Shown here one piece after another: positions 1 to 64,000 of a stretch of DNA of 64,000 bases. A program made the position numbers and the translations under genes. Origin of the DNA: Proteobacteria bacterium UBA5680 (lineage in GTDB: Bacteria; Pseudomonadota; Gammaproteobacteria; Arenicellales; UBA5680). The DNA lies in contig DIIC01000044.1 of NCBI GenBank assembly GCA_002420425.1, positions 68,743 to 132,742 on the forward strand, read 5' to 3'. The notes beneath the pieces were generated by a model. That model was given only the letters and a program-made list of their open reading frames with translations. It was not told where the DNA came from and ran no database searches. How positions within the stretch are numbered: the first letter of the stretch is position 1; each line of letters begins with the position of its first letter.

Positions 1-573
1 CCACGCCTTGATTGCATTTTGTGCATAACGCCCAACGGGGACGACCCGCTCCCTGTTGCCCTTGCCCAACACCCTCACTGACCCTTCCTTGAGATCAAGA
101 TCATGAATATCGAGGGCAACCACTTCACTGACTCGCAAACCTGAAGAGTAGAGCAGTTCAAGCAGGGCTCGATCACGCACCTCAAGGGGTTTGCTCCCAG
201 GCAGTGCTACAAGATGGGCCGCCTCTTCCGCCGTTAGGGTATGAGGTAGTTTTTTCCTCGATTTCGGTGCTCTTACTCCTTCAAAGGGATTGAGCTTTAC
301 GCCCGACTCTCGCCCAAGAAAACGATAGAAGGAACGTGCGGCGGAGAGTGATCTGGCAATTGACCGCCCCGAAAGACCTCGTTGGTGAAGCCTGGATGCA
401 AATGATCGGGCCTGCTCGACCTTCAAATTATGCCAGCTCTTGACACTGCCTAACTCCGTAACATGGAGAAAGAGGGCTTCAAGGTCTCGACGATAGGCTG
501 AGATCGTTTGTGGTGAGAATTGCCTCTCAGATTCAAGGTAGACCAAAAACCGCCTGATCCATTCACGATCCAT
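1..573 (-). CDS. xerC: Tyrosine recombinase XerC, N-terminal ~191 codons (3' end lies beyond window start)
   Basis: Absent from ORF track because there is no stop in the window. Own translation of the minus strand from ATG 573-571 gives MDREWIRRFLVYLESERQFSPQTISAYRRDLEAL...RALLELLYSSGLRVSEVVALD...VLGKGNRERVVPVG. This is an integrase SAM-like N-domain plus the start of the catalytic domain. It follows dapF-DUF484 as in E. coli dapF-yigA-xerC. Confidence 0.85.
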   Translation of the reverse strand, partial: MDREWIRRFLVYLESERQFSPQTISAYRRDLEALFLHVTELGSVKSWHNLKVEQARSFASRLHQRGLSGRSIARSLSAARSFYRFLGRESGVKLNPFEGVRAPKSRKKLPHTLTAEEAAHLVALPGSKPLEVRDRALLELLYSSGLRVSEVVALDIHDLDLKEGSVRVLGKGNRERVVPVGRYAQNAIKAW

Positions 574-1306
574 TTCGCGACATCTCTCCTGTGGCGGTGG
601 CCTCAATCAACCGTTCAAGTGCCGAACCTATAATTTCCCCCAGCCGATCAAGATAGAGGGTGCCCATGGTGGGCTGGAAACGATCTGTCTGGAGTGTCCC
701 GAACCCAATAACCCCGCACACCTTTCCCCTCGCCACTAATGGCGCCAGAGCACAGCTTGAGACTTCAGAAGCTCTGTCAGCAAAGAGAAAGTCCTGGATT
801 TGAGCGGGCAGACGGTCATCACAAACACCCCTGCCTTGGGAAACTCGTTCAAGGGCCGCTTGTAGCGCAGGGTCATCCGGCGAGCAGACCTCAGGATAAT
901 GGTCGCTATGTTCAGAAGGGCCTGAACACCGAAGAGTAACGAAATCGACCTGGAACTGTTCAGCCAATAGGGCTGGAATCTCTTTAAATGCTGCACCAGG
1001 ATCATCAGCCGCAGCTGCCGCAATGGCCACTTTTTGGATAATCTCCTCCCTGCGCTCATTCAATCGGGCATTTTCCACCAGCCCCTCAAATTGCTGAACC
1101 AGTGACTGTCTGTCCAGCCGAAGGGCGTCAACTTGTCGTTCAGCAAATGAAGCAATATCCCCTCTGCGAGCGGATGGAACCCGCAGCAACCCCAATACAT
1201 CCGGATACCTTTCAAAATAATCCTGATGATTGCGAAGATAATCTGCAATATCCTCTTCCTTCAGAGAAGTGATCGAATCTTCCAACTTATCCTTTTGTGG
1301 GCTCAT
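563..1306 (-). CDS. DUF484 (YigA-like, GAF-type) protein
   Basis: 247 aa. The N-terminal EEDIADYLRNHQDYFERYPDVLGLL...FAERQVDALR matches the DUF484/YigA signature. It overlaps the dapF stop by 4 nt and the xerC start by 11 nt, in conserved order. Confidence 0.8.
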   Translation of the reverse strand: MSPQKDKLEDSITSLKEEDIADYLRNHQDYFERYPDVLGLLRVPSARRGDIASFAERQVDALRLDRQSLVQQFEGLVENARLNERREEIIQKVAIAAAAADDPGAAFKEIPALLAEQFQVDFVTLRCSGPSEHSDHYPEVCSPDDPALQAALERVSQGRGVCDDRLPAQIQDFLFADRASEVSSCALAPLVARGKVCGVIGFGTLQTDRFQPTMGTLYLDRLGEIIGSALERLIEATATGEMSRNGS

Positions 1307-2142
1307 AAACTGTCAGTCTCCACTATCCCCTCAAAAACAGTCACTGCCGGGCCGATCATCAACACCGGGAAACCCTCACCCTCCCAGCTTACCAGCATCT
1401 CTCCCCCCGGCATGATCACTTTAACCGCATTATCTACCAAGCCTGCAAGGTGTGCAGCAACCGCAGAGGCGACACCTCCACTTCCGCTTGCCCGGGTCTC
1501 TCCGACACCACGTTCAAAGATCCTGGCCCTTATCGTCTCTCTATCAACCACCTCTACAAACTCAGCATTAGTTCTCTCGGGAAACAGGGGGTGACTCTCA
1601 ATCAGGCCGCCCAGCTCCTCCACCGCTGTCACTGCCACATCACTGACAAACTGCACGGCATGTGGATTTCCCAGGGAGAGCGAGAGGACTGAGACCTGAT
1701 GGCTGCCAAGATCCAGTTCATAGCGGGGCTGCCTTCGTTGAAAGGATATCGGAATCTCTCCAGGCTCAAGACGCGGCGCCCCCATATCAACCCTGACCAT
1801 CCCACCCTCTTCAAGGGTTGCTCTCATTTTTGTCGTCTTCGTCTCAACCACGATTTCACGGCTCTGAATAACCCCCTGATCAAACAGAAAACGGGCAATA
1901 CAGCGAACCCCATTTGCACACTGACCGACCTCACTGCCGTCTGCATTGAAGATACGATAGAAGATATCTGCATCGGGAGAACGGCTGGCTTCTGCAACCA
2001 GGATTTGATCACAGCCAATGCCGGTGTGACGATCTGCCACCCCTTTTGCCAGTTGTGGCCCGATAGACAGTGGCTGACTGATGCCGTCAAAAACAACAAA
2101 ATCATTTCCCAGGCCCTGCATTTTGGTAAAGGCGAGTTTCAT
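1303..2142 (-). CDS. dapF: Diaminopimelate epimerase (variant: Ser at second catalytic Cys position)
   Basis: 279 aa. Has MQGLGNDFVVFDG, FNADGSEVGQCANGVRC (first catalytic Cys present) and LGNPHAV. The second active-site motif reads ERGVGETRASGSGG where E. coli and H. influenzae have ERGAGETQACGSGA. Confidence 0.9.
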   Translation of the reverse strand: MKLAFTKMQGLGNDFVVFDGISQPLSIGPQLAKGVADRHTGIGCDQILVAEASRSPDADIFYRIFNADGSEVGQCANGVRCIARFLFDQGVIQSREIVVETKTTKMRATLEEGGMVRVDMGAPRLEPGEIPISFQRRQPRYELDLGSHQVSVLSLSLGNPHAVQFVSDVAVTAVEELGGLIESHPLFPERTNAEFVEVVDRETIRARIFERGVGETRASGSGGVASAVAAHLAGLVDNAVKVIMPGGEMLVSWEGEGFPVLMIGPAVTVFEGIVETDSL

Positions 2143-2237
2143 AATCCAAATAGTCTCACATGCTTTAGAGAAGTTGTCTGCAAACTTGAATATACTCTGG
2201 GTTAAGCAACAAGAGTGATCCTCAAAGTGCCTGTATC

Positions 2238-2522
2238 ATGACAGTTAGAATGGAAAGAATAAAAACCCAATTCCGAGCCTGGTTTCACTGGATTCGATCC
2301 CATCCCAACTCCTGGGTTAGGGTGCCGGTGGCACTCTCGCTTATTCTGGGAGGCATTTTAGGCTTTCTGCCTGTCCTTGGCTTCTGGATGATACCACTTG
2401 GGCTGATCTTGCTTGCAGTTGACTTTCCCTGGGCTCGACGACTCTATCTTGCCGGGATTGTACTCTGGAGACGCCATCGGCACCGAGTGCCCGGGCGACA
2501 AAATGGTTCGGATCGAGAGTAA
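2238..2522 (+). CDS. Small 2-TM membrane protein, function unknown
   Basis: 94-aa ORF with two hydrophobic spans (VALSLILGGILGFLPVLGFWMIPLGLILLAV) and a basic tail. No family confidently recognised. Confidence 0.45.
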   Translation: MTVRMERIKTQFRAWFHWIRSHPNSWVRVPVALSLILGGILGFLPVLGFWMIPLGLILLAVDFPWARRLYLAGIVLWRRHRHRVPGRQNGSDRE

Positions 2523-2537
2523 AAATACTATTGAAGA

Positions 2538-2558
2538 CCCCCTCTGATGCGGAGGGGG
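2538..2558. terminator. GC-rich hairpin between convergent genes (possible bidirectional terminator)
   Basis: ccccctc-tgatgcg-gaggggg, a 7-bp perfect stem, lies between the stop at 2522 (+) and the stop at 2575 (-). There is no clear U-run on either side. Confidence 0.4.
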
Positions 2559-2574
2559 CAACCGCTCCAACTGC

Positions 2575-3147
2575 TCAGAATTCACCTTTTTTTGAACCCC
2601 GGCCAAGTTGGTCAAGTGTCAGATAGAGTGCCAGAATGCTACGCGCCTCGGTAAAATCATCCTGCAGGAAGAGACTTTCAATCTGATCAAGCGGCCATGA
2701 GACCACTTCCAGCTCTTCCGGTTCATCTCCCGCCAGATTGTCTGGGTAGAGGCTTGTGGCAAGAAAAAGTTGCGTACAGTGAGCGGCATATCCAGGGGCC
2801 AGGGAGACAGCCCTTAAAGGTGTAAGGCTTCCGGCACCATAGCCGATCTCCTCCCGGAGTTCACGATCAGCCGTATCTTCTGGCCTCTCACCAGGATCAA
2901 CACGTCCCTTTGGAAACACCAATTGATAATTTTCAAGGCCCACAGCATATTCCCGGATCAACAGCAGTTCTCTCTCCTCCAGAACCGGTACGATCAGGAC
3001 CGCTCCCACCGCTTTTGATTTAAGTCGCTCATAGGTGACTTCAACCCCATTTGAAAACCTGAGGTCAACCTCTTCTACAACAAAGTTACGGGTAGCAGCT
3101 ACTTCACGGCTCTCTAGTATTTCGGGTAATTTCTGCTCTTTTTTCAT
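2575..3147 (-). CDS. nudE: ADP compounds hydrolase NudE (Nudix family)
   Basis: 190 aa, colinear with E. coli NudE (VEEVDLRFSNGVEVTYERL, LIREYAVGLENYQLVFPKG, GDEPEELEVVSWPL). Nudix box GRVDPGERPEDTADRELREEIGY. GGGAGG Shine-Dalgarno upstream. Confidence 0.85.
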   Translation of the reverse strand: MKKEQKLPEILESREVAATRNFVVEEVDLRFSNGVEVTYERLKSKAVGAVLIVPVLEERELLLIREYAVGLENYQLVFPKGRVDPGERPEDTADRELREEIGYGAGSLTPLRAVSLAPGYAAHCTQLFLATSLYPDNLAGDEPEELEVVSWPLDQIESLFLQDDFTEARSILALYLTLDQLGRGSKKGEF

Positions 3148-3427
3148 CCAACCTCCCTTTCTCTCTAGGGTAACTGAACTACCCGATGGCTCAAAGATGA
3201 AATTGCATTGGTATTTTGAGACAAACTAATGCAAGAAACCCTCTGGCAAGCGATCAATCTGCTATGCTGACAGTATGAAAGGAAACAGAAGAAGTTCTCT
3301 ATTAGTTAAATGTTCTACCCATACGCTGAAATCCTCCTCTTGCGGTACGGGAAATCTCTGATCTATTCAGAACCGACAAAAAAAGGAGCGACCGACCGGG
3401 TTCATTACCGAATGTGGAGTCTCAATC

Positions 3428-3769
3428 ATGATCGTTATTGAAGAACATCAGGACCTCCTGCGGGCACATGTATACGCTCAACTCACCCTGGATGACTTAA
3501 GAGAGTTTGAGGAGGCTGTTACGGGGGGGCTAGAAAATCACAATCAGGTCAATGTGTTGTTTGACCTTGAAAATATGTCAGGATTTACTCTTGATGCTGC
3601 CATAGAGGAGATTCAATTCAATCGCCAACATGTGGGTGATTACAAGCGTGTTGCAGTGGTTGCGAATGATCAATGGCTGGTATGGTTTACCTGGCTGACC
3701 GGTGTCTTTGCTGGAGCTGATGTCCAGCGCTTCCCAACCCAGGCTTCTGCTGAAGCCTGGTTGGAGTAG
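3428..3769 (+). CDS. SpoIIAA/STAS-like small protein (DUF3478-type)
   Basis: 113 aa. The size and pattern (...VNVLFDLENMSGFTLDAAIEE...YKRVAVVANDQWLVWF...) resemble stand-alone STAS_2 proteins. The family call is from memory only. Confidence 0.5.
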   Translation: MIVIEEHQDLLRAHVYAQLTLDDLREFEEAVTGGLENHNQVNVLFDLENMSGFTLDAAIEEIQFNRQHVGDYKRVAVVANDQWLVWFTWLTGVFAGADVQRFPTQASAEAWLE

Positions 3770-3790
3770 CGATCACACCGGAGGGGTGTT

Positions 3791-4384
3791 TTAGTCCTGC
3801 TGACGGTCTAACTGCTTCCAGATCAGCGGCAGTGTGACAACAGCCAGTGCTATCTTGAACCCCTCTGCCATCAGGAAAGGGACAAGACCGGCAGCAATGG
3901 CTTTCTCAAAGCCAATAAAGGTGGAGAGCCAGCCCACACCGAAAATAAATATAGTCATCGTCCCCAGGAGCATTGCACCTAAGGTGCCGATAATCCCACG
4001 GTCCCACCCTGACTGGGCCAGCCATCCCATCAAGGTTGCTGATGCCAGGAAACCGAAGAGATATCCTGCTGTAGGACCCGCAAGATAGGCCAGACCACCG
4101 TATGGAGGATTGGCAAAAACCGGAATCCCCATCGCCCCTTCAGCAAGATATAGGAGCAATGTTGCCCCACCCAATCGCCATCCATAGGTCATTCCAATTA
4201 CCAGGACAACAAAAGTCTGCATGGTCATGGGAACAGGCCAGAACGGGATCTGTACTTTTGCCGATATCGCCAGCAATACACTCCCAAAAAATGCGAGGAT
4301 GACCCCTCGAAATAACCGTGATGACCCCTCTGTCTGCCACAAATGATCTGCAATAGTGGGGTAGCTGAAATAAGTCTTGCTCAT
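3791..4384 (-). CDS. bioY: Biotin transporter BioY
   Basis: Multi-TM protein with the BioY-typical GGLAYLAGPTAGYLFGFL motif. Start trimmed to ATG 4384 (GGAG 8 nt upstream); the ORF track extends to 4411. Confidence 0.8.
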   Translation of the reverse strand: MSKTYFSYPTIADHLWQTEGSSRLFRGVILAFFGSVLLAISAKVQIPFWPVPMTMQTFVVLVIGMTYGWRLGGATLLLYLAEGAMGIPVFANPPYGGLAYLAGPTAGYLFGFLASATLMGWLAQSGWDRGIIGTLGAMLLGTMTIFIFGVGWLSTFIGFEKAIAAGLVPFLMAEGFKIALAVVTLPLIWKQLDRQQD

Positions 4385-4583
4385 AATTAATGCTCCATCA
4401 TAGAAAACCACAACCCATTAAGCCTACATTACCTTCACACCACCAATAGAACAAGAGGTGAATTGAGGCTCTCAATCCGCCAGGCCGCTCACCTCAACGA
4501 CAGGCCATTTGAGTCAAGCATAACAGGGGCCGCAAGCCCCCTTTCGTCCCTATACGCTCTGCCCTCTTGGGCAACGGCCGAAA

Positions 4584-4615
4584 CAAAAAAGCCCGCCGGA
4601 CAAGCCGGGCGGGCG
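4584..4615 (-). terminator. Rho-independent terminator downstream of the HU gene
   Basis: Minus-strand RNA gcccgcccggc-uugu-ccggcgggc is followed by UUUUUUG, 20 nt after the HU stop. It is flanked by a T-run on the other strand as well, so it could act in both directions. Confidence 0.65.
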
Positions 4616-4635
4616 TTTTCAGATCAGATCAACAA

Positions 4636-4926
4636 CTATTTTTTTCTGCGGGGGTTTAATGCATCACGCAGTGCCTTGGCACCCTTGAAACGGGCTGACT
4701 TTGAAGCACTGATCCAGATGCTCTCACCGGTCTGTGGGTTGCGTCCCTTGCGACGACTTCGCTTGGCGACGGTAAAATTTCCAAATCCGGAAACGGTAAC
4801 AGACTCTCCTTTTTTCAATGATTTGGTCATAGCGTTAATTAGGGCTGCCATCTGACGACCGGCAGCTACCTTGGAGATACCTCCACTTTTAGCTAGCACC
4901 TCTACGAGATCACTTTTCTTTGCCAT
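4636..4926 (-). CDS. hup: DNA-binding protein HU
   Basis: 96 aa. KSDLVEVLAK...VAAGRQMAALINAMTKSLKKGESVTVSGFGNFTVAKRSRRKGRNPQTGESI is the canonical HU/IHF fold sequence. Confidence 0.9.
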   Translation of the reverse strand: MAKKSDLVEVLAKSGGISKVAAGRQMAALINAMTKSLKKGESVTVSGFGNFTVAKRSRRKGRNPQTGESIWISASKSARFKGAKALRDALNPRRKK

Positions 4927-5295
4927 TTATTCACTCTCCTTTATGCAGTTTTATAAAATGTCGTGTGGCATAGCACCACAATGACAGTGCAATGATAAAT
5001 GAGTCATTACATTTAATCATCCCCTGTATTAATTATCTTTGGATAATTAATGGGTGGGTTATTACCCGAAGAGGTGCGCGTCCTTGCGCCACAAACACTT
5101 CCCTGTATGCCGAAGCTAACAGACAAGTCGTGGTGATGAATGTGATCGCGGACACACTCGATTGGTAATAATAAAGATATGACCAACCGATATAACTTTC
5201 AGCCCATATTGGACAGGGGCTCCAAATTGGTGTTTGGTATCGGTACACTTGGGCGCACAGCAAAAGAGTGTTAACCCAGCAGGAGTCGAAAAACC

Positions 5296-5706
5296 ATGCC
5301 CTCAGCCCCTTCAAAAGAACTCGCCACTTTTAGCAATCCTAACCCTGAGAGAGACTATACGATCCGGATCGAAGTACCCGAGTTTACCTGCCTGTGCCCG
5401 ATAGCAGGGCAGCCTGACTTTGGTTCTATTCATATCGAATATGTCCCAGAAGCACTCTGTGTTGAACTGAAGTCGCTAAAAAACTACTTCTGGTCCTTCC
5501 GTAATGAGGGCGCCTTCCATGAAGCCGTGACCAACCAGATCCTTGCCGACCTTGTTGGTGCGATCGATCCCAGGTTCATGCGAATCACCGCTTACTTTAA
5601 TGTCAGGGGGGGGATCTATACCCAAGTGGTCGCAGAACATGCGCATGATGGGTGGAGATGCCCGGAGGCCACGGTGCTCCCCGAGGGCTCACCTCCAATA
5701 TCATAG
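5296..5706 (+). CDS. queF: NADPH-dependent 7-cyano-7-deazaguanine reductase (type I QueF)
   Basis: 136 aa. Catalytic-Cys context [14 protein letters not shown] and the QueF motif [20 protein letters not shown]. Confidence 0.9.
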
Positions 5707-5731
5707 GTATTTTACCGGTGGAGGGTGCAGC

Positions 5732-6283
5732 CTACTTTGATTTTGGGCGGAACGCCTTAATCACTGATTCATCAGTCTCAAGGAAAGGCCCCTCCATCAA
5801 ATCGATACAATAGGGAATGGCAGGAAAGACGGCATCAAGACACTCTCTGATCGATTTTGGCTTGCCTGGCAGATTGACAATCAGCGTCTGCCCCCGCAGA
5901 CCGGCACTCTGCCTTGAAAGAATGGCTGTCGGCACATACTGCAGGCTCACCTGGCGCATCAACTCACCAAAACCAGGCATCATCCGGTCACAGACTGCTG
6001 CGGTTGCCTCAGGGGTGACATCTCGACGCGCAGGGCCGGTCCCGCCAGTGGTCACTATGAGTGAACAGCCCTCCTCATCTGCAAGCAGAATCAGGGACTG
6101 CTCAATCTGTGGCTGCTCATCCGGAACCAGAAGATAAACAGGTTCCCACAGGGATGTCAGATAAGCGTTAAGCGTATCGATAATTGCCTTGCCCGAAAGG
6201 TCTTCATATTCACCTGCGCTGGCTCGATCTGAAACAGTGACAACGCCGATGCGTGCTTTTGTGCCGGTGTCGCTAACTTTCAT
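5732..6283 (-). CDS. mog: Molybdopterin adenylyltransferase Mog
   Basis: 183 aa, colinear with E. coli MogA (IGVVTVSDRAS, TTGGTGPARRDVTPEAT, MPGFGELMRQVSLQYVPTAILSRQ, NLPGKPKSI). Confidence 0.85.
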   Translation of the reverse strand: MKVSDTGTKARIGVVTVSDRASAGEYEDLSGKAIIDTLNAYLTSLWEPVYLLVPDEQPQIEQSLILLADEEGCSLIVTTGGTGPARRDVTPEATAAVCDRMMPGFGELMRQVSLQYVPTAILSRQSAGLRGQTLIVNLPGKPKSIRECLDAVFPAIPYCIDLMEGPFLETDESVIKAFRPKSK

Positions 6284-6506
6284 CCTTTTTCCTTTTTTTT
6301 ACGTTACCAGTGGCATAAGGATAGCCTACCTACGACCACCAAAAACTACCTCTTTTGGCCTAGAACCCTAAATTTGAGTGACTTAATGTTCTTTTTGTCC
6401 AATAACCCATTATTTTCCCACTCATGCTCCTGGCGTCTCTCCTGCTCTAACACAGAATCACCACATCGGTTAAAGTTACCCGCCACTCAAGTGAAAAGCG
6501 GGCCCA

Positions 6507-8930
6507 ATGGGAAAAAGTAACATTTCACAAGAACCAAACCAGATCTCTCTTCCCATAGAGGGGATGAGCTGTGCCGCCTGCTCAACACGGGTAGAACGCA
6601 CTCTTGCAAAAATCCCAGGAATCACACAGGCCAATGTCAACCTGATAAGTGGTTCGGCAGCGGTCTCTTTTGACTCCGAACAGGTTTCGCCGATCGAGAT
6701 TGCCGATGCCATCAAAAAGACCGGGTTCTCTGTCCCCAGCCGTTCATTTGATCTGGCTATTGAGGGGATGACTTGTTCCGCCTGCTCAACCCGGCTTGAA
6801 AAGGTGCTCTCTAAGCTCGATGGGGTCGATGGTGCCAGCGTTAATCTGGCAACCTCTAACGCAAGGGTTTCGGTCACCTCCGGCACACTATCCGTCTCAG
6901 ATCTCATTGTTGCGGTAGAGCGAGCCGGCTTCACAGGAAGAGCGATAGAGACCTCGAGCGCAGCGCTCCAGCAAGCAGCAAGACGAGCCGCTGACCGGGC
7001 CCGGCTGGAACTGATCATACTCATCGGGGCTGCCCTTTTCACGCTGCCATTTATCGTACAAATGGGCTTGATGTGGACCCAACTCCAGCCCTCTACGCTG
7101 CCCGCCCTATGGCAATTTGCCTTGGCAACCCCGGTGCAGTTTATTGCCGGAGCGCGGTTTTATCTGCCCGCATGGCGGGCCCTCAAGGCCGGCGCCGGGA
7201 ACATGGATCTGCTGGTGGTGCTCGGCACCTCTGCAGCCTGGGGCCTGAGCACTTATCTGGTTCTCTTCTCACCCGACTCTTCAGACTACTATTTTGAAGC
7301 GTCATCCAGTGTCATCACCCTTGTCCTTCTCGGCCGGCACCTTGAAGATCGGGCAAAAAAGAACACAACCACAGCTATCCGCTCCCTGGTCGCTCTACGG
7401 CCACAAACAGCTCGGATCATCCGGGAAGGTGGTGAAGTTGAAGTGCCTGCCTCGCTGGTTGCTGTGGGTGAGGTGGTGGTGGTCCGGCCGGGAGAACACC
7501 TTCCTGTTGATGGCATCATTACCGATGGTGATACCCAGATCGATGAATCCCTGATCACCGGAGAGAGCCTGCCTGTTGAACGCTCCATCGGTGATACGGT
7601 AACCGGTGGCAGCATCAATGGCTCTGGGATGATCCGAGTCAAAGTCACTGCAGTGGGGGCAGAATCAGTCCTTAACCGGATCATTCGCGCGGTTGAAGAG
7701 GCGCAGGCCAGCAAAGCCCCTGTACAGCATCTGGTCGACCGAATATCAGCCCTTTTTGTCCCTGCGGTCATCGTTATTGCCATTGGTGCCTATCTCTACT
7801 CCTTCTTATTGCTCTCCTCATCTCAGGCAGAAGCAATCATCTCTGCCGTGACCGTTCTTGTGGTGGCCTGCCCCTGCGCCCTGGGGCTGGCCACACCGAC
7901 TGCCATCATGGTAGGTACCGGGGTAGCCGCACAATGGGGTATTCTGATACGAGATGCGGAATCACTGGAACAGGCCCACAAAACAACCACCGTCATCTTT
8001 GACAAAACAGGGACGCTTACCGCAGGTCAGCCCAACGTTGTTACTGTACATCCGCTTGATATGGAAGAGGATGAACTCCTGGCACTGACAGCAGCCGCGC
8101 AGCAGGGAAGTGAACACCCCCTGGCCCGTGCCGTGCTCAATAGGGTCAGAAAGACAACACCATTAGCGCCGCTCTCAGACTTTTCTGCAATCCCCGGCAG
8201 AGGAATCAGGGCCACAGTTGATAACCGCCAGGTTGTGACCGGAAACCAGCGGTTGATGGCAGAGTCAGGTGTTGAGCAAGCCCCTCTCCTAGAACAAGCA
8301 AACGCTCTTTCAAGTAGCGGCTCCACTGTGATCTGGGTAGCTGTTGATCAGCGGCTTAAAGGCATCATTGCTATCGATGATGTTGTCCGGCCCACCTCCA
8401 AAGAGGCCATTGCCGAGCTCAACGCAAATGGAATAGAGACCATCATGCTGACCGGTGATCACCAACAGAGTGCGGCCTCTGTTGCCGACCAACTGGGCGC
8501 CCATGATTTCATTGCCGAGGTGCTCCCTGAGGAGAAAGCTGCTGTTGTGAGCAACCTGATGGGCAAAAACAGGACTGTGGCAATGGTGGGTGACGGTATC
8601 AATGATGCTCCAGCCCTGGCGACCGCCGATGTTGGGCTGGCAATGGGATCAGGTACTGACGTCGCCATGGAGACAGCTGGCATTACTCTGATGCGCAGTG
8701 ATCCCCTCCTGGTGATTGAGGCTATCTCCATCTCTCACGCTACCCATAACAAAATCTGGCAGAACCTCTTCTGGGCCTTTATCTATAATCTCTTTATGAT
8801 TCCCCTCGCCTTCTTTGGAGCGATCACTCCGGTCATTGCAGGTGCGGCAATGGCACTGAGCAGTCTCTCGGTAGTCTCCAACTCCCTGCTTTTAAAGCGC
8901 TGGAAGCCTTCATCAAAGTTGATGACTTAA
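6507..8930 (+). CDS. copA: Copper-translocating P1B-type ATPase
   Basis: 807 aa. Two N-terminal HMA domains (GMSCAACSTRVE, GMTCSACSTRLE), the CPC motif (ACPCALGLATP), DKTGTLT, SEHPLA and GDGINDAP. Confidence 0.95.
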   Translation: MGKSNISQEPNQISLPIEGMSCAACSTRVERTLAKIPGITQANVNLISGSAAVSFDSEQVSPIEIADAIKKTGFSVPSRSFDLAIEGMTCSACSTRLEKVLSKLDGVDGASVNLATSNARVSVTSGTLSVSDLIVAVERAGFTGRAIETSSAALQQAARRAADRARLELIILIGAALFTLPFIVQMGLMWTQLQPSTLPALWQFALATPVQFIAGARFYLPAWRALKAGAGNMDLLVVLGTSAAWGLSTYLVLFSPDSSDYYFEASSSVITLVLLGRHLEDRAKKNTTTAIRSLVALRPQTARIIREGGEVEVPASLVAVGEVVVVRPGEHLPVDGIITDGDTQIDESLITGESLPVERSIGDTVTGGSINGSGMIRVKVTAVGAESVLNRIIRAVEEAQASKAPVQHLVDRISALFVPAVIVIAIGAYLYSFLLLSSSQAEAIISAVTVLVVACPCALGLATPTAIMVGTGVAAQWGILIRDAESLEQAHKTTTVIFDKTGTLTAGQPNVVTVHPLDMEEDELLALTAAAQQGSEHPLARAVLNRVRKTTPLAPLSDFSAIPGRGIRATVDNRQVVTGNQRLMAESGVEQAPLLEQANALSSSGSTVIWVAVDQRLKGIIAIDDVVRPTSKEAIAELNANGIETIMLTGDHQQSAASVADQLGAHDFIAEVLPEEKAAVVSNLMGKNRTVAMVGDGINDAPALATADVGLAMGSGTDVAMETAGITLMRSDPLLVIEAISISHATHNKIWQNLFWAFIYNLFMIPLAFFGAITPVIAGAAMALSSLSVVSNSLLLKRWKPSSKLMT

Positions 8931-9091
8931 CTCAATAGAATCGAATATAACCTTTTATCCGTTATCCATATCTCCTAGACTACTCTGTGTGTTGTTGGAC
9001 AACCAAGGCTCTCTACAATAACAGACCCGCCCATAACACAGGTCCATGGTCAACTCCATGGCAGATGATATTCCAGACAGGGAGAATCAAA

Positions 9092-9508
9092 ATGAGCAAT
9101 CAACACTTTTCAGGCCGATGCTTGTGCGGAGCCATCCAGTTCAAAGTTGCAGCAAAACCCCTGCGCGAAGTCAACTGTCATTGCGATAACTGTCGCCGTG
9201 CTACAGGAAGCCCCTATGGGGCGCTGGCTTTTGTTCCTGAAGAGGCGCTTACCGTGAACGGTGAGACTCCGGGAAGCTATAGCCATTCCAGTGACCGCGG
9301 AAGTGAGATGGAAAAGCTCTTCTGTACAAAGTGTGGCTCCCAACTCTTCACCCGCAACAACGCTCGAGTAGGGATGATGGGGGTTCGGATTGGAGTGATC
9401 GATGATGCCAGCTGGTTCAAACCCACTGTTAATGTTTACCGCTCGCGGGCTCTTCCCTCAACTCCAATTGATGGTGAGATTAACTCCTTTGAGAAGATGT
9501 CGGGATAG
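9092..9508 (+). CDS. GFA-family (glutathione-dependent formaldehyde-activating/CENP-V-like) Zn protein
   Basis: CLCGAIQF...CHCDNCRRATG...CTKCGSQLF cysteine pattern. Start trimmed to ATG 9092 with GGAGA upstream; the ORF track begins at 8987. Confidence 0.75.
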   Translation: MSNQHFSGRCLCGAIQFKVAAKPLREVNCHCDNCRRATGSPYGALAFVPEEALTVNGETPGSYSHSSDRGSEMEKLFCTKCGSQLFTRNNARVGMMGVRIGVIDDASWFKPTVNVYRSRALPSTPIDGEINSFEKMSG

Positions 9509-9565
9509 CCGTTCAGCTGTTACACTTGTGAGCTGAAGTCGCGATATCTATTTAATGACCCTCTT

Positions 9566-10147
9566 ATGAAAAAGAAAATTAAAGAGAATATAGATTTCAT
9601 CTATCAATTTATTGATAAGCCAAAATCAGTTGGCGCCTTGATACCCTCTTCAAAGTTTCTGACAAAAAATATCCTTTCATACACTGATCTCACCAAAAAG
9701 AATCTGGTGATTGTTGAATACGGGCCAGGATCAGGCACCTTTACCAGGGAGATTGTCAAGGGGATGAAAGAGGGCGATACATTAATTGTAATAGAACAAA
9801 ATAAAATATTTGCAAAGAGACTAAGAGAGCAGCTAGCTGGGGCTAAGAACGTCTTCATCCACCAGGACTGCGTGACCAACACTTCCAAGATTTTAAAAAG
9901 GGCCAATATCGATAGGGTTGATTATATTATCTCGGGCATCCCCTTCTCTTCTATTCCAAAAAAGATGACAGAGGACATCCTGGAAAAAACAAAAAAGATT
10001 ATGTCTGATGAGACGCTATTCATTACCTTTCAATACTCAACGTTGAAAATCAATACTTTCAAGAAACACATGACGGTACTCAACAAGAAATTTGTGCTCA
10101 GGAACATCCCTTCTGCATATACCATCTGCATGAAAAAATGTGCCTAG
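9566..10147 (+). CDS. Class I SAM-dependent methyltransferase, Sinorhizobium PmtA-like (COG3963 phospholipid N-methyltransferase type)
   Basis: 193 aa. FIDKPKSVGALIPSS, VEYGPGSGTFT (SAM motif I), SGIPFSSIP and VLRNIPSAYT parallel S. meliloti PmtA as I recall it. The gene is markedly AT-rich relative to its flanks. Confidence 0.65.
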   Translation: MKKKIKENIDFIYQFIDKPKSVGALIPSSKFLTKNILSYTDLTKKNLVIVEYGPGSGTFTREIVKGMKEGDTLIVIEQNKIFAKRLREQLAGAKNVFIHQDCVTNTSKILKRANIDRVDYIISGIPFSSIPKKMTEDILEKTKKIMSDETLFITFQYSTLKINTFKKHMTVLNKKFVLRNIPSAYTICMKKCA

Positions 10148-10201
10148 AGCTACACTGGATGGCCGATCGCCAGGCCTACAGCCGCTTAGCTTGGAGCCCC
10201 C

Positions 10202-10441
10202 TCAATGCACAAACTTGCCAATAAAGTTTGCAAGGGCAGCAGAAAACTCGCTCTCAAGTGGAAATGAGAGCATACCCATCACTGAATAACCCAGGATCCA
10301 GGGCATCAGATAGAACCGAATCATATAAAAAAACCAGGCGATGTAGAGTGGAATAAGGGGCTGGATCAGAAACTTGGGACGAAGGTGGGTTTTGACTGTT
10401 GTCGGCCTTACCCACACACTCCAGAATACGACAGAGCCCAC
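10202..10441 (-). CDS. Hypothetical small membrane protein
   Basis: 79-aa hydrophobic ORF inside the AT-rich segment next to tRNA-Phe. No recognisable family. Confidence 0.3.
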   Translation of the reverse strand: MGSVVFWSVWVRPTTVKTHLRPKFLIQPLIPLYIAWFFYMIRFYLMPWILGYSVMGMLSFPLESEFSAALANFIGKFVH

Positions 10442-10599
10442 TATAAATCAGTTGATATCGGCAACTATTCGATCCAGATACCGGAAATCGAGCAACCTCA
10501 ATAAGAGGGCGTAGCTGTAATTGACCGTGGGCCTCCCCAAAGAGGCCCCGATAATCTATCGGTTATTGTGGCTGTTCTGAAGGCTTGGAAATTTAGATT

Positions 10600-10675
10600 T
10601 GGTGGCCAGGGGCAGAATTGAACTGCCGACACGAGGATTTTCAGTCCACTGCTCTACCAACTGAGCTACCTGGCC
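10600..10675 (-). tRNA. tRNA-Phe (anticodon GAA)
   Basis: The reverse complement GGCCAGGTAGCTCAGTTGGTAGAGCAGTGGACTGAAAATCCTCGTGTCGGCAGTTCAATTCTGCCCCTGGCCACCA folds as a cloverleaf with anticodon loop CTGAAAA and an encoded CCA. Confidence 0.95.
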
Positions 10676-10724
10676 ATATAGGAAGAGACGCGGGATTAGA
10701 CGACAGGAGAGGCCATTCGTCAAG

Positions 10725-11003
10725 TCACTCCTGCTTGCCGGGGGCGATAAAACCTTCGGGCTGCTCTACTTCACCTCCAAAGAACCACGCCTCTGCCTGC
10801 TGGGCCAGATACTTCCGGGCCGATCGCTCCATGGGGTTGAGCTGTTGTTCATTGATCAACCGGGTCTGGTGGGCCATCCACTCCTGCCAGGCCTCCTTGG
10901 AGACACTGGCAAGAAGACGTTCTCCCAGAGCACCTGGCCAGGGGGCAAAATCGAGACCCTCGGCCTCTCGGTTGAGTTTGACACAGTGTACTCTCTCTCC
11001 CAT
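10725..11003 (-). CDS. yggX: Fe(2+)-trafficking protein YggX
   Basis: VHCVKLNREAEGLDFAPWPGALGERL...SKEAWQEWMAHQTRLINEQQLN parallels E. coli YggX. It lies immediately downstream of mutY (conserved pair). Start trimmed to ATG 11003. Confidence 0.9.
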   Translation of the reverse strand: MGERVHCVKLNREAEGLDFAPWPGALGERLLASVSKEAWQEWMAHQTRLINEQQLNPMERSARKYLAQQAEAWFFGGEVEQPEGFIAPGKQE

Positions 11004-11014
11004 CTTCTCTTCCC

Positions 11015-12100
11015 TCACGGGCTCTCATTGTCCATTGTGCTCCACCTCTTCAGCAGCTTGAGTACCGGAGTGGCGACGCCACCGGGCAACTCACCACCCT
11101 GACGGTACCACACCCACTTGGGACCTTCTTCCACAAACTTCGGCAGGGATTTCAGATGGACAGGGAGGGGGGTGATAACCAGGGTAAAGTGGCTGAAGGT
11201 GTGGCGGATTTCAGGCCATGGACAGCCGACCTCAACCCCCGGTCCCTCCAGCACCCCCTGCCATCTCGAACCGCTGCTTGTCCCGCTCTCCGGTAGGCTC
11301 CAGAGCCCTCCCCAGACCCCTGAAGGGGGTCGTCGCTCAAGTAGCAGTTCACCCCTGGAATTGTGGATCATGAGGGCTGTCGTCGTGCGCAGGGGTCGGT
11401 GATGACTGGGTTTTGGTGCCGGAAAGAGGGCCTGTGAGGAGGCCCGTCGCGCCCGGCATCGCCACCCTACCGGGCAGACCTCGCAGAGGGGGGCGCGGCG
11501 AAGACAGATGGTAGCCCCAATATCCATGATCCCCTGGGTATAACGCCCAACCCCCTCTTGGGGTGTATTTCTCCAGGCGTGCTGCCACAACTTCGACTCC
11601 ACCTCTCGATGACCCGGCCATCCGGGGAGGGCATACCACCGGGCCAGTACCCGTTTGACATTGCCGTCAAGAATCGGGAGGTGGTGGCCAAAGGCGAAGA
11701 CCAGAATGGCCCCTGCCGTGGAGCGACCGATGCCGGGCAGCGCCGCCACCTCTTCGATGCGCTCTGGAAAGAGCCCGTGATGGGTCTTAATGACCTCTCT
11801 TGCGGCACGATGGAAGTGTCGTGCACGTGCATAGTAACCAAGGCCCGTCCACAGTCTGAGCACTTCATCCAGTTCGGCCTGGGCAAGATCATTGAGGGTG
11901 GGCAGTGCTTTGAGAAAGCGGTTGAAGTAGGGGATCACGGTGGCCACCTGAGTCTGCTGGAGCATGATCTCAGACACCCAGATCCGATAAGGATCCTGGG
12001 TCTGCTGCCAGGGGAGGTGGTGGCGCCCCCAAAGGTGGTGCCATCTGATCACCCTGGTTGCAAACTCTGTCCCTGAACTATTCACAATTAATGCTTTCAC
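11015..12100 (-). CDS. mutY: A/G-specific adenine DNA glycosylase MutY
   Basis: 361 aa. WVSEIMLQQTQV, LPGIGRSTAGAI (HhH-GPD), the 4Fe-4S loop CLRRAPLCEVCPVGWRC and a C-terminal Nudix-like domain. Confidence 0.95.
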   Translation of the reverse strand: MKALIVNSSGTEFATRVIRWHHLWGRHHLPWQQTQDPYRIWVSEIMLQQTQVATVIPYFNRFLKALPTLNDLAQAELDEVLRLWTGLGYYARARHFHRAAREVIKTHHGLFPERIEEVAALPGIGRSTAGAILVFAFGHHLPILDGNVKRVLARWYALPGWPGHREVESKLWQHAWRNTPQEGVGRYTQGIMDIGATICLRRAPLCEVCPVGWRCRARRASSQALFPAPKPSHHRPLRTTTALMIHNSRGELLLERRPPSGVWGGLWSLPESGTSSGSRWQGVLEGPGVEVGCPWPEIRHTFSHFTLVITPLPVHLKSLPKFVEEGPKWVWYRQGGELPGGVATPVLKLLKRWSTMDNESP

Positions 12101-12176
12101 CCCACATCATGTTACGCTCTGCCTAATAGAGAAGATCATTAATCAGGGCTTTTTTTTACTGAGGAGACTCCCCCCC

Positions 12177-14012
12177 ATGATAAACGGCAAAACTACCTTT
12201 TTGATGGTATCTACCCTGCTCATACTCTCATCCCCCACTGCTGCTCTGGCTACGCCTCTCCACGGGGTGGCCATGCACGGTGAACCCCGTTATGAAGCTG
12301 ATTTTACCCATTTTGACTACACCAATCCGGATGCCCCTAAAGGAGGAACGGTCAAACTTGCAGCCATTGGCGGCTTTGACTCCCTTAATCCCTTTATTCT
12401 GAAGGGGCGGTCTGCCACTGGTATTGGGCTGACCTTTGATGCCCTCACCGTCAGTTCGGATGATGAGGCCTTCTCACGTTACGGGCTAATTGCCGAGACC
12501 ATTGATATGCCAGAGGATCGCTCTTCGGTCACCTTTACCCTGAGGGCTGAGGCCCGCTTCCATGATGGTCACCCGATCACGGTTGAAGATGTGATCTGGA
12601 CCTTTGAGACCCTCAAGAGCAAGGGGCACCCCTTCTACCGCTCCTACTACGGCTCAGTAACAGGAGCCGAAAAAGTGGGGGATCGCCAGGTCAAATTCAC
12701 CTTTGCCGGTGGTGAGAACAGGGAACTTCCCCTGATCATCTCAGAGATGGTGGTGCTTCCCAAACACTTCTGGGCGGAGAGGGAGTTCCAAAAAGCAGAT
12801 CTTACCATCCCACTGGGCAGCGGCCCCTACCGGATCGAGAAGGTCGAGGCAGGGCGCTCAATCACCTACCAGCGTGTAGAGGATTACTGGGCCAGGGATC
12901 TGGCCGTCAGCCAAGGCAAATACAACTACGACACCATCCGCTACGACTACTACCGAGACGCCACCATCGCCCTTGAAGCACTTAAGGCGGGTGAGTATGA
13001 CTTCCGATCAGAGAACTCATCGAAGCGCTGGGCAACGGGCTATCAGAGCCCGGCACTGGAGAATGGGCTGCTCAAACAGGAACTGATCCCCAATGATAAC
13101 CCGACCGGGATGCAAGGCTTTGTCTTCAACACCCGCCGCCCCCTCTTTGAGGATCCCCGAGTACGCCAGGCTCTCGCCTATGCGTTTGACTTTGAATGGA
13201 CCAACAAGACCCTGTTCTATGGAGCCTATACCCGAACTGCCAGCTACTTCTCTAACTCAGAGCTCGCTTCCAAGGGTCTGCCGTCCGGTGAAGAACTTGA
13301 GATTCTGGAAGCCTACCGGGGCCGAATTCCGGATGCCGTCTTCGACACCGCCTACACTCCACCCCTTACCGACGGCTCAGGCAATGCCCGTGACAACCTG
13401 CGCACTGCCCTGGAGCTGCTCAAGGCGGCCGGTTGGGAGGTCAGGGACAAGAAGCTGACCCAGCTTAAGAGCGATGAGGCCATGAAGTTCGAAATGTTGC
13501 TGGTGAGCCCTGCCTTTGAACGCATCGTGCTCCCCTACAAGAAGAACCTCGAACGCCTGGGGATTGAAATGAGTGTACGCACCATTGATGGGGCCCAGTA
13601 CCAGAAACGGCTGGAGAACTATGACTTCGATATGATCGTTTCGGTTATAGGACAGTCCCTTTCACCCGGTAATGAACAACGCAACTTCTGGGGAAGCGAG
13701 GTCGCGGATCAACCGGGGTCACGTAATCTGGCAGGAATCAAGGATTCGGCAATCGATGAACTCATTGAGCAGGTCATCAGCGCACCGGACAGAGAGGGTC
13801 TGGTTCAGCGGACCCGTGCTCTGGACAGGGTGCTTCTCCACGGCCACTATGTTATCCCCCAGTGGCATATGAGCGCCTTTCGCATCGCCTACTGGGATAA
13901 GTTTGCCCGGCCTGCCAAGACCCCTAAATACGCACTTGGATTTATGGATAACTGGTGGGTTGATCCTGAAAGAGCCCGCTCTCTTGAAGAGCGGAAGAGC
14001 GCTATTCAGTAG
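12177..14012 (+). CDS. yejA: ABC transporter periplasmic substrate-binding protein, YejA-like (family 5)
   Basis: 611 aa with a signal peptide. Family-5 SBP of YejA length, first gene of a yejABEF-ordered operon. Confidence 0.8.
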   Translation: MINGKTTFLMVSTLLILSSPTAALATPLHGVAMHGEPRYEADFTHFDYTNPDAPKGGTVKLAAIGGFDSLNPFILKGRSATGIGLTFDALTVSSDDEAFSRYGLIAETIDMPEDRSSVTFTLRAEARFHDGHPITVEDVIWTFETLKSKGHPFYRSYYGSVTGAEKVGDRQVKFTFAGGENRELPLIISEMVVLPKHFWAEREFQKADLTIPLGSGPYRIEKVEAGRSITYQRVEDYWARDLAVSQGKYNYDTIRYDYYRDATIALEALKAGEYDFRSENSSKRWATGYQSPALENGLLKQELIPNDNPTGMQGFVFNTRRPLFEDPRVRQALAYAFDFEWTNKTLFYGAYTRTASYFSNSELASKGLPSGEELEILEAYRGRIPDAVFDTAYTPPLTDGSGNARDNLRTALELLKAAGWEVRDKKLTQLKSDEAMKFEMLLVSPAFERIVLPYKKNLERLGIEMSVRTIDGAQYQKRLENYDFDMIVSVIGQSLSPGNEQRNFWGSEVADQPGSRNLAGIKDSAIDELIEQVISAPDREGLVQRTRALDRVLLHGHYVIPQWHMSAFRIAYWDKFARPAKTPKYALGFMDNWWVDPERARSLEERKSAIQ

Positions 14013-14036
14013 CGTCTGGCGAAGAGGCAAAACGGC

Positions 14037-15140
14037 GTGATTACCTACGTCATCCGTCGTCTCCTGCTCATAATCCCCACTTTGCTGGGGATTATGGTGG
14101 TGAACTTTATTGTCGTTCAGGCGGCACCGGGCGGGCCCGTTGAAAGTATGCTGGCCCAGATCCACGGCACCGCCGTATCGACCACCGCCCGTCTGGATGG
14201 AACAGATCAGGGAGAGGTGAGTGAGAGCAGGTCGGATGCGAGCTCTTCCGGGGAGGGACTCCGATACCGCGGGGCTCGTGGCATCGACCCCGACCTCATA
14301 CTTGAGATTGAACGGCTCTACGGTTTTGATAAACCCGCTCATGAACGCTTCCTGAAGATGATGGGGCAATATCTTCTGTTTGATTTTGGTGAGAGCTTTT
14401 TTCGGGATCGCAAGGTGGTTGATCTGGTGATCGATAAGCTTCCTGTCTCCATCTCACTGGGGCTCTGGACCACCCTCCTTGTCTATCTGATCTCTATTCC
14501 GCTCGGCATTCGAAAGGCAGTTCACGACGGCTCCCGCTTTGACCTCTGGTCGAGTGGGGTGGTGATTATCGGCTACGCCATCCCGGGGTTCCTCTTTGCC
14601 ATCCTGCTGATTGTCGTCTTTGCCGGCGGAAATTTTTATGACTGGTTCCCACTGCGGGGTCTGACCTCAGACAACTGGGAGACCCTGAGTTGGATAGGTC
14701 GAATTAAAGACTACTTCTGGCACCTCACCCTCCCTATTATCGCCATGGTTATTGGGGGATTTGCCGGCCTCACCATGCTGACCAAAAACTCCTTTCTTGA
14801 GGAGATCAACAAGCAGTATGTCACCACTGCCCGGGCTAAGGGACTCTCAGAACATCGGGTTCTCTATGGCCATGTCTTTCGTAACGCCATGCTGATTGTC
14901 GTCGCCGGTTTTCCAAGCGCATTCGTCAGCATCCTCTTTACCGGAGCGCTCTTGATCGAGGTGATCTTCTCCCTCGACGGACTGGGGTTGCTCGGCTTTG
15001 AGGCTGCACTCGAACGGGACTACCCGGTTATGTTTGGTTCGCTCTACTTCTTCACCCTCCTTGGCCTTCTCCTTAATCTGGTGGGTGATCTGATCTATAC
15101 CGTGATCGACCCCCGGATCGACTTTGAGAGCAGGGGGTGA
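14037..15140 (+). CDS. yejB: ABC transporter permease YejB-like
   Basis: 367 aa. N-terminal [15 protein letters not shown] plus a BPD-transport permease core, with the acidic/Ser-rich periplasmic insert typical of YejB. Confidence 0.8.
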
Positions 15141-15201
15141 TCGATGAGTTCACCCCTCTGGTTCGAGCGATCCAACACCCCCTCTCAACCTGCCGCCAGA
15201 A

Positions 15202-16227
15202 ATGAGCATTAGCCCCCTCACTCGGCGGCGGCTCCTGAGCTTCCGGACCAACCGCAGGGGGTGGATCTCGTTGTGGGTTTTTCTTGTTTTTTTTGTCGCC
15301 ACCCTCTTTGCAGAACTGATCGCCAATGACAAACCGCTGATCATCGTCTTTGAGGGTGAGTGGATGGCTCCTTTCATAACAGAATATCCTGAAACCCGGT
15401 TTGGGGGGCTGTTTGAGACCGAGGCCGACTACCGGGATCCGGTGGTCCGGCAGCTGATTGAAGAGGGCGGGTGGATGGCCTGGCCGCTGATCCCCTACTC
15501 CTTTGATACCATCAACTACAACCTCCAGGTCCCAGCCCCCTCTCCCCCCACCATGGAAAACTGGCTGGGGACTGATGATCAGGGGCGTGATGTCCTCGCC
15601 AGGCTGATCTATGGCTTTCGAATCTCTGTCCTTTTTGGTCTCATACTTACTCTGTTGAGTTCCCTGATCGGAATTATGGCTGGTGCGGTTCAGGGCTATC
15701 TCGGGGGGTGGACCGATCTTCTCTTCCAGCGATTTATCGAGATCTGGTCCGGACTGCCCACACTTTACCTGCTCATTATCATGGCCAGTGTAGTGGAACC
15801 CAATTTCTGGTGGCTTCTCGGATTGATGCTGCTCTTCAGCTGGATGGGACTGGTTGGGGTGGTGCGGGCTGAATTCCTGAGAGCCCGCAATTTTGACTAT
15901 GCCCGCGCGGCCCAAGCCCTTGGGGTAGGCACCCCGACAATAATGTTCCGCCACCTCCTCCCCAATGCCATGGTGGCGACCCTTACCTTTCTCCCCTTCA
16001 TCCTCAATGGCTCAATCACCACCCTCACCTCTCTTGACTTCCTTGGTTTTGGACTGCCCCCGGGATCGGCCTCGCTGGGAGAGCTGCTGGCTCAGGGAAA
16101 AGCCAATATCCATGCCCCCTGGCTCGGAATGAGCGCCTTTATCGTCCTCGCCTTGATGCTGAGCCTGCTCATCTTCATCGGTGAGGCCGCACGGGATGCC
16201 TTTGACCCGAGGAAGAGCCAACAATGA
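15202..16227 (+). CDS. yejE: ABC transporter permease YejE-like
   Basis: 341 aa, the same length as E. coli YejE. Has LGTDDQGRDVLARLIYG and a permease core. Confidence 0.8.
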   Translation: MSISPLTRRRLLSFRTNRRGWISLWVFLVFFVATLFAELIANDKPLIIVFEGEWMAPFITEYPETRFGGLFETEADYRDPVVRQLIEEGGWMAWPLIPYSFDTINYNLQVPAPSPPTMENWLGTDDQGRDVLARLIYGFRISVLFGLILTLLSSLIGIMAGAVQGYLGGWTDLLFQRFIEIWSGLPTLYLLIIMASVVEPNFWWLLGLMLLFSWMGLVGVVRAEFLRARNFDYARAAQALGVGTPTIMFRHLLPNAMVATLTFLPFILNGSITTLTSLDFLGFGLPPGSASLGELLAQGKANIHAPWLGMSAFIVLALMLSLLIFIGEAARDAFDPRKSQQ

Positions 16228-17876
16228 ATCAGGTGAACCACCCTCTGCTCAGAGTTCGGGACCTCTCCTCCCGTTTCTCCACCTCCCATGGGAGTGTCGA
16301 TGCGGTACGCCGCATCAACTTTGAGATTAACCGCGGAGAGAGTGTCGCCCTGGTAGGTGAGTCCGGTTCAGGAAAGTCGGTCACCGCGCTCTCTATCCTG
16401 CAGCTTCTCCCCTATCCCATCGCCTCTCATCCCACAGGCAGCATCACTTTTTTTGGGGATGAGCTGGTCGGTGCTTCGGGGGAGCGACTAAAAGCCATCC
16501 GGGGTGATCGTATCAGTATGATCTTTCAGGAGCCTATGAGCTCACTCAATCCTCTCCATTCACTCTCTCGCCAGGTCGGAGAGACCCTCGAACTCCACCA
16601 GGGGCTGACTGGAGCTGCCGCCCGCGACCGAACCATTGAGCTGTTTGAGATGGTAGGGCTGCCGCAAGCCCAAAACCGCCTCGGTGTCTTTCCTCACCAA
16701 CTCTCCGGCGGAGAGCGCCAACGGGTAATGATCGCTATGGCACTCGCCAATCGCCCTGAACTGCTTATTGCTGACGAGCCGACCACTGCCCTGGATGTCA
16801 CCATCCAGGTCCAAATTCTTACCCTCCTGAAAAAACTACAGCAACAGCTCGACATGTCGCTGTTGCTGATTACTCACGATCTGGCCATTGTTCGCCAGAT
16901 CGCTGACCGCGTCTGTGTCATGAAGGAGGGCGAGATCGTCGAGAGCGCTGGGACCGAAACTCTTTTTAACACCCCAAAGCACGACTACTCCCGGATGCTG
17001 ATTGATGCCGAACCATCAAAAAACACCACCATGGCAGATCCGGACGCGCCCAACATCATTCGAGCTAAAAAAATCAGTGTTGGGTTCCCGGTACGCAAAG
17101 GCGTGCTGCGAAGAACAGTCGGCCTAGTAAAAGCCGTCGATTCGATTGACATCTCGGTGAACGAGGGAGAGACGGTAGGGGTGGTGGGTGAATCGGGCTC
17201 CGGTAAAACCACACTCGCGCTCAGCCTGCTTAGACTGATCAACTGCAAAGGGGTAATTCTCTTTCGAGGCGAGCCGATCGAGAACCTTTCACGACGAGCC
17301 CTCCTCCCCCTGCGTCAGGAGATGCAGATTGTCTTCCAGGACCCTTTCAGCTCACTCAATCCCCGATTCTCGGTTGAGCAGATTATTGTCGAGGGGTTGC
17401 GAGCACACAAGGTAGGCACTCCAAAAGAACAAACAAAACAGGTCATCTCCACCCTCGAAGAGGTAGGGCTTGATCCCAAGATCCGCCACCACTACCCCCA
17501 TGAGTTCTCCGGAGGAGAGCGTCAGCGTATCGCCATAGCCCGTGCGATCATAATGAAACCCAAGCTACTGATTCTTGATGAACCGACATCTGCACTGGAT
17601 CGCTCTGTCCAGCTACAGATTATTGCGCTTCTGCGCCAGCTCCAGTCCGACCACAGACTCGCCTACCTCTTCATCAGTCATGATCTTAAGGTTGTCCGTG
17701 CACTGGCCAATACACTGATTGTTATGCATCAAGGCCGTGTGGTGGAGCAGGGCGCTGCTGACCTCCTCTTCCAATCGCCCCAAAAGCCCTACACCCGGTC
17801 CCTGATGGCCGCCGCTTTCAATGGCACAGAAGAGAGCAGGCAGCGTTTTAAGCTCCAGCAAAAAGAGGCCCCCTAA
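16224..17876 (+). CDS. yejF: ABC transporter ATP-binding protein YejF-like (duplicated ATPase)
   Basis: 550 aa. Two Walker A ([16 protein letters not shown]) and two signature motifs ([16 protein letters not shown]). 4-nt overlap with yejE. Confidence 0.85.
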
Positions 17877-17905
17877 CCAGGGGGATCTCCTGCCCGGTCG
17901 ATCAC

Positions 17906-18709
17906 ATGGATCCAGCACAGAGCTCTCCAACCCGCGCTGGCACGGCAGATATCGCCGGCTGCGCCCTGGAATACAACTGGTATGGCCCCGAACCCTCTCC
18001 ACAGAGCCCCACCCTGGTACTCCTTCATGAGGGGTTGGGCTGTGTTGAGATGTGGGGGGATTTCCCCGCCCGCCTACACCACCAAACCAGGCTCTCTCTG
18101 CTCTGTTACAGCCGCTGTGGCTACGGAAAATCTGGCTCGGCGCCACTATCCCGGTCGGTTGACTATATGCACCAAGAGGCCAAGGAGGTACTCCCCAGGC
18201 TCCTTGATGCCTTCGAAATTCAAAATGCCCTCCTCGTCGGCCACAGTGATGGGGGCTCCATTGCGCTCATCCATGCCGGCTGCGATCTCAACCAACGAAT
18301 CTCAGGGCTGATCCTGTTCGCCCCCCATGTTTTCAATGAACCCTTGAGTGTGCGAAGTATTTCCGAGGCGGCCCGTCTTTATCGAGAGACAGACCTGCGG
18401 GATAAGCTGACGCGGTACCATGGAGAGCAGGTCGACCGGGCCTTCTGGGGGTGGAACCGTGTCTGGCTCAATCCCGACTTTCTTGAGTGGAATATTGAGG
18501 AGTACCTGTCAGCAATCCAGCCGCCTCTGCTCCTTATCCAGGGCAGAGAGGATCAATATGGAACACTGAACCAGCTGGAGGCGATCGAGCGTCAGGTGGC
18601 CGGATACTCAAAAACAATTGTGCTTGAGGCGTGCGCTCATTCACCCCACAGAGACCAGCCGGAAAAAACCCTTCTGGCGATAACTGATTTCATCAGCCAC
18701 CATCTCTAA
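17906..18709 (+). CDS. Alpha/beta-fold hydrolase
   Basis: 267 aa. HEGLG oxyanion region, nucleophile elbow GHSDGG and a C-terminal ACAHSP His. Lies 29 nt downstream of yejF. Confidence 0.75.
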   Translation: MDPAQSSPTRAGTADIAGCALEYNWYGPEPSPQSPTLVLLHEGLGCVEMWGDFPARLHHQTRLSLLCYSRCGYGKSGSAPLSRSVDYMHQEAKEVLPRLLDAFEIQNALLVGHSDGGSIALIHAGCDLNQRISGLILFAPHVFNEPLSVRSISEAARLYRETDLRDKLTRYHGEQVDRAFWGWNRVWLNPDFLEWNIEEYLSAIQPPLLLIQGREDQYGTLNQLEAIERQVAGYSKTIVLEACAHSPHRDQPEKTLLAITDFISHHL

Positions 18710-18732
18710 TCCAGACCGCCCGGATCACTCTT

Positions 18733-19008
18733 TTAAGTTCCGATTGAGAACATCTCCTCAAGATCATGCCTGGAATAAGCTTTGAAGGCGATCATTGACT
18801 CTGTTGACTCGATACCTTCAATTTTGATCAGGTGATCTGTTACCAAGCGTGCCAGATCGTCATTGGTTTTCACCCTAACCACAACAACCAGGTCGTAATT
18901 TCCACTCACTGAATAGACTTCTGAAATCTCATCCAGTTCAGCCAGGGCCTCTGCAACAGCGTTGATAACACCCCGCTGGCAATTAATCAGAATTATTGAA
19001 GTGACCAT
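18733..19008 (-). CDS. Stand-alone Lrp/AsnC ligand-binding (RAM) domain protein
   Basis: 91 aa. ...EALAELDEISEVYSVSGNYDLVVVVRVKTNDDLARLV...IEGIESTESMIAF matches the AsnC_trans_reg fold pattern, and there is no HTH domain. Confidence 0.7.
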   Translation of the reverse strand: MVTSIILINCQRGVINAVAEALAELDEISEVYSVSGNYDLVVVVRVKTNDDLARLVTDHLIKIEGIESTESMIAFKAYSRHDLEEMFSIGT

Positions 19009-19148
19009 CTACTCTCTCCGCACTGTGTTATTTCAGGAAACCCTCCCGCCGCTTTAGTGGCTCTGACCTGACTGCTGACGACAAAGGGTCAAAACCAATG
19101 TCCCATTCTAACTAAAGAGAGGTCTCAAAAAAACAGGCCGATGGGGGG

Positions 19149-19213
19149 TTGACAGGAAACCATAAAATAATTAGTGTTGTTACATACTGAAGAGTAGGTA
19201 TGGAGAATACTAA
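19149..19213 (+). promoter_or_regulatory. Putative sigma-70 promoter plus imperfect 16/17-nt inverted repeat (candidate operator or RBS-sequestering hairpin) upstream of the TetR-fusion gene
   Basis: TTGACA at 19149-19154, a 17-nt spacer, then TAGTGT at 19172-19177. The arms ttagtgttgttacatac (19171-19187) and gtatggagaatactaa (19198-19213) match at 13 of 17 positions with one indel. The right arm contains the GGAG Shine-Dalgarno of the ATG at 19216. Confidence 0.4.
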
Positions 19214-19215
19214 CA

Positions 19216-21060
19216 ATGGGAAAGAAAGAGACAACCGTCAATAAAGTGATGGAAACAGCTCAGCAGCTGTTTCTTGATGGCAGCTATGCCGACGTCACCA
19301 TGGATCAGATTGCGGCTGGAGCAGATGTAACCAAAGGGGCGCTCTACCACCACTATTCGAGCAAAGAGGATCTCTATCTGGCAATGATGATCTCAGACCT
19401 GAAGGAGAAAAAAGCGCTTTTCAGCACTGCGGTCGGCCTAAAGGGAAGTTGCCAGGAACGCTTGCGCAACCTGACAGAAGCGTTTCTCATGCTGCCCCCA
19501 AAAAAACGTCTGCTCATAAAACTGGTCAGGCGCAATATTAATACCCTCGGGATCCCCACCCGAAATCAACTAATCAATGCCTATCAGGAGGCCCTGCCCA
19601 ATCAGGTCCAATCGATAATTGAAGACGGTATTGCCAGCAAAGAACTTAAACCCGGAGACCCCCGATTGCTTGCCTGGTCATTTGTCGCCCTGGTGGAGAC
19701 CGTCCTGAGCCTCCATGCTGACAGAATACTCAACGGCAAAGAGAGCAAGCTTGAGTTTGTGCTGAACCTCTTCCTCAACGGCGCCTGTGACCAGAAGGCG
19801 ACAGAGGCGGTAACCGACTTGCTGCAAGACCTTGCAACCACACCAACTGAAGATGACATTATCATCCCCTCTGCGGCCCCGACCCGGAGCGTGGACGACC
19901 CCGTATTTCCTGAGTGGCGAGGCAAGGATCTTGATGACATCCTGCTTGAATGCCGGGATTTGGTTGAGGATGACACCTACCCTACTCTCAGCCGCTGGAG
20001 AGAGAGTGGCAGAAAGATACTGGGACACTTTCAGGTCTACTTTCCTGAAGAGATTGCCCATGCTGCCGACATGCTCCCCTTTAAGGTCAGGGGTGGAACC
20101 GTTGAACCCACCCATGCAGACTCTCGCTTTGGTTCCTATCTCTGCTCGATTCTAAAAACCTCCATGGAACTGGTACTGAGTGATCGGGTCAAACTGGACA
20201 TGTTCGTCACTCACCCGATTTGTGACGCGGCTCGCAATCTCGCAGCCGTATGGGGACGCAACTTTGACTACCCCTGCCAGATCCTCTACCTCCCACAAAA
20301 TGCAAACTCCGGATACACCGCAACCTATCTCCAGGGAGAGTATGACCGACTTCAGAGCACCATCGAAGAGATCTCTGGCAACAGCGTCACCCAGGAGGAG
20401 CTCTCTCAATCGATCGCCCTCTTTAATCGTAACCGGGCACTACTGAGAGAACTCTATGAGATCAAGCGTGACACTCCATGGCTGGTCTCAGCAGAAGATG
20501 CCTACTGTCTGGTAGCTATTAGTGGTCTGATCCCCAAGGAGGAGCACAACCTTCTGCTTGAGACTGTCCTCCCCATGATCCGAAGCCGAACCGATGCAAA
20601 AAAAGAGGATCGGATCCGTATTGTCTTTGAAGGGGGCTTCTGTGAGCAGCCGCCACTCGATCTGATTCGAATGGTTGGCCAGACTTGCTATGTGGTGGAT
20701 GATGACCTGCTGATCGGGCTGCGCTGGATTCTGGAAGATATCCCCACCGAAGGTGACCTCCTCCACAATCTTGCTGATGCGTATTTGGAAAAATCCTCCT
20801 ACAGCCCGGTACAACACGACCTTCGCAAACCGAAAGAGAAGATGTTGCAGCAGCGCGTTGAACAGTCCGGTGCTGAAGCCGTCATCCTGACCGCAGCGAA
20901 GATGTGTGAGCCGGGACTCGAAGAGCAGGTAGCCTACACCCACACGCTGGATAAGGACGGCACCGCCTACTTCGTCAGTGAATTTGAAGAGAATATGACC
21001 AGTTTCGACCATTTGGGGCTGCAACTGGAGACATTCATGGAGAACCTGCTCTTTAGCTAA
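19216..21060 (+). CDS. Fusion protein: full TetR-family regulator (aa 1-~190) + BcrC/BzdN/HgdB-type 2-hydroxyacyl-CoA dehydratase/benzoyl-CoA reductase family subunit (aa ~240-614)
   Basis: N-terminal TetR HTH (VTMDQIAAGADVTKGALYHHYSSKEDLYLAMM) plus a helical ligand domain, then an acidic/Pro linker. The C-terminal part has HGD-D family features (KILGHFQVYFPEEIAHAADMLPF, SYLCS, HPICDAARN, KMCEPGLEE). It is one uninterrupted ORF. Confidence 0.8.
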   Translation: MGKKETTVNKVMETAQQLFLDGSYADVTMDQIAAGADVTKGALYHHYSSKEDLYLAMMISDLKEKKALFSTAVGLKGSCQERLRNLTEAFLMLPPKKRLLIKLVRRNINTLGIPTRNQLINAYQEALPNQVQSIIEDGIASKELKPGDPRLLAWSFVALVETVLSLHADRILNGKESKLEFVLNLFLNGACDQKATEAVTDLLQDLATTPTEDDIIIPSAAPTRSVDDPVFPEWRGKDLDDILLECRDLVEDDTYPTLSRWRESGRKILGHFQVYFPEEIAHAADMLPFKVRGGTVEPTHADSRFGSYLCSILKTSMELVLSDRVKLDMFVTHPICDAARNLAAVWGRNFDYPCQILYLPQNANSGYTATYLQGEYDRLQSTIEEISGNSVTQEELSQSIALFNRNRALLRELYEIKRDTPWLVSAEDAYCLVAISGLIPKEEHNLLLETVLPMIRSRTDAKKEDRIRIVFEGGFCEQPPLDLIRMVGQTCYVVDDDLLIGLRWILEDIPTEGDLLHNLADAYLEKSSYSPVQHDLRKPKEKMLQQRVEQSGAEAVILTAAKMCEPGLEEQVAYTHTLDKDGTAYFVSEFEENMTSFDHLGLQLETFMENLLFS

Positions 21061-21096
21061 CCGCTAAAGTGCGATAAGCCCGAGGAGGAACTGATA

Positions 21097-22395
21097 ATGG
21101 CCGACCAAACAAAGAGTAAAGAGATTGTAGGACGTGGCGCAAGAGATGGCGCCGAGCTATTCAGGGAGTGGTTTAGCTCGCTCAGTGATGTCGCCGAGAA
21201 GGATGGGAAGAACGCCTATGTGTTTGTAATGGGAAGCATGAATGAAATCCTCAAGGCCTTTGACCTGCCCGTGGTCTTTCCTGAGATTAACTCCCTGCAA
21301 ACGGCTGTTCGCAAGGTGGCGCATGAGTTCCTTGATGAGGCTGAAGATTATGGTTACTCACCCGATATCTGTGGTTATGTGAAGGCCGATGTTGCGGTAC
21401 AGCTCAGGGGCGGGGACCACCCGATGGGCCAGATACCCAAACCCTCTATGGCGGTCTACACCAACGCCTGTAATACCTATATCAAGTGGGCCGAGATCTG
21501 GGAGCGCATGTATGGCATTCCCATTTTCACTCTCGACGTTCCCGGCACCCGACAGGGCGGTGTGGTTACATCACGGGGTGAGCGCAGTTTTGAAAATGAC
21601 CGCAGTTATGTTGAAGCCCAGCTGCGTGAACTGATCACGCTCTGTGAAGAGGTAACGGGGAAAAAGTTTGATATCGATAAGCTACGTGAAGTACTGGGTC
21701 ATGCCAATGATGTCAGTACATCCTGGAGTCGGGTGCTTGAGTTAAATTCAAACACGCCCTCTGTATTCAATGCTTTGACCGACGGCACTATCTACCTTGG
21801 TGTCGCCAACGGCTTTCGAGGGACAGCGGCGGGAAGCACCTACTTTAAAAACCTGGTTGAAGAGATGGAGTACAAAGTTAAGCACAGGATCGGCACGCTG
21901 ACTGATGAACAGCACAGACTGCTCTTCGTCGGCGTCCCCTGTTACCCCATATTCCGCCGTTTTAATGAGATCTTTGCCGAGTGGAAGGGAACTTTTGTCA
22001 ACTCTACCTATCTCTGGTTTGCATCGGGTGGAACCAATCGAGGCTTCCAGTATGACCTCAACCGGCCGATCGAGAGCCTGGCGGAAGGGGTGTTGCTGAG
22101 TGTAAGAGACGCCATGGACAGCATGTTCCACCAGAGCATGATGGTCGAAGAAATGTTGAGAGACATGAATGTGGATGGCGTCGTCTACCACCCCATCAAA
22201 AGCTGCCGTACCGTCTCAACCGGGCTTGCAGACAGCCGTCGTTACCTGATGGAACAGTGCGACGTACCCTCACTCTTTATTGAGTCTGACATGATGGACA
22301 AACGTGTTGTCTCTGAAGCCCAGATGAAAAACCGCATTGATGCCTTCTTTGAAGGGTTAGAAACCCGTCGGGCACAGCAGAGTGCAGTAGCGTAA
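21097..22395 (+). CDS. BcrB/BzdO/HgdA-type 2-hydroxyacyl-CoA dehydratase/benzoyl-CoA reductase family subunit
   Basis: 432 aa. HGD-D family pattern ([55 protein letters not shown]). Second gene in Bcr/Bzd-like order. Confidence 0.8.
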
Positions 22396-22412
22396 CCCCC
22401 AGGGAGAATATA

Positions 22413-23222
22413 ATGACTTATGCAGCAGGAGTAGATATCGGCTCAACACAGAGCAAGGCGGTGATCATTGATGAAGAGGGTAACATCGTAGCGACCTCCC
22501 TTGATGACACCGGTGCAAATGTAATCCAGGCCGCAGAGAAGGTCTTTCAGCAGGCCCTCAAAGCAGCCAACCTGAGGGAAGAAGAGGTGGATTATGTCAT
22601 TGGTACCGGTTACGGCCGCTACCGAGTAACCTTCGGTAATGACCAGATAACCGAAATCAGTTGTCATGCCCGTGGGGCTGTCAAAATGTTTCCTGACACC
22701 AGAACAGTGATTGACATGGGGGGCCAGGATACCAAGGCAATCAGTGTCAGTGCAGAGGGTGAGATTGTCGACTTCTGTATGAACGACAAGTGTGCAGCAG
22801 GTACAGGCCGCTTTCTTGGTGCAGCGGCCCAGGCGCTCGACCTCAAGCTTGATGACCTGGGAGTGACCGCACTGCAGGCAGAAAAACCTGTTCGCATCAG
22901 CACCACCTGTACTGTTTTTGCTGAATCTGAAGTCCTTTCATGGTTGGGAAAGGGGAAGAAACTGCCTGATATCCTCTGGGGAGTGCACCAGTCGATTGCT
23001 TCACGCTCGATGGCTCTGCTGCGACGGGTTGGTATTGAAGACAAAATCACCTTCACCGGTGGGGTCACTCGTAATGTTGCCATGGTGAAGGCTCTTGAGG
23101 ATCGCCTTGAAACCAAACTCAATGTCGGCGAAGAGGCTCACTATATGGGTGCCCTTGGGGCAGCCCTCTTTGCCCTGGACCACATTCTCAACAGCCGAAA
23201 ACCCGTATCGGAGGTGGCGTAA
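22413..23222 (+). CDS. BcrAD/BadFG/HgdC-family ATPase (electron-activating subunit 1)
   Basis: 269 aa. ASKHA-fold motifs GVDIGST and DMGGQDTK. Cluster-bridging Cys motifs [12 protein letters not shown] and CTVFAESEV. Confidence 0.85.
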
Positions 23223-24052
23223 TGGATTACACCGCAGGCATTGATGTAGGTTCGACCTACACCAAGTGCGTCATACTCTCTTCTGAAGGTGAGCTTATCA
23301 GCCACTCCCTCGCACCAACGGGTTTCAAGCTGACAGAGGTGGCGGAGAAAACTCTGAACGACTGTATTGAAAAGGCAAGCCTCAACCGAGAAGATATCCG
23401 CTATCTGATCTCAACCGGCTTCGGACGGCATCAGGTCAATGGGAAAGATATTGCAATCACCGACCTTACCGCCAGCGCCCGGGGCGCCAACTTTTGCTTT
23501 GCCGATACACGCACTGTACTCGATATCGGTGGCCAGACAATGAAAGCGAGCCGTCTTGATGACTTGGCCAAGGTTCAGTCATTCAGGCTAAACGACAAGT
23601 GTGCTGCCGGAACCGGTGCCTTTCTTGAAAAGACAGCATTCTACATGGGTTATACCACTGAAGATGTTGGGGCCCTGCTTTCAACGTCAAGAGAGGATGT
23701 CTCGATCTCAGGAGTCTGCGCCGTCTTTGCGGAGTCAGAAGTGATCAACCACCTCTCCCAGGGGACCGCTCCCGCTGACATCATGCAGGGTGCGATCACT
23801 TCCCTTATCAGCCGCTCCATTCAGCTCATGAAGCGTGTCCGTGCCGAACCAGGCTTTACCCTGGTTGGCGGATTGCTGCGCTTTAGTACCATGGTGGACG
23901 ATATTCAGGAGAAGCTGGGGGCCAAGGTTAATGTTCCCAAGGGCGACCTGGTGCAGTTTACTTCTGCATTGGGAGCAGCCGTTCTGGGTCATCACCGCTT
24001 GAAGAAGCTGGGCAAGGGTGGAGGCCTTAGTGTCTCCTCAATCGCTGCATAA
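23222..24052 (+). CDS. BcrAD/BadFG/HgdC-family ATPase (electron-activating subunit 2)
   Basis: 276 aa, a paralog of the preceding gene ([36 protein letters not shown]). Its start overlaps the upstream stop by 1 nt (TAATG). Confidence 0.85.
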   Translation: MDYTAGIDVGSTYTKCVILSSEGELISHSLAPTGFKLTEVAEKTLNDCIEKASLNREDIRYLISTGFGRHQVNGKDIAITDLTASARGANFCFADTRTVLDIGGQTMKASRLDDLAKVQSFRLNDKCAAGTGAFLEKTAFYMGYTTEDVGALLSTSREDVSISGVCAVFAESEVINHLSQGTAPADIMQGAITSLISRSIQLMKRVRAEPGFTLVGGLLRFSTMVDDIQEKLGAKVNVPKGDLVQFTSALGAAVLGHHRLKKLGKGGGLSVSSIAA

Positions 24053-24054
24053 AG

Positions 24055-24348
24055 ATGGGTGATCATAGCCCTCAGGAAGCCTCGGCACTCAGGGTATCCC
24101 TTCCCGACGAGGAGGGCATCCACAGGAATCTTGAGCTTGAGGCTGAGGGTTGGGAGAAACGATACCTGGCCGAACCCGATCGTGCCAAAGAGGCAGTGGC
24201 GATGTACTCCTCTCTGGGTTATGAGGTCAAAGAGCATAAAATTCAACCCGATGAATTCAGCTCTGCCTGCGGGGAGTGCCCCTCTATGGTTTGTCGAACC
24301 CATGTGATGATCTATACCCGAAAAAAAGGGCCCCCAAGAGAAAAATAA
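24055..24348 (+). CDS. Small acidic Cys-containing protein of unknown function, operon-coupled
   Basis: 97-aa ORF starting 2 nt after the stop of the second ATPase. It contains ...GWEKRYLAEPDRAKEAVAMYSSLGYEV...CGECPSMVC...IYTRKK. No family recognised, and a competing overlapping-frame ORF exists at 24059-24307. Confidence 0.4.
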   Translation: MGDHSPQEASALRVSLPDEEGIHRNLELEAEGWEKRYLAEPDRAKEAVAMYSSLGYEVKEHKIQPDEFSSACGECPSMVCRTHVMIYTRKKGPPREK

Positions 24349-24426
24349 CTGCCCTGTCTAGAGCAACAAGACTCTCTCACCTCCTCCCGAATCGATCCCA
24401 CAACAACGCTCGGCAGGGCTGGCCAC

Positions 24427-25038
24427 TCATGCCTTTCCACTGCGGAAATATCCCGCAATTTTCCCAAAGACCCCCTTTATTCCGCGCCAGATTTTCGGCA
24501 TCAGCCAGGCAAAAGCAGCGACCATCAACGCCAGGGCGACAATAAACAGCCAGGGGTGATTGAGTGCCGCCCACAATCCAGCGATTACAATTACATCTTC
24601 AGCTACCGATGTGACCCCGTTGCTGAAAGGCTCTGGTGAGGTGTTGATCAACACCCTGCCTCCCGCCTTGGTGAAGTGAGACCCTGCAGAGAGTGCCCCC
24701 CCGATGATAAGGCCGGCCAACTCTGCCTCTGGGCCCAATGGGGCAATCGCAGCAGAGGCCAGCATTGCACCGGCTGGAATTCGGATGAAACTGTGAATGG
24801 CATCCCACCCTGTATCGACACCGGGGATCTTGTCGGCAAAGAACTCAACACAGTACATAAATCCTGCAGCAACCATTACCGGGATTGTTGAGAGAATCTG
24901 CAGCTCTGGAGGGAGGGTGGCAGCCCCTGAGTAGCCCATATAGCCAAGTATGAAAATGGCCGCATAGAGGTTAATTCCACTCGCCCAGGCTACACCCATG
25001 GCGGTGGCAATAAGGGTAACCAGTTCAATCTGTTCCAC
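24427..25038 (-). CDS. DUF4126 family membrane protein
   Basis: 203 aa. The N-terminal ...GVAWASGINLYAAIFILG...FADKIPGVDTGWDAIH pattern is typical of DUF4126. Confidence 0.7.
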   Translation of the reverse strand: MEQIELVTLIATAMGVAWASGINLYAAIFILGYMGYSGAATLPPELQILSTIPVMVAAGFMYCVEFFADKIPGVDTGWDAIHSFIRIPAGAMLASAAIAPLGPEAELAGLIIGGALSAGSHFTKAGGRVLINTSPEPFSNGVTSVAEDVIVIAGLWAALNHPWLFIVALALMVAAFAWLMPKIWRGIKGVFGKIAGYFRSGKA

Positions 25039-25307
25039 TTCTCTACTCCTGGATAGTTTCGGCCAGACCCTGTGAAGCGTTGTTCAACCCTTCATCTGAT
25101 TATTCGATCGTTCCGGCTAACCATACGCTCGAAAACAGATATGAGGACTGCACCCTCTAGTGCCGGACAAGCGATCAGAGTGTCTCTTTCAGCTCCACCA
25201 GAGGATTATCTTCTCACAAATCCAATTCTACGGGATAATAATTGGTGGAGAGAGTCTGTTCTCGACAGTTCTCAATTGATCAATAACCCTCTACTTGGAA
25301 TATCATC

Positions 25308-25544
25308 ATGGTCGATATAAGCGTTATTACCCTTCTTGTGCTTGTGACACTTGTGCTGGCTCTGATCCTGATTGGCCGTCAAATTAACCACTCTCTGATG
25401 CAAATTGCAGATGAACTTAATCGGATGAGAACCCATTCAGGTGATGAGACCACTCAAACTCTACGAGACCAGATCTCTCCTGTTGAGGATGAGGAGCGAG
25501 CTGAAGATGGAGCGCTCTTTGAGCGAACTCTGCCACGGCTATAA
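25308..25544 (+). CDS. Hypothetical N-terminally anchored small protein
   Basis: 78-aa ORF with one N-terminal TM (ISVITLLVLVTLVLALILIG) and an acidic tail. No homolog recognised. Confidence 0.3.
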   Translation: MVDISVITLLVLVTLVLALILIGRQINHSLMQIADELNRMRTHSGDETTQTLRDQISPVEDEERAEDGALFERTLPRL

Positions 25545-25574
25545 ACCAAGACTCACTCTCAAAGAGAAGCCCTT

Positions 25575-25724
25575 TTGAAAAAAGGCAATAAAAAATTCGA
25601 TATTATTATTATCGGTGGGCGCCATAATGGCTTTATCTGTGCCGCCTACCTTGCGGCCCAAAACATTCTTCAGGATCGCAAAAAAAGAGGATATCGTGAC
25701 TCAGCCTCCCCGCCGGTCAACTAA
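25575..25724 (+). pseudogene. Relic of the N-terminus of an FAD/NAD(P)-binding (CrtI/phytoene-desaturase-like) oxidoreductase
   Basis: Own translation gives (L)KKGNKKFDIIIIGGRHNGFICAAYLAAQN, followed by unrelated residues and a stop. It resembles the Rossmann start YDVIIIGGGHNGLVCAAYLA but reads GGRHNG instead of GGGHNG and is only ~30 homologous codons long. The 3' end overlaps the convergent MFS gene. Confidence 0.4.
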
Positions 25725-26921
25725 AAAATGAAGTGCTGCAGGCCCTAGCAGGCCCACCACACCCAATGAGGCAAATGCCAGCCCCCAACTAACGAGGTGT
25801 TCACCATCCCCTGACAGATCAAGCACTATCCCCATCGCCAGTGGACCAAAAATGCCGCCGACAAAACCGACCATTGAGTGGACGGCCAGGGTCACACCCC
25901 GGGTCTTGGGTGTGGCCGCAGCAACGACTGCAGCGGTGAGTGCTGATGAGTCAAGCTGAACCATGATGCTGTAGAGCAGAACCAACACAATGACCAGCAG
26001 GTAGGGCCAGGAGGCGGTAAATCCAAGGCCAGACGCAACGAGGGTGGATAACAACATCGTGACCGTGACCATCTGCTTTGCGCCCATAACTCTTGCAAGC
26101 TCCTGGCCCACTATACTGGCTATCATGGCAATCATTGCAGAAATAGTGGCAATCTCGGTTGGCTGGAGGTAGCTGCCGGAAACCACGCTATTGCTCGCCA
26201 GGCTAAAGGCTAGAAAAGCCACCAGCCAGGTACGCATCGCAAACAGCTCCCAGGCATGTATTCCGTAGGCGAAAATGAACCCCATCGCATTCCGGTTTTG
26301 GATTACGAGGGCAAAATTCAGCACCTGGCGAAGAGGTTTTGAATCTCGTTCACGCTCCACTTTAAGTGGCTTTACTCCAACCCCAACGAGCGCTCCCGCC
26401 AACAGGGCTGACCCGGCCGCTATCAGAAAGACATATGACCAGCCATAGAGCGCTTCAACCCAACCGGCAACCAGAAAAGAGCTTGCCGTTCCAAGGCTAA
26501 AACAGGCGGTATAAAATGCCACGACACGCCCTTGTTGGGAGAGGCCTATCCGATCGAGCACCATCTTCAATCCTGGCATGTAGGTTCCTGCAAGCCCGGC
26601 CCCACCCACTACATGGAAACATAACGCACTCCAGAAACCCTCTGCAAAGAGGGCAAAACCCATCCAGGCAACCACTGTCAGGCCCACTCCCAACAACCAG
26701 ATGCGACGGGCATCCACACGATCTGTAAAGCCCATCAGTAGCGGTACTGTCGCCACGTAGCCGGCAAAGTAGAGGCCGGTAATCCAACCCGCTTCAGAGT
26801 GAGTCAGGCCCCACTGCTGGATAAAACCCGGAAGCATGGCTGGGAAGGCAAAAGCCCCCATCATGGTGAGAGTCTCTGCCAAACAGGCGAGAAGTGTAAG
26901 GGGGAGTATTTGAGCGGCCAT
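25701..26921 (-). CDS. MFS transporter
   Basis: 406 aa with about 12 predicted TM helices and a loop motif GFTDRVDARR between TM2 and TM3. Confidence 0.85.
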   Translation of the reverse strand: MAAQILPLTLLACLAETLTMMGAFAFPAMLPGFIQQWGLTHSEAGWITGLYFAGYVATVPLLMGFTDRVDARRIWLLGVGLTVVAWMGFALFAEGFWSALCFHVVGGAGLAGTYMPGLKMVLDRIGLSQQGRVVAFYTACFSLGTASSFLVAGWVEALYGWSYVFLIAAGSALLAGALVGVGVKPLKVERERDSKPLRQVLNFALVIQNRNAMGFIFAYGIHAWELFAMRTWLVAFLAFSLASNSVVSGSYLQPTEIATISAMIAMIASIVGQELARVMGAKQMVTVTMLLSTLVASGLGFTASWPYLLVIVLVLLYSIMVQLDSSALTAAVVAAATPKTRGVTLAVHSMVGFVGGIFGPLAMGIVLDLSGDGEHLVSWGLAFASLGVVGLLGPAALHFLVDRRGG

Positions 26922-26928
26922 TTTAAAT

Positions 26929-27002
26929 TGGAGCGGGTGATGGGAATCGAACCCACGTTATTAGCTTGGGAAGCTAAAGTTCTACCATTGAACTACACCC
27001 GC
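26929..27002 (-). tRNA. tRNA-Gly (anticodon CCC)
   Basis: The reverse complement GCGGGTGTAGTTCAATGGTAGAACTTTAGCTTCCCAAGCTAATAACGTGGGTTCGATTCCCATCACCCGCTCCA folds as a cloverleaf with anticodon loop TTCCCAA. Confidence 0.9.
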
Positions 27003-27117
27003 AATGTACAGTGGGGTGATTTTCACATGGAGTTGAGTACTTTTCCAACCATCAGAGCAGTGATTGCTGTTGTCAGGATTGACCCCGATGGACCATTCGC
27101 CGTAGTCTCCTGCCGCC

Positions 27118-27807
27118 ATGAATACCAAATTCCCAAGAAGGCCAATCAGGAGCTTTGTCCGTAGAGAGGGGCGAATTACTCAGGGTCAGGAGCGTGCACT
27201 AGATCAGCTCTGGCCACGTTTTGGTCTCTCGTTGGGTGAGAACCCCATCAGGATCGATGACCATCTCCCCAACTGCAAAAAGCGGATTCTGGAGATCGGC
27301 TTTGGAGACGGGGACTCTCTGTTGACGATGGCCAAAGCCGAACCGGAGAGTGGTTTTATCGGCATTGAGGTTCACAGACCAGGAGTGGGCCGGCTCCTGC
27401 TCCGCCTGGCGGAAGAAGAGATCAACAATGTACGCCTTATCTGTGACGATGCTGTCCAGGTCGTCACTCACCATATTCCTGTTGCCAGCCTCGATAGAAT
27501 ACAGATTTTTTTTCCTGACCCATGGCACAAAAAAAAGCATCACAAACGCAGGCTAATCCAGCCCGGCTTTGCCTCGCTCCTTGCTGAACGCTTAAAACCC
27601 GGAGGGGCACTCCACATTGCCACAGACTGGGAGGACTATGCCCACACTATTATGGAGGTGGTCAGTGCTGAAAAAAGAGTGTTCAACCCTTATGGTGAGG
27701 GGCATTTTGTTGGCCACAAAAAACTCCGTCCGGCCACCAAGTATGAGGCCCGCGGGCTGCGCAGGGGGCATCACCTCTATGATATCTGGGTCGAAAGAAA
27801 GAGTTAG
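27118..27807 (+). CDS. trmB: tRNA (guanine46-N7)-methyltransferase
   Basis: 229 aa. IRSFVRREGRIT, LEIGFGDGDSLL and FFPDPWHKKKHHKRR are hallmark TrmB motifs. Confidence 0.9.
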   Translation: MNTKFPRRPIRSFVRREGRITQGQERALDQLWPRFGLSLGENPIRIDDHLPNCKKRILEIGFGDGDSLLTMAKAEPESGFIGIEVHRPGVGRLLLRLAEEEINNVRLICDDAVQVVTHHIPVASLDRIQIFFPDPWHKKKHHKRRLIQPGFASLLAERLKPGGALHIATDWEDYAHTIMEVVSAEKRVFNPYGEGHFVGHKKLRPATKYEARGLRRGHHLYDIWVERKS

Positions 27808-27820
27808 CCGATCAACCCGG

Positions 27821-28483
27821 TCACTTCCTGCTCAAAGTAGAGATCCCCTCTCCACCTCCAAGAATTAGCAGATCGGCAGGCTTGCGGGCAAAAAGACCAT
27901 TGGTGACAACCCCTGGTATCTTATTGAGCTCTGCCTCCATGGCAACAGGATCAACAATATTGAGGCCTTGAATATCAATAATAATATTACCGTTATCGGT
28001 AATAAAACCATCACGCAGAACGGGAACCCCCCCAAGCTTGACAATATTTCGGCCTACCAGGCTCTGTGCCATGGGAATCACTTCGACAGGCAGAGGGAAA
28101 CTCCCCAGGACGTCGACCAGTTTTGAGTCGTCTGCGATGCAGACAAATTTCTCACTCGCCTCAGCAACAATCTTCTCCCGAGTGAGTGCCCCTCCCCCGC
28201 CTTTAATCAGGTGCAGATGGCGTGTGGCCTCATCGGTGCCATCAACATAGATTCTTAGATCGCCAGTAGTGTTGAGGTCCAGAACAGGAATGCCGAGCTG
28301 CTGCAGTCGCTGGGCACTCGCCTCTGAACTGGCAACAGCCCCATCGAGCTTTGCCTTTATCCCTGCCAGGGCATCAATAAAATGATCGGCTGTTGATCCC
28401 GTCCCGACCCCAACGATATCCCCATATTCAATATAGTCCAGTGCTGCTTCGGCAGCTGCTTTTTTCATCGCGTCACGGTCCAT
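27821..28483 (-). CDS. rpiA: Ribose-5-phosphate isomerase A
   Basis: [47 protein letters not shown]. Start trimmed to ATG 28483 by alignment to the E. coli RpiA N-terminus; the ORF track extends to 28522. Confidence 0.9.
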
Positions 28484-28573
28484 ACCCGTGTACCCTCCAT
28501 AGTTGGTATAGCTCAACGGCAAGATTACACTCTCTTCTCGTTGTGTGTGCGGAGTATCCCCCAGTGGGCTTCT

Positions 28574-28867
28574 TCAGCCACCACCTAATATATAATCTTT
28601 AGATGGTTCCGGAAACTTAATCTTACCGTAGCAATCCGACACAGCAGAAATAAATGTCCCAACGCTATTTACAGAAAATTTTATCAGCAGCTTATCGGCT
28701 CTTCCTGGGCTAAGGTCACCAATATTATGGATAGCATCACTACAATACCCGCAACTGAATTTACCGGCCTCTACAATCTTCCCGGTGAGGGACTGGTTGC
28801 CGAACTTGTTGTTGGAACAAAAGCCCACCTCTTTGACCGCCAGGGATTGCAGCATCGGATCGTTCAT
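28574..28867 (-). CDS. Hypothetical Cys-containing protein (start uncertain; ORF open to 29002)
   Basis: The ORF has scattered Cys (FCSNN, SCGYCSD, SDCYG) and lower G+C than its neighbours. The long form would overlap the PPTase start by ~55 nt. No family recognised. Confidence 0.3.
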   Translation of the reverse strand: MNDPMLQSLAVKEVGFCSNNKFGNQSLTGKIVEAGKFSCGYCSDAIHNIGDLSPGRADKLLIKFSVNSVGTFISAVSDCYGKIKFPEPSKDYILGGG

Positions 28868-28947
28868 ATGAAACAGGAGGGAGTCATCGCCGAAGTTGAA
28901 GAGCTGGCGCTGGCACAGATGAATGCGATTGGTTCTCCACAGCTGAT

Positions 28948-29703
28948 TTGATGCCCGCCTACCTCCCCACCCTATGGAGCCCAACCAATACCCTGCCCGC
29001 ACTCAGCCAGGAAGAGATCCATCTCTGGGACATTAATCTGGCGACAACGCCTGAAGTTACCAATTTGCTGTCAACCTCTCTGAGTTCGAAAGAGCTTGAG
29101 TACGCCCATCGGCGGCCCGAAAAGCTGCGTTCCCGCTACATCGCCTCAAAGGGTTATCTTCGCCACCTCCTTGGAAAGTACCTCGGCATCCCGCCAGGAG
29201 AGATACGTTATATTTTTGGTGCACTGGGGAAGCCGGCCCTCTCCCCAGAGTTCAAATCCGGCCTCAGCTTTAATCTGAGTGATTGTGGAAACAAGGGTCT
29301 TTTGGCGGTTGCCTACGGACGTGAAATTGGCGTGGACCTCGAGCAGCTCCCTCGCAACGTTAATGAGCGTGCTATCGCCCAAAAACTTTTTTCTCCATCA
29401 GAGGCAAATGCCCTCAATGCCGCTGAAGCCGAAAAGCTGAACGAGTCTTTTCTTGCCTGCTGGACACGAAAAGAGGCCTGGGGTAAGGCCATTGGCAGAG
29501 GGATCCACTACCCGATGAAGAACACCCCTCTATGTAACCAGCTGTCGGAACCTGAACTTCAGTATTGTTTCGCTAACGATAACTGGTTATTACGCCAGTT
29601 CAGGCCCGACTCTCACTCAGTTGCCTGCCTGGTAGGCAGCGGGGTTGATTGGAAGATGAGTTGCTTCAGGTGGACGCTAATGACGGCAACAGGTGCCCAA
29701 TGA
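28948..29703 (+). CDS. 4'-phosphopantetheinyl transferase (Sfp/EntD-type)
   Basis: 251 aa. EIHLWDINL, FNLSDCG, IGVDLE and WTRKEAWGKAIGRGI are PPTase superfamily motifs. Confidence 0.8.
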   Translation: MMPAYLPTLWSPTNTLPALSQEEIHLWDINLATTPEVTNLLSTSLSSKELEYAHRRPEKLRSRYIASKGYLRHLLGKYLGIPPGEIRYIFGALGKPALSPEFKSGLSFNLSDCGNKGLLAVAYGREIGVDLEQLPRNVNERAIAQKLFSPSEANALNAAEAEKLNESFLACWTRKEAWGKAIGRGIHYPMKNTPLCNQLSEPELQYCFANDNWLLRQFRPDSHSVACLVGSGVDWKMSCFRWTLMTATGAQ

Positions 29704-30800
29704 CAACCCCGCACACCACTCCCAAGAACCTCTATCAATCCGCACTCGATTCAAAACAGTTCTCTCCTGATAAGGACCAGGCACTTGTTGTTGATGCCTT
29801 CGAGGTGCTCTTCCACCGCCTTATGGAACCAAAACCTCTTTTTACCAGGCTGTTCCATCAATTCATCGCTTCACCCCCTCCGATTCCAGGGCTCTATCTG
29901 GTAGGTGGTGTTGGACGAGGGAAGACCTCTCTGATGGACCTCTTCTTCGAATTACTGCCCTTCCCGGAGAAGCGGCGAGTCCACTTCTACCGCTTTATGA
30001 AAGAGGTTCATGACCAACTGAAAACCCTGAAAACCCGGCAAAACCCACTTGAACTTATCGGCCGGCGGATTGCTCGCCAGACAAAACTCCTCTGTTTTGA
30101 TGAGCTCTACGTTGCCGATATCGGGGATGCCATGATCCTGGCCGGGCTCTTTACCGCTCTTGTCCATAATCACGTTACCCTGATCATCACTTCCAACACC
30201 TATCCTGATGATCTCTACCGGGGTGGCCTGCAGCGGGATCGCTTCCTGCCTGCCATTGACCTGATTAGCCATCACACCCAGCTGATTGACCTTGGTGACA
30301 GCCGGGACTACCGGCTCATGCAACTGGGTGAGTCCGGCGTCTATTTTGACCTTAATGATCCAGAGACCGAAACCAGACTGGCGTCCTGTTTTACCCAACT
30401 CTCTCCCGACCCTCATGCCGAAGAGGGTGAAAGTGTAGAAATTCTCGGCAGAGTGATCCCGGTAGAACGCTCAGGGGATGGCATTATCTGGTTCACCTTT
30501 GAGGTCCTTTGTGGCAGTGAGCGCTCTCAACTCGACTATATTGAACTCTCACGTGAGTACAATACTGCAATCATCTCAGGTATCCCGGTTCTCGGAGCTG
30601 AAGCAGTTGACCGAGCTCGTCGCCTGATTGAATTGGTCGATGAGTTTTACGACCGGGGGGTTAAAGTGATCATCTCAGCGGCGGCGGCTCCCCAACTCCT
30701 CTATCGCGGGGATCGACTGGCGAAAGGATTTGCTCGAACAGCGAGCCGCCTGATCGAGATGCAGAGTAGCGCCTATCTCTCCCGTGAACACCGCCCCTGA
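29700..30800 (+). CDS. zapE: Cell division protein ZapE (AFG1-like ATPase)
   Basis: Walker A GGVGRGKTSLMDLFF, Walker B LLCFDELYV and AFG1 family length. Start set at ATG 29700, overlapping the PPTase stop (ATGA). Confidence 0.85.
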   Translation: MTTPHTTPKNLYQSALDSKQFSPDKDQALVVDAFEVLFHRLMEPKPLFTRLFHQFIASPPPIPGLYLVGGVGRGKTSLMDLFFELLPFPEKRRVHFYRFMKEVHDQLKTLKTRQNPLELIGRRIARQTKLLCFDELYVADIGDAMILAGLFTALVHNHVTLIITSNTYPDDLYRGGLQRDRFLPAIDLISHHTQLIDLGDSRDYRLMQLGESGVYFDLNDPETETRLASCFTQLSPDPHAEEGESVEILGRVIPVERSGDGIIWFTFEVLCGSERSQLDYIELSREYNTAIISGIPVLGAEAVDRARRLIELVDEFYDRGVKVIISAAAAPQLLYRGDRLAKGFARTASRLIEMQSSAYLSREHRP

Positions 30801-30819
30801 ATCGAAGCGGTGACTCTCC

Positions 30820-31230
30820 CTAGTGGGTGAAAGAGTGGCGTAGCTGGTAATTTCCCTGGGTATTCCTCTCCAGATAGAGTTCGATATCTGGATGTTGTGG
30901 AGGCTCTCCACTCTTATCAATGAGGAGGTTCTGTTCAGAGACGTAAGCGATATAGGTATTCTCCCCATTTTCTGCCAGCAGGTGATAGAACGGCTGGTTG
31001 CGTCTGGGACGAATATCCTCCGGTATTGACATCAACCACTCCTCGGTACTGCCATATTCGGGATCAACATCAAAGATAACGCCACGGAAGGCATAGGTTC
31101 GATGCTGTACCATCTGGCCGATGGAGAATTGTGCCCGCTGTGGGTCGTGCGTTTCGGGGGCCATCTTATCTATCTCTTTACTCATCGTAGGATCTGTTTT
31201 TGGGGTTGCTGGAGGGGCCAGTGATGCCAT
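30820..31230 (-). CDS. hspQ: Heat-shock protein HspQ (hemimethylated-DNA-binding YccV family)
   Basis: FSIGQMVQHRTYAFRGVIFDVDPEY...QPFYHLLAENGENTYIAYVSEQNL parallels E. coli HspQ. The true start may be an internal Met (about 31164). Confidence 0.8.
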   Translation of the reverse strand: MASLAPPATPKTDPTMSKEIDKMAPETHDPQRAQFSIGQMVQHRTYAFRGVIFDVDPEYGSTEEWLMSIPEDIRPRRNQPFYHLLAENGENTYIAYVSEQNLLIDKSGEPPQHPDIELYLERNTQGNYQLRHSFTH

Positions 31231-31328
31231 CTTAACTCACTTCTCATATGGTGATGTATTATTATAAAAACAAGAGCTGGAGCTGAACAGCCTCTTTAAT
31301 CCCTGCTCATCTATCCAGGGTTAGACAA

Positions 31329-31568
31329 CTAACCGGCCTGAGCTACCGAGCCCTGTGCAGTGTGTATCCAGCCCACATGAGGGTGCAATGCATCGTTACG
31401 CATTATGAGCTCCATCTCAAGAAAATTATTGATCGCTGTAAGATCAGCTGGATTGGAGAAATCATGGCGGAGGCGACTTAGGTGTGCCTGGCTGATGTAG
31501 AGCACATTGGGTGGATACCCATGCTCACGCTCAAAGTCTGAGGCCAACCGGTAGATAAAGCTCAGCAT
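31329..31568 (-). CDS. Hypothetical small protein
   Basis: 79 aa from ATG 31568, with AAGGAG 6 nt upstream (the ORF track starts at 31595). No family recognised. Confidence 0.45.
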   Translation of the reverse strand: MLSFIYRLASDFEREHGYPPNVLYISQAHLSRLRHDFSNPADLTAINNFLEMELIMRNDALHPHVGWIHTAQGSVAQAG

Positions 31569-31842
31569 TTTTTGCTCCTTTAACGTCACAATCACGCACT
31601 GCTTTTACTGCTGACTGGTCAATCTCCCAACTACTCATCTTGAGACTACTGCAACGCAGTTAAAGTTTAGACTATTATGAGAAAAAAAGAGTTGATTTAT
31701 GTCAATTCTCCTGATAATCAGAATATACTAATATTCCAATCATCTATCAAGCCAAATCCTCTCACTCCCCCCAACTAACCCCTATTGTTGTTGTATTCTT
31801 GCTACATTCCAGCAGGAGAGTGCGTAAATTTCAGTAGGTAGG

Positions 31843-32181
31843 TACTGTACATTGTCAGGTAACGTTTGAGATGTGATGGTGGTCACCACCTCAATAGGGT
31901 TCTGGGTATGCTGATGGCCCAAGCAAGGCATCTGCCAAAAGCAAATTCCTATCCCTGTTACTGTACTTGAGCGCTGAGATGTGATGAAGCCAGTATTAAG
32001 ATTTGTTAATAAATATCACGTAATGACGCATTCCAAACCGGTCTATTTTCTGTACAATTACGTTTTTGACCATTAGATCAACTGAAAACAGGCGAAGAGC
32101 ATTCCGGTATTCGCCCGTTTAAGGGCTACCGAAGATCCTGCCAGGAGGCGTGACGGCTGAGCACAATGTAAAGAGATGTGA
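31843..32181. repeat. Dispersed short direct repeats in a long non-coding region
   Basis: Exact 12-mer tgagatgtgatg at 31867-31878 and 31975-31986. A related gagatgtga at 32173-32181. tactgtac at 31843-31850 and 31959-31966, and ctgtac at 32050-32055. Confidence 0.7.
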
Positions 32182-32321
32182 AGATTGGCAAATACAGGTA
32201 AACAATCTGGAAGAACGTACTCTTTCTTTGTTTAAATCCAACGCCACAAGAATATTACAATCCATCGATTTTTGGATGTAAGGTCCATCACCTCTTTTTT
32301 TGCTCCATTCAGCAACGTTTT

Positions 32322-33584
32322 ATGAAAAAATTAATTCGCTTTCTTATTCCTGTTCTGATTTTTGCTGTCGGTGGAGCTGGCTTCGCCTACCTCCGTGCAA
32401 GCCGTCCCCCTGCCACACCGGTCACTCCGACGGAACAGTCATGGGTGGTTGCGACTGAAGAGGTCGTTATTGCCTCACACTCTCCAATGGTAGGCCTTCA
32501 CGGCAGTGTTGAGTCGCCATTACACTCAAAGATGGCCTCTGCAATCTCTGCTGAAGTAATAGAAGTTATCGCCCTCCCAGGTATTAATGTAGTCAAAGGC
32601 GACCCCCTGATCCTGCTCGACCGGGGTGATCTTGAGCTTGTGCTTGACCAACGAAAAGCAGATCTTATCGATGTTGAGGCTCAAATACGGAGTGAATACC
32701 GGCGCCAGAAGAGCGATCTTGAGGCCCTTAGCCATGAGAATACCCTGCTGGAGATTGCGATTCGTGAAGTGGCTCGGGCAGAGCGCCTGAAAGAACAGAA
32801 CCTGGGGGCTGCTTCAAAGGTTGATAGTGCAAGAATGGCGCTCGAGCAGCGTGAACTCTCCCTCAACATGCGTCGACAGGCGATCGAGGACCATGAGTCA
32901 CGACTTGCCAAACTGATGGCAAGCAAAAAACGTACTGAAGCGGCCCGGAGTCGGGCACAACGAGACCTCAATCATACCGTGATTAAGGCGCCCTTTTCGG
33001 GTCGGATTACTCGCGTAATGACGGCCATTGGGAACCGGGTAGGCCCTGGAGAACCCCTGCTCGAACTTTTTGACAATCAACAACTTGAGGTTCGTGCTCA
33101 AATTCCAACCCGCCTGCTCTCCGGCCTAAAAAAAGCAATCGCTGAAAAGAGAAAGCTGATCGCTAAGGGCCAGCCGGATGGTCATCAGATAATATTCCGG
33201 CTTGACCGACTGGCAGCACAGGTGGAGAGGGGCACCGGTGGTGTGGATGGTTTCTTCAAGGTGGAAAGTGGTGATTCGACCTCGCTGGAACTTGGCCGCA
33301 CGCTCAGCCTGCTTCTCACCCTCCCTCCCGTTAAATCCACTTTTACTGTTCCAGTACAGGCGATCTATGGCAACAACCGGCTCTACCGCTTAATCGACAA
33401 CCGGATGCGAGCAAGCCGTATTTTGCGTATTGGCAATGCCGGAGGCAGAGAGAGTCGAGTCATTGTACAGAGTGAAGAGATTGCTGACGGTGACACCATT
33501 ATTGTCTCCAACATTCCCAATGCTGTAGAGGGCCTTCAGGTAAAACCCGGCACTCACCTTGCTCTCTCTTTATCTCCTGATTAA
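32322..33584 (+). CDS. RND efflux periplasmic adaptor (HlyD/MFP family)
   Basis: 420 aa. N-terminal anchor, a long central coiled-coil (Ala/Arg/Glu/Leu-rich) and flanking beta-barrel segments (VIKAPFSGRITRV). Lies directly upstream of the RND permease. Confidence 0.85.
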   Translation: MKKLIRFLIPVLIFAVGGAGFAYLRASRPPATPVTPTEQSWVVATEEVVIASHSPMVGLHGSVESPLHSKMASAISAEVIEVIALPGINVVKGDPLILLDRGDLELVLDQRKADLIDVEAQIRSEYRRQKSDLEALSHENTLLEIAIREVARAERLKEQNLGAASKVDSARMALEQRELSLNMRRQAIEDHESRLAKLMASKKRTEAARSRAQRDLNHTVIKAPFSGRITRVMTAIGNRVGPGEPLLELFDNQQLEVRAQIPTRLLSGLKKAIAEKRKLIAKGQPDGHQIIFRLDRLAAQVERGTGGVDGFFKVESGDSTSLELGRTLSLLLTLPPVKSTFTVPVQAIYGNNRLYRLIDNRMRASRILRIGNAGGRESRVIVQSEEIADGDTIIVSNIPNAVEGLQVKPGTHLALSLSPD

Positions 33585-33596
33585 CCCAGTACGGTC

Positions 33597-36500
33597 ATGA
33601 CTTTCAGACATCGAGATGACCTGATCGGTATTTTTACCAAACACCCAGTGGCGGCCAACCTGCTGATGGTGTTAATGCTCGCTTCTGGCGCCTGGGGAAT
33701 CAACAAGCTCAATACCCAGTTTTTCCCTACCTTTGCCCTCGACTTTGTCACCGTCCGCGTGACCTGGTCCGGTGCCAGCCCAGAAGATATTGAAGAGGCG
33801 ATCACCATTCCTCTGGAACAGTCTCTGAAAAACGTTGAAGGCCTGCGTACGCTGACCTCTACTTCGGTTGAGGGCGCGTCATCCGTTGTCCTTGAGTTTG
33901 AGCCCGGAACAGACCCCACACTGTCGGTGCAACAGGTTCAGGAAGAGGTGGATATGGTTCGTAACCTCCCAGAGTCAGCAGAACAGCCCCGCGTCAGTCG
34001 TGTGATCCGTTATGAGCCCGTCTCCAGCCTGCTGATTACCGGCCCCAATCATGATCTAGGGGAACTTCGGGACCTGGTATACCGCTTTGAGAAAGAGTTG
34101 CTCGAGCGTGGTATCGCCAGGGTGGATATTAGCGGGCTTCCAAGTGAGGAGATCGCCGTCCAGATCAGCACAGATCAGTTAAAAGAGCTGGGACTCTCTA
34201 TCAATCAGATTGGCCAGCGCATTCGTGCACTCTCAAAAGACCTGCCGATCGGAACAGTGGGCAGGAATGATGCCGCCCGCCAGCTTCGCTTTCTCGATCA
34301 ACGAAGAGGGGAAATGGCCTTAGAAGACCTGACGGTCTCGGCTGACGACCAGGGACGCCGCCTCACTCTGGGTGATATCAGCACCATTGAACGACGCCCG
34401 ATTAGTGGCCAAACTCGACTCTTCTTAAAGGGCAAGCCTGCAATTGAGCTTCAATTGAAGAGGGTCGAAAACAGCGATACTCTGGACGCGGCAAGGATTG
34501 TTGATGCCTGGGTAGAAGAGACCCGCCCCCAACTCTCGCCTGGAATCGAAATTCAGGTCTATAACGAGACCTGGGTCTTCCTGCAGCAGCGAATAACCCT
34601 GCTGGTCAAAAACGGTGTTGGCGGACTGGCGCTGATCATCATCATTCTCTTTCTTTTTCTAAATGGCCGTGTCGCCTTTTGGGTTACCGCCGGGATACCC
34701 ATCTCATTTACCGCTACCCTGGCAATCCTCTACTTCGGAGGTGGTTCAATCAATATGTTGAGCCTCTTCGCCTTGATCATGACCCTGGGCATCATCGTTG
34801 ATGATGCGATCGTTGTCGGTGAAGACACAATGGCTCATCTGCAAAGAGGTGAAAGCAGCCTCGAAGCCGCTGAAGGGGGTGCGCGCAGAATGTTTGCCCC
34901 TGTTCTTTCAGCGATGCTGTCAACAGCAGCAACCTTTCTCCCCCTGATGCTGATCGGTGGCATTATGGGCGAGATGTTGTTTGAGATCCCCTTTGTGGTG
35001 ATCTGTGTGATTATTGCCTCCCTGGTTGAGTGCTTTCTTGTTCTGCCCGGCCACCTACGACACTCATTTCGGCGAGCCGATGGATATAAAGTAACCCCTG
35101 CCCGAGCCCGGCTCGACAATGGCTTTGCCCACTTTAGGGACAGAGTGTTCCGTCCTACCGTCACCTTTGCCCTCAACAACCGCTGGGCGACACTGGCCAC
35201 CGCCATCACTATTTTGGTCCTCTCGGTCGGCCTGGCGCTCAGTGGTCGTATCCAGTTTTCCTTCTTCCCTGAGCCCGAAGGACGGATCATTGAAGCCAAC
35301 CTTGCCTATGTTGCCGGCACCCCTAAGGAGCGAGTGGATAGTTATCTCTCCCATATGGAAGAGACCCTCTACCAAATTGAGAGTGAGTCCGGAGAAAAAA
35401 TTCTTAGAACTGTTCTCTTAATGAAGGGGTCAACAATCAATGCTGTGGCCGGACTTGGCTTGGGTGGAGGGACCGCCGGGGGTGACAACATCGGTTCGAT
35501 TAGGGTCGAGTTGACAGAGCCCGACTCCCGAGCACTGCGAAATAACGAACTGACCAAAGCCTGGAAAGAGAGGCTGAAGATGGAGCCGGGAATAGAGGCC
35601 CTCACTATCACTGAACAACGAGGCGGCCCCCCCGGAAGGGATCTTGAAATACGCCTGACCGGTCCCAATGCACAAGAGCTGAAATCAGCTGCTTTAGCAC
35701 TCCAAACCCACATCACCAGTATTAAAGGGGTATCGAACCCAAGTGATGATTTGCCCTATGGCCAGGAGCAGCTGATTCTGAAAATGACGCCCCAAGGTGA
35801 GGCCCTTGGGCTGACCGTTGACCAGATTGGCAACCAACTCAGAGCGGCTTTTGATGGCTTCCTCGCCCAGGTTTTTCCAGAGGGTAACGATGAAATTGAG
35901 GTCCGGGTTATGCTCCCTGACAGGGAACGAAATACTCTCCAGAGTATCTTTGATTTTGACCTCATTATGCCCAATGGCAACACCGTTCCCATCTCCAATA
36001 TTGTGACCATCGATTCACGTCAGGGTTTTGAGGTGCTGCGCCATTCTGATGGATACCTGGCCGCAACCGTCGCCGCCGATGTAGACCCTGCAGTCAATAA
36101 TGACAACCTGATCCGAAATCAGCTGGCAAACGAATTCCTGCCTGAGCTTTCAGTTCAGTATGGGGTTGACTTCTCCTATGAAGGGCGAGCGGCCTACCAG
36201 CGTGAGACCTTTTTAGACATGCAGGTCGGTGCAGCACTTGCCCTGCTGATGATCTATCTTATCCTGGCCTGGGTCTTCGGGTCCTACGGCTGGCCTCTGG
36301 TGGTGATGACCGTTATTCCCTTCGGCCTGGTCGGTGCCCTGTGGGGGCATCTGTTGATGGGTATTGACCTTACTCTGCTCTCGCTCTTCGGCTTCTTCGG
36401 TCTTTCGGGAATTGTGGTCAATGACTCGATCATTCTGGTGGTCTTCTACAAATCCCTTAAACTGACCGGGATCAGCATACGTGATGCCGTTGTTGAGGCC

Positions 36501-36764
36501 GCCTGCCAACGTCTGCGTGCGGTCATTCTGACCTCTCTGACCACCATTGCAGGATTGACTCCCCTTCTTTTTGAGACCTCACTTCAAGCTGAATTTCTCA
36601 TCCCGATGGCGGTATCGATTGCCTTCGGGCTTGCATTTGCAACTCTTATTGTCCTTGTCCTGGTTCCCACTCTGCTCTATTTTCATGAGTTACTCCTTGG
36701 CCGCAAGCACCACAAACCCCTTCCTGCGACTCAGGGTGAGCCCTCCATAGAGACCCTCTCCTGA
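33597..36764 (+). CDS. RND family efflux transporter permease (AcrB/HAE-type)
   Basis: 1055 aa, a 12-TM architecture with two large periplasmic loops. Conserved TM4 region LGIIVDDAIVVGE and TM10 region GIVVNDSIILV. Confidence 0.9.
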   Translation: MTFRHRDDLIGIFTKHPVAANLLMVLMLASGAWGINKLNTQFFPTFALDFVTVRVTWSGASPEDIEEAITIPLEQSLKNVEGLRTLTSTSVEGASSVVLEFEPGTDPTLSVQQVQEEVDMVRNLPESAEQPRVSRVIRYEPVSSLLITGPNHDLGELRDLVYRFEKELLERGIARVDISGLPSEEIAVQISTDQLKELGLSINQIGQRIRALSKDLPIGTVGRNDAARQLRFLDQRRGEMALEDLTVSADDQGRRLTLGDISTIERRPISGQTRLFLKGKPAIELQLKRVENSDTLDAARIVDAWVEETRPQLSPGIEIQVYNETWVFLQQRITLLVKNGVGGLALIIIILFLFLNGRVAFWVTAGIPISFTATLAILYFGGGSINMLSLFALIMTLGIIVDDAIVVGEDTMAHLQRGESSLEAAEGGARRMFAPVLSAMLSTAATFLPLMLIGGIMGEMLFEIPFVVICVIIASLVECFLVLPGHLRHSFRRADGYKVTPARARLDNGFAHFRDRVFRPTVTFALNNRWATLATAITILVLSVGLALSGRIQFSFFPEPEGRIIEANLAYVAGTPKERVDSYLSHMEETLYQIESESGEKILRTVLLMKGSTINAVAGLGLGGGTAGGDNIGSIRVELTEPDSRALRNNELTKAWKERLKMEPGIEALTITEQRGGPPGRDLEIRLTGPNAQELKSAALALQTHITSIKGVSNPSDDLPYGQEQLILKMTPQGEALGLTVDQIGNQLRAAFDGFLAQVFPEGNDEIEVRVMLPDRERNTLQSIFDFDLIMPNGNTVPISNIVTIDSRQGFEVLRHSDGYLAATVAADVDPAVNNDNLIRNQLANEFLPELSVQYGVDFSYEGRAAYQRETFLDMQVGAALALLMIYLILAWVFGSYGWPLVVMTVIPFGLVGALWGHLLMGIDLTLLSLFGFFGLSGIVVNDSIILVVFYKSLKLTGISIRDAVVEAACQRLRAVILTSLTTIAGLTPLLFETSLQAEFLIPMAVSIAFGLAFATLIVLVLVPTLLYFHELLLGRKHHKPLPATQGEPSIETLS

Positions 36765-37204
36765 GGGTAGAGGCCATGCTCCTTGAGCAGTGCGGCGAAA
36801 TCAAACCCGCTCTCAAGAGTGACCGCACGTAACCAGGCCTCACTCTCTAACCCCTGATCAAGAAGCGCTATCATCCTCCTCAGGATGGGCTCAATCTGGC
36901 GGACCGTCATCCCATTGATCCTGAGTGCAGTGATAACATCTGCAAGATAACGCACCTCTGCCTGGCGACGGCGCTTTCCAAGATGGCGAAGCAGGGTGAC
37001 CTTTGGCCGTCTCTTGCCTTCAGCGGTCAGAAACAGCCACTCCCAGGCCTGCTTCAGGGGGCGCCACTCATGGTCTACGAGCAACACCTCGGCGCTACCT
37101 GCCCAGTAGTCGTTGTAACGCTGGCGATTTGAGGTGCTGGAAGATGAGAGCTGCTCCCAGGCCACCGTCCCCTTATATTTGATCGGTCTTCCTCGGGTTG
37201 CCAT
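36731..37204 (-). CDS. Hypothetical protein (basic, Trp-rich; possible HTH)
   Basis: 157-aa ORF starting 11 nt after the folA stop. Its 3' end overlaps the convergent RND gene by 34 nt. The segment INGMTVRQIEPILRRM is HTH-like. No family recognised. Confidence 0.4.
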   Translation of the reverse strand: MATRGRPIKYKGTVAWEQLSSSSTSNRQRYNDYWAGSAEVLLVDHEWRPLKQAWEWLFLTAEGKRRPKVTLLRHLGKRRRQAEVRYLADVITALRINGMTVRQIEPILRRMIALLDQGLESEAWLRAVTLESGFDFAALLKEHGLYPQERVSMEGSP

Positions 37205-37214
37205 CTATCGGTTC

Positions 37215-37712
37215 TTACCGTGCACTATTATGACGAAGGGTGTAGCGGCAACAGCTCAGGCGAGGGTCACCCTCGAGTACCCTCTTTTCACCCGCCTGCC
37301 ACTGCTCTGGATCAAGCTCAGGAAAATAGGTCAGGTGATCACCACTCACAAGATCAGGAACAAAAGTGACATCAACCCATTGGCAGAAAGGGAGAGCGGC
37401 GGCATAGACCTGGCCCCCACCGATAAACCAGACCTCGCCTTCACAAGTGGCCAGTGCGTCCCCAATCTGTGCAAATGTCTCGATGCCGCCAAGAGATCGG
37501 CGAGAGAGCACAAGATTGCGCCGACCGGGCAGTGGGCGTCCGCCGATCGACTCCCAGGTATGTCGGCCCATAATGATGGTGCTGCCCAGAGTCAGCCGTT
37601 TGAAGCGCTTAAGGTCTTCTGAGTAGTGCCAGGGAAGCCCGCCATCGATGCCAATCACCCGATCCGGGTTGACGGCAACAATGGCACCACAGATGATGGA
37701 TTGACTATTCAA
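37215..37712 (-). CDS. folA: Dihydrofolate reductase
   Basis: 165 aa. GIDGGLPWH, DLKRFKRLTLGSTIIMGRHTWESIG, RRNLVLSR and FIGGGQVY. Confidence 0.9.
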   Translation of the reverse strand: MNSQSIICGAIVAVNPDRVIGIDGGLPWHYSEDLKRFKRLTLGSTIIMGRHTWESIGGRPLPGRRNLVLSRRSLGGIETFAQIGDALATCEGEVWFIGGGQVYAAALPFCQWVDVTFVPDLVSGDHLTYFPELDPEQWQAGEKRVLEGDPRLSCCRYTLRHNSAR

Positions 37713-37718
37713 AATAAT

Positions 37719-38552
37719 TCAGACTGCAATCGGGGCAGGTATCGGTGGATGAGGGGCATAGCCGATAATCTCAAAGTCCTCAAAACGATAATCAAAAAGG
37801 GTCTCTGGTCTGCGGGCTATGGTGAGGTGGGGCAATTCCATAGGCTCTCTTCCGAGCTGCATCTTCACCTGTTCGAAATGATTGCTGTAGATATGAACAT
37901 CACCTCCTGACCATACCAGGGTTCCTGGCTCAAGCTCACACTGCTGGGCAACCATGTGCGTCAGGAAAGCATAGGAGGCGATGTTATAGGGGACTCCCAG
38001 AAAAGAGTCGGCACTTCGCTGGGTAAGCATACAGGAGAGCTTGCCCCCGGCAACATAAAACTGAACAAAAGCATGACAGGGTGCCAAGGCCATTCGCCCC
38101 GCAGCCACATTGGCCTGAGGGGAGATCGACTCATCGGGAAGGAGGGGCGGGTTCCAAGCCGAAAAGATATGGCGTCTGGAGTCGGGCCTCTCTCGCAAAC
38201 CTTTGACCAGTGCATCAATCTGGTCGATCACACCGCCGTCAGGGGTTGGCCAGGATCGCCATTGGGCCCCATAGACCGGTCCCAGCTCTCCGGCCTCGGT
38301 TGCCCACTCATCCCAGATAGAGACACCTTTCTCCCGCAGGTACCGGGTATTTGTATCACCACGAATAAACCAGAGCAGTTCATGAATAATGGAACGCAGA
38401 TGGAGTCTTTTAGTGGTTATCAGGGGAAAGCCCTGTTCCAGATCAAACTGCATCTGGTAGCCGAACAGGCTCTGTGTTCCGGTCCCGGTCCTGTCTCCTT
38501 TTATCACCCCATGGTCAAGAACATCCTGGAGCAGTTGGAGATATTTCTTCAT
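37719..38552 (-). CDS. thyA: Thymidylate synthase
   Basis: [53 protein letters not shown] (catalytic Cys), [14 protein letters not shown]. Start trimmed to ATG 38552; the ORF track extends to 38666. Confidence 0.95.
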
Positions 38553-38562
38553 AAAAACTTCC

Positions 38563-39921
38563 CTAGCCGGCAACTGATTGAGAACTGAAATAGGATCTGA
38601 GAATTTGATTGGCCAGGGTTGCTGGCCGCACCTGCCACTTCTCAACATCAACAGTAAGGATAGCAAATGCTATCCGCCGATCCTTCAACATCGCATAACC
38701 CACAAACCAGTTGTTGGTCCCCTCCGGAGAATGACCACTCAGGCGGCCTGTTTTCCCCCCTACCTCTACACTCTTTCTGTGGCTTTTAAAAAAACGACTG
38801 AACTCCTTGCGCGCCGTCCCGCTCTTGACCGTCTCTGACATCAGCACCCTGAGGGAAGAGGCTGTTTTTGGCTTGATCACTTGCTCGCCGGGCTCACCAC
38901 TATCAGAGTAGACCAGAACGCCATCAGCCCGCTCAACCGCAGTGACAAGATGCGGGTGTGGAAGGCGGCCACTGTTGATTGCGGTGGCTGCCAGCAAAGC
39001 CCCATGAAGTGGGCTTATCAATGTATTTTCAGTAAACCCTGAAGCAACTTCAGCGGTAGACCACTTATCTTCTGCCTCAAACTCTGTCGTCCCAAGCTCA
39101 AACAAAAAATCACTCTTCAACCCCCGGTTAAACCCAAGCTGGGCAGCATAGTAGTTGAGTCGTTCACCTCCAACACGCTCGATCCCAAGCCGTGCAAAAT
39201 AGGGATTTGAAGATTGAGAAAAGGCTTTTGTCAGGGTTGACCGACGCGTCCACTTGTTGTTTTTGTGTCTCAGAACCTGGCTCTTATAGAGGGTTGTACT
39301 TTTCCCATTGAAGGGGATGACTGTTCCTGGGCTGGCCTTTCCAAGATCAATGGCCGCCGCTGCCGTTACAATCTTAAACACCGATGCCGCCGGAAAACGG
39401 GCCTGGAGTGCAAGATTCCCAAGTGGAGGCCCGCTCTTCTGGTGGCTGACCAAAGCCAAAACCTCACCACTGTCCGGATCAATCGCAGCAAAAGCGCCAT
39501 AGTCCGGCTGATAGCGATCAAACAGCCTTTCAGCCTCCTGCTGCAGTTTGTGGTCAAAGGTGTAGGTGATCTCTGCCTCAAAGGAGAGGTTCTGATCTCC
39601 AATGTTGATCTGACCCGGCAGCTGACCCTCGTCCAGCCCTGGGGTAACGACTCTGGCAAGATCATCTGCAGTTAGCGTCCAGGAGAGCTGCAAGCGCTCT
39701 TCCGGCACCTCCAGTGTAGAAGCCCAGGTTAGCGCCACCACAGCGATCCCCGCCACACCTGACATCTTCAACCAGTAGGCCGGGTGGGTCAGCCCCCCCC
39801 TTACCTTCCACTTCTTTGGCTTTGGTGGCACCGTCGGACGCACCCGTATCGCATGGTTGGCCTGTCCCCGGCCCACTCGGCTGTTTCGTGACTTTCTGAA
39901 GATCTGTTTTAGGTTGTCCAT
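38563..39921 (-). CDS. Membrane-anchored penicillin-binding-protein-type transpeptidase domain protein
   Basis: 452 aa. One N-terminal TM, SxxK (ASVFK), SxN (QSSNPY) and KTG (GGKTGRL) motifs. Shorter than classical PBP2 or PBP3. Confidence 0.7.
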
Positions 39922-40334
39922 GGAAGATGTGGAGAAACTACTTAATAAAGGCGCCCTATTCTACCGATACCGACTATCGGAATGAATCGGTTTGATTGAA
40001 AAACCACTTTCTCGCCACCTATCAGAGAAAACTGTCACCACTCCATCCACAACAGGGATCACCACTACCCCATCAGGCGATCTAAATGGGTGTAAGACGT
40101 CCACAGAGGACACTACTTGGTCTTAAAAAAAATAACAGCAGACAGCAACTGGCGGCTTAAAAAAAAGGAATCGAAGGTATTTGCGCATAGTTCGTGTGTC
40201 CCTTCGACCGCTTTTCCGATCAACTATCTACCATATAGCGGCTGATCCTGGCCAGCGTCATATACAGAAACTCTGCTTCTCAGGGATTACACCTCTAACG
40301 CCACCTCGTGGATTACCCTTCCTGGTCTTAAATC

Positions 40335-41057
40335 TCATTCATCCAGCAGAAAGTCACGAGCCTGGTTGATTCGTGCTGAAAGATAATCTGAGCCACCCCG
40401 ATCCGGATGAAGCTTCTGAATCAGACGCCGATGAGCGGCAATAATAGTGTCACGTCCTGCATCAGCCTCAACCCCCAGAATCTCCTCTGCCTCTTTCTTG
40501 CTCATTGATATTGGACTTTGGGCGCCCGCTACCCCTTCACCGGCCCCACCACCCTCTACCTGTTCCCTCCAGATATCACCGTGCAAGCGATCAAGGTAGG
40601 CTTCAAGAATAGAGAGGGATTGGAGATCCTCTCTGCACTGGGTGTGCAATTTCAATAAAGACTCAAGGGCCATTGCCTCAAGCCTCTGGCCCTCAAACCC
40701 ACCCTCAAGCACTTCACCGGCCATGGCGCCACTGTCATGGTCAAGGGTCACTCTGAGAAACCGAGTTGTAACGGCCGATGATTTCCCTCCTGTCGACCCT
40801 TTGAAGGCTTGGAATGTGTCATAGGTCCGCTTGGCAATCAGTGCTCTTTGCAACCAGGGGATCAACGCCCCAAGAAGAGCAAACAACCAGGGAAGCCTCC
40901 CCGTGACAATGAGCAGCACCAGGATACCGGCCCCACCATAGAGGGCCGTCATCACAAGCATCTTTCTGCGCTGCTCAGGAGTGAGCCGTCCAAGCCGGGA
41001 GAAGACCCACATCAGGCCGATGAGCCCCACTACAGCAAGAAATAATTTGGCTGCCAT
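40335..41057 (-). CDS. Membrane protein with C-terminal J-domain (DnaJ-like co-chaperone)
   Basis: 240 aa. Two or three N-terminal TM helices, a conserved middle segment FLRVTLDHDSGAMAGEVLEGGFEGQRL, and a C-terminal J domain with HPD (LIQKLHPDRGGSDYLSARINQARDFLL). Confidence 0.8.
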   Translation of the reverse strand: MAAKLFLAVVGLIGLMWVFSRLGRLTPEQRRKMLVMTALYGGAGILVLLIVTGRLPWLFALLGALIPWLQRALIAKRTYDTFQAFKGSTGGKSSAVTTRFLRVTLDHDSGAMAGEVLEGGFEGQRLEAMALESLLKLHTQCREDLQSLSILEAYLDRLHGDIWREQVEGGGAGEGVAGAQSPISMSKKEAEEILGVEADAGRDTIIAAHRRLIQKLHPDRGGSDYLSARINQARDFLLDE

Positions 41058-41065
41058 CCCTCTCG

Positions 41066-41770
41066 TTACTCTTTTAGTTGGTGGATCAGTCTTTGGGTCA
41101 CCCCACCCTGTTTAGTGGAGAAGGCCTTGAGCGCCTCTTGCCCCCCTGAAGCATAGACAGCAACAGCAGCAAGAAGGTCGCTTAACTGTTGCGGGCTGTT
41201 GCTGTCGAACTGACAACACGCTCCGTTTGATAATTTTGCCATCTCGCTAAAGGCTCGGATAGTCCTGGGATCACTGCCCTCATGAAATGCGAATATGGGC
41301 ACCCCAAGCAGCCCCAGTCTGGCCGCCTGATGGGCCACGCTGTCCAGTCCCTCCTCCATCGCATCACCTACAAATACCAGAGCATCTATTCGTTTTGCCT
41401 CTGTCTCTGTTGCGGTATGTTTAAGCACCCGCTCAATCTGGGTCCGCCCAGCGATACAACTTACCGCCCCCATGAGGGCGAGCAGATCCAGGCTGTTGTT
41501 GGTCCATCGGCTGGCACGACACTCCGCAAAGCCACGGTAGTAGACAAGTTGGACCTCAAGTCCACCCAGGGCAGCACTGCGGGCAAACATCTCCCCCTGG
41601 ATTGAACTTGCCTGCGACCAGGTCAACTCCCGACTTGCCGTAGCGTCCATAGCAAAGACCAGACGTCCCCGGCCTTGTGGTCGGTTTGATAGGGAAGAAG
41701 CGCGCTTGAGAAAAGTATCAACCTCTGATTGGGACGAGCGTTTTGAGAGTGGCTGTTTAGAATCGGTCAT
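41066..41770 (-). CDS. von Willebrand factor A (VWA) domain protein
   Basis: 234 aa. MIDAS-like LVFAMDATASRE and a Rossmann-like alternation (ALVFVGDAMEE). Its start overlaps the pepN stop (ATGA). Confidence 0.65.
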   Translation of the reverse strand: MTDSKQPLSKRSSQSEVDTFLKRASSLSNRPQGRGRLVFAMDATASRELTWSQASSIQGEMFARSAALGGLEVQLVYYRGFAECRASRWTNNSLDLLALMGAVSCIAGRTQIERVLKHTATETEAKRIDALVFVGDAMEEGLDSVAHQAARLGLLGVPIFAFHEGSDPRTIRAFSEMAKLSNGACCQFDSNSPQQLSDLLAAVAVYASGGQEALKAFSTKQGGVTQRLIHQLKE

Positions 41771-44472
41771 CTGCTCTCTCTGTGGTCATTGAGGATAAGT
41801 GACACTATTTCATTGAGGTCACGAGAGAGCCCTGGCATGCTCACTATCTTGTCCAGCTCACCCCTCATCATCTCCTGCCGATCCTGATCATACCGCCTCC
41901 ATCGACTAAAAGCAGTTGCCAGACGGGCGGCAATCTGGGGATTGAGGGTATCAAGCTGCCTGACCTGTTCACCCAGAAACCGATAGCCCTGCCCAGTTGG
42001 TTCATGAAACCTTAGATGATTTCCCATCGAAAACGTGCCCACCAGAGCACGCACCCGGTTAGGGTTTTTAAGGGTGAAGTGAGAATCCTGCATCAACAGA
42101 GTGACCTGATCAATTGTATCTTCTCTATAAGAGAGGGCCTGAAGAGAGAGCCACTTATCCAGTACCAGTGGTTCATCCGCCCAATCCTTTCGAAACTGAT
42201 CCAGCACCACACGCCTCTGTGGGGTGTTGGAGTGTATAAGGCAGCTCAGGGCGGCAACACGATCTGTCATGTTGCCAGCCCCTTCAAACTGACTCACGGC
42301 AAGTGACAGACCCTCTTCATTATCCCCAACGCAGAGATATTGAAGCATTAGATTACGCAGCTGACGCTTGCCCACTGATGCAGCGTCAATAGCATCAGGC
42401 GACAATCCTGACAGCCCCTCAAAGTGTCCCAGGAGCTGGGGATAGAGTTTGTTTACCAATGCCGTTTTTAACGTTTGGCGTGCCCGGTGCACTGCCTCGG
42501 GGTCAACCACTTGCTGGATCTCCGCCAATAATGCCTCCCCTGGCAGGGTCAGCAACTGGGCGACAAATGCAGGGTCATCTTCCGGCTCCTTGAGAAGGGC
42601 GCTTACGGCATTGATGAAAGCCCCTCCAATATTCTGGGTCGGATCACTGATCGCCATGACCATCGCCTTGAGTGCCAGCTTCTGCCCCCCCTCCCAGCGG
42701 TTAAAGGGATCACTGTCATAGGCCATAAGAGAGGCATGCTCGGCATCTTCAAAATCATCATGAAGCCTGATTGGAGAGGACAAACCTCGCAGCAGTGAGG
42801 GCAGGGGCTCTTCCTTTAAGCCACCGAAAACAAACTCCTCTTCTGTTTGACAGAGATGGATGACCCCGCTTTTTGAGGCCCCCTCCCGCTCTCTGACAAG
42901 CTCAATGCGTCCCTCTACAGGGTGGAGTTCAACGGGATCTCCCTCTGGGCCCAAGAGCGCAAAGGTGAGTGGGATATGAAAAGGGCTCTTCTCTGGCTGC
43001 CCTGGTGTGGGTGGACACGTCTGTGTCAGCCCTAGGGTGAAGATGCCTCTCTCTGGATCCCAACTACGCCTCACGCTGACCTCTGGCGTGCCTGACTGGG
43101 TATACCAGAGACGAAACTGCGTTAGATCCAGCGCTCCTGAAGTTGCCATCACCTCAAGAAAGTGATCAATGGTGACGGCCTGGCCGTCATATCTATTGAA
43201 ATAACGATCAGTCGCCTGCCGAAACCGGGTCGGGCCAAGCATCTCGGCGAGCATCCTTACCACTTCTGCCCCTTTTTCATAGACCGTGGCGGTGTAGAAG
43301 TTACTGATCTCCAGATAGCTGTCGGGTTGTACAGAATGAGCGGTTGGGCCCGCATCCTCTCTGAATTGGTGGTTGCGCAACATATTGATATCACTGACCC
43401 GCTTAACCCCCCGTGACGTAGTGTCAGCGCTAAACTCCTGATCACGATAGACGGTAAAGCCCTCTTTGAGTGAGAGCTGAAACCAGTCCCGACAGGTCAC
43501 CCGATTGCCTGACCAGTTATGGAAGTATTCATGGGCAATAACGCTCTCTACCAGCTGAAAGTCACTGTCAGTGGAGGTATCTGGTCTTGCCAGGAGATAA
43601 CGGGAGTTAAAAATATTAAGCCCCTTGTTTTCCATGGCGCCACTATTGAAATCGTCGATGGCAACAACCATGTAGCAATCAAGGTCATACTCTCGGCCGA
43701 AAACATGCTCATCCCATGCCATCGCCTTATGGATGGCAGCAAGGGCATGATGGCACTGGTCTATATTGTGGTCTTCGGCATAGACATGGATCCCGACAGA
43801 GCGGCCGCTCTGGGTGGTAAAGGTATTGCTTAGGGCGGCAAAATCACCCGCAACAAGCGCAAAAAGATAGCTCGGTTTTGGAAAAGGGTCATGCCAGGTG
43901 GCAAAATGGCGGCCCCGATCAAGCTTGCCCTCTTTGACCAGGTTCCCATTGGAGAGCAGAAGAGGATAGCGCTTCCGATCTGCCGCTATGGTGACAGTAA
44001 AAACGGCAAGCACATCCGGGCGATCGGTAAAATAGGTAATGCGGCGAAAACCCTCAGCTTCACACTGGGTACAGAAGTGGCCTGAAGAGCGATAGAGCCC
44101 CTTCAGCTTGGTATTCTCCTGGGGTTTTATCGAGGTTTTAATCTCGAGTAAAAAGGCGTCCGGGGCTTCCAACAGGGTCAAGCCCCTCTCGCTGGCATAA
44201 TAGTCCTCTCTGTCCAGCTCACGACCATCGACCCTGATTGAGATCAGGGTGAGCTCTTCTCCATCAAGCTCCAGTGGCTGACCACTCCCCTCCTCACTGC
44301 GAACCACCTGTAGCTGTGCAGTGACCACCGCTCCCTCCTCCTCCAGATCAAAGTGGAGATTTGCCGTCACAATATGAAAATCGGGAGGCCTGTAATCTGC
44401 CAGTCGGGTCACTACCGAATCCCCGTCTAACTCTCTCTTGCCCTGGAGAGGGCTCACCAGCTCTCTCTCCAA
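41767..44472 (-). CDS. pepN: Aminopeptidase N
   Basis: 901 aa. GAMENKG exopeptidase motif, the HEYFHNWSGNRVTCRDWFQLSLKEGFT zinc site and a long C-terminal ERAP-like domain. Confidence 0.95.
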   Translation of the reverse strand: MERELVSPLQGKRELDGDSVVTRLADYRPPDFHIVTANLHFDLEEEGAVVTAQLQVVRSEEGSGQPLELDGEELTLISIRVDGRELDREDYYASERGLTLLEAPDAFLLEIKTSIKPQENTKLKGLYRSSGHFCTQCEAEGFRRITYFTDRPDVLAVFTVTIAADRKRYPLLLSNGNLVKEGKLDRGRHFATWHDPFPKPSYLFALVAGDFAALSNTFTTQSGRSVGIHVYAEDHNIDQCHHALAAIHKAMAWDEHVFGREYDLDCYMVVAIDDFNSGAMENKGLNIFNSRYLLARPDTSTDSDFQLVESVIAHEYFHNWSGNRVTCRDWFQLSLKEGFTVYRDQEFSADTTSRGVKRVSDINMLRNHQFREDAGPTAHSVQPDSYLEISNFYTATVYEKGAEVVRMLAEMLGPTRFRQATDRYFNRYDGQAVTIDHFLEVMATSGALDLTQFRLWYTQSGTPEVSVRRSWDPERGIFTLGLTQTCPPTPGQPEKSPFHIPLTFALLGPEGDPVELHPVEGRIELVREREGASKSGVIHLCQTEEEFVFGGLKEEPLPSLLRGLSSPIRLHDDFEDAEHASLMAYDSDPFNRWEGGQKLALKAMVMAISDPTQNIGGAFINAVSALLKEPEDDPAFVAQLLTLPGEALLAEIQQVVDPEAVHRARQTLKTALVNKLYPQLLGHFEGLSGLSPDAIDAASVGKRQLRNLMLQYLCVGDNEEGLSLAVSQFEGAGNMTDRVAALSCLIHSNTPQRRVVLDQFRKDWADEPLVLDKWLSLQALSYREDTIDQVTLLMQDSHFTLKNPNRVRALVGTFSMGNHLRFHEPTGQGYRFLGEQVRQLDTLNPQIAARLATAFSRWRRYDQDRQEMMRGELDKIVSMPGLSRDLNEIVSLILNDHRESR

Positions 44473-44729
44473 AAGGCGATAAAGACTGTCACTCTCTCCC
44501 TGGCGGCAGGATCATGGGGGACATCACAACGGCAAGAGCCATTGACAGTGCGTTCAGCCTCATAGACCACAGCTGCCAGAGATTCAGGGCCTGGATCGGC
44601 CAGGATTCCCCCCTCAACCGGATTGCAGTATGCAAGCTCCACCCCTAAAGATGAGAGCGCCTGATAGACACGGTCTTGACGACGGCCAGGAACATGGTGA
44701 GGAAGAAGTATTGTATTTGGTCTGGCCAT
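44454..44729 (-). CDS. Hypothetical ORF, possibly a relic of a class I glutamine amidotransferase-like N-terminus
   Basis: ARPNTILLPHHVPGRRQDRVYQALSSLGVELAYCNPVEGGILADPG..LAAVV loosely resembles the first ~60 aa of GATase1-like proteins and then diverges. It overlaps the pepN start. Weak call. Confidence 0.25.
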   Translation of the reverse strand: MARPNTILLPHHVPGRRQDRVYQALSSLGVELAYCNPVEGGILADPGPESLAAVVYEAERTVNGSCRCDVPHDPAARERVTVFIAFWRESW

Positions 44730-44750
44730 TGGCACAATAGAGCCCAATCT

Positions 44751-45029
44751 TTAAGCGGTTACCAACAGCAAGATGACCAGAACCACCACCGCCAGCAAAG
44801 GCCATATGAGGGCAGACCACTCTTTTGGAGCCTCCTTACTCTGGTTGACCATGTAGCGCACACCGGGCCAAAACCAGATAAGCACCAGTACTCCCGCCAC
44901 TCCAAGCAATAACTTTTCCCAGGTCTGTAATGGATCCAACTCTTTTCTCCTTTTCTGTCCAGCACAGAGGTCGATAATGCTGCTCTTTTGGTTATTTGTC
45001 CCCAAGCGCCGACATTCGAGACGATGCAC
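44751..45029 (-). CDS. Hypothetical 2-TM small membrane protein (start uncertain)
   Basis: The ORF has two hydrophobic spans (LLLGVAGVLVLIWFW, LIWPLLAVVVLVILLLV). An alternative frame, 44759-45043, competes. Confidence 0.3.
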   Translation of the reverse strand: MHRLECRRLGTNNQKSSIIDLCAGQKRRKELDPLQTWEKLLLGVAGVLVLIWFWPGVRYMVNQSKEAPKEWSALIWPLLAVVVLVILLLVTA

Positions 45030-45186
45030 TTCGTTCGGATCACTCCAAAACGTTGGAAATTATAGTGGAAAAACTAAATTTGAGCGCAGGAGGAAAAACT
45101 GCCAATAAAGGTCTACAATGTATATCAGGTGCATGGTACAGGATGCACTTAAACCCATATTCACAATCCAACAGCGAGGTGGCTCT

Positions 45187-45393
45187 ATGAGTGAAGAATC
45201 AAAAGATGATCTCAACGAGAAGCTTGGTCAGTTGCGGAGTGAGCATCGAGACCTGGATGATATCCTCACCCGAATGTCAGATGACCACTCAATCAATGAC
45301 CTGCAGCTGAAGCGGATGAAAAAACGCAAGCTCTACCTAAAAGACGCCATTACTAGACTAGAAACTGAGTTATTACCCGATATGAGGGCCTAA
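45187..45393 (+). CDS. DUF465 (YdcH-like) protein
   Basis: 68 aa from ATG 45187. LRSEHRDLDDIL...LQLKRMKKRKLYLKDAI is the DUF465 signature. Confidence 0.75.
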   Translation: MSEESKDDLNEKLGQLRSEHRDLDDILTRMSDDHSINDLQLKRMKKRKLYLKDAITRLETELLPDMRA

Positions 45394-45406
45394 TCCCTCC
45401 CGGGAC

Positions 45407-48400
45407 TTAACTTCCGGCAGGATCGTAGCCGAGAACCGACCCCAGAGATTGCTCCACACTGAGCAGATCCAAGCCCTGACGATCGGCATAATCTTTGGCC
45501 TGATCCTGCCCAATCTTCCCTATCCCAAAATAGCGGGCAGAGGGGTGGGAGAAGTACCAACCGCTTACTGATGCAGCGGGCAGCATTGACCAACTCTCGG
45601 TAAGGGCTATCCCAGCCTTTTCTTCCGCCTCAAGTACCCTCCAGAGGGCGCTCTTGCCAGAGTGGTCTGGACAGGCGGGGTAACCGGGGGCAGGGCGAAT
45701 CCCCTGATATTGCTCCTTAATCAAGGCTTCATTATCCAGGCTCTCTTGCGGTGCATACTCCCAAAGCTCTTTCCGAACCTTCAGATGCATGTATTCTGCA
45801 AAGGCCTCGGCCAGACGGTCTGCCAGCGCTTTTAGCATTATTGATGAGTAATCATCGTGCTGCTGCTGAAAAGCTTTGGCCCGTTCAGCAACACCAATAC
45901 CGGTTGTCACCGCAAATGCGCCGAGGTAATCGGCGACCCCACTCTCTTTTGGGGCGATGAAGTCTGCTAGCGAGAGATTGGAACCACTCTCTCCACGATC
46001 CATCTGCTGGCGCAGAAAGTGACAAGTTGCCAGCTTCTCCTGTCGGCTCTCATCAATATAGAGATCAATATCGTCACCTCGGGTGTTGGCGGGGTAAAAC
46101 CCCACAACACCTCTTGCCTCGATCCACTCCTCCTCGACCATGACATCCAGCGTCTTTCGGGCATCAGAGTAGACCCGGCGTGCCTCCTCACCCTGCCTTG
46201 AGTCATCCAGAATGGCAGGATATTTCCCTTTCAGCTCCCACACCCTGAAGAAGGGGCCCCAATCGATAAAATCGACCAGTCTCTCCAATGGCGTGCCGCC
46301 ATACTCTCGTACCCCCAAAAAAGAGGGTTTTTTCGGCTGGTAGGCTTGCCAGTCTGTTACCAGCTTGTTCTTTCGGGAGGCCTCTATTGACTGCCTGACC
46401 TGGCTGACCTGACGGGTCTCGCGCTGTTCTCGAATATGACGATAAGAGGCGGCCACATCAGAAGCATACTGCTTACCCTTGGACTCACTCAGCAACCCGC
46501 TCGCCACCCCTACGGCTCTTGAGGCATCCGGCACATAGACCACTGGTGATGAATAACAGGGGGCGATCTTTACCGCAGTATGTACTTTTGAAGCCGTTGC
46601 GCCCCCCACTATCAGGGGCACCTTAAACCCCTGGCGTTCAAGCTCACTGGCCAGATGAACCATCTCCTCAAGAGAGGGGGTGATGAGTCCGGAGATGCCG
46701 ATCAGATCGCAGTTTTGCTCTTTGGCCGCAGCCAAAATCTTTTCGGCGGGAACCATCACTCCGAGGTCAATAACCTCATAGCCATTGCACTCCATCACCA
46801 CGCCAACAATATTCTTTCCTATATCGTGAACATCGCCTTTGGCCGTTGCCATCAACAGCTTCCCCTGAGTGGTCATGCCTTCAGTGCCCTTGTCCTTGGC
46901 AAGGTATGGGTCGAGATAGGCAACCGCCCGTTTCATCACCCTTGCTGATTTAACCACCTGGGGAAGAAACATCTTGCCTTCGCCAAACAGGTCGCCGACC
47001 CGGTTCATTCCACTCATCAGCGGCCCCTCTATAACCTCCAGTGGGCGCTCAAACTGACCTCTTGCCTCTTCAGTATCTTCCTCAATGAAATCCGTGATCC
47101 CTTTTACCAGAGCATGCTCAAGACGCTCCTCTACAGGCCACTGGCGCCATTCAAGCCCCTGAACAGTGCTCTCTTTCGTCTCTTCGACCACACTCGCAGC
47201 CACCTCAATAAGACGTTCTGTGGCATCCTCTCTGCGGTTTAGCACCACATCCTCCACCCGCTCTCGGAGGCCTGATTCAATATCTTCGTAGATGGCCAAC
47301 TGCCCTGCGTTGACAATGCCCATTCCAAGACCCGCTTTGATTGCGTGGTAGAGAAAGACGGCATGAATAGCCTCACGCACCGGGTTGTTACCACGAAATG
47401 AAAACGAAACATTGGAGATTCCACCTGATATCAGCACCTCCGGCATCTCTTCTCTGATCTGCCGAGTCGCTTCAATGAAATCAACGGCATACTGGTCATG
47501 CTCTTCAATACCGGTAGCGATTGCAAACACATTGGGGTCAAAGATGATGTTTTCAGACCGGAAGCCGACCTTCTCCACCAGCAGCTCATAGGAGCGCCTG
47601 CAGATCGAAATCCGGCGCTCCAGGGAGTCTGCCTGCCCCTGTTCATCAAAAGCCATCACCACCACGGCAGCGCCATACTGTTTCACTCTCCTCGCCTGGT
47701 GAAGAAAAGAGTCCTCTCCCTCTTTCAAGCTGATCGAGTTAACAACTCCCTTGCCCTGAAGGCACTTCAAGCCCTCTTCAATCACCTCCCACCGTGATGA
47801 GTCAATCATCACCGGAACTCGGGCTATGTCGGGTTCTGCCGCAATCAGCCGCAGAAATTTTGACATCGCAGCGGCTGAGTCCAGCATCGCTTCGTCCATA
47901 TTGATATCGATTATCTGGGCCCCATTTTCAACCTGGTCCCGGGCCACATCGAGAGCGGTCTCATAATCCTCTTCCAGAATGAGGCGTCTAAAGCGCGCCG
48001 ACCCGGTCACATTGGTCCGCTCTCCTACATTGACAAAGAGTGAGCTTTTATCAATCTCCAGAGGTTCCAGGCCTGAAAGCAGGCAGTGGTGTTGGGACGG
48101 CCTCTGACGCCTCGGTTGCTGATCTGCCACAGCCTCATCTATCGCACCAATATGTTCAGGAGTGGTTCCACAGCATCCGCCTACAATATTGAGCAGGCCT
48201 GATTGGGCCCACTCTCTAATATGGGTTGCCATTTCAGCAGGGGTCTCATCATACTCACCGAATTCATTGGGCAGCCCGGCATTGGGATGAGCCGAGATAG
48301 CCGTATCGGCGACAGCTGCCAACTCCTGAATATGAGGCCTGAGGGCATCAGCACCCAAGGCGCAGTTAAGACCGATGCTCATCAACTCTCCATGGGACAG

Positions 48401-49105
48401 GGAAGCCCAAAAAGCAGTTGGAGTCTGGCCGGAGAGAGTCCTTCCCGACTGGTCGGTGATGGTTCCGGACACCATCAGTGGAAGCCGTACCCCCAATGAC
48501 TCAAAGGCCATAAAACAGGCATAGAGCGCTGCTTTTGCATTGAGTGTATCGAAAATTGTTTCAATCAGAAGAACATCTGAACCGCCTTCGATCAACCCTT
48601 CGGCCGCCTCCTGATAGGTCTCAACCAATTGATTGAAATCGACATTTCTAAATCCAGGATCATTGACATCAGGAGAGAGGCTTGCTGTTCGGTTGGTGGG
48701 GCCCAAAACGCCGGCGACAAAGCGGGGTCGGTCTGGATTGCTTGTGGTTTTCGATAGTACGGCCTCTTTGGCGATAGCGGCCGCCTTGAAATTAATCTCT
48801 TTTGCCAATGACGCCATCTTGTAGTCAGCCAGAGAGATGCGGTTGGCATTAAAGGTGTTGGTCTCAATAATATCCGCACCGGCTTCGAGGTAGGCACTAT
48901 GAATTTCGCTGATAATCTCGGGCTGTGAGAGGGTGAGCAGATCATTATTTCCCTTTACCTCTGCCTCCCAATCTGCAAAACGTTGCCCTCGATAGCCCGC
49001 TTCGTCAAGATTGTATTTCTGGATCATGGTGCCCATAGCACCATCAAGGATAAGAATAGACTCTTGCAGGCGCTGGTGTAATAACCCGCTGTGATCAATA
49101 CTCAT
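45407..49105 (-). CDS. metH: Cobalamin-dependent methionine synthase
   Basis: 1232 aa, with all modules in order: Hcy-binding (ILDGAMGT), pterin-binding, B12-binding (GDVHDIGKN) and the AdoMet activation domain. Confidence 0.95.
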
Positions 49106-49107
49106 CT

Positions 49108-49947
49108 TCAGGCTAATGAACCCATGGCTTTGACGACCCTAAGCACCGGGCCAGACCGGTTGAGGGTATAAAAGTGAAGTCCGGGCGCGTCTCCTTCGAT
49201 CAACTGATTACAGAGCAGGGCTACAACATCGGCTCCAAAGGCGCGCAGGGAGTCGAGGTCATCCTGGTAGTCTTCAAGACGACGACGGATCCACCGGGGA
49301 ATCTCTGTTCCGCAGGTATCAGAAAAACGAGCGAGTTGTTTGTAATTGGTAATCGGCATTATCCCCGGGACTACCGGTATGGTAATCCCAAGGTCAGCGA
49401 TATCATCCCGAAATCTGAGGTATGCATCGACATTATAGAAATACTGGGTTATCGCAGAATCTGCTCCTGCCTTGACTTTATCCCTGAAAAAACCGATATC
49501 CTCCCTGAAGGAGGGTGTTTCTGGGTGTGCTTCCGGATAGGCTGCAACATCAATATGAAAAGCGCTGCCACTTATCTCCCGAATAAACTCAATCAGTTCG
49601 ATAGCATAACGAAAGTCACCGTGCTCGATCATTCCAGAGGGACGATCCCCCCTAAGAACAACCAGGCGCTGCACACCAATAGAGCGGTAGTGCTCAAGGA
49701 GCGCTGAAACAGAATCACGCGTCTCTCCGACTCCGGTAAGGTGGGGAACTGCAGGAGTAACCCCCTCTTCAGCAATCTCTTCAATTGCTTGGAGTGTCCC
49801 CTCTCGAGTGCTTCCTCCAGCGCCTGAGGTCACTGAATAAAATTCTGGGTTCAGCTCGGTGAGGGCCAATCGGCTCTCCCTCGCCCTTTGATGACCCTCA
49901 TTCGCCCGAATTGGGAAAAATTCGCAGCTGTATTGCCCCTGAGTCAT
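49108..49947 (-). CDS. metF: 5,10-methylenetetrahydrofolate reductase
   Basis: [31 protein letters not shown] and the [13 protein letters not shown] motifs. Start trimmed to ATG 49947; the stop is 2 nt from the metH start. Confidence 0.9.
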
Positions 49948-49969
49948 TGGTGCTGAACCCTTGATAGAA

Positions 49970-51388
49970 TTAATAACGGTAGTGGTCTGGTTTAAAAGGC
50001 CCCTCACTCGGGACATCAATATAGACCGCCTGCTCCGGAGTAAGTTTGGTCAACCGGGCACCAATTTTGCCGAGGTGTAACTTTGCCACTTTTTCATCCA
50101 GTTGCTTGGGCAACACATAGACCCGGTTGTCATACTGGTCAGGATTATTCAACAGCTCCATCTGAGCCAGAACCTGATTGGTAAATGAGTTGGACATGAC
50201 GAAACTGGGGTGGCCGGTTGCACACCCCAGATTTACCAGCCGGCCCTCTGCAAGAAGGATGATCCGTTTTCCATCGGGGAAAATAATATGGTCTACCTGA
50301 GGCTTAATATTATCCCAACTGTAGCGACGCAAGCTGGCAACATCGATCTCATTATCAAAATGTCCAATATTGCAGACAATGGCCTGGTTCTTCATTGCAA
50401 CCATATGGTCATGGCCAATGACGTGGTAGTTCCCGGTAGCTGTTACAAAGATGTCCGCTTCGGGGGCCCCCTCTTCCATGGTGACTACCCGATAGCCTTC
50501 CATTGCCGCCTGAAGGGCGCAGATGGGATCAATCTCAGTCACCCAGACAATACAGCCCAGACCACGAAGCGACTGGGCACACCCTTTACCCACATCACCG
50601 TATCCGGCAACCAGGGCGATCTTGCCGGCCATCATCACATCAGTTGCACGTTTGATTCCATCTACCAATGACTCCCGACACCCATATAGGTTATCGAACT
50701 TACTTTTGGTAACCGAATCATTAACATTGATTGCGGGAAAAGGCAGTGTCCCGGTGGCCTCCATCTGATAGAGGCGGTGCACGCCTGTGGTTGTCTCTTC
50801 TGTCACCCCACGAATGTTCTTCAGTATATTGGAGTACCAGCCAGGTGATTCTTCCAGTCGCACCCGTATGGCGGCGTAGAGTGCGACCTCTTCTTCACTG
50901 GTTGGATTATCGAGTACGGCAGGATCCTCCTCTGCCTTGGCACCAAGGTTGATGAGCAGGGTCGCATCCCCACCATCATCCAGAATCATGTTGGGTGTTC
51001 CGCCATCGCCCCACTCCATCACCCGATGGGTGTAGTTCCAGTACTCCTCCAGCGTCTCCCCCTTGTAGGCAAATACCGGAATGCCGCTTGTTGCAATCGC
51101 TGCTGCCGCATGGTCCTGGGTGGAGAAGATATTACATGAGACCCAACGCACCTCGGCACCCAGAATCACCAATGTCTCGATCAACACCGCGGTCTGAATC
51201 GTCATGTGGAGACTACCGGCAATACGCGCCCCTTTGAGCGGCTGGCTCTTTGCGTATTCATCACGGAGTGCCATCAACCCTGGCATCTCCGTTTCAGCTA
51301 TTGCAATCTCCTTGCGTCCCCACTCTGATAGAGAGAGATCGGCTACATGGAAATCCTGGTTGGTCACTTCTGCTGTCTGTGTCGACAT
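49970..51388 (-). CDS. ahcY: Adenosylhomocysteinase
   Basis: [37 protein letters not shown] (NAD site), GHFDNEID. Start trimmed to ATG 51388 with GGAGG upstream; the ORF track extends to 51508. Confidence 0.95.
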
Positions 51389-51416
51389 GGTGCCTCCTAG
51401 TGCTTCTAAAGAAGGG

Positions 51417-52592
51417 TTATCTCTCCAGGCCTGCAGCCTCACGAAGCTGCTCTGCCCGGTCTGTTGACTCCCATGGGAATCCCGGCTCTTCACGACCAAA
51501 ATGACCATAGGCCGCTGTCTTCTGGTAGTTGACCCGATCAGTGTTCAACAGATCCAGCATCTTCAGGAGCCCATAAGGTCGAAGGTCAAAATGCTCACGG
51601 ATCAATGTTTCAATTTGATTGTCGGCAACTTTACCGGTACCAAAGGTATTGACCATCACTGATGTGGGCTCAGCCACACCAATGGCATAGGAGGTTTGAA
51701 TCTCACATCGTTCAGCAAGTCCGGCAGCTACAATATTTTTAGCCACATAGCGACTTGCGTAGGCGGCAGATCGATCAACCTTGGAAGGGTCTTTGCCAGA
51801 AAATGCACCCCCCCCATGATGAGCTGAGCCACCGTATGTATCGACAATGATTTTACGCCCTGTCAGGCCGCAGTCACCAACCGGGCCTCCGATGACAAAG
51901 GCACCGGTAGGGTTGATATGAATCTTGGTGCTGTTATCGATCCAGCCTTCAGGCAATACAGGGATAATGATGTTTTCCATTACCGCTTCATGCAGATGGT
52001 CGTTATCAATATCAGGATCATGCTGGGTGGAGAGCACCACCGCATCAAGACCAGCCACCTCTCCCTGCTCGTAGCGAAAAGTCACCTGGCTCTTGGCATC
52101 TGGGCGCAGCCAGGGCAGTACATTGGTCTTGCGCATCTCTGCCTGACGCTCAACAAGTCGATGTGCATAGGTGATCGGGGCGGGCATTAATACATCGGTC
52201 TCATTAGTGGCATAGCCAAACATTAATCCCTGATCGCCAGCCCCCTGATCCTCGGCACGCTCACGATCAACACCCTGGTTAATATCCGCTGACTGCTTGC
52301 CAATCAGTGACATGACCGCACAAGTACTTCCATCGAAGCCAACATCTGAACTGGTATAGCCTATGCCGCAAACCGTATCTCGAACGATCTGCTCCAGATC
52401 AACCCAGGCATCGGTTGTGACCTCACCAGCAACAACAACAGCGCCGGTCTTTATAAGGGTTTCGCACGCAACTCGTGCCGCCTTGTCTTCGGCAATAATA
52501 GCGTCCAGGATGGCATCTGAAATCTGATCGGCCACTTTATCAGGGTGTCCTTCTGAGACCGATTCAGAGGTAAAAAAATAACTGTTACTCAT
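51417..52592 (-). CDS. metK: S-adenosylmethionine synthetase
   Basis: 391 aa. [41 protein letters not shown] and [16 protein letters not shown]. Confidence 0.95.
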
Positions 52593-52605
52593 TAGTCAAA
52601 ACTCC

Positions 52606-52701
52606 ATAAAAAATAAAAAACCCGCAGGGGGCTACCGTGCGGGCTGTTTAGAATCCTGAGACTCATCTGCTCGCTTTAGCGTTGCTTGTAATGCGCCCGC
52701 A
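52606..52701 (-). promoter_or_regulatory. metK leader: intrinsic terminator with mutually exclusive antiterminator (candidate riboswitch/attenuator)
   Basis: In the minus-strand RNA the hairpin CCCGCA..UGCGGG (52643-52621) is followed by UUUUUUAUUUUUU (52620-52606), only about 15 nt before the metK Shine-Dalgarno. An upstream UGCGGGC (52701-52695) can pair with the terminator 5' arm GCCCGCA (52644-52638). Confidence 0.55.
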
Positions 52702-52730
52702 ATCTGAGTTCAAATCAGCGCAATAATGAG

Positions 52731-52758
52731 AATATATTATAAAGACATATCCTGTCAA
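52731..52758 (-). promoter_or_regulatory. Putative sigma-70 promoter of the metK operon
   Basis: On the minus strand: TTGACA (52758-52753), a 16-nt spacer, then TATATT (52736-52731). This implies a leader of about 130 nt. Confidence 0.5.
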
Positions 52759-52848
52759 TTCTCACCCCACCCCAACCCTTCCAGAGTTTTCCCATTGCCC
52801 GCTTAGAGCTTTGGAGTGGCTCTGGGCCATGAACCATGGACAGTCTGG

Positions 52849-53508
52849 TTATTCTGAGATGTTCCCTTCGGCCACAAGGCTAGTGTGTGCGGCATAGGCG
52901 CCTGGACCATTAAGCCCACATGAAAACTCAGTTTGTGCCCAAAGGGCTACCGTATCGTCGCTTTTCAGTTGGTAGGTCCCCAGATTGTAGTCCTTGTAGA
53001 TGCCATATTTCCCTGTCTTATCTGGACAGCTGGAACATGAGCCCCACTGGGCCACCTCTCCGCTTTTTACTGCTTCACCATTTATTCTTAGCTCATAGGG
53101 AGGTGAGCCGGCACATTTCTCATTGACTCCCTTCCAGATGAATGTAAATTCGCCATCGTAGGGAAATGAACTCCAGCTCCATGAGCCATCACAGATCTCA
53201 TTCTCACACCAAACCACATGCCAGCACTCCTCATCCCAGCAGCGGTATTGCCCCGCTCCTGTTCGATCTGCCAAGTTCCCTTTGAATGTCACCGCAATAT
53301 CAAACCCTCCCGTAGAAGGGGTATCAACTTCATAACTTGGGCCTCCTTCGGGACCGGCACCTACATCTCCTTCGGTACCCGGGCCCTCTCCACCCCCGCT
53401 TGAACGCTCATTGAGGAAGTCACAGCCACTCACTGCAAAGAGAGCAAGCGAGACAAAGAGAACAGCACCCAAGGCCTGGTGGAGTACGTTTTTAACTCTC
53501 AAGATCAA
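52849..53508 (-). CDS. Putative secreted lipoprotein, Cys/Trp-rich, function unknown
   Basis: Signal peptide plus lipobox (LFAVSGC), a Gly-rich linker, then a Cys/Trp-rich domain (YRCWDEECWHVVWCENEICDGSWSW). There is no ATG. The candidate starts are TTG at 53508 or, better, TTG at 53502, which lies 7 nt after AAGGAG (53515-53510). It overlaps the ntrC 3' end. Confidence 0.55.
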   Translation of the reverse strand: MILRVKNVLHQALGAVLFVSLALFAVSGCDFLNERSSGGGEGPGTEGDVGAGPEGGPSYEVDTPSTGGFDIAVTFKGNLADRTGAGQYRCWDEECWHVVWCENEICDGSWSWSSFPYDGEFTFIWKGVNEKCAGSPPYELRINGEAVKSGEVAQWGSCSSCPDKTGKYGIYKDYNLGTYQLKSDDTVALWAQTEFSCGLNGPGAYAAHTSLVAEGNISE

Positions 53509-54892
53509 GCTCCTTTAGCTTTCGCGTCAGGGTGTTTCGCCCCCATCCCAGGCGTTTGGCTGCTTCCTGTTTATGGCCCCCTGTATGATTCAGAGCAGCC
53601 TTGATCAGCACCCTTTCAAACCTGGGCTCAAGAATGCCAAGTATATCATTTTTTCCCAAAGCAAGCTTCTGTTCGACAGAACGTTTTAATAACAGTTCCC
53701 AGTTGCTGTTTGAGCTCTCGCCTGCTTGGAGCTTTACCTCATCCGGCAGATCCTGCAGGGTAACCGATGGACCGGGTGCCATTACGGTTAACCAACGACA
53801 CGTATTCTCCAGTTCACGGACATTCCCTGACCAGCCATGCCTTTTTAACTGGGCGAGGGCTTCTGGACTCAGGGTTTTAACTTCTGTCTCCAGCTCTTCT
53901 GCACACCGCCTTAAAAAACTTGTCGCCAGCGCTGGAATGTCCTCCTCCCGGTCTCGCAGCGGTGGCAGCTTTATCCTGATTACATTAAGCCGGTGGAAGA
54001 GATCCTCCCTGAAATTCCCAGCCTCTACTCGCTCTTCCAGCTTACGATTGGTGGCTGCAATCACCCTGACATTGACTTTAACCTCCTGATGGCCCCCAAC
54101 CCGATAGAACTTCCCCTCTGCCAGAACCCTTAACAATCGTGTTTGAAGTGGCCCTGGCATCTCTCCAATTTCATCCAGGAAGAGGGTGCCCCCATCTGCC
54201 TGTTCAAAGCGGCCAATGCGCTGCGTCACCGCCCCGGTGAACGCCCCCTTCTCATGCCCAAAAAGCTCAGACTCAAGCAGCTCTGATGGAATTGCTGCGG
54301 TATTGATTGCAACGAAAGGGCCCTCGCGGTTGGCACCGGTCTCATAGAGAGCGTGGGCAACAAGCTCTTTTCCTGTTCCCGATTCACCACTGATAAGGAC
54401 CGTCATGCCTGATCCAGAGAGCCTCCCAATTGCCCGAAAGACGCCCTGCATCGCCGGTGCAACACCAATGAGTCGATGCGATCCATTGGTACCGGGCGCC
54501 ATCTCATGAGCTAAATTGGTGGCTTGCCGGTCCATCGCCCGCTTCACCAGGTTGACCACTTCGTCCATGTCAAATGGTTTCGGCAGGTACTCAAATGCTC
54601 CTCCCTGATATGAAGATACCGCACTCTCCAGATCACTGTGTGCCGTCATAATAATGACTGGGATCTGGGGTACTCGCCGGCTTAGCTGCTCAAGAAACTC
54701 AAGACCCGATGTCCCCGGCATACGTATATCCGTTATGATGACACTGGGTCCTGATTCAATATTTTGTTCCAGCGCCGCATCAGCACTCTCAAACAACTCT
54801 ACAGTCAGGCCCGCCTGTTGAAGCGCACGCTCGAGAACCCAGCGAATAGAGGTATCATCATCTACCACCCAAACAATCCCTGCATTTTCCAT
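53492..54892 (-). CDS. glnG: Nitrogen regulation protein NR(I), sigma-54 activator NtrC
   Basis: 466 aa. Receiver domain (ITDIRMPG), AAA+ domain with GESGTGKE and GAFTGA, and a C-terminal Fis-type HTH. Confidence 0.95.
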
Positions 54893-54894
54893 CT

Positions 54895-55965
54895 CTACCC
54901 CTCCTCAACCGGAAGATAAATACTGAAACACGTCGAACCTTGCTCGCTCTCACAATCGATTAACCCCCCGTGCCGGCAGATAATCTCTTCGGCAATGGCC
55001 AATCCAAGACCACTGCCCTCAGGACGACTGGTCACCATTGGGAAAAAAATCTGCTCTTTGATCTTGTCGTCGACCCCAGGCCCGTTATCTTCGACATCCG
55101 CCCTGACCACATTACGATAACGGTGATTCCCAACAGTAAACTGACGCTCAATTCGCGTCCTTAAGACAATTCGACCTCTCCCTTCCAGAGCCTGAACCGC
55201 ATTACGGACAATATTGAGCAGTGCCTGGATGAGCTGATCACTATCTCCCGCCACATCGGGGAGGCTGGGGTCATAATCACGGGTAATGACCAGGCTGCTA
55301 TTGGCTTCAACAGAGACCAGCTTGCGTACGTGCTCAAGTACCTGATGGACATTGAGAGGCCTCATTGCCGGTGGCCGGTAGGACCCTGTCAGGCGATTGA
55401 CCAGTGCACTCAACCTGTCGGCCTCGGCTATGATAATTCGGGTAAATTCGCGCTGTTCACGGTTATCAAGCTCGCGGTCAAGAAGTTGTGCCGCCCCCCT
55501 TAAGCCCCCCAAAGGATTTCGAATCTCATGGGCAAGGCCGCGAATAACAGCATGGCTGGCGTTGTGCCTCTCCACCATTGCTTTCTCCCTGGCCAGTTGA
55601 GTCAGCCGATTAACCTTGGAGAACTCAACAACAAACTGCTCCTGGCCAGTAGATTGGGAGAGATGGGTCACCGTGCAGTCAACCCTGACCCCTCTGTCCG
55701 CAACCACAAGATTGAGCTCAACTTCTCTGAGGGTAACCGAGTTGCCGGTTCCACCGACCTCAATGATGGCCTCCCTGATGCTCTCATTGGCAGGAAGAAT
55801 CTCAAACAGAACTCGGCCCTGCGCACGACGCTGGCTGAAGCCAAGCAGGCTCTCTGCGGCCCTATTCATGTAGTGAACAGAAAGATCTCCCCCCAGAACA
55901 AGAACCGCAACACTGATACAATCGATCAACCCATTTTCTCTTAGTGTTTCTGGGACAGTCGTCAC
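54895..55965 (-). CDS. glnL: Nitrogen regulation sensor histidine kinase NtrB
   Basis: 356 aa. N-terminal PAS, H-box LAHEIRNPLGG, N box (LLNIVRNA) and G boxes (DNGPGV, GSGLGLA). GTG start. The stop lies 2 nt before the ntrC start. Confidence 0.9.
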   Translation of the reverse strand: MTTVPETLRENGLIDCISVAVLVLGGDLSVHYMNRAAESLLGFSQRRAQGRVLFEILPANESIREAIIEVGGTGNSVTLREVELNLVVADRGVRVDCTVTHLSQSTGQEQFVVEFSKVNRLTQLAREKAMVERHNASHAVIRGLAHEIRNPLGGLRGAAQLLDRELDNREQREFTRIIIAEADRLSALVNRLTGSYRPPAMRPLNVHQVLEHVRKLVSVEANSSLVITRDYDPSLPDVAGDSDQLIQALLNIVRNAVQALEGRGRIVLRTRIERQFTVGNHRYRNVVRADVEDNGPGVDDKIKEQIFFPMVTSRPEGSGLGLAIAEEIICRHGGLIDCESEQGSTCFSIYLPVEEG

Positions 55966-55978
55966 CTGTTACCTCTTT

Positions 55979-55995
55979 CGCACCATTATGGTGCG
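55979..55995. promoter_or_regulatory. Palindromic NtrC-type binding site upstream of ntrB
   Basis: cGCACCAttaTGGTGCg is a perfect inverted repeat matching the NtrC consensus TGCACC-N5-GGTGCA core, 14 nt upstream of the ntrB start. Confidence 0.6.
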
Positions 55996-56004
55996 TTACG
56001 GAGC

Positions 56005-56032
56005 AAAAAAAGCGCCCCGCCATGGGGGCGCT
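56005..56032 (-). terminator. Rho-independent terminator after glnA
   Basis: Minus-strand RNA AGCGCCCC-cauggc-GGGGCGCU (8-bp stem) is followed by a U7 run, 10 nt after the glnA stop. Confidence 0.7.
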
Positions 56033-56042
56033 CCTTCACAAC

Positions 56043-57452
56043 TTAAACGCTGTAATACATTTCAAACTCAATGGGATGTGTTGCCATCCGCATACGGTTG
56101 ACCTCTTCCATCTTCAGTTCAATATAGGCATCGATCATCTCATCACTCATTACCCCGCCCGCTTTAAGAAAATCACGATCCTGGTCGAGAGCCTCCAATG
56201 CAATATCAAAACCAACAGCAACCGTTGGAACCTGCTTCTCCTCTTCAGGCGGAAGGTCGTAGAGGTCTTTTTCGAATGGGTCACCCGGATGAATCTTATT
56301 CTGGATGCCATCAAGTCCCGCCATCAGCATAGAGACAAAGGCCAGATAGGGGTTGGCTGTTGAGTCAGGAAAACGGATCTCAATCCGGCGCCCCTCTGGG
56401 TTGGCTTCATATGGGATGCGACACGAAGCAGAGCGGTTACGTGCAGAGTAGGCAAGCAACACGGGGGCCTCAAAACCGGGAACCAGGCGCTTATAGCTAT
56501 TAGTGCTGGCATTTGCAAAAGCATTAATGGCGCGCGCATGTTTGAAAACACCACCGATATAGTAGAGCGCTGTTTCTGAGAGGCCGCCGTATTCATCACC
56601 ATTGAAGACATTGACTCCATCTTTAGCAAGAGACTGGTGTACATGCATGCCATTGCCATTGTCACCAACCAGCGGTTTGGGCATAAAGGTTGCCGTCATT
56701 CCATGGAGATGGGCGACGTTATGAACACAGTACTTATAGAGCTGCGACTCATCGGCCTTACGGACCAGGGTGTTGAATTGAACACCAATCTCACCCTGTC
56801 CTGCAGTCCCTACCTCATGGTGATGCACCTCTACCGGAAGACCCATCTCTTCCATTGCCAGACACATGGCTGAACGCACATCCTGTTGAGAGTCAACCGG
56901 GGGAACTGGAAAATAGCCGCCCTTTACACCTGGACGATGTCCAATATTGCCGTCTTCATAGGACTTGCCTGCATTCCATGACGCTTCAGATGAGTCAATG
57001 TGGTAGTAAGACTCGCCGATGCTGGAGTCCCAGCGGACATCATCGAAAATAAAGAACTCAGACTCGGGGCCGAAATAAGCCGTATCTGCAATTCCGGTTG
57101 ATTTTAGATAGGCTTCAGCCCGCTTGGCCACAGAGCGGGGATCACGATCATAGCCCTGCATGGTTGTCGGCTCAATGATATCGCATCGAACCAGCAGGGT
57201 GGTATCCTGTAAAAATGGATCGATAACTGCACTTGAAGGGTCGGGCATCAGGATCATGTCAGACTCATTAATGCCCTTCCAGCCGGCAATCGATGAACCG
57301 TCAAACATCTTTCCTGCTTCAAATGTTGACTCGTCAATTGTGGACGCCGGCACAGAGACATGCTGCTCTTTACCGTGTGTATCAGTAAACCGGAAGTCGA
57401 TAAACTTAACGTTGTTTTCCTTGATGCTGTTAATCACATCTGTTCCAGACAT
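56043..57452 (-). CDS. glnA: Glutamine synthetase type I
   Basis: [33 protein letters not shown], and the adenylylation-site context [10 protein letters not shown]. Start trimmed to ATG 57452; the ORF track extends to 57557. Confidence 0.95.
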
Positions 57453-57641
57453 TGGGTAACTCCCTTTAAAATAAATTAAGCCGATGGTGCGACTTATCGG
57501 TATTGTAAGTAATGAGACGACACCGTCTTCTCGTTGCAAAAGCCGAATAATCCACAATGGACATTTTCAGACCGTCTGCAAACACTTGTAGTAGTCCCAC
57601 CAGTGATCGCCGACCACGGTAAAACCTCAACCCTCAATATT

Positions 57642-57658
57642 AAGCAGGATTCGTGCCA
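57642..57658 (-). promoter_or_regulatory. Sigma-54 (-24/-12) promoter of glnA
   Basis: The minus strand reads TGGCACGAATCCTGCTT, with GG and GC at the correct 10-nt spacing against the consensus TGGCAC-N5-TTGCW. It lies about 190 nt upstream of the glnA ATG. Confidence 0.75.
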
Positions 57659-57716
57659 CTGTCTATAATTGATAACCTATTGTTTATTATAAATAAATAT
57701 TCGCCAAATCCTTCCT

Positions 57717-57765
57717 TGCGCACCATTATCATGCATTATCTTCTCTCTACGCACCAATGATGTGC
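57717..57765. promoter_or_regulatory. Two NtrC-type enhancer sites upstream of glnAp
   Basis: tGCGCACCAttatCATGCa (57717-57735) and GCACCAatgatGTGC (57751-57765). Both share the cgcaccattat/cgcaccaat core with the ntrB site and lie about 60-120 nt upstream of the sigma-54 promoter. Confidence 0.55.
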
Positions 57766-57766
57766 G

Positions 57767-58969
57767 CTAATGGTAGAGGACGTCGATTGAACTGACCAGC
57801 CCCAATACCGGATCATCAGCACAATCAGCAAGAGATCTGCGCAACAGGTCACGAAAGCCGAAGAGATCACCCTCGTGGGGCAGGGCCGAGAGGGAGACGA
57901 CCGCCTCTACCTGAACCTGGCGATTGAGATAGTGAAAATTGAAGTGCTCCACCGCAGGAGCGTGGGGCAGCCGTTCAAAATGCTCCTTGAGCGCCTCCTC
58001 AAGATTATGCCGATTGGGAAGTTTTTCAATGTCTTCTTCGAACTGGTCGTCTTCTGGATCAATATGCACCATAACATCTGTTAATTCCTCAAAATTATCC
58101 AACAAGAAGCATCGCACCTTTTCACTGATATGGTGGCCCTCAGAGATAGAAACCTCTCCATCAACTTCAATATGAAGATCGACCAGTGCACGCCCCCCCA
58201 TCCGTCGTGTCCTCATCATGTGGAGCCCCTCGACGCCTTCCACCTCCATTACAGCACTTTTCAGCTCACTAATCTGGTGTTCATCCAAGCCCGTATCAAC
58301 CAGCTCCTGTGTCGCCTCCCAGCCCAGGCGCCAGCCTATCCGTCCAATCATCATCGCAACAATAATTGCCGCAACACTATCAAGGGCCGGAATACCGGCA
58401 ATACTTCCCCCTATTCCAACCAGAACAATCACCGATGAGAGCGCATCACTACGGTGGTGCCAGGCATTTGCCCTGAGCAGACTCGAGTCAAAACGGTCAG
58501 CAACAATAATAGTAAAGCGATAGAGCGCCTCCTTCGCCCCAACGGCTACTGCAGCAGCAATCAGTGCTGAGAGCGTCGGGACAATAATCTCACCAGGCTC
58601 CAGCAGTCGTTCAATCGCCCGCATCACAATGCCCACCGCGGCGACCCCAAGCAAAACTCCAACAGCAACCGTGGCCACGGTTTCAAAACGCGAGTGGCCA
58701 TAGGGATGCTCTCGATCCGCCTCTTTACTGCCCTGGCGAATCGCCAGAAAAACGATGACATCACTAATTAAATCTGAGAGGGTGTGTACTCCATCTGCAA
58801 CCAACGCCTGAGAGTGGCCAATAATTCCAACCACGAACTGAGCGGTAGCAAGACCTATATTGACCAGCACCCCAATCAGGGTAATTCGGATGCTCGCCTT
58901 ATAACGCCGCGGGCCTGAATGGTCGAGCGCCCCTGTTGAAGGTTGTTCGCTGCTCCCTCTATTCATCAA
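57767..58969 (-). CDS. Cation diffusion facilitator (CDF) family metal efflux transporter with extended C-terminal domain
   Basis: 400 aa. TM2 HTLSDLISD and TM5 HHRSDALSS (HxxxD metal site), a cytoplasmic ZT-dimer domain, and an extra C-terminal extension of about 90 aa. Confidence 0.85.
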   Translation of the reverse strand: MMNRGSSEQPSTGALDHSGPRRYKASIRITLIGVLVNIGLATAQFVVGIIGHSQALVADGVHTLSDLISDVIVFLAIRQGSKEADREHPYGHSRFETVATVAVGVLLGVAAVGIVMRAIERLLEPGEIIVPTLSALIAAAVAVGAKEALYRFTIIVADRFDSSLLRANAWHHRSDALSSVIVLVGIGGSIAGIPALDSVAAIIVAMMIGRIGWRLGWEATQELVDTGLDEHQISELKSAVMEVEGVEGLHMMRTRRMGGRALVDLHIEVDGEVSISEGHHISEKVRCFLLDNFEELTDVMVHIDPEDDQFEEDIEKLPNRHNLEEALKEHFERLPHAPAVEHFNFHYLNRQVQVEAVVSLSALPHEGDLFGFRDLLRRSLADCADDPVLGLVSSIDVLYH

Positions 58970-58984
58970 ATAATCATCCTATCC

Positions 58985-59236
58985 TTAACGTTTGGTCTCG
59001 CCGCCTGCGATCTCGATGATGATCTCAATCTCTCCATTATGGTCAACAGCGGAGAGTAATCGATGACCATTAATCCGGCACCAGGCAGGAATATCATTCA
59101 GGGCTCCCGGATCTGTACAGTGAACCACCAGTTCATCGCCTTTGGCAAGCTGGGTAACCCTCTCCTGAGTCCGAATCACTGGCATCGGACATAACAGCCG
59201 GCGAGCATCAATACTATATCGGCTCACAGATACCAC
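58985..59236 (-). CDS. TusA/SirA-family sulfur carrier protein
   Basis: 83 aa. The DARRLLCPMPVIRT motif has the conserved Cys-Pro-x-Pro. It overlaps the upstream PP-loop gene by 13 nt. Confidence 0.8.
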   Translation of the reverse strand: MVSVSRYSIDARRLLCPMPVIRTQERVTQLAKGDELVVHCTDPGALNDIPAWCRINGHRLLSAVDHNGEIEIIIEIAGGETKR

Positions 59237-60267
59237 CCCTTTGGAACCTCTTCGGGCTTCATCGGCCTGACCTCAAGGCTGCGTCCCCTTTCACCAGGCA
59301 CGGCCAGCTCAATAGTGACGATCCCGCTATCACGGCCCTGGCCAAAACGGGCTACCACCCTTGCTGCCAGCTCCAGCTCCTCTTCCCCAGCATCCCCCTC
59401 CACCAGGCATAACGGGCCAGGATGGCTGATCGAGCTCAGGGTGATAAATGTTTTTTGGTAGCCCTGAAGAAAACGACTCTCCCCCTCATCCCGGGCGACA
59501 ATCAATTTATAGTGAGAAGCGGGACGCAAGTGCCGACCCACTTTCAGCAGCATGATGTCATCAAGCTCATAATCCTTCTCCCCTCGGTGGTTCCATAAAT
59601 CTTTAAGCTTTCTTGAATAGTTCTCATCAGTCAAAAAACAGCACCCACCAGCAGGCTGAGACCACTCATCGAAACCATAACTTTGAGCAAGCTCAATTTG
59701 AGGCTTTCGAGAGCGGCCACTAAAGCTGTGGAGTTGCGCTCTATCCACCCAACCCTCTTGTTCGGGAAGAGTCTGTGTTAACAACCCGGCACACAGCGGC
59801 CTTAGGAGACGGTCTCCAGCACCTGACGCACGGGCAACAACAGGCAGCGTCTCCTTGCGCTGACTTTTCGGGCGCTGCCCCACCACCTCACCAGTGATTA
59901 TAAAATCAAACCCATGCTGTTCCATCCACTCTCTTGCCTTGGCAACCATAAAGGCTTTGCAGTCAAGACAGGGGTTAAGATTTGCACCATAGCCATGGTG
60001 CGGATTGAGAAGAATGTTTTTGTATTCCTGGATAATATCGATGATGTGCAGTTTTATTCCCAACTGCTCAGCACACCAGAGAGCGCTGTTGCGTTTTGGT
60101 TTTTTCCGATCCTTGTTACGAATTGCGTGGGTATGGCCCTCAACACAAAAGCCTGTATAGAAGTTTATCCCTTCAACATAGATGCCCTGCTCCTGTATCA
60201 CCCTGACAGCGAGCATGGAGTCTAATCCTCCCGAGATAAGGGCTACCGCCTGGCGCGAAGTATTCAT
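59224..60267 (-). CDS. PP-loop ATP pyrophosphatase, ThiI/MnmA-like putative thiolation enzyme (no THUMP domain)
   Basis: 347 aa. The N-terminal ALISGGLDS PP-loop, a CxxC (NPCLDCK), GEVVGQRP and GGCCF. The exact subfamily is not recognised. Confidence 0.65.
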   Translation of the reverse strand: MNTSRQAVALISGGLDSMLAVRVIQEQGIYVEGINFYTGFCVEGHTHAIRNKDRKKPKRNSALWCAEQLGIKLHIIDIIQEYKNILLNPHHGYGANLNPCLDCKAFMVAKAREWMEQHGFDFIITGEVVGQRPKSQRKETLPVVARASGAGDRLLRPLCAGLLTQTLPEQEGWVDRAQLHSFSGRSRKPQIELAQSYGFDEWSQPAGGCCFLTDENYSRKLKDLWNHRGEKDYELDDIMLLKVGRHLRPASHYKLIVARDEGESRFLQGYQKTFITLSSISHPGPLCLVEGDAGEEELELAARVVARFGQGRDSGIVTIELAVPGERGRSLEVRPMKPEEVPKGWYL

Positions 60268-60508
60268 GTCTTTTCAATTCAAACGGTGATAACTGGACAG
60301 GGGGGAGTCTAGCAACGGCGCTGCAAAGCTGCCACAACACCCGTGCCCAACCCGCAGGTCTCATCAGTAGCGGCAGGTGGGCAGATAGCGCCCTCTCCGG
60401 GGAATAGATTATTATTTATTGCTTAAAGCAAAGGCCCTGGGGATCAATCCGGCAGAGAGGATTTCGGGTTTCTTCGAGCTGCAGAAAGAACAAGTCAGAA
60501 ACTCTGGT

Positions 60509-61177
<669 letters not shown>

Positions 61178-61602
61178 TTAGTATTGATTTGCCTGAAAAA
61201 TACCAAACAAAGGCATCATCAGTTATCTCCGCTTAACTCTATCCAGACCCCTATTTGATGACTACAAGAAATCAGAAGTCAACCGACTTTATCTGGAAGA
61301 GGAAAGATGCCCCCCTAAAACCATCAACTCATCTTATTGATTCCAAGAGCAGTTAAAAGATCACCTCTTTTCCTTGTGAGTCCTTAAAATCCCTGGCTGA
61401 TTTGTTTTAAAACCAGGCCTTGCCAGAATGATCGTGTATCAAAATGGGGGTCAATTATCAATAATTCGGGTCGTTGACTTCAAACCGAGTTTTTCAATCG
61501 GGCAATGCTAATGGTTTATGGCCCAGAATTGGCCCGAGTCACGCTATAATGCGGCGCACGGGGGAAACCAACCCCGTCAACACAACTTAAACTAGCGAAA
61601 AA

Positions 61603-62484
61603 GTGAACTTTCAGGACCTAATTCTCAACCTTCAGCACTACTGGGCAGAACAGGGCTGCCTGCTGATGCAGCCCTATGATCTGGAAGTAGGTGCGGGCAC
61701 CTTCCACACTGCCACCTTCCTCGCCGCTATTGGCCCGGAGCCCATAAGTGCGGCCTATGTTCAGCCCTCCCGTCGACCTACTGATGGACGATATGGAGAT
61801 AATCCCAATCGTCTGCAACACTATTTTCAGTTTCAAGTGGTGATCAAACCTTCACCCAACAACTTCCAGGAGCTCTATCTGGGCTCTCTCGCCGACCTCG
61901 GAATAGACTTTCTAACAGATGATGTCCGGTTTGTCGAAGACAACTGGGAGAGCCCCACACTGGGCGCATGGGGGCTTGGCTGGGAGGTTTGGCTGAACGG
62001 AATGGAGGTTACCCAGTTTACCTATTTCCAGCAGGTGGGTGGTCTCGACTGTAACCCGGTGATGGGTGAGATTACCTACGGCCTTGAGCGCATCGCCATG
62101 TACCTGCAGGGGGTTGATAACGTTTTTGACCTGGTGTGGTCCAACGATTATCTCTATCGTGATCTCTACCACCAGAATGAGGTCGAACAATCAACCTACA
62201 ACTTTGAGGTTGCCGATGTGGATGGCCTCTTCAACTGGTTTGATCAGTGCGAAGCCGTTTGTCACAAACTGGTGGAACTAAAACTGCCTCTGCCCGCCTA
62301 CGAACAGGTACTCAAAAGCTCTCACACCTTCAACCTGCTTGATGCCCGACACGCGATCAGCGTTACTGAACGAGCTCGCTTTATTGGTCGGGTTAGAGAT
62401 ATGGCCAAAGCGGTTGCTGATACCTACTACAAAAGCCGTGAAGAAGCCGGTTTTCCCCGAGGAAAAAACCATGCCGGCAGCTAA
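61603..62484 (+). CDS. glyQ: Glycine--tRNA ligase alpha subunit
   Basis: 293 aa with a GTG start, near-colinear with E. coli GlyQ ([50 protein letters not shown]). Confidence 0.95.
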
Positions 62485-64000
62485 ATCGACACCGGCATCA
62501 AATAGAACGTCCTGTGGGGACAAATCAGAGACGCTGCTGTTTGAAATTGGGTGTGAAGAGATTCCCCCAAGGCTGGTTCCATTACTGGGGAGCTCCCTCG
62601 CCAGTAACCTGCTTGCCCGCCTCCATCAGGCAGCACTCACCACCGCCACTTCTGAAGAGATCTCCTGGTATGCCACCCCGAGACGCCTTGCGGTCTCCAT
62701 TCCCGCTGTTATCAAGCAGCAACCCGATCGAAGTGTTGAACGAAAAGGACCTGCTCTGGCTGCAGCTTTTAATCAAGCTGGAGAACCTACTCGTGCCGCT
62801 GAAGGGTTTGCCCGCTCGTGTGGTGTAGAGGTAAAAGCTCTTGAACAAATCGCGACCCCTAAAGGGAGCTGGCTCATCTACAGACAGGAGGAAAGTGGTA
62901 AGGAAGCAAAAACGCTCATTCCTGGTTGTCTCAGTGATGCCCTCTCTGCCCTGCCCTTGCCAAAAAAGATGCGCTGGGGCGACAGCGCTATTGAGTTTAT
63001 TCGTCCGGTCCAGTGGATGCTGCTCCTGCATGGGAAAAAAGTGATCGAAACAGAGATGCTTGGGCTTAAGACCGGGCGTCTGACCCGGGGCCATCGCTTT
63101 CACGCCCCTGGGGAGATCTCTCTTAAAGAAGCGAGTCAATATGAGTCACGACTCCTTGATGAGGGCAAGGTGATTGCCTGTTTTGAAGCACGAAGATCGG
63201 AAATAGAGAGACAGGTCGAGAGGCTGGCCGTTGAAGGTGGTGGTCAGGCACATAACCAGGATGCCCTTCTTGATGAGGTCACCGGATTGGTTGAATGGCC
63301 GCACGGCCTTCTTGGTGAGATCGACAAAGAGTTCATGACAATCCCTGCCGAGGCCTTAATATCTGCAATGCGAGACCACCAGAAATATTTCCATCTCAGG
63401 GATCCAAAAGGTGGATTAATACCCGCGTTTATCACTATTTCAAATATTGACAGCAAAAACCCCAGAGAGGTCAAAGCAGGAAATGAGCGAGTGCTTAGAG
63501 CGCGGCTCTCAGATGCCCGGTTCTTCTGGGAGACAGATAAACTCACCCGGCTTGAGCAACAGAGCAAGCGCCTTGGGGGGATTACCTTTCACCATCGGCT
63601 GGGAACCGTGATGGAAAAGTGTCAACGCCTCGAACAGATCTCAGTAGAGACGTCTCACCTTTTCGGCGCTGATCCCGCTCTGGCTCAACGAGCCGCTCAG
63701 CTGGCAAAAGCCGATCTGGTGACCGAGATGGTGGGTGAGTTCCCACAACTCCAGGGTGTCATGGGACGCTACTATGCCCTCAATGATGGTGAGCCCGAAA
63801 GAGTAGCTGCTGCAATCGAGGGGCACTACCGGCCACGTTTCGCCGGTGATGATCTGCCCAACAACCCGGAGGGAAGAGCGGTTGCCACAGCTGACAAAAT
63901 AGATACCCTTGTTGGCGTTTTTGCTGCAGATGAAGAGCCCAGCGGTGACCGTGACCCCTATGGGCTCCGTCGTGCCGCTCTTGGTGTATTGCGAATCTTG
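62471..64000 (+). CDS. glyS: Glycine--tRNA ligase beta subunit, N-terminal ~510 codons (runs off window end)
   Basis: Not in ORF track because there is no stop in the window. Own translation from ATG 62471 gives ...[16 protein letters not shown]...YATPRRLA... and ...[16 protein letters not shown] at the window end. It overlaps the glyQ stop by 14 nt. Confidence 0.9.

What the first reader, a model, noticed from the sequence alone, without database searches (positions are those of the whole stretch)
19216..24348. Orphan Bzd/Bcr-like four-subunit ATP-dependent Fe-S enzyme operon with no pathway context
Seen in sequence:
- The gene order is C-like, B-like, ATPase, ATPase (614, 432, 269 and 276 aa). 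This mirrors bcrCBAD, badDEFG and especially the Azoarcus-type bzdNOPQ order.
- The junctions are tight: gaps of 36 and 17 nt, a 1-nt overlap, then a 2-nt gap.
- The surrounding genes are a peptide ABC importer, a hydrolase, DUF4126, an MFS transporter, trmB and similar.
- I find no aryl/acyl-CoA ligase, dienoyl-CoA hydratase, dehydrogenase, ring hydrolase, 2x[4Fe-4S] ferredoxin or ferredoxin-regenerating oxidoreductase anywhere in the window.

Established knowledge:
- This superfamily includes class I benzoyl-CoA reductases, 2-hydroxyacyl-CoA dehydratases and the double-cubane-cluster reductases.
- It also includes uncharacterised pairs such as E. coli YjiL/YjiM.
- A heterodimeric ATPase module encoded next to both catalytic subunits is the reductase-type (Bcr/Bzd) arrangement, not the dehydratase arrangement.

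Inference: this is an ATP-driven low-potential reductase or dehydratase acting on an unknown substrate. It is probably not a benzoate pathway enzyme. It is the best candidate in this window for an undescribed system.
Basis: partly seen in the sequence, partly recalled or inferred. Interest (0 to 1): 0.8.

Follow-up and report, generated by a model that had tools for sequence, protein, structure and literature searches.

The report
Benzoyl-CoA reductase fused to its repressor
This is a known kind of oxygen-sensitive, ATP-driven enzyme that breaks the aromaticity of benzoate-like compounds, here in an uncultured marine bacterium, with the unusual twist that one enzyme subunit is fused to the operon's own repressor.

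Summary
The ORFs, sizes, junctions and lack of pathway genes in the window are real. The system is not undescribed.

- **Identity.** All four subunits match, one to one, the solved 3-methylbenzoyl-CoA reductase (MBR: MbdN/O/Q/P; E 1e-96 to 1e-164). Identity is about 55-57% for the catalytic pair. All Fe-S cysteines are kept. It belongs to a tight sister clade of MBR, 71-84% identical in the best 80 of at least 578 species genomes, all uncultured, from more than 12 phyla.
- **Pathway link.** In several clade members the operon sits beside had and oah ring-cleavage genes that pass NCBIfam equivalog cut-offs.
  - The 614-aa "C-like" protein is a TetR repressor (residues 1-190) joined by a disordered linker to the gamma subunit.
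  - In other phyla this TetR is a separate gene, translationally coupled and directly upstream. The fusion is specific to Arenicellales.
  - An ATAC-N10-GTAT palindrome (19184-19201) matches the published MbdR operator consensus. It is the only such site in the window and lies just after the promoter's -10 box.
  - A conserved, uncharacterised 97-aa CxxC protein is a fifth gene.
  - The upstream hydrolase is a conserved companion.

Verdict: a new variant of a known kind. The substrate is probably benzoyl-CoA or a close analogue. Whether the downstream pathway exists in this genome was not tested.

The parts
17906..18709 (+). alpha/beta-hydrolase; conserved companion gene of the operon in Arenicellales, role unknown
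   Evidence: Pfam Abhydrolase_6/1. It is 60% identical over 248 aa to the hydrolase between the CoA ligase and the ABC transporter next to the fused operon in L213/L214, and 53% identical in L131. No NCBIfam equivalog; the best hit is PcaD at 57 bits against a cut-off of 256.
19149..19177 (+). sigma-70-like promoter: -35 TTGACA (19149-19154), 17-nt spacer, -10 TAGTGT (19172-19177)
   Evidence: Read from the sequence. The same TTGAC box lies 32-37 nt before the palindrome in 16 of the 17 orthologous loci whose palindrome has at most one mismatch (42 nt in the other). The tool's stricter consensus scan did not list it, because the -10 matches only 3 of 6. Inferred, not shown.
19183..19202 (.). 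operator palindrome CATACTGAAGAGTAGGTATG (core ATAC-N10-GTAT, 19184-19201)
   Evidence: It is the only ATAC-N10-GTAT site in the 64 kb (expected 0.24). It starts 6 nt after the -10 box and ends 14 nt before the start codon. The same palindrome stands in the same place before the TetR gene or fusion in 10/27 loci exactly and 17/27 with at most one mismatch; 8 of the other 10 carry a related longer palindrome. It matches the experimentally footprinted MbdR operator consensus ATACN10GTAT (PMC4424350).
19216..19785 (+). TetR-family repressor domain (residues 1-190) of the 614-aa fusion protein
   Evidence: Pfam TetR_N E 1.5e-13 plus TetR_C_24/27. It is 46-57% identical over about 188 aa to the stand-alone TetR gene directly upstream of the gamma gene in 23 loci of other phyla. 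The AF2 model is all-helical, with mean pLDDT of 73-92 in most 10-residue blocks.
19786..19893 (+). flexible linker (residues 191-226), rich in T, P, D and A
   Evidence: AF2 pLDDT is below 50 across residues 191-226. Identity among the Arenicellales fusions is only 27-37%, against 57% for TetR and 74-75% for the gamma domain. It has no counterpart in unfused orthologues, where the TetR stop overlaps the gamma start as ATGA.
19894..21060 (+). gamma subunit domain (MbdN/BcrC-like, residues 227-614)
   Evidence: PDB 9g87_B MbdN: 501 bits, E 1.5e-149, 56.5% identity. Cys310, Cys336 and Cys564 are invariant and shared with MbdN and HadC; Cys476 is shared with MbdN. NCBIfam BcrC scores 237 against a cut-off of 421, and BzdN 68 against 454.
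21097..22395 (+). beta subunit (MbdO/BcrB-like; substrate-binding, catalytic [4Fe-4S])
   Evidence: PDB 9g87_A MbdO: 549 bits, E 7e-164, 55.1% identity. Cys92, Cys125 and Cys370 align with the BzdO cluster ligands Cys95, Cys128 and Cys380 and are invariant in 71 clade members. Glu63 and Tyr94 are invariant in all 71 clade members; Tyr94 aligns with BzdO Tyr97, and Glu63 lies in a PEINS motif just outside the aligned stretch, so I only infer it to be the counterpart of BzdO Glu65.
22413..23222 (+). alpha subunit (MbdQ-like ATPase)
   Evidence: PDB 9gai_D MbdQ: 395 bits, E 1.4e-117. Cys127 and Cys166, the expected ligands of the bridging cluster, are invariant.
23222..24052 (+). delta subunit (MbdP-like ATPase)
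   Evidence: PDB 9gai_C MbdP: 325 bits, E 3.1e-96. Cys127 and Cys166 are invariant.
24055..24348 (+). conserved small CxxC protein of unknown function (97 aa)
   Evidence: It follows the delta gene in 59 of 80 genome loci (tblastn). Invariant residues are G32, W33, R36, E46, Y51, G55, C72, C75, T88 and R89. At least 672 protein clusters exist, every one that carries a source name is called 'hypothetical', and none has a Pfam hit. AF2 gives a small alpha/beta core (mean pLDDT 71.6) with no PDB fold match at E <= 0.001.

Best explanation
**What it is.** The locus is an autoregulated operon for an MBR-type class I (ATP-dependent) benzoyl-CoA reductase in a marine Arenicellales bacterium.

**How the enzyme works (inferred from the family).**
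- The two ATPase subunits (alpha, delta) share a bridging [4Fe-4S] cluster.
- They use ATP hydrolysis to push low-potential electrons into the gamma/beta catalytic pair.
- An aryl-CoA bound in beta, most likely benzoyl-CoA or a ring-substituted analogue, is reduced there to a cyclic dienoyl-CoA.

**How it is regulated (inferred).**
- The first cistron encodes the operon's own TetR repressor.
- In other phyla this is a separate gene, translationally coupled to gamma. In Arenicellales it is fused to gamma through a disordered linker of about 36 residues.
- The TetR domain is expected to dimerise and bind the ATAC-N10-GTAT palindrome. The palindrome overlaps the predicted transcription start, so binding would shut off the operon.
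- Release would come when an aryl-CoA inducer binds, as shown for MbdR with 3-methylbenzoyl-CoA.

**Other parts.**
- A conserved 97-aa CxxC protein is a fifth product of unknown role.
- The uptake, CoA-ligation, ferredoxin-regeneration and ring-cleavage genes are not in this window, so they must lie elsewhere or be missing.

**Shown here:** homology, domain structure, conservation, operator position and gene contexts.

**Inferred:** catalysis, substrate, DNA binding, inducer, and that the fusion protein stays intact.
For: 1. **Subunit matches.** Best PDB matches are one to one with MbdN, MbdO, MbdQ and MbdP, at 501, 549, 395 and 325 bits. HadB/C and BzdN/O score only 71-122 bits. Identity to MbdN and MbdO is 56.5% and 55.1%.
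2. **Fe-S ligands.** All expected cysteine ligands are invariant in 55-102 aligned homologues. BzdO ligand positions are conserved.
3. **Phylogeny.** The clade plus MbdN excludes the 33-42%-identical representatives in 100/100 NJ bootstraps.
4. **Pathway neighbours in other phyla.** In Gemmatimonadota and Methylomirabilis loci, the neighbours of orthologues 70-77% identical (63-69% for delta) pass NCBIfam equivalog cut-offs. Had scores 461 and 438 against 339. Oah scores 572 and 544 against 464. The best hit of a third neighbour is Dch. An Actinomycetota locus (L039) carries a 4-hydroxybenzoyl-CoA-reductase-like alpha subunit, at 860 bits.
5. **Context in Arenicellales relatives.** The fused operon sits beside a CoA ligase, a TRAP or LIV-type transporter and an IOR-like ferredoxin oxidoreductase (L211-L215). 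In L211/L212 it also sits beside Fnr and HemN.
6. **Origin of the TetR domain.** It is 46-57% identical to a stand-alone TetR gene directly upstream of gamma in 23 loci. That gene's stop overlaps the gamma start by 4 nt.
7. **Operator.** The unique ATAC-N10-GTAT site lies between the -10 box and the start codon. It is conserved in place across phyla. It equals the footprinted MbdR operator consensus, and MbdR is released by 3-methylbenzoyl-CoA (PMC4424350).
8. **The fusion is real and maintained.** An almost identical 614-aa protein (the same 90% cluster as the window's; 12 amino-acid differences) is indexed in 135 blocks of the assembly collection; 23 contigs carrying it were read. Five 90%-identity clusters hold 165 member sequences. 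The fusions are monophyletic in 97/100 bootstraps. pN/pS is 0.15-0.18 for the TetR, linker and gamma parts, though on few substitutions. AF2 gives two folded domains and a linker with pLDDT below 50.
Against: - No dch, had or oah, ferredoxin, CoA ligase or ferredoxin-reducing enzyme occurs in 64 kb. No ring-cleavage genes occur within 10 kb in any of the Arenicellales contigs examined.
- Only 13 of 53 long loci across phyla carry a strict Had or Oah orthologue within 10 kb.
- The ligases next to the Arenicellales and Planctomycetota operons score as generic fatty-acyl-type ligases, not as the benzoate-CoA ligase family.
- The characterised MBR is only 55-57% identical and lies outside the clade in 72/100 bootstraps.
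- In beta, 64 positions that are at least 90% conserved in the clade differ from MbdO. Some lie beside the cluster ligands, for example Tyr128 against Phe, and His in BzdO. Substrate range may therefore differ.
- The TetR domain resembles MbdR itself only in the HTH region (27 bits, E 4.6e-5).
- The window's palindrome differs at 4 of 20 positions from that of the other Arenicellales.
- The same palindrome type stands beside many other TetR genes in metagenomes, so it is not specific to this operon.
- No member of this clade has been assayed, to my knowledge.
Confidence: 0.72

Rival explanations
1. The enzyme is an ATP-driven reductase for a different, non-benzoate substrate, such as an alicyclic, heterocyclic or unusual acyl-CoA. 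The clade would then be a fourth functional type that only resembles MBR.
For: - The local context lacks ring-pathway genes, and most loci across phyla lack Had or Oah nearby (40 of 53).
- Neighbouring ligases are fatty-acyl-type rather than the benzoate-CoA ligase family.
- The clade is a distinct and extremely conserved sister group of MBR, with 64 clade-conserved positions in beta that differ from MbdO, some beside the active-site cluster.
- A conserved small protein that I do not know from described BCR operons accompanies it.
Against: - Wherever dedicated neighbours do occur, they are benzoyl-CoA pathway genes. Had and Oah pass equivalog cut-offs, and Dch-like, 4-hydroxybenzoyl-CoA-reductase-like and PaaX genes are also present.
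- The TetR-coupled subtype, like the window's, sits beside had-, oah- and dch-like and HCR-like gene clusters in Actinomycetota and Elusimicrobiota loci.
- The operator architecture equals that of the aryl-CoA-responsive MbdR.
- The catalytic Cys, Glu and Tyr positions are kept.
Confidence: 0.17
2. The operon is a stranded remnant in this lineage. The module arrived or persisted without its pathway and is no longer used, or is decaying.
For: - The neighbourhood erodes between Arenicellales lineages. The ligase, transporter and OFOR are present in L211-L215 and absent here. In L213-L215 only an 82-aa 3HCDH fragment remains.
- A 1.7-kb deletion removed a UbiD-family gene in the window, relative to conspecific contigs.
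- The window's operator has diverged from that of its relatives.
Against: - All five ORFs are intact and full length against MBR.
- All Fe-S ligands are kept.
- Conspecific contigs differ mostly by synonymous changes, with pN/pS of 0-0.42.
- The promoter, operator and Shine-Dalgarno sequence are intact.
- An almost identical fusion protein (12 amino-acid differences from the window's) recurs in many independent assemblies.
Confidence: 0.07
3. It is a 2-hydroxyacyl-CoA dehydratase with its activator, or a double-cubane-cluster reductase, rather than a benzoyl-CoA reductase.
For: Same superfamily. HadB/HadC and double-cubane NCBIfam models give significant but sub-threshold hits.
Against: - HadC scores 150 bits against a cut-off of 700. 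HadB scores 155 against 750. The double-cubane model scores 105 against 350.
- PDB scores for Had and DCCP chains are 32-122 bits, against 501-549 for MBR.
- Two different ATPase genes, each best matching a different MBR ATPase subunit, fit the heterotetrameric reductase design.
Confidence: 0.03

Closest known systems
MBR-type class I benzoyl-CoA reductase (3-methylbenzoyl-CoA reductase MbdONQP; PDB 9g87, 9gai)
   Same: - Four subunits with one-to-one best matches, at 325-549 bits.
- All Fe-S cysteine ligands are the same.
- Two distinct ATPase subunits are encoded beside the catalytic pair. The type is described as a permanent heterotetramer (PMC11971306).
- Both are controlled by a TetR-family repressor with an ATAC-N10-GTAT operator.
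   Different: - Identity is only 55-57%, and the window's clade is a sister group (72/100 bootstraps).
- In beta, 64 clade-conserved positions differ from MbdO.
- The gene order is gamma-beta-alpha-delta, not O-N-Q-P.
- The repressor is fused to gamma.
- An extra conserved 97-aa CxxC gene is present.
- No ferredoxin, KGOR, ligase or hydratase/dehydrogenase/hydrolase genes are adjacent.
MbdR, TetR-family repressor of the mbd cluster of Azoarcus sp. CIB (PDB 4uds; PMC4424350)
   Same: - TetR fold.
- An operator of the form ATAC-N10-GTAT that overlaps the transcription start region of the reductase promoter.
- Autoregulation.
   Different: - Sequence similarity is limited to the HTH region (27 bits, E 4.6e-5), so it is not an orthologue.
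- Here the regulator is the first cistron of the reductase operon and is covalently joined to a catalytic subunit.
- The inducer is unknown.
BCR-type (Thauera aromatica BcrCBAD, Rhodopseudomonas BadDEFG)
   Same: Gene order C-B-A-D, an ATP-dependent heterotetramer, and the same superfamily.
   Different: NCBIfam equivalog scores are far below cut-off: 237 against 421, 209 against 487, 209 against 578 and 123 against 313. In the 50%-identity representative library, every full-length hit other than P0177 (55%) and P0179 (50%) is 42% identical or less.
BZD-type (Aromatoleum BzdNOPQ; PDB 8s02)
   Same: Gene order N-O-P-Q, and the same catalytic [4Fe-4S] ligand positions in the O/beta subunit.
   Different: BzdN and BzdO score only 71 and 83 bits. 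BzdO His131 is Tyr here. [quoted passage not shown] No test was made for the six-cysteine double-cubane site of BzdN.
Enzyme-repressor fusions such as PutA (own knowledge, not tested here)
   Same: A metabolic enzyme polypeptide that also carries the DNA-binding domain controlling its own operon.
   Different: PutA uses a ribbon-helix-helix domain and a membrane or redox switch. Here the domain is TetR on one subunit of a multi-subunit Fe-S enzyme. Whether enzyme state affects DNA binding is unknown.

Membership tests
Class I benzoyl-CoA reductase, MBR type | Four subunits: two HGD-D-type catalytic subunits and two different BcrAD-type ATPases, each orthologous to MbdN, MbdO, MbdQ and MbdP | tested here: met
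   Pfam. The best PDB hit of each ORF is a different MBR subunit: 501, 549, 395 and 325 bits. The clade plus MbdN is monophyletic in 100/100 bootstraps.
Class I benzoyl-CoA reductase, MBR type | Cysteine ligands for the catalytic, gamma and ATPase-bridging [4Fe-4S] clusters | tested here: met
   Beta Cys92, Cys125 and Cys370; gamma Cys310, Cys336 and Cys564; alpha and delta Cys127 and Cys166. All are invariant and align to the BzdO ligands.
Class I benzoyl-CoA reductase, MBR type | ATP-dependent two-electron reduction of benzoyl-CoA or analogues to a dienoyl-CoA | not testable with these tools
   This needs anaerobic biochemistry.
Class I benzoyl-CoA reductase, MBR type | Genomic association with the downstream dienoyl-CoA hydratase, hydroxyacyl-CoA dehydrogenase and ring hydrolase (dch/had/oah or mbdW/X/Y) | tested here: not met
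   None is present in the 64-kb window, nor within 10 kb in the Arenicellales relatives. The feature is met in orthologues of other phyla, where Had and Oah exceed equivalog cut-offs. The rest of this genome was not available.
Class I benzoyl-CoA reductase, MBR type | A low-potential ferredoxin and a ferredoxin-reducing 2-oxoacid oxidoreductase nearby | tested here: not met
   No ferredoxin motif occurs in any frame, and there is no OFOR in the window. An IOR-like OFOR lies within a few kb upstream of the fused operon in L212-L215 (directly adjacent in L213-L215).
BCR type (BcrCBAD/BadDEFG; NCBIfam TIGR02263, TIGR02260, TIGR02259, TIGR02261) | Score at or above the NCBIfam equivalog cut-off | tested here: not met
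   237 against 421; 209 against 487; 209 against 578; 123 against 313.
BZD type (BzdNOPQ; NCBIfam TIGR03190, TIGR03191, TIGR03192) | Score at or above the NCBIfam equivalog cut-off | tested here: not met
   68 against 454; 100 against 449; 180 and 145 against 380.
2-hydroxyacyl-CoA dehydratase (HadBC/HgdAB plus activator) | Equivalog-level similarity to the dehydratase subunits, and a single homodimeric activator gene | tested here: not met
   150 against 700 and 155 against 750. Two distinct ATPase genes are present, each best matching a different MBR ATPase subunit.
Double-cubane-cluster protein (DCCP) | NCBIfam NF040772 equivalog score; a homodimeric single catalytic subunit | tested here: not met
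   105 and 59 bits against 350. Two different catalytic subunits are present.
MbdR-like TetR repressor of an aryl-CoA reductase operon | TetR HTH domain plus ligand/dimerisation domain | tested here: met
   TetR_N E 1.5e-13 and TetR_C_24/27. The AF2 model is all-helical for residues 1-190.
MbdR-like TetR repressor of an aryl-CoA reductase operon | ATAC-N10-GTAT operator overlapping the promoter or transcription start of the reductase operon | tested here: met
   A unique site lies at 19184-19201, 6 nt after the -10 box. It is conserved in place in orthologous loci. The consensus comes from PMC4424350. Binding itself was not tested.
MbdR-like TetR repressor of an aryl-CoA reductase operon | Sequence orthology to MbdR | tested here: not met
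   Only 27 bits, E 4.6e-5, restricted to residues 6-61.
MbdR-like TetR repressor of an aryl-CoA reductase operon | Release from DNA by the aryl-CoA substrate of the pathway | not testable with these tools
   This needs a gel-shift or footprint assay with CoA esters.

The most novel reading that the evidence does not exclude
The fusion is not a passive accident but a 'trigger enzyme'. The gamma subunit of the reductase is itself the repressor, so two alpha-beta-gamma-delta complexes would be tied together through the TetR dimer. Operator binding would then respond to the state of the enzyme (substrate occupancy, assembly, or redox/oxygen damage of its clusters), not only to free aryl-CoA.

Together with the uncharacterised CxxC protein, this would define a distinct, never-assayed fourth branch of class I benzoyl-CoA reductases. 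That branch is spread through at least 578 uncultured species. It includes abundant pelagic Arenicellales, which would imply oxygen-free aromatic-ring reduction in the ocean water column.
Probability: 0.2. Interest if true: 0.7.

Novelty: new variant of a known kind. Interest (0 to 1): 0.45.

Why it matters
- **An unassayed clade.** Class I benzoyl-CoA reductases have been studied almost only in a few denitrifying Betaproteobacteria and phototrophs. This locus belongs to a very conserved clade found in hundreds of uncultured species. No member has been assayed, and it carries an unknown conserved small protein.
- **A rare natural fusion.** Joining a pathway repressor to a subunit of the enzyme it controls raises testable questions. 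These concern stoichiometry (a dimeric repressor on a heterotetramer), feedback, and whether the enzyme's state is read out at the promoter.
- **Ecology.** An oxygen-sensitive aromatic-ring reductase in marine Arenicellales, next to Fnr and HemN in relatives, points to aromatic carbon turnover in low-oxygen water or particles.
- **Annotation.** The case shows that 'orphan' Bcr-like operons can be resolved by comparing neighbourhoods across phyla.

Tried and rejected
1. **Regulon hunt with the operator.** An exact scan of metagenome contigs for CATACYGACYRGTCGGTATG gave 120 or more hits, of which 80 were returned as loci. Only 2 of those 80 carry the reductase. At least 24 of the others stand beside ~200-aa TetR-like genes; those detectable with the window's TetR domain are 22-44% identical. 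The palindrome type is therefore shared by a wider TetR subfamily and cannot be used to find the missing pathway genes.
2. **Fold search for the small protein.** No PDB match at E <= 0.001; the top hits were generic ferredoxin-like folds at E about 1. PDB sequence search and Pfam/NCBIfam also gave nothing.
3. **Other TetR-gamma fusions.** The 1.84-billion-representative search showed none among the best 150 hits. It did reveal a hemerythrin-gamma fusion.
4. **Literature.**
   - No paper combines Arenicellales with benzoyl-CoA.
   - The paper behind PDB 9g87/9gai was not found.
   - One search was wasted on too broad a term.
5. **Internal translation start.** An internal start could yield free gamma. 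GTG226 aligns with the Met1 of unfused gamma, but its GGAG lies only 1 nt upstream. The codon is also not conserved in the other Arenicellales fusions. This is unlikely but not excluded.
6. **Synteny of the upstream Opp-type ABC transporter** with the Opp-type transporter in L001/L008. They are only about 25% identical over a fragment, so they are not orthologous.
7. **Hydrolase, MFS, AsnC-like and SBP genes.** NCBIfam gave no equivalog-level hit.
8. **Bootstrap run.** A first bootstrap with Biopython's BLOSUM distance timed out. It was replaced by a Kimura-distance NJ bootstrap.

Full report
**1. Observation**

They lie at 19216-21060 (614 aa), 21097-22395 (432 aa), 22413-23222 (269 aa), 23222-24052 (276 aa) and 24055-24348 (97 aa). 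The junctions are 36 nt, 17 nt, a 1-nt overlap and 2 nt.

Pfam finds HGD-D on the first two ORFs and BcrAD_BadFG on the next two. It also finds a TetR_N domain (E 1.5e-13) and TetR_C domains in residues 1-165 of the 614-aa protein. There is no stop codon or frame change between the two halves.

The rest of the window is a housekeeping chromosome region. It holds dapF, mutY, copA, an Opp-type ABC system, trmB, rpiA, acrAB, folA, thyA, pepN, metH, metF, ahcY, metK, ntrBC, glnA, adk and glyQ.

tblastn with pathway proteins taken from related loci hits only the five operon genes. No 2x[4Fe-4S] ferredoxin motif exists in any frame. The local absence of pathway genes is therefore real.

**2. What the enzyme is**

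Sequence search of the PDB gives one-to-one best matches to the four subunits of 3-methylbenzoyl-CoA reductase (entries 9g87 and 9gai):

| Window part | Best PDB match | Bits | E-value |
|---|---|---|---|
| gamma domain | MbdN | 501 | 1.5e-149 |
| 432-aa protein | MbdO | 549 | 7e-164 |
| 269-aa protein | MbdQ | 395 | 1.4e-117 |
| 276-aa protein | MbdP | 325 | 3.1e-96 |

BzdN/BzdO, HadB/HadC and the double-cubane protein score only 32-122 bits. BLASTP identity is 56.5% to MbdN and 55.1% to MbdO.

NCBIfam equivalog models for the Thauera BCR type, the Azoarcus BZD type, HadBC and the double-cubane reductase all score far below their cut-offs. The literature recognises three class I types: BCR, MBR and BZD. 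The BCR and MBR types form permanent heterotetramers (PMC11971306). This operon belongs to the MBR type.

The cysteine ligands are invariant across 55-102 aligned homologues:
- Beta: Cys92, Cys125 and Cys370. These align with the BzdO ligands Cys95, Cys128 and Cys380.
- Gamma: Cys310, Cys336 and Cys564.
- Each ATPase: Cys127 and Cys166.

**3. The clade**

The window comes from an uncultured marine Arenicellales bacterium. Older records label the group Acidiferrobacteraceae.

The best 80 are all MAGs from more than 12 phyla, at 71-84% identity.
- In an NJ tree the clade is monophyletic. MbdN plus one representative form its sister group; MbdN falls outside the clade in 72/100 bootstraps. The clade plus MbdN excludes the 33-42%-identical representatives in 100/100 bootstraps.
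- In beta, 64 positions that are at least 90% conserved in the clade differ from MbdO. These include residues beside the cluster ligands. For example, Tyr128 is invariant in the clade, is Phe in MbdO, and aligns with His131 of BzdO.
- Metagenome surveys already annotate benzoyl-CoA reductase genes in such phyla at the KO level (bioRxiv 10.1101/2025.11.25.690425). I found no biochemical study of a member of this clade.

**4. Is it really without a pathway?**

Not at the level of the family:
- In a Gemmatimonadota chromosome and a Methylomirabilis contig, the operon (63-77% identical to the window's subunits, 70-77% for gamma, beta and alpha) is flanked by a Zn-dehydrogenase and a 363-367-aa crotonase-family protein. 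Both exceed the NCBIfam equivalog cut-offs. Had scores 461 and 438 against 339. Oah scores 572 and 544 against 464. In the Gemmatimonadota locus a 252-aa crotonase has Dch as its best hit.
- Anaerolineae loci add PaaX, a CoA-transferase, a thiolase and a thioesterase.
- Four Actinomycetota loci carry a conserved 814-aa gene whose representative (L039) has 4-hydroxybenzoyl-CoA reductase alpha as its best hit, at 860 bits against a cut-off of 995.

The association is far from universal. Only 13 of 53 loci of at least 12 kb carry a strict Had or Oah orthologue within 10 kb.

Within Arenicellales, three other lineages of the same fused operon have the following neighbours:
- Opp-type ABC genes upstream, and crotonase, 3-hydroxyacyl-CoA dehydrogenase, a Crp/Fnr-family regulator and a HemN-like radical-SAM gene downstream (L001-L003).
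- A divergent AMP-forming ligase, a TRAP transporter and an IOR-like ferredoxin oxidoreductase upstream, and Fnr and HemN downstream (L211/L212).
- A ligase, a hydrolase, a LIV-type ABC transporter and a divergent IOR-like oxidoreductase (L213-L215).

That layout of transporter, ligase, ferredoxin-regenerating enzyme and reductase parallels the mbd cluster (PMC4424350). None of these contigs shows had or oah within 10 kb, and the ligases score as generic fatty-acyl type.

The window's lineage keeps only the alpha/beta-hydrolase, which is 60% identical to the one in L213/L214. Conspecific contigs (98.8-99.6% nucleotide identity) share the window's arrangement.

**5. The TetR fusion**

- In 23 loci of other phyla, a gene of about 206 aa lies directly upstream of gamma on the same strand.
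- It is 46-57% identical over about 188 residues to residues 1-190 of the window's protein.
- Where the start is unambiguous, its stop overlaps the gamma start codon as ATGA.
- In Arenicellales the two genes are joined through about 36 extra residues, rich in T, P, D and A. These residues are poorly conserved: 27-37% identity, against 57% for TetR and 74-75% for gamma.
- AlphaFold2 gives a helical TetR domain, a linker with pLDDT below 50 (residues 191-226) and a confident gamma domain.
- The fusion occurs in five 90%-identity clusters with 165 member sequences. A protein of the window's own 90% cluster (12 amino-acid differences) is indexed in 135 blocks of the assembly collection. The fusions are monophyletic in 97/100 bootstraps. 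It is therefore a single, maintained evolutionary event and not an assembly error.
- Between the window and conspecific contigs, pN/pS is 0.15-0.18 for the TetR, linker and gamma parts. This rests on only 2-7 non-synonymous changes per part.
- No other TetR-gamma fusion appeared among the best 150 of 1.84 billion representatives. A hemerythrin-gamma fusion did.

**6. Promoter and operator**

The upstream region reads as follows:
- TTGACA (19149-19154), then 17 nt, then TAGTGT (19172-19177).
- The palindrome CATACTGAAGAGTAGGTATG (19183-19202).
- GGAG (19202-19205) and the ATG at 19216.

The core ATAC-N10-GTAT occurs once in 64 kb, where 0.24 is expected.

The same palindrome follows a TTGAC box by 32-37 nt, ahead of the TetR gene or fusion, in 10 of 27 loci exactly and in 17 of 27 with at most one mismatch. 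Eight further loci, mostly labelled Actinomycetota or Acidimicrobiia, have a related longer palindrome.

ATACN10GTAT is the operator consensus footprinted for MbdR. MbdR is the TetR repressor of the Azoarcus mbd (MBR) cluster, and its PO operator spans the transcription start. It is released by 3-methylbenzoyl-CoA (PMC4424350).

The window's TetR domain resembles MbdR only in the HTH region, so this is a functional parallel and not orthology. The palindrome type also stands beside many unrelated TetR genes in metagenomes.

**7. The fifth gene**

- The 97-aa ORF follows delta in 59 of 80 genome loci.
- It has an invariant core: GW.RR, LY..LG.E, C..C and YTR.
- It forms at least 672 protein clusters; those that carry a source name are called 'hypothetical' and none has a Pfam domain.
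- It has no Pfam, NCBIfam or PDB match.
- It folds into a small alpha/beta core (mean pLDDT 71.6) without a significant structural neighbour.
- Its role is unknown. An assembly factor, an electron carrier or an extra subunit are all possible.

**8. Conclusion**

The best-supported reading is an autoregulated MBR-type class I benzoyl-CoA reductase operon. It is made of a TetR-gamma fusion, beta, alpha, delta and a small CxxC protein, and it acts on benzoyl-CoA or a close analogue.

What is new is the repressor-subunit fusion, the conserved small protein, and membership in a very widespread clade that has never been assayed. What stays open is the substrate, whether the lower pathway exists in this genome, and whether the fusion changes how regulation works.

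Noticed in passing
window 10260-10501: A 50-aa remnant (88% identity) of a UbiD-family decarboxylase. The gene is intact (461 aa; TIGR00148 266 against a cut-off of 245; VdcC-like 240 bits) in conspecific contigs L209/L210. The window carries a deletion of about 1.7 kb there.
   Followed up: partly
window 17906-19008: The alpha/beta-hydrolase and a 91-aa ORF that has only an AsnC/Lrp ligand-binding domain (no HTH) are present in L208 but absent from conspecific L209/L210. This is a strain-level indel directly upstream of the operon promoter.
   Followed up: partly
P0209; loci L011, L028, L044, L072, L082, L087 and others: Hemerythrin genes lie near the reductase module in 7 of 53 long loci. 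One lineage has a hemerythrin domain fused to the N-terminus of the gamma subunit. This is a second kind of N-terminal fusion on the same subunit and may relate to oxygen sensing or protection.
   Followed up: partly
L088-L167 (metagenome contigs): The 20-bp palindrome CATACYGACYRGTCGGTATG occurs in 120 or more metagenome contigs. In at least 24 of the 80 returned it lies directly upstream of a ~200-aa TetR-like gene, and only 2 of the 80 carry the reductase. A whole TetR subfamily appears to share this operator type.
   Followed up: partly
L017, L018, L026, L028, L087 (Planctomycetota): A variant neighbourhood. A second HGD-D-like gene plus a BcrAD ATPase, a 1157-aa DUF2889-AMP-binding ligase fusion, a thiolase and an 824-aa protein with a 3-hydroxyacyl-CoA dehydrogenase domain all lie directly upstream of gamma.
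   Followed up: partly
L039, L044, L079, L084 (Actinomycetota/Acidimicrobiia): The TetR-coupled reductase module sits beside xanthine-oxidase-family genes. In L044, L079 and L084 it also sits beside had-, oah- and dch-like genes. The best NCBIfam hit of the representative tested (L039) is 4-hydroxybenzoyl-CoA reductase alpha, at 860 bits against a cut-off of 995.
   Followed up: partly
L213-L215, about 15146-15394 in L213: Only an 82-aa fragment with a 3HCDH C-terminal domain remains where L001-L003 have an intact 3-hydroxyacyl-CoA dehydrogenase and crotonase. The neighbourhood is decaying between Arenicellales lineages.
   Followed up: no
L001-L003, L009, L211, L212: An Fnr-type regulator (246 bits against a cut-off of 228) and the oxygen-independent coproporphyrinogen oxidase HemN (541 against 325) lie just downstream of the fused operon in L211/L212. 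L001-L003 and L009 carry clustered homologues. This suggests expression under low oxygen. Neither gene is in the window.
   Followed up: partly
window 45407-52592: A compact methyl-cycle block on the minus strand: metH (1232 aa), metF, ahcY and metK. It is followed by ntrBC and glnA at 53492-57557. Ordinary, and unrelated to the finding.
   Followed up: no
window 19891-19893 (codon 226, GTG): A GTG codon in the linker aligns with the Met1 of unfused gamma subunits, but it has only a poorly spaced GGAG upstream. It is not conserved in the other fusions. An internal start that makes free gamma cannot be excluded.
   Followed up: partly

Follow-up and report, generated by a model that had tools for sequence, protein, structure and literature searches.

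SAM-II riboswitches, also called the metA element and represented by Rfam family RF00521 (SAM_alpha) and crystal structure 2QWY, are the closest described relatives of the RNA analyzed here. They have been known since 2005, with isolated cases at that time in Bordetella (metX), Coxiella (metE-metF), and Bacteroides. A near-consensus promoter usually lies a few nucleotides before stem P1 and an intrinsic terminator often follows P2, which is the arrangement of an OFF switch (Corbino 2005, PMC1273637), and the majority of SAM-II riboswitches are transcriptional (Huang and Lilley, PMC6061858). The aptamer discriminates against S-adenosylhomocysteine (SAH) more than 1000-fold (PMC1273637). In the numbering of the metX crystal structure, U21 and G22 sandwich the adenine of SAM and the unpaired U44 pairs with it, while U11 of L1 together with U21 of P2 is the reported site for the sulfur, which carries a positive charge (PMC3303485). 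Core targets in Alphaproteobacteria are metY, metA, and metX, and when about 200 proteobacterial genomes were surveyed, SAM_alpha was recorded solely for Rhizobiales and Rhodobacterales (PMC4239095). We found no report in the literature of a gammaproteobacterial SAM-II riboswitch upstream of metK.

Other sensors resemble the element described below in part. SAM-V (RF01826) and SAM/SAH (RF01727) riboswitches are likewise H-type pseudoknots that sense SAM, and SAM/SAH precedes metK; both are translational and found in other lineages. SAH riboswitches (RF01057) serve the same methyl-cycle genes ahcY, metF, and metH in Beta- and Gammaproteobacteria and adjoin metK in relatives of our locus, but differ from SAM-II in fold, in ligand, and in their ON logic. 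The SAM-II long-loop family RF01726 of Bacteroidota metK leaders shares the core GAUUUG, AUUGC, and GCUAAAG and the downstream metK, but has a 3-nt P1-L1 junction, a GAGG or GUGG P1, and often a hairpin insertion in L3.

Here, we describe a metK leader of a marine Arenicellales gammaproteobacterium in which a SAM-II riboswitch and an intrinsic terminator very probably act together as a transcriptional OFF switch of a metK-ahcY-metF-metH operon.

Architecture of the metK leader

The leader is encoded on the minus strand of the window, i.e., the whole 64-kb stretch of DNA that was analyzed, and has the following features.

52758..52753 and 52736..52731, minus strand, -35 element TTGACA and -10 element TATATT of a sigma-70-type promoter with a 16-nt spacer
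52669..52722, minus strand, aptamer assigned to SAM-II, an H-type pseudoknot (RF00521 match, our own model R1, covariation in relatives)
52722..52717 and 52697..52692, minus strand, P1 stem, UGCGCU paired with GGCGCA
52716..52711, minus strand, U-rich third strand GAUUUG in L1
52703..52698, minus strand, P2 5' strand AUUGCG, immediately 5' of the P1 3' arm
52691..52682, minus strand, A-rich linker L3
52681..52675, minus strand, P2 3' strand CGCUAAA with an unpaired U at 52678
52681..52674, minus strand, aptamer tail CGC-U-AAAG
52674..52669, minus strand, possible short P2a 3' strand GCGAGC
52695..52701, minus strand, candidate antiterminator strand AT1, UGCGGGC (P2 5' strand plus the first two bases of the P1 3' arm), complementary to GCCCGCA at 52644..52638
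52669..52674, minus strand, candidate antiterminator strand AT2, tail GCGAGC, pairing with GCCCGC at 52644..52639 with one A.C mismatch
52651..52664, minus strand, spacer hairpin GAGUC-UCAG-GAUUC between aptamer and terminator, seen in minimum free energy (MFE) folds
52608..52645, minus strand, intrinsic terminator (stem, 11-nt loop, U tract)
52645..52638, minus strand, terminator 5' arm AGCCCGCA
52637..52627, minus strand, terminator loop CGGUAGCCCCC, 11 nt
52626..52619, minus strand, terminator 3' arm UGCGGGUU
52620..52608, minus strand, U6AU6 tract
52592..52666, minus strand, 24-codon upstream open reading frame (uORF) with a UAAUG overlap with metK, judged non-coding
52602..52605, minus strand, metK Shine-Dalgarno sequence GGAG, 9 nt 5' of the AUG at 52592
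51417..52592, minus strand, metK (NCBIfam)
49970..51388, minus strand, ahcY (NCBIfam), after a 28-nt spacer following metK
49108..about 49950, minus strand, metF (NCBIfam), start uncertain
45407..49105, minus strand, metH (NCBIfam)
45407..52592, minus strand, metK-ahcY-metF-metH, the putatively regulated operon

The first-pass annotation had read a promoter of the form TTGACA-16 nt-TATATT with a leader of about 130 nt, and this was found as claimed. The promoter scores 11/12 and is the top promoter-like site of the region; transcription is predicted to start near 52727..52724, about 7 nt past the -10 element and a few nucleotides before P1, which gives a leader of about 132 nt. The strong terminator that had been noted ahead of the metK Shine-Dalgarno sequence is present as well, with a free energy of -16.3 kcal/mol for the hairpin folded alone and a U6AU6 tract, and the hairpin recurs in all folds computed for the leader. 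As its 11-nt loop is longer than a consensus terminator scanner allows, that scanner gave merely an inner variant with a shorter stem-loop.

At the curated gathering thresholds, the Rfam scan of the 64-kb window returned two tRNAs only and was silent on the metK leader, as the score of the leader lies below the 36-bit cut-off of RF00521. In E-value mode, RF00521 spans 52731..52655 on the minus strand over model positions 1-79 with 30.3 bits (E 4e-5), a match below the gathering score. The models of SAM-I, SAM-III to SAM-VI, SAM/SAH, and SAH had no match in the leader in this mode, and the SAM-II long-loop model RF01726 had no match in the leader at E<=10. Our own model R1 recovered a single copy within the 64-kb window.

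The leader has a P1 stem that closes a loop with the U-rich GAUUUG L1 strand, both pseudoknot strands (AUUGCG / CGCUAAAG), and an H-type P2 in which the GCUAAAG tail pairs with the 3' portion of this loop and leaves one U unpaired opposite the ligand. These parts are shared with SAM-II, as are the promoter a few nucleotides 5' of P1, the terminator past P2, the downstream methionine/SAM gene, and the presumed OFF logic; the succession of promoter, aptamer, and terminator is exactly the layout described for this class (PMC1273637). When aligned to the metX numbering (PMC3303485), with the alignment as the only basis, the ligand-contact nucleotides U10-U12 in L1, U21, G22, U44, and A45-A47 are all present, and at position 19 the leader shares the A of the crystallised metX RNA. 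Judged by its sequence and by comparison with its relatives, the leader aptamer is a SAM-II aptamer, slightly divergent, and not a new RNA class. It differs from described RF00521 members in its gammaproteobacterial (Arenicellales) rather than alphaproteobacterial host, in a P2a that is short or weak, and, as compared to alphaproteobacterial SAM-II, in having metK as first gene of an operon with ahcY-metF-metH. A P2a helix extending past G18-C49/C16-G50 was considered and is unsupported in the gammaproteobacterial group.

Related leaders and covariation

The MetK of the window is identical to a protein annotated for an Arenicellales metagenome-assembled genome and is encoded on many marine contigs, including those from Tara samples. 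Strains with 99-100% identical MetK have almost identical leaders, and further strains of the same species show almost no leader variation. The more distant locus L081 (MetK 94% identical) has another upstream gene and a largely diverged promoter spacer, with TTGACA and the position of the -10 element kept, yet it retains about 92% identity over the stretch that begins with P1 and ends with the terminator, which indicates selection on the transcribed leader. L207 and L208 (MetK 79-80% identical) have no aptamer in the available DNA upstream of metK, which for L207 amounts to only 108 nt; in both, a sequence resembling an SAH riboswitch was recognised by eye before ahcY. A MetK-based genome scan covering at least 80 loci found the aptamer in no gammaproteobacterial locus among the matches listed, which included beta-type leaders and SAH riboswitches.

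A scan of metagenome contigs with the pattern GATTT...GCTAAAG, set at one spacing to the conserved N-terminus of MetK, recovered at least 120 loci in three groups, namely a Bacteroidota type, a beta type, and a gammaproteobacterial group B. Bacteroidota-type leaders belong to RF01726 (about 65 bits). Group B comprises about 20 leaders among the matches listed; these read AGCGCCGAUUUGAAUUCAGAUUGCGGGCGCU...CGGCUAAAGCG, have aptamers about 80% identical to that of the window, and have MetK clusters that include Hydrogenovibrio crunogenus, Thiomicrorhabdus arctica, Thiomicrospira sp. S5, and Thiogranum sp. The RF00521 cut-off was reached by 3 of the 13 group B loci tested (L086 with 38.6, L137 with 36.4, and L161 with 36.1 bits), and the other ten were just short of it. 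As these relatives straddle the cut-off, the element of the window represents the low-scoring end of the same population. Group B members (L086, L101, L107, L116, and others) also share the order of promoter, aptamer, spacer hairpin, terminator, and metK, with a variable hairpin at the position of the spacer hairpin.

For the analysis of covariation, P1, L1, P2, and the tail of 61 distinct metK-linked aptamers were arranged in anchored fixed columns, which were preferred over a MAFFT or covariance-model alignment that mis-registered P1 of the Bacteroidota sequences. At the four inner positions of P1, pairing is 100% and three to five pair types occur per position; this percentage is inflated by picking the P1 register of each sequence for best pairing. 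The switches of P1 among GAGG/CCUC, GUGG/CCAC, GCGC/GCGC, and CGCC/GGCG occur in constant registers and are genuine despite this choice. The P2 core (U20-A46, U21-A45, G22-C43, C23-G42) is invariant, and the flanking pair 24-41 covaries (AU 33, GC 6, GU 3, UA 2). Overall covariation was 0.438, as compared to 0.139 in shuffles and 0.10-0.20 with partners slid. Group B aptamers have a bulged purine ahead of G42 and use position 40 as the partner of position 24, whereas C41 pairs directly with G24 in the window; L198 shows a G-C to A-U change in the bulged register. The alignment of metK leaders that the first-pass annotation had suggested as a check came out in favour of P1 and one P2 pair, but within the lineage of the window yielded no compensatory changes in the terminator or the antiterminators.

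Terminator, candidate antiterminators, and proposed mechanism

The terminator stem is unchanged across nine related leaders, in which substitutions are confined to the loop and, in one instance, to the loop-closing pair; the spacer hairpin of L081 likewise has only a loop change (C to U). Upstream of the stem, the UGCGGGC copy pointed out by the first-pass annotation is indeed present at 52701..52695, 50 nt upstream of GCCCGCA, but is not identical to the terminator's own 3' arm, which reads UGCGGGU and agrees in 6 of 7 bases. The heptamer UGCGGGC is no rarity in the window, where 14 copies compare with 9.8 expected, but a perfect complement of at least 7 bp to the terminator arm occurs in the upstream leader in just 0.9% of dinucleotide shuffles. 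Both AT1 strands are kept in all relatives compared. The second candidate, AT2, could gain an extra pairing of GCUA with UAGC in the terminator loop, which is found in the window only.

In the window transcript that ends before the terminator 3' arm, the AT2 fold is the MFE structure (-25.5 kcal/mol) and AT1 follows 1.2 kcal/mol above it (-24.3 kcal/mol, pair probability 0.29), while AT1 is the MFE structure of the corresponding L081 transcript (-24.1 versus -22.8 kcal/mol, pair probability 0.94). The UGCGGGC:GCCCGCA pairing is therefore energetically competitive, as had been anticipated, and AT1 and AT2 are predicted to be nearly isoenergetic with the aptamer fold in the lineage of the window. 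Two antiterminator pairings are thus possible, between which sequence and folding energies do not distinguish here. Both use strands that the SAM-bound pseudoknot would sequester, so that the OFF logic would hold either way. After synthesis of the 3' arm, the terminator fold of the full leader is far more stable (-34.8 kcal/mol versus about -24 to -25 kcal/mol for the antiterminator folds), and read-through would thus have to be under kinetic control, as it is in other riboswitches that act on transcription. No compensatory changes for the terminator, AT1, or AT2 were seen among the leaders of this lineage that were compared, because the lineage has almost no sequence variation.

AT2 resembles the antiterminator of group B, which pairs the aptamer tail with a terminator arm. 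In these leaders the sequence of the aptamer tail recurs in the terminator 3' arm (GCUAAAGCGG), and in a transcript cut before this arm 9-11 bp form between the tail and the terminator 5' arm with P1 still folded. Binding of SAM to a group B leader would draw the tail into P2 and thereby free the terminator. The terminator arms of the window differ, with GCCCGCA/UGCGGG in place of a 3' arm that repeats the tail GCUAAAGCG.

From these features we infer that SAM is bound, which way the switch works, and which strands may serve as antiterminator. Transcription would begin a few nucleotides ahead of P1. In the SAM-bound state, the tail CGCUAAAG would pair with AUUGCG in the P1 loop, the UUU strand of L1 would lie in the major groove, and P1 and P2 would be locked. 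The GCCCGCA arm would then be left without an upstream partner, the terminator hairpin would form, and RNA polymerase would halt in U6AU6, some 15 nt short of the ribosome-binding site of metK, leaving the operon off. Without SAM, P2 would be open and the terminator 5' arm would be captured either by UGCGGGC (AT1) or by the freed tail GCGAGC (AT2), with read-through into metK as the result. The proposal of the first-pass annotation that a SAM-type riboswitch with an intrinsic terminator controls the operon is supported.

Among the alternatives, an aptamer that is real and a hairpin that is constitutive or leaky and uncoupled from it, with control exerted mainly on translation or via RNA stability, appears improbable, yet fares best. 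The thermodynamic dominance of the terminator would suit such an arrangement, as would an antiterminator that lacks compensatory changes in the lineage compared, but the terminator 5' arm has complements in two aptamer strands that the ligand would sequester. Similarly, the S. meliloti metA SAM-II terminator had no predictable antiterminator (PMC9373788) and the relative L141 has an aptamer and no terminator, whereas an explicit antiterminator is present in group B. Control that is mainly translational is further disfavoured by the position of the metK Shine-Dalgarno sequence, which is not part of the aptamer but follows 65 nt downstream of P2.

Class of the aptamer and role of the uORF

The first-pass annotation considered an unassigned or new class, and this part of it was not upheld, given the full-length RF00521 match and the close relatives that score above the cut-off. 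A new SAM- or SAH-responsive class, in which the likeness to SAM-II would be superficial and the ligand or the fold different, seems very improbable. It would be in keeping with a score below the cut-off, yet that score comes from a match over the full length of the model with E 4e-5, all structurally assigned contact nucleotides are kept, and the relatives form a continuum across the cut-off. The fold also covaries jointly with the Bacteroidota RF01726 and beta-type aptamers. Sensing of SAH would make regulatory sense in an operon that includes ahcY and is without an SAH riboswitch, and the expression platform is unlike that of the nearest relatives; SAM-II, however, rejects SAH more strongly than a thousandfold (PMC1273637), and the sulfur-site uridines U11 and U21 (PMC3303485) are both present. 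We thus retain the assignment to SAM-II.

A leader-peptide attenuator, with read-through set by ribosomes translating the 24-codon uORF across the terminator, can hardly be entertained: the uORF exists as first read (52666..52592), crosses the terminator, and ends in the UAAUG overlap with metK, but its AUG is ACG in L081, its frame is shifted in L204, L206, and L213 (strains with 99% identical MetK) by the loss of 1 nt from the terminator loop, it lacks Met codons, its Shine-Dalgarno sequence is poor, and RNA structure accounts for the region. With the start codon lost in L081 and the frame shifted in other relatives, the uORF is not conserved and does not qualify as a translatable leader frame with regulatory codons.

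Operon control and platform evolution

The gene assignments of the first-pass annotation, metK-ahcY-metF-metH, were confirmed by NCBIfam. The same order is found in L081 and L204, the genes are tightly spaced, metF and metH overlap at their junction, and no convincing internal terminator was found in the operon. An SAH riboswitch (RF01057) is absent from the 64-kb window at the gathering threshold and from the leader at E<=10, and none was found in L081. Most group B loci, in contrast, carry one between metK and ahcY, where the window has a 28-nt spacer, as do several beta- and gammaproteobacterial genomes. As far as RNA elements are concerned, ahcY and the genes for methionine regeneration of the window would thus be under SAM-OFF control alone, which places SAH hydrolase under SAM-OFF rather than the usual SAH-ON control.

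SAM-II upstream of metK in Gammaproteobacteria is poorly documented, yet it is the same kind of element. Unusual in the present case are the missing SAH riboswitch before ahcY and a terminator platform unlike that of the nearest relatives. It is tempting, if rather doubtful, to propose that SAM-II has become the sole RNA control of the methyl cycle in this lineage, with the SAH-ON element lost and the platform rebuilt to capture of the terminator arm by UGCGGGC of the P2 5' and P1 3' strands. If so, the locus would be an example of platform turnover on a fixed aptamer, as the sister lineages use the 3' tail. Relaxed SAM/SAH specificity that would offset the lost SAH sensor is less likely. More generally, neighbouring lineages appear to have wired one aptamer to differing terminator/antiterminator solutions, which is of interest for the evolution of expression platforms.

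Knowledge of the riboswitch class itself is unchanged by these findings, which also correct an annotation gap. The default Rfam threshold misses the leader of the window, and the scores of its gammaproteobacterial sisters are mostly at the cut-off or slightly below it, so that SAM-II elements upstream of metK are under-called in marine Gammaproteobacteria. Upstream of the leader, ntrB, ntrC, and an unassigned open reading frame of 219 amino acids are encoded on the same strand.

SAM-II-like and SAH leaders upstream of metK

Five metK leaders carry a SAM-II-like core:

L072:4250-4400
L075:5863-5944
L078:5878-5943
L079:5821-5906
L080:623-685

In all five, the core consists of a P1 stem and a CUUGCxx strand that pairs with xxGCUAAAGCG, and this pairing shows clear covariation (GG/CC, AG/CU, GA/UC). 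L1 reads GAGUUA, as opposed to GAUUUG, and these leaders returned no Rfam family matches even at E<=0.1. We suggest that they may represent an unrecognised variant of SAM-II. The leaders derive from Betaproteobacteria (Rhodocyclaceae, Cupriavidus, Pusillimonas, Herbaspirillum). For Betaproteobacteria, metK was described as having no known regulator (Leyn 2014, PMC4239095).

Further metK leaders differ in their platform or linker, or carry the aptamer twice:

L141:10095-10233, minus strand, group B-like aptamer 5' of metK
L192:7551-7720, SAM-II-like aptamer 5' of metK with a linker hairpin insertion
L196:4065-4230, SAM-II-like aptamer 5' of metK with a linker hairpin insertion
L088:998-1170, minus strand, two tandem SAM-II-like aptamers 5' of a single metK
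L152:878-1059, minus strand, two tandem SAM-II-like aptamers 5' of a single metK

The aptamer of L141 resembles the gammaproteobacterial group B leaders and is not followed by a U-tract terminator; control of metK at this locus may be translational. Hydrogenovibrio crunogenus and Thiomicrorhabdus arctica are among the organisms whose MetK clusters with that of L141. The leaders of L192 and L196 possess a terminator downstream of the aptamer and an extra hairpin between P1 and the tail, located in the linker (UACUACCUAGAGUAGU). This hairpin is reminiscent of the SAM-V P3 element as well as of the Bacteroidota 'long loop' insertions. In the tandem arrangement of L088, the first aptamer copy has a terminator-like hairpin of its own, placed ahead of the second copy.

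Two Piscirickettsiaceae MAGs encode a SAH riboswitch directly 5' of metK:

L001:2131-2205, 45.8 bits
L062:5849-5923, 52.3 bits

According to Leyn 2014 (PMC4239095), metK is not under SAH riboswitch control.

Alternative pairing of L1

The MFE folds of the window leader pair L1 with the P2 5' strand:

52711-52716, minus strand, L1, GAUUUG
52701-52706, minus strand, P2 5' strand, CAGAUU

Every MFE fold, for the window as for group B, has this pairing as a continuation of P1, and both strands are invariant. It could constitute a ligand-free alternative that hides both ligand-binding strands.

Upstream ORF and other RNA genes in the window

An ORF directly follows ntrB-ntrC, upstream of the leader:

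52849-53508, minus strand, 219-aa ORF

It has no NCBIfam match. Strain relatives also carry counterparts, called there at 147-233 aa and lacking a Pfam hit, and in L081, a relative with 94% identical MetK, its place is taken by a 932-aa protein, likewise without a Pfam hit. At the gathering threshold, the Rfam scan of the window yielded nothing beyond two tRNA genes:

10603-10675, minus strand, tRNA gene
26932-27002, minus strand, tRNA gene
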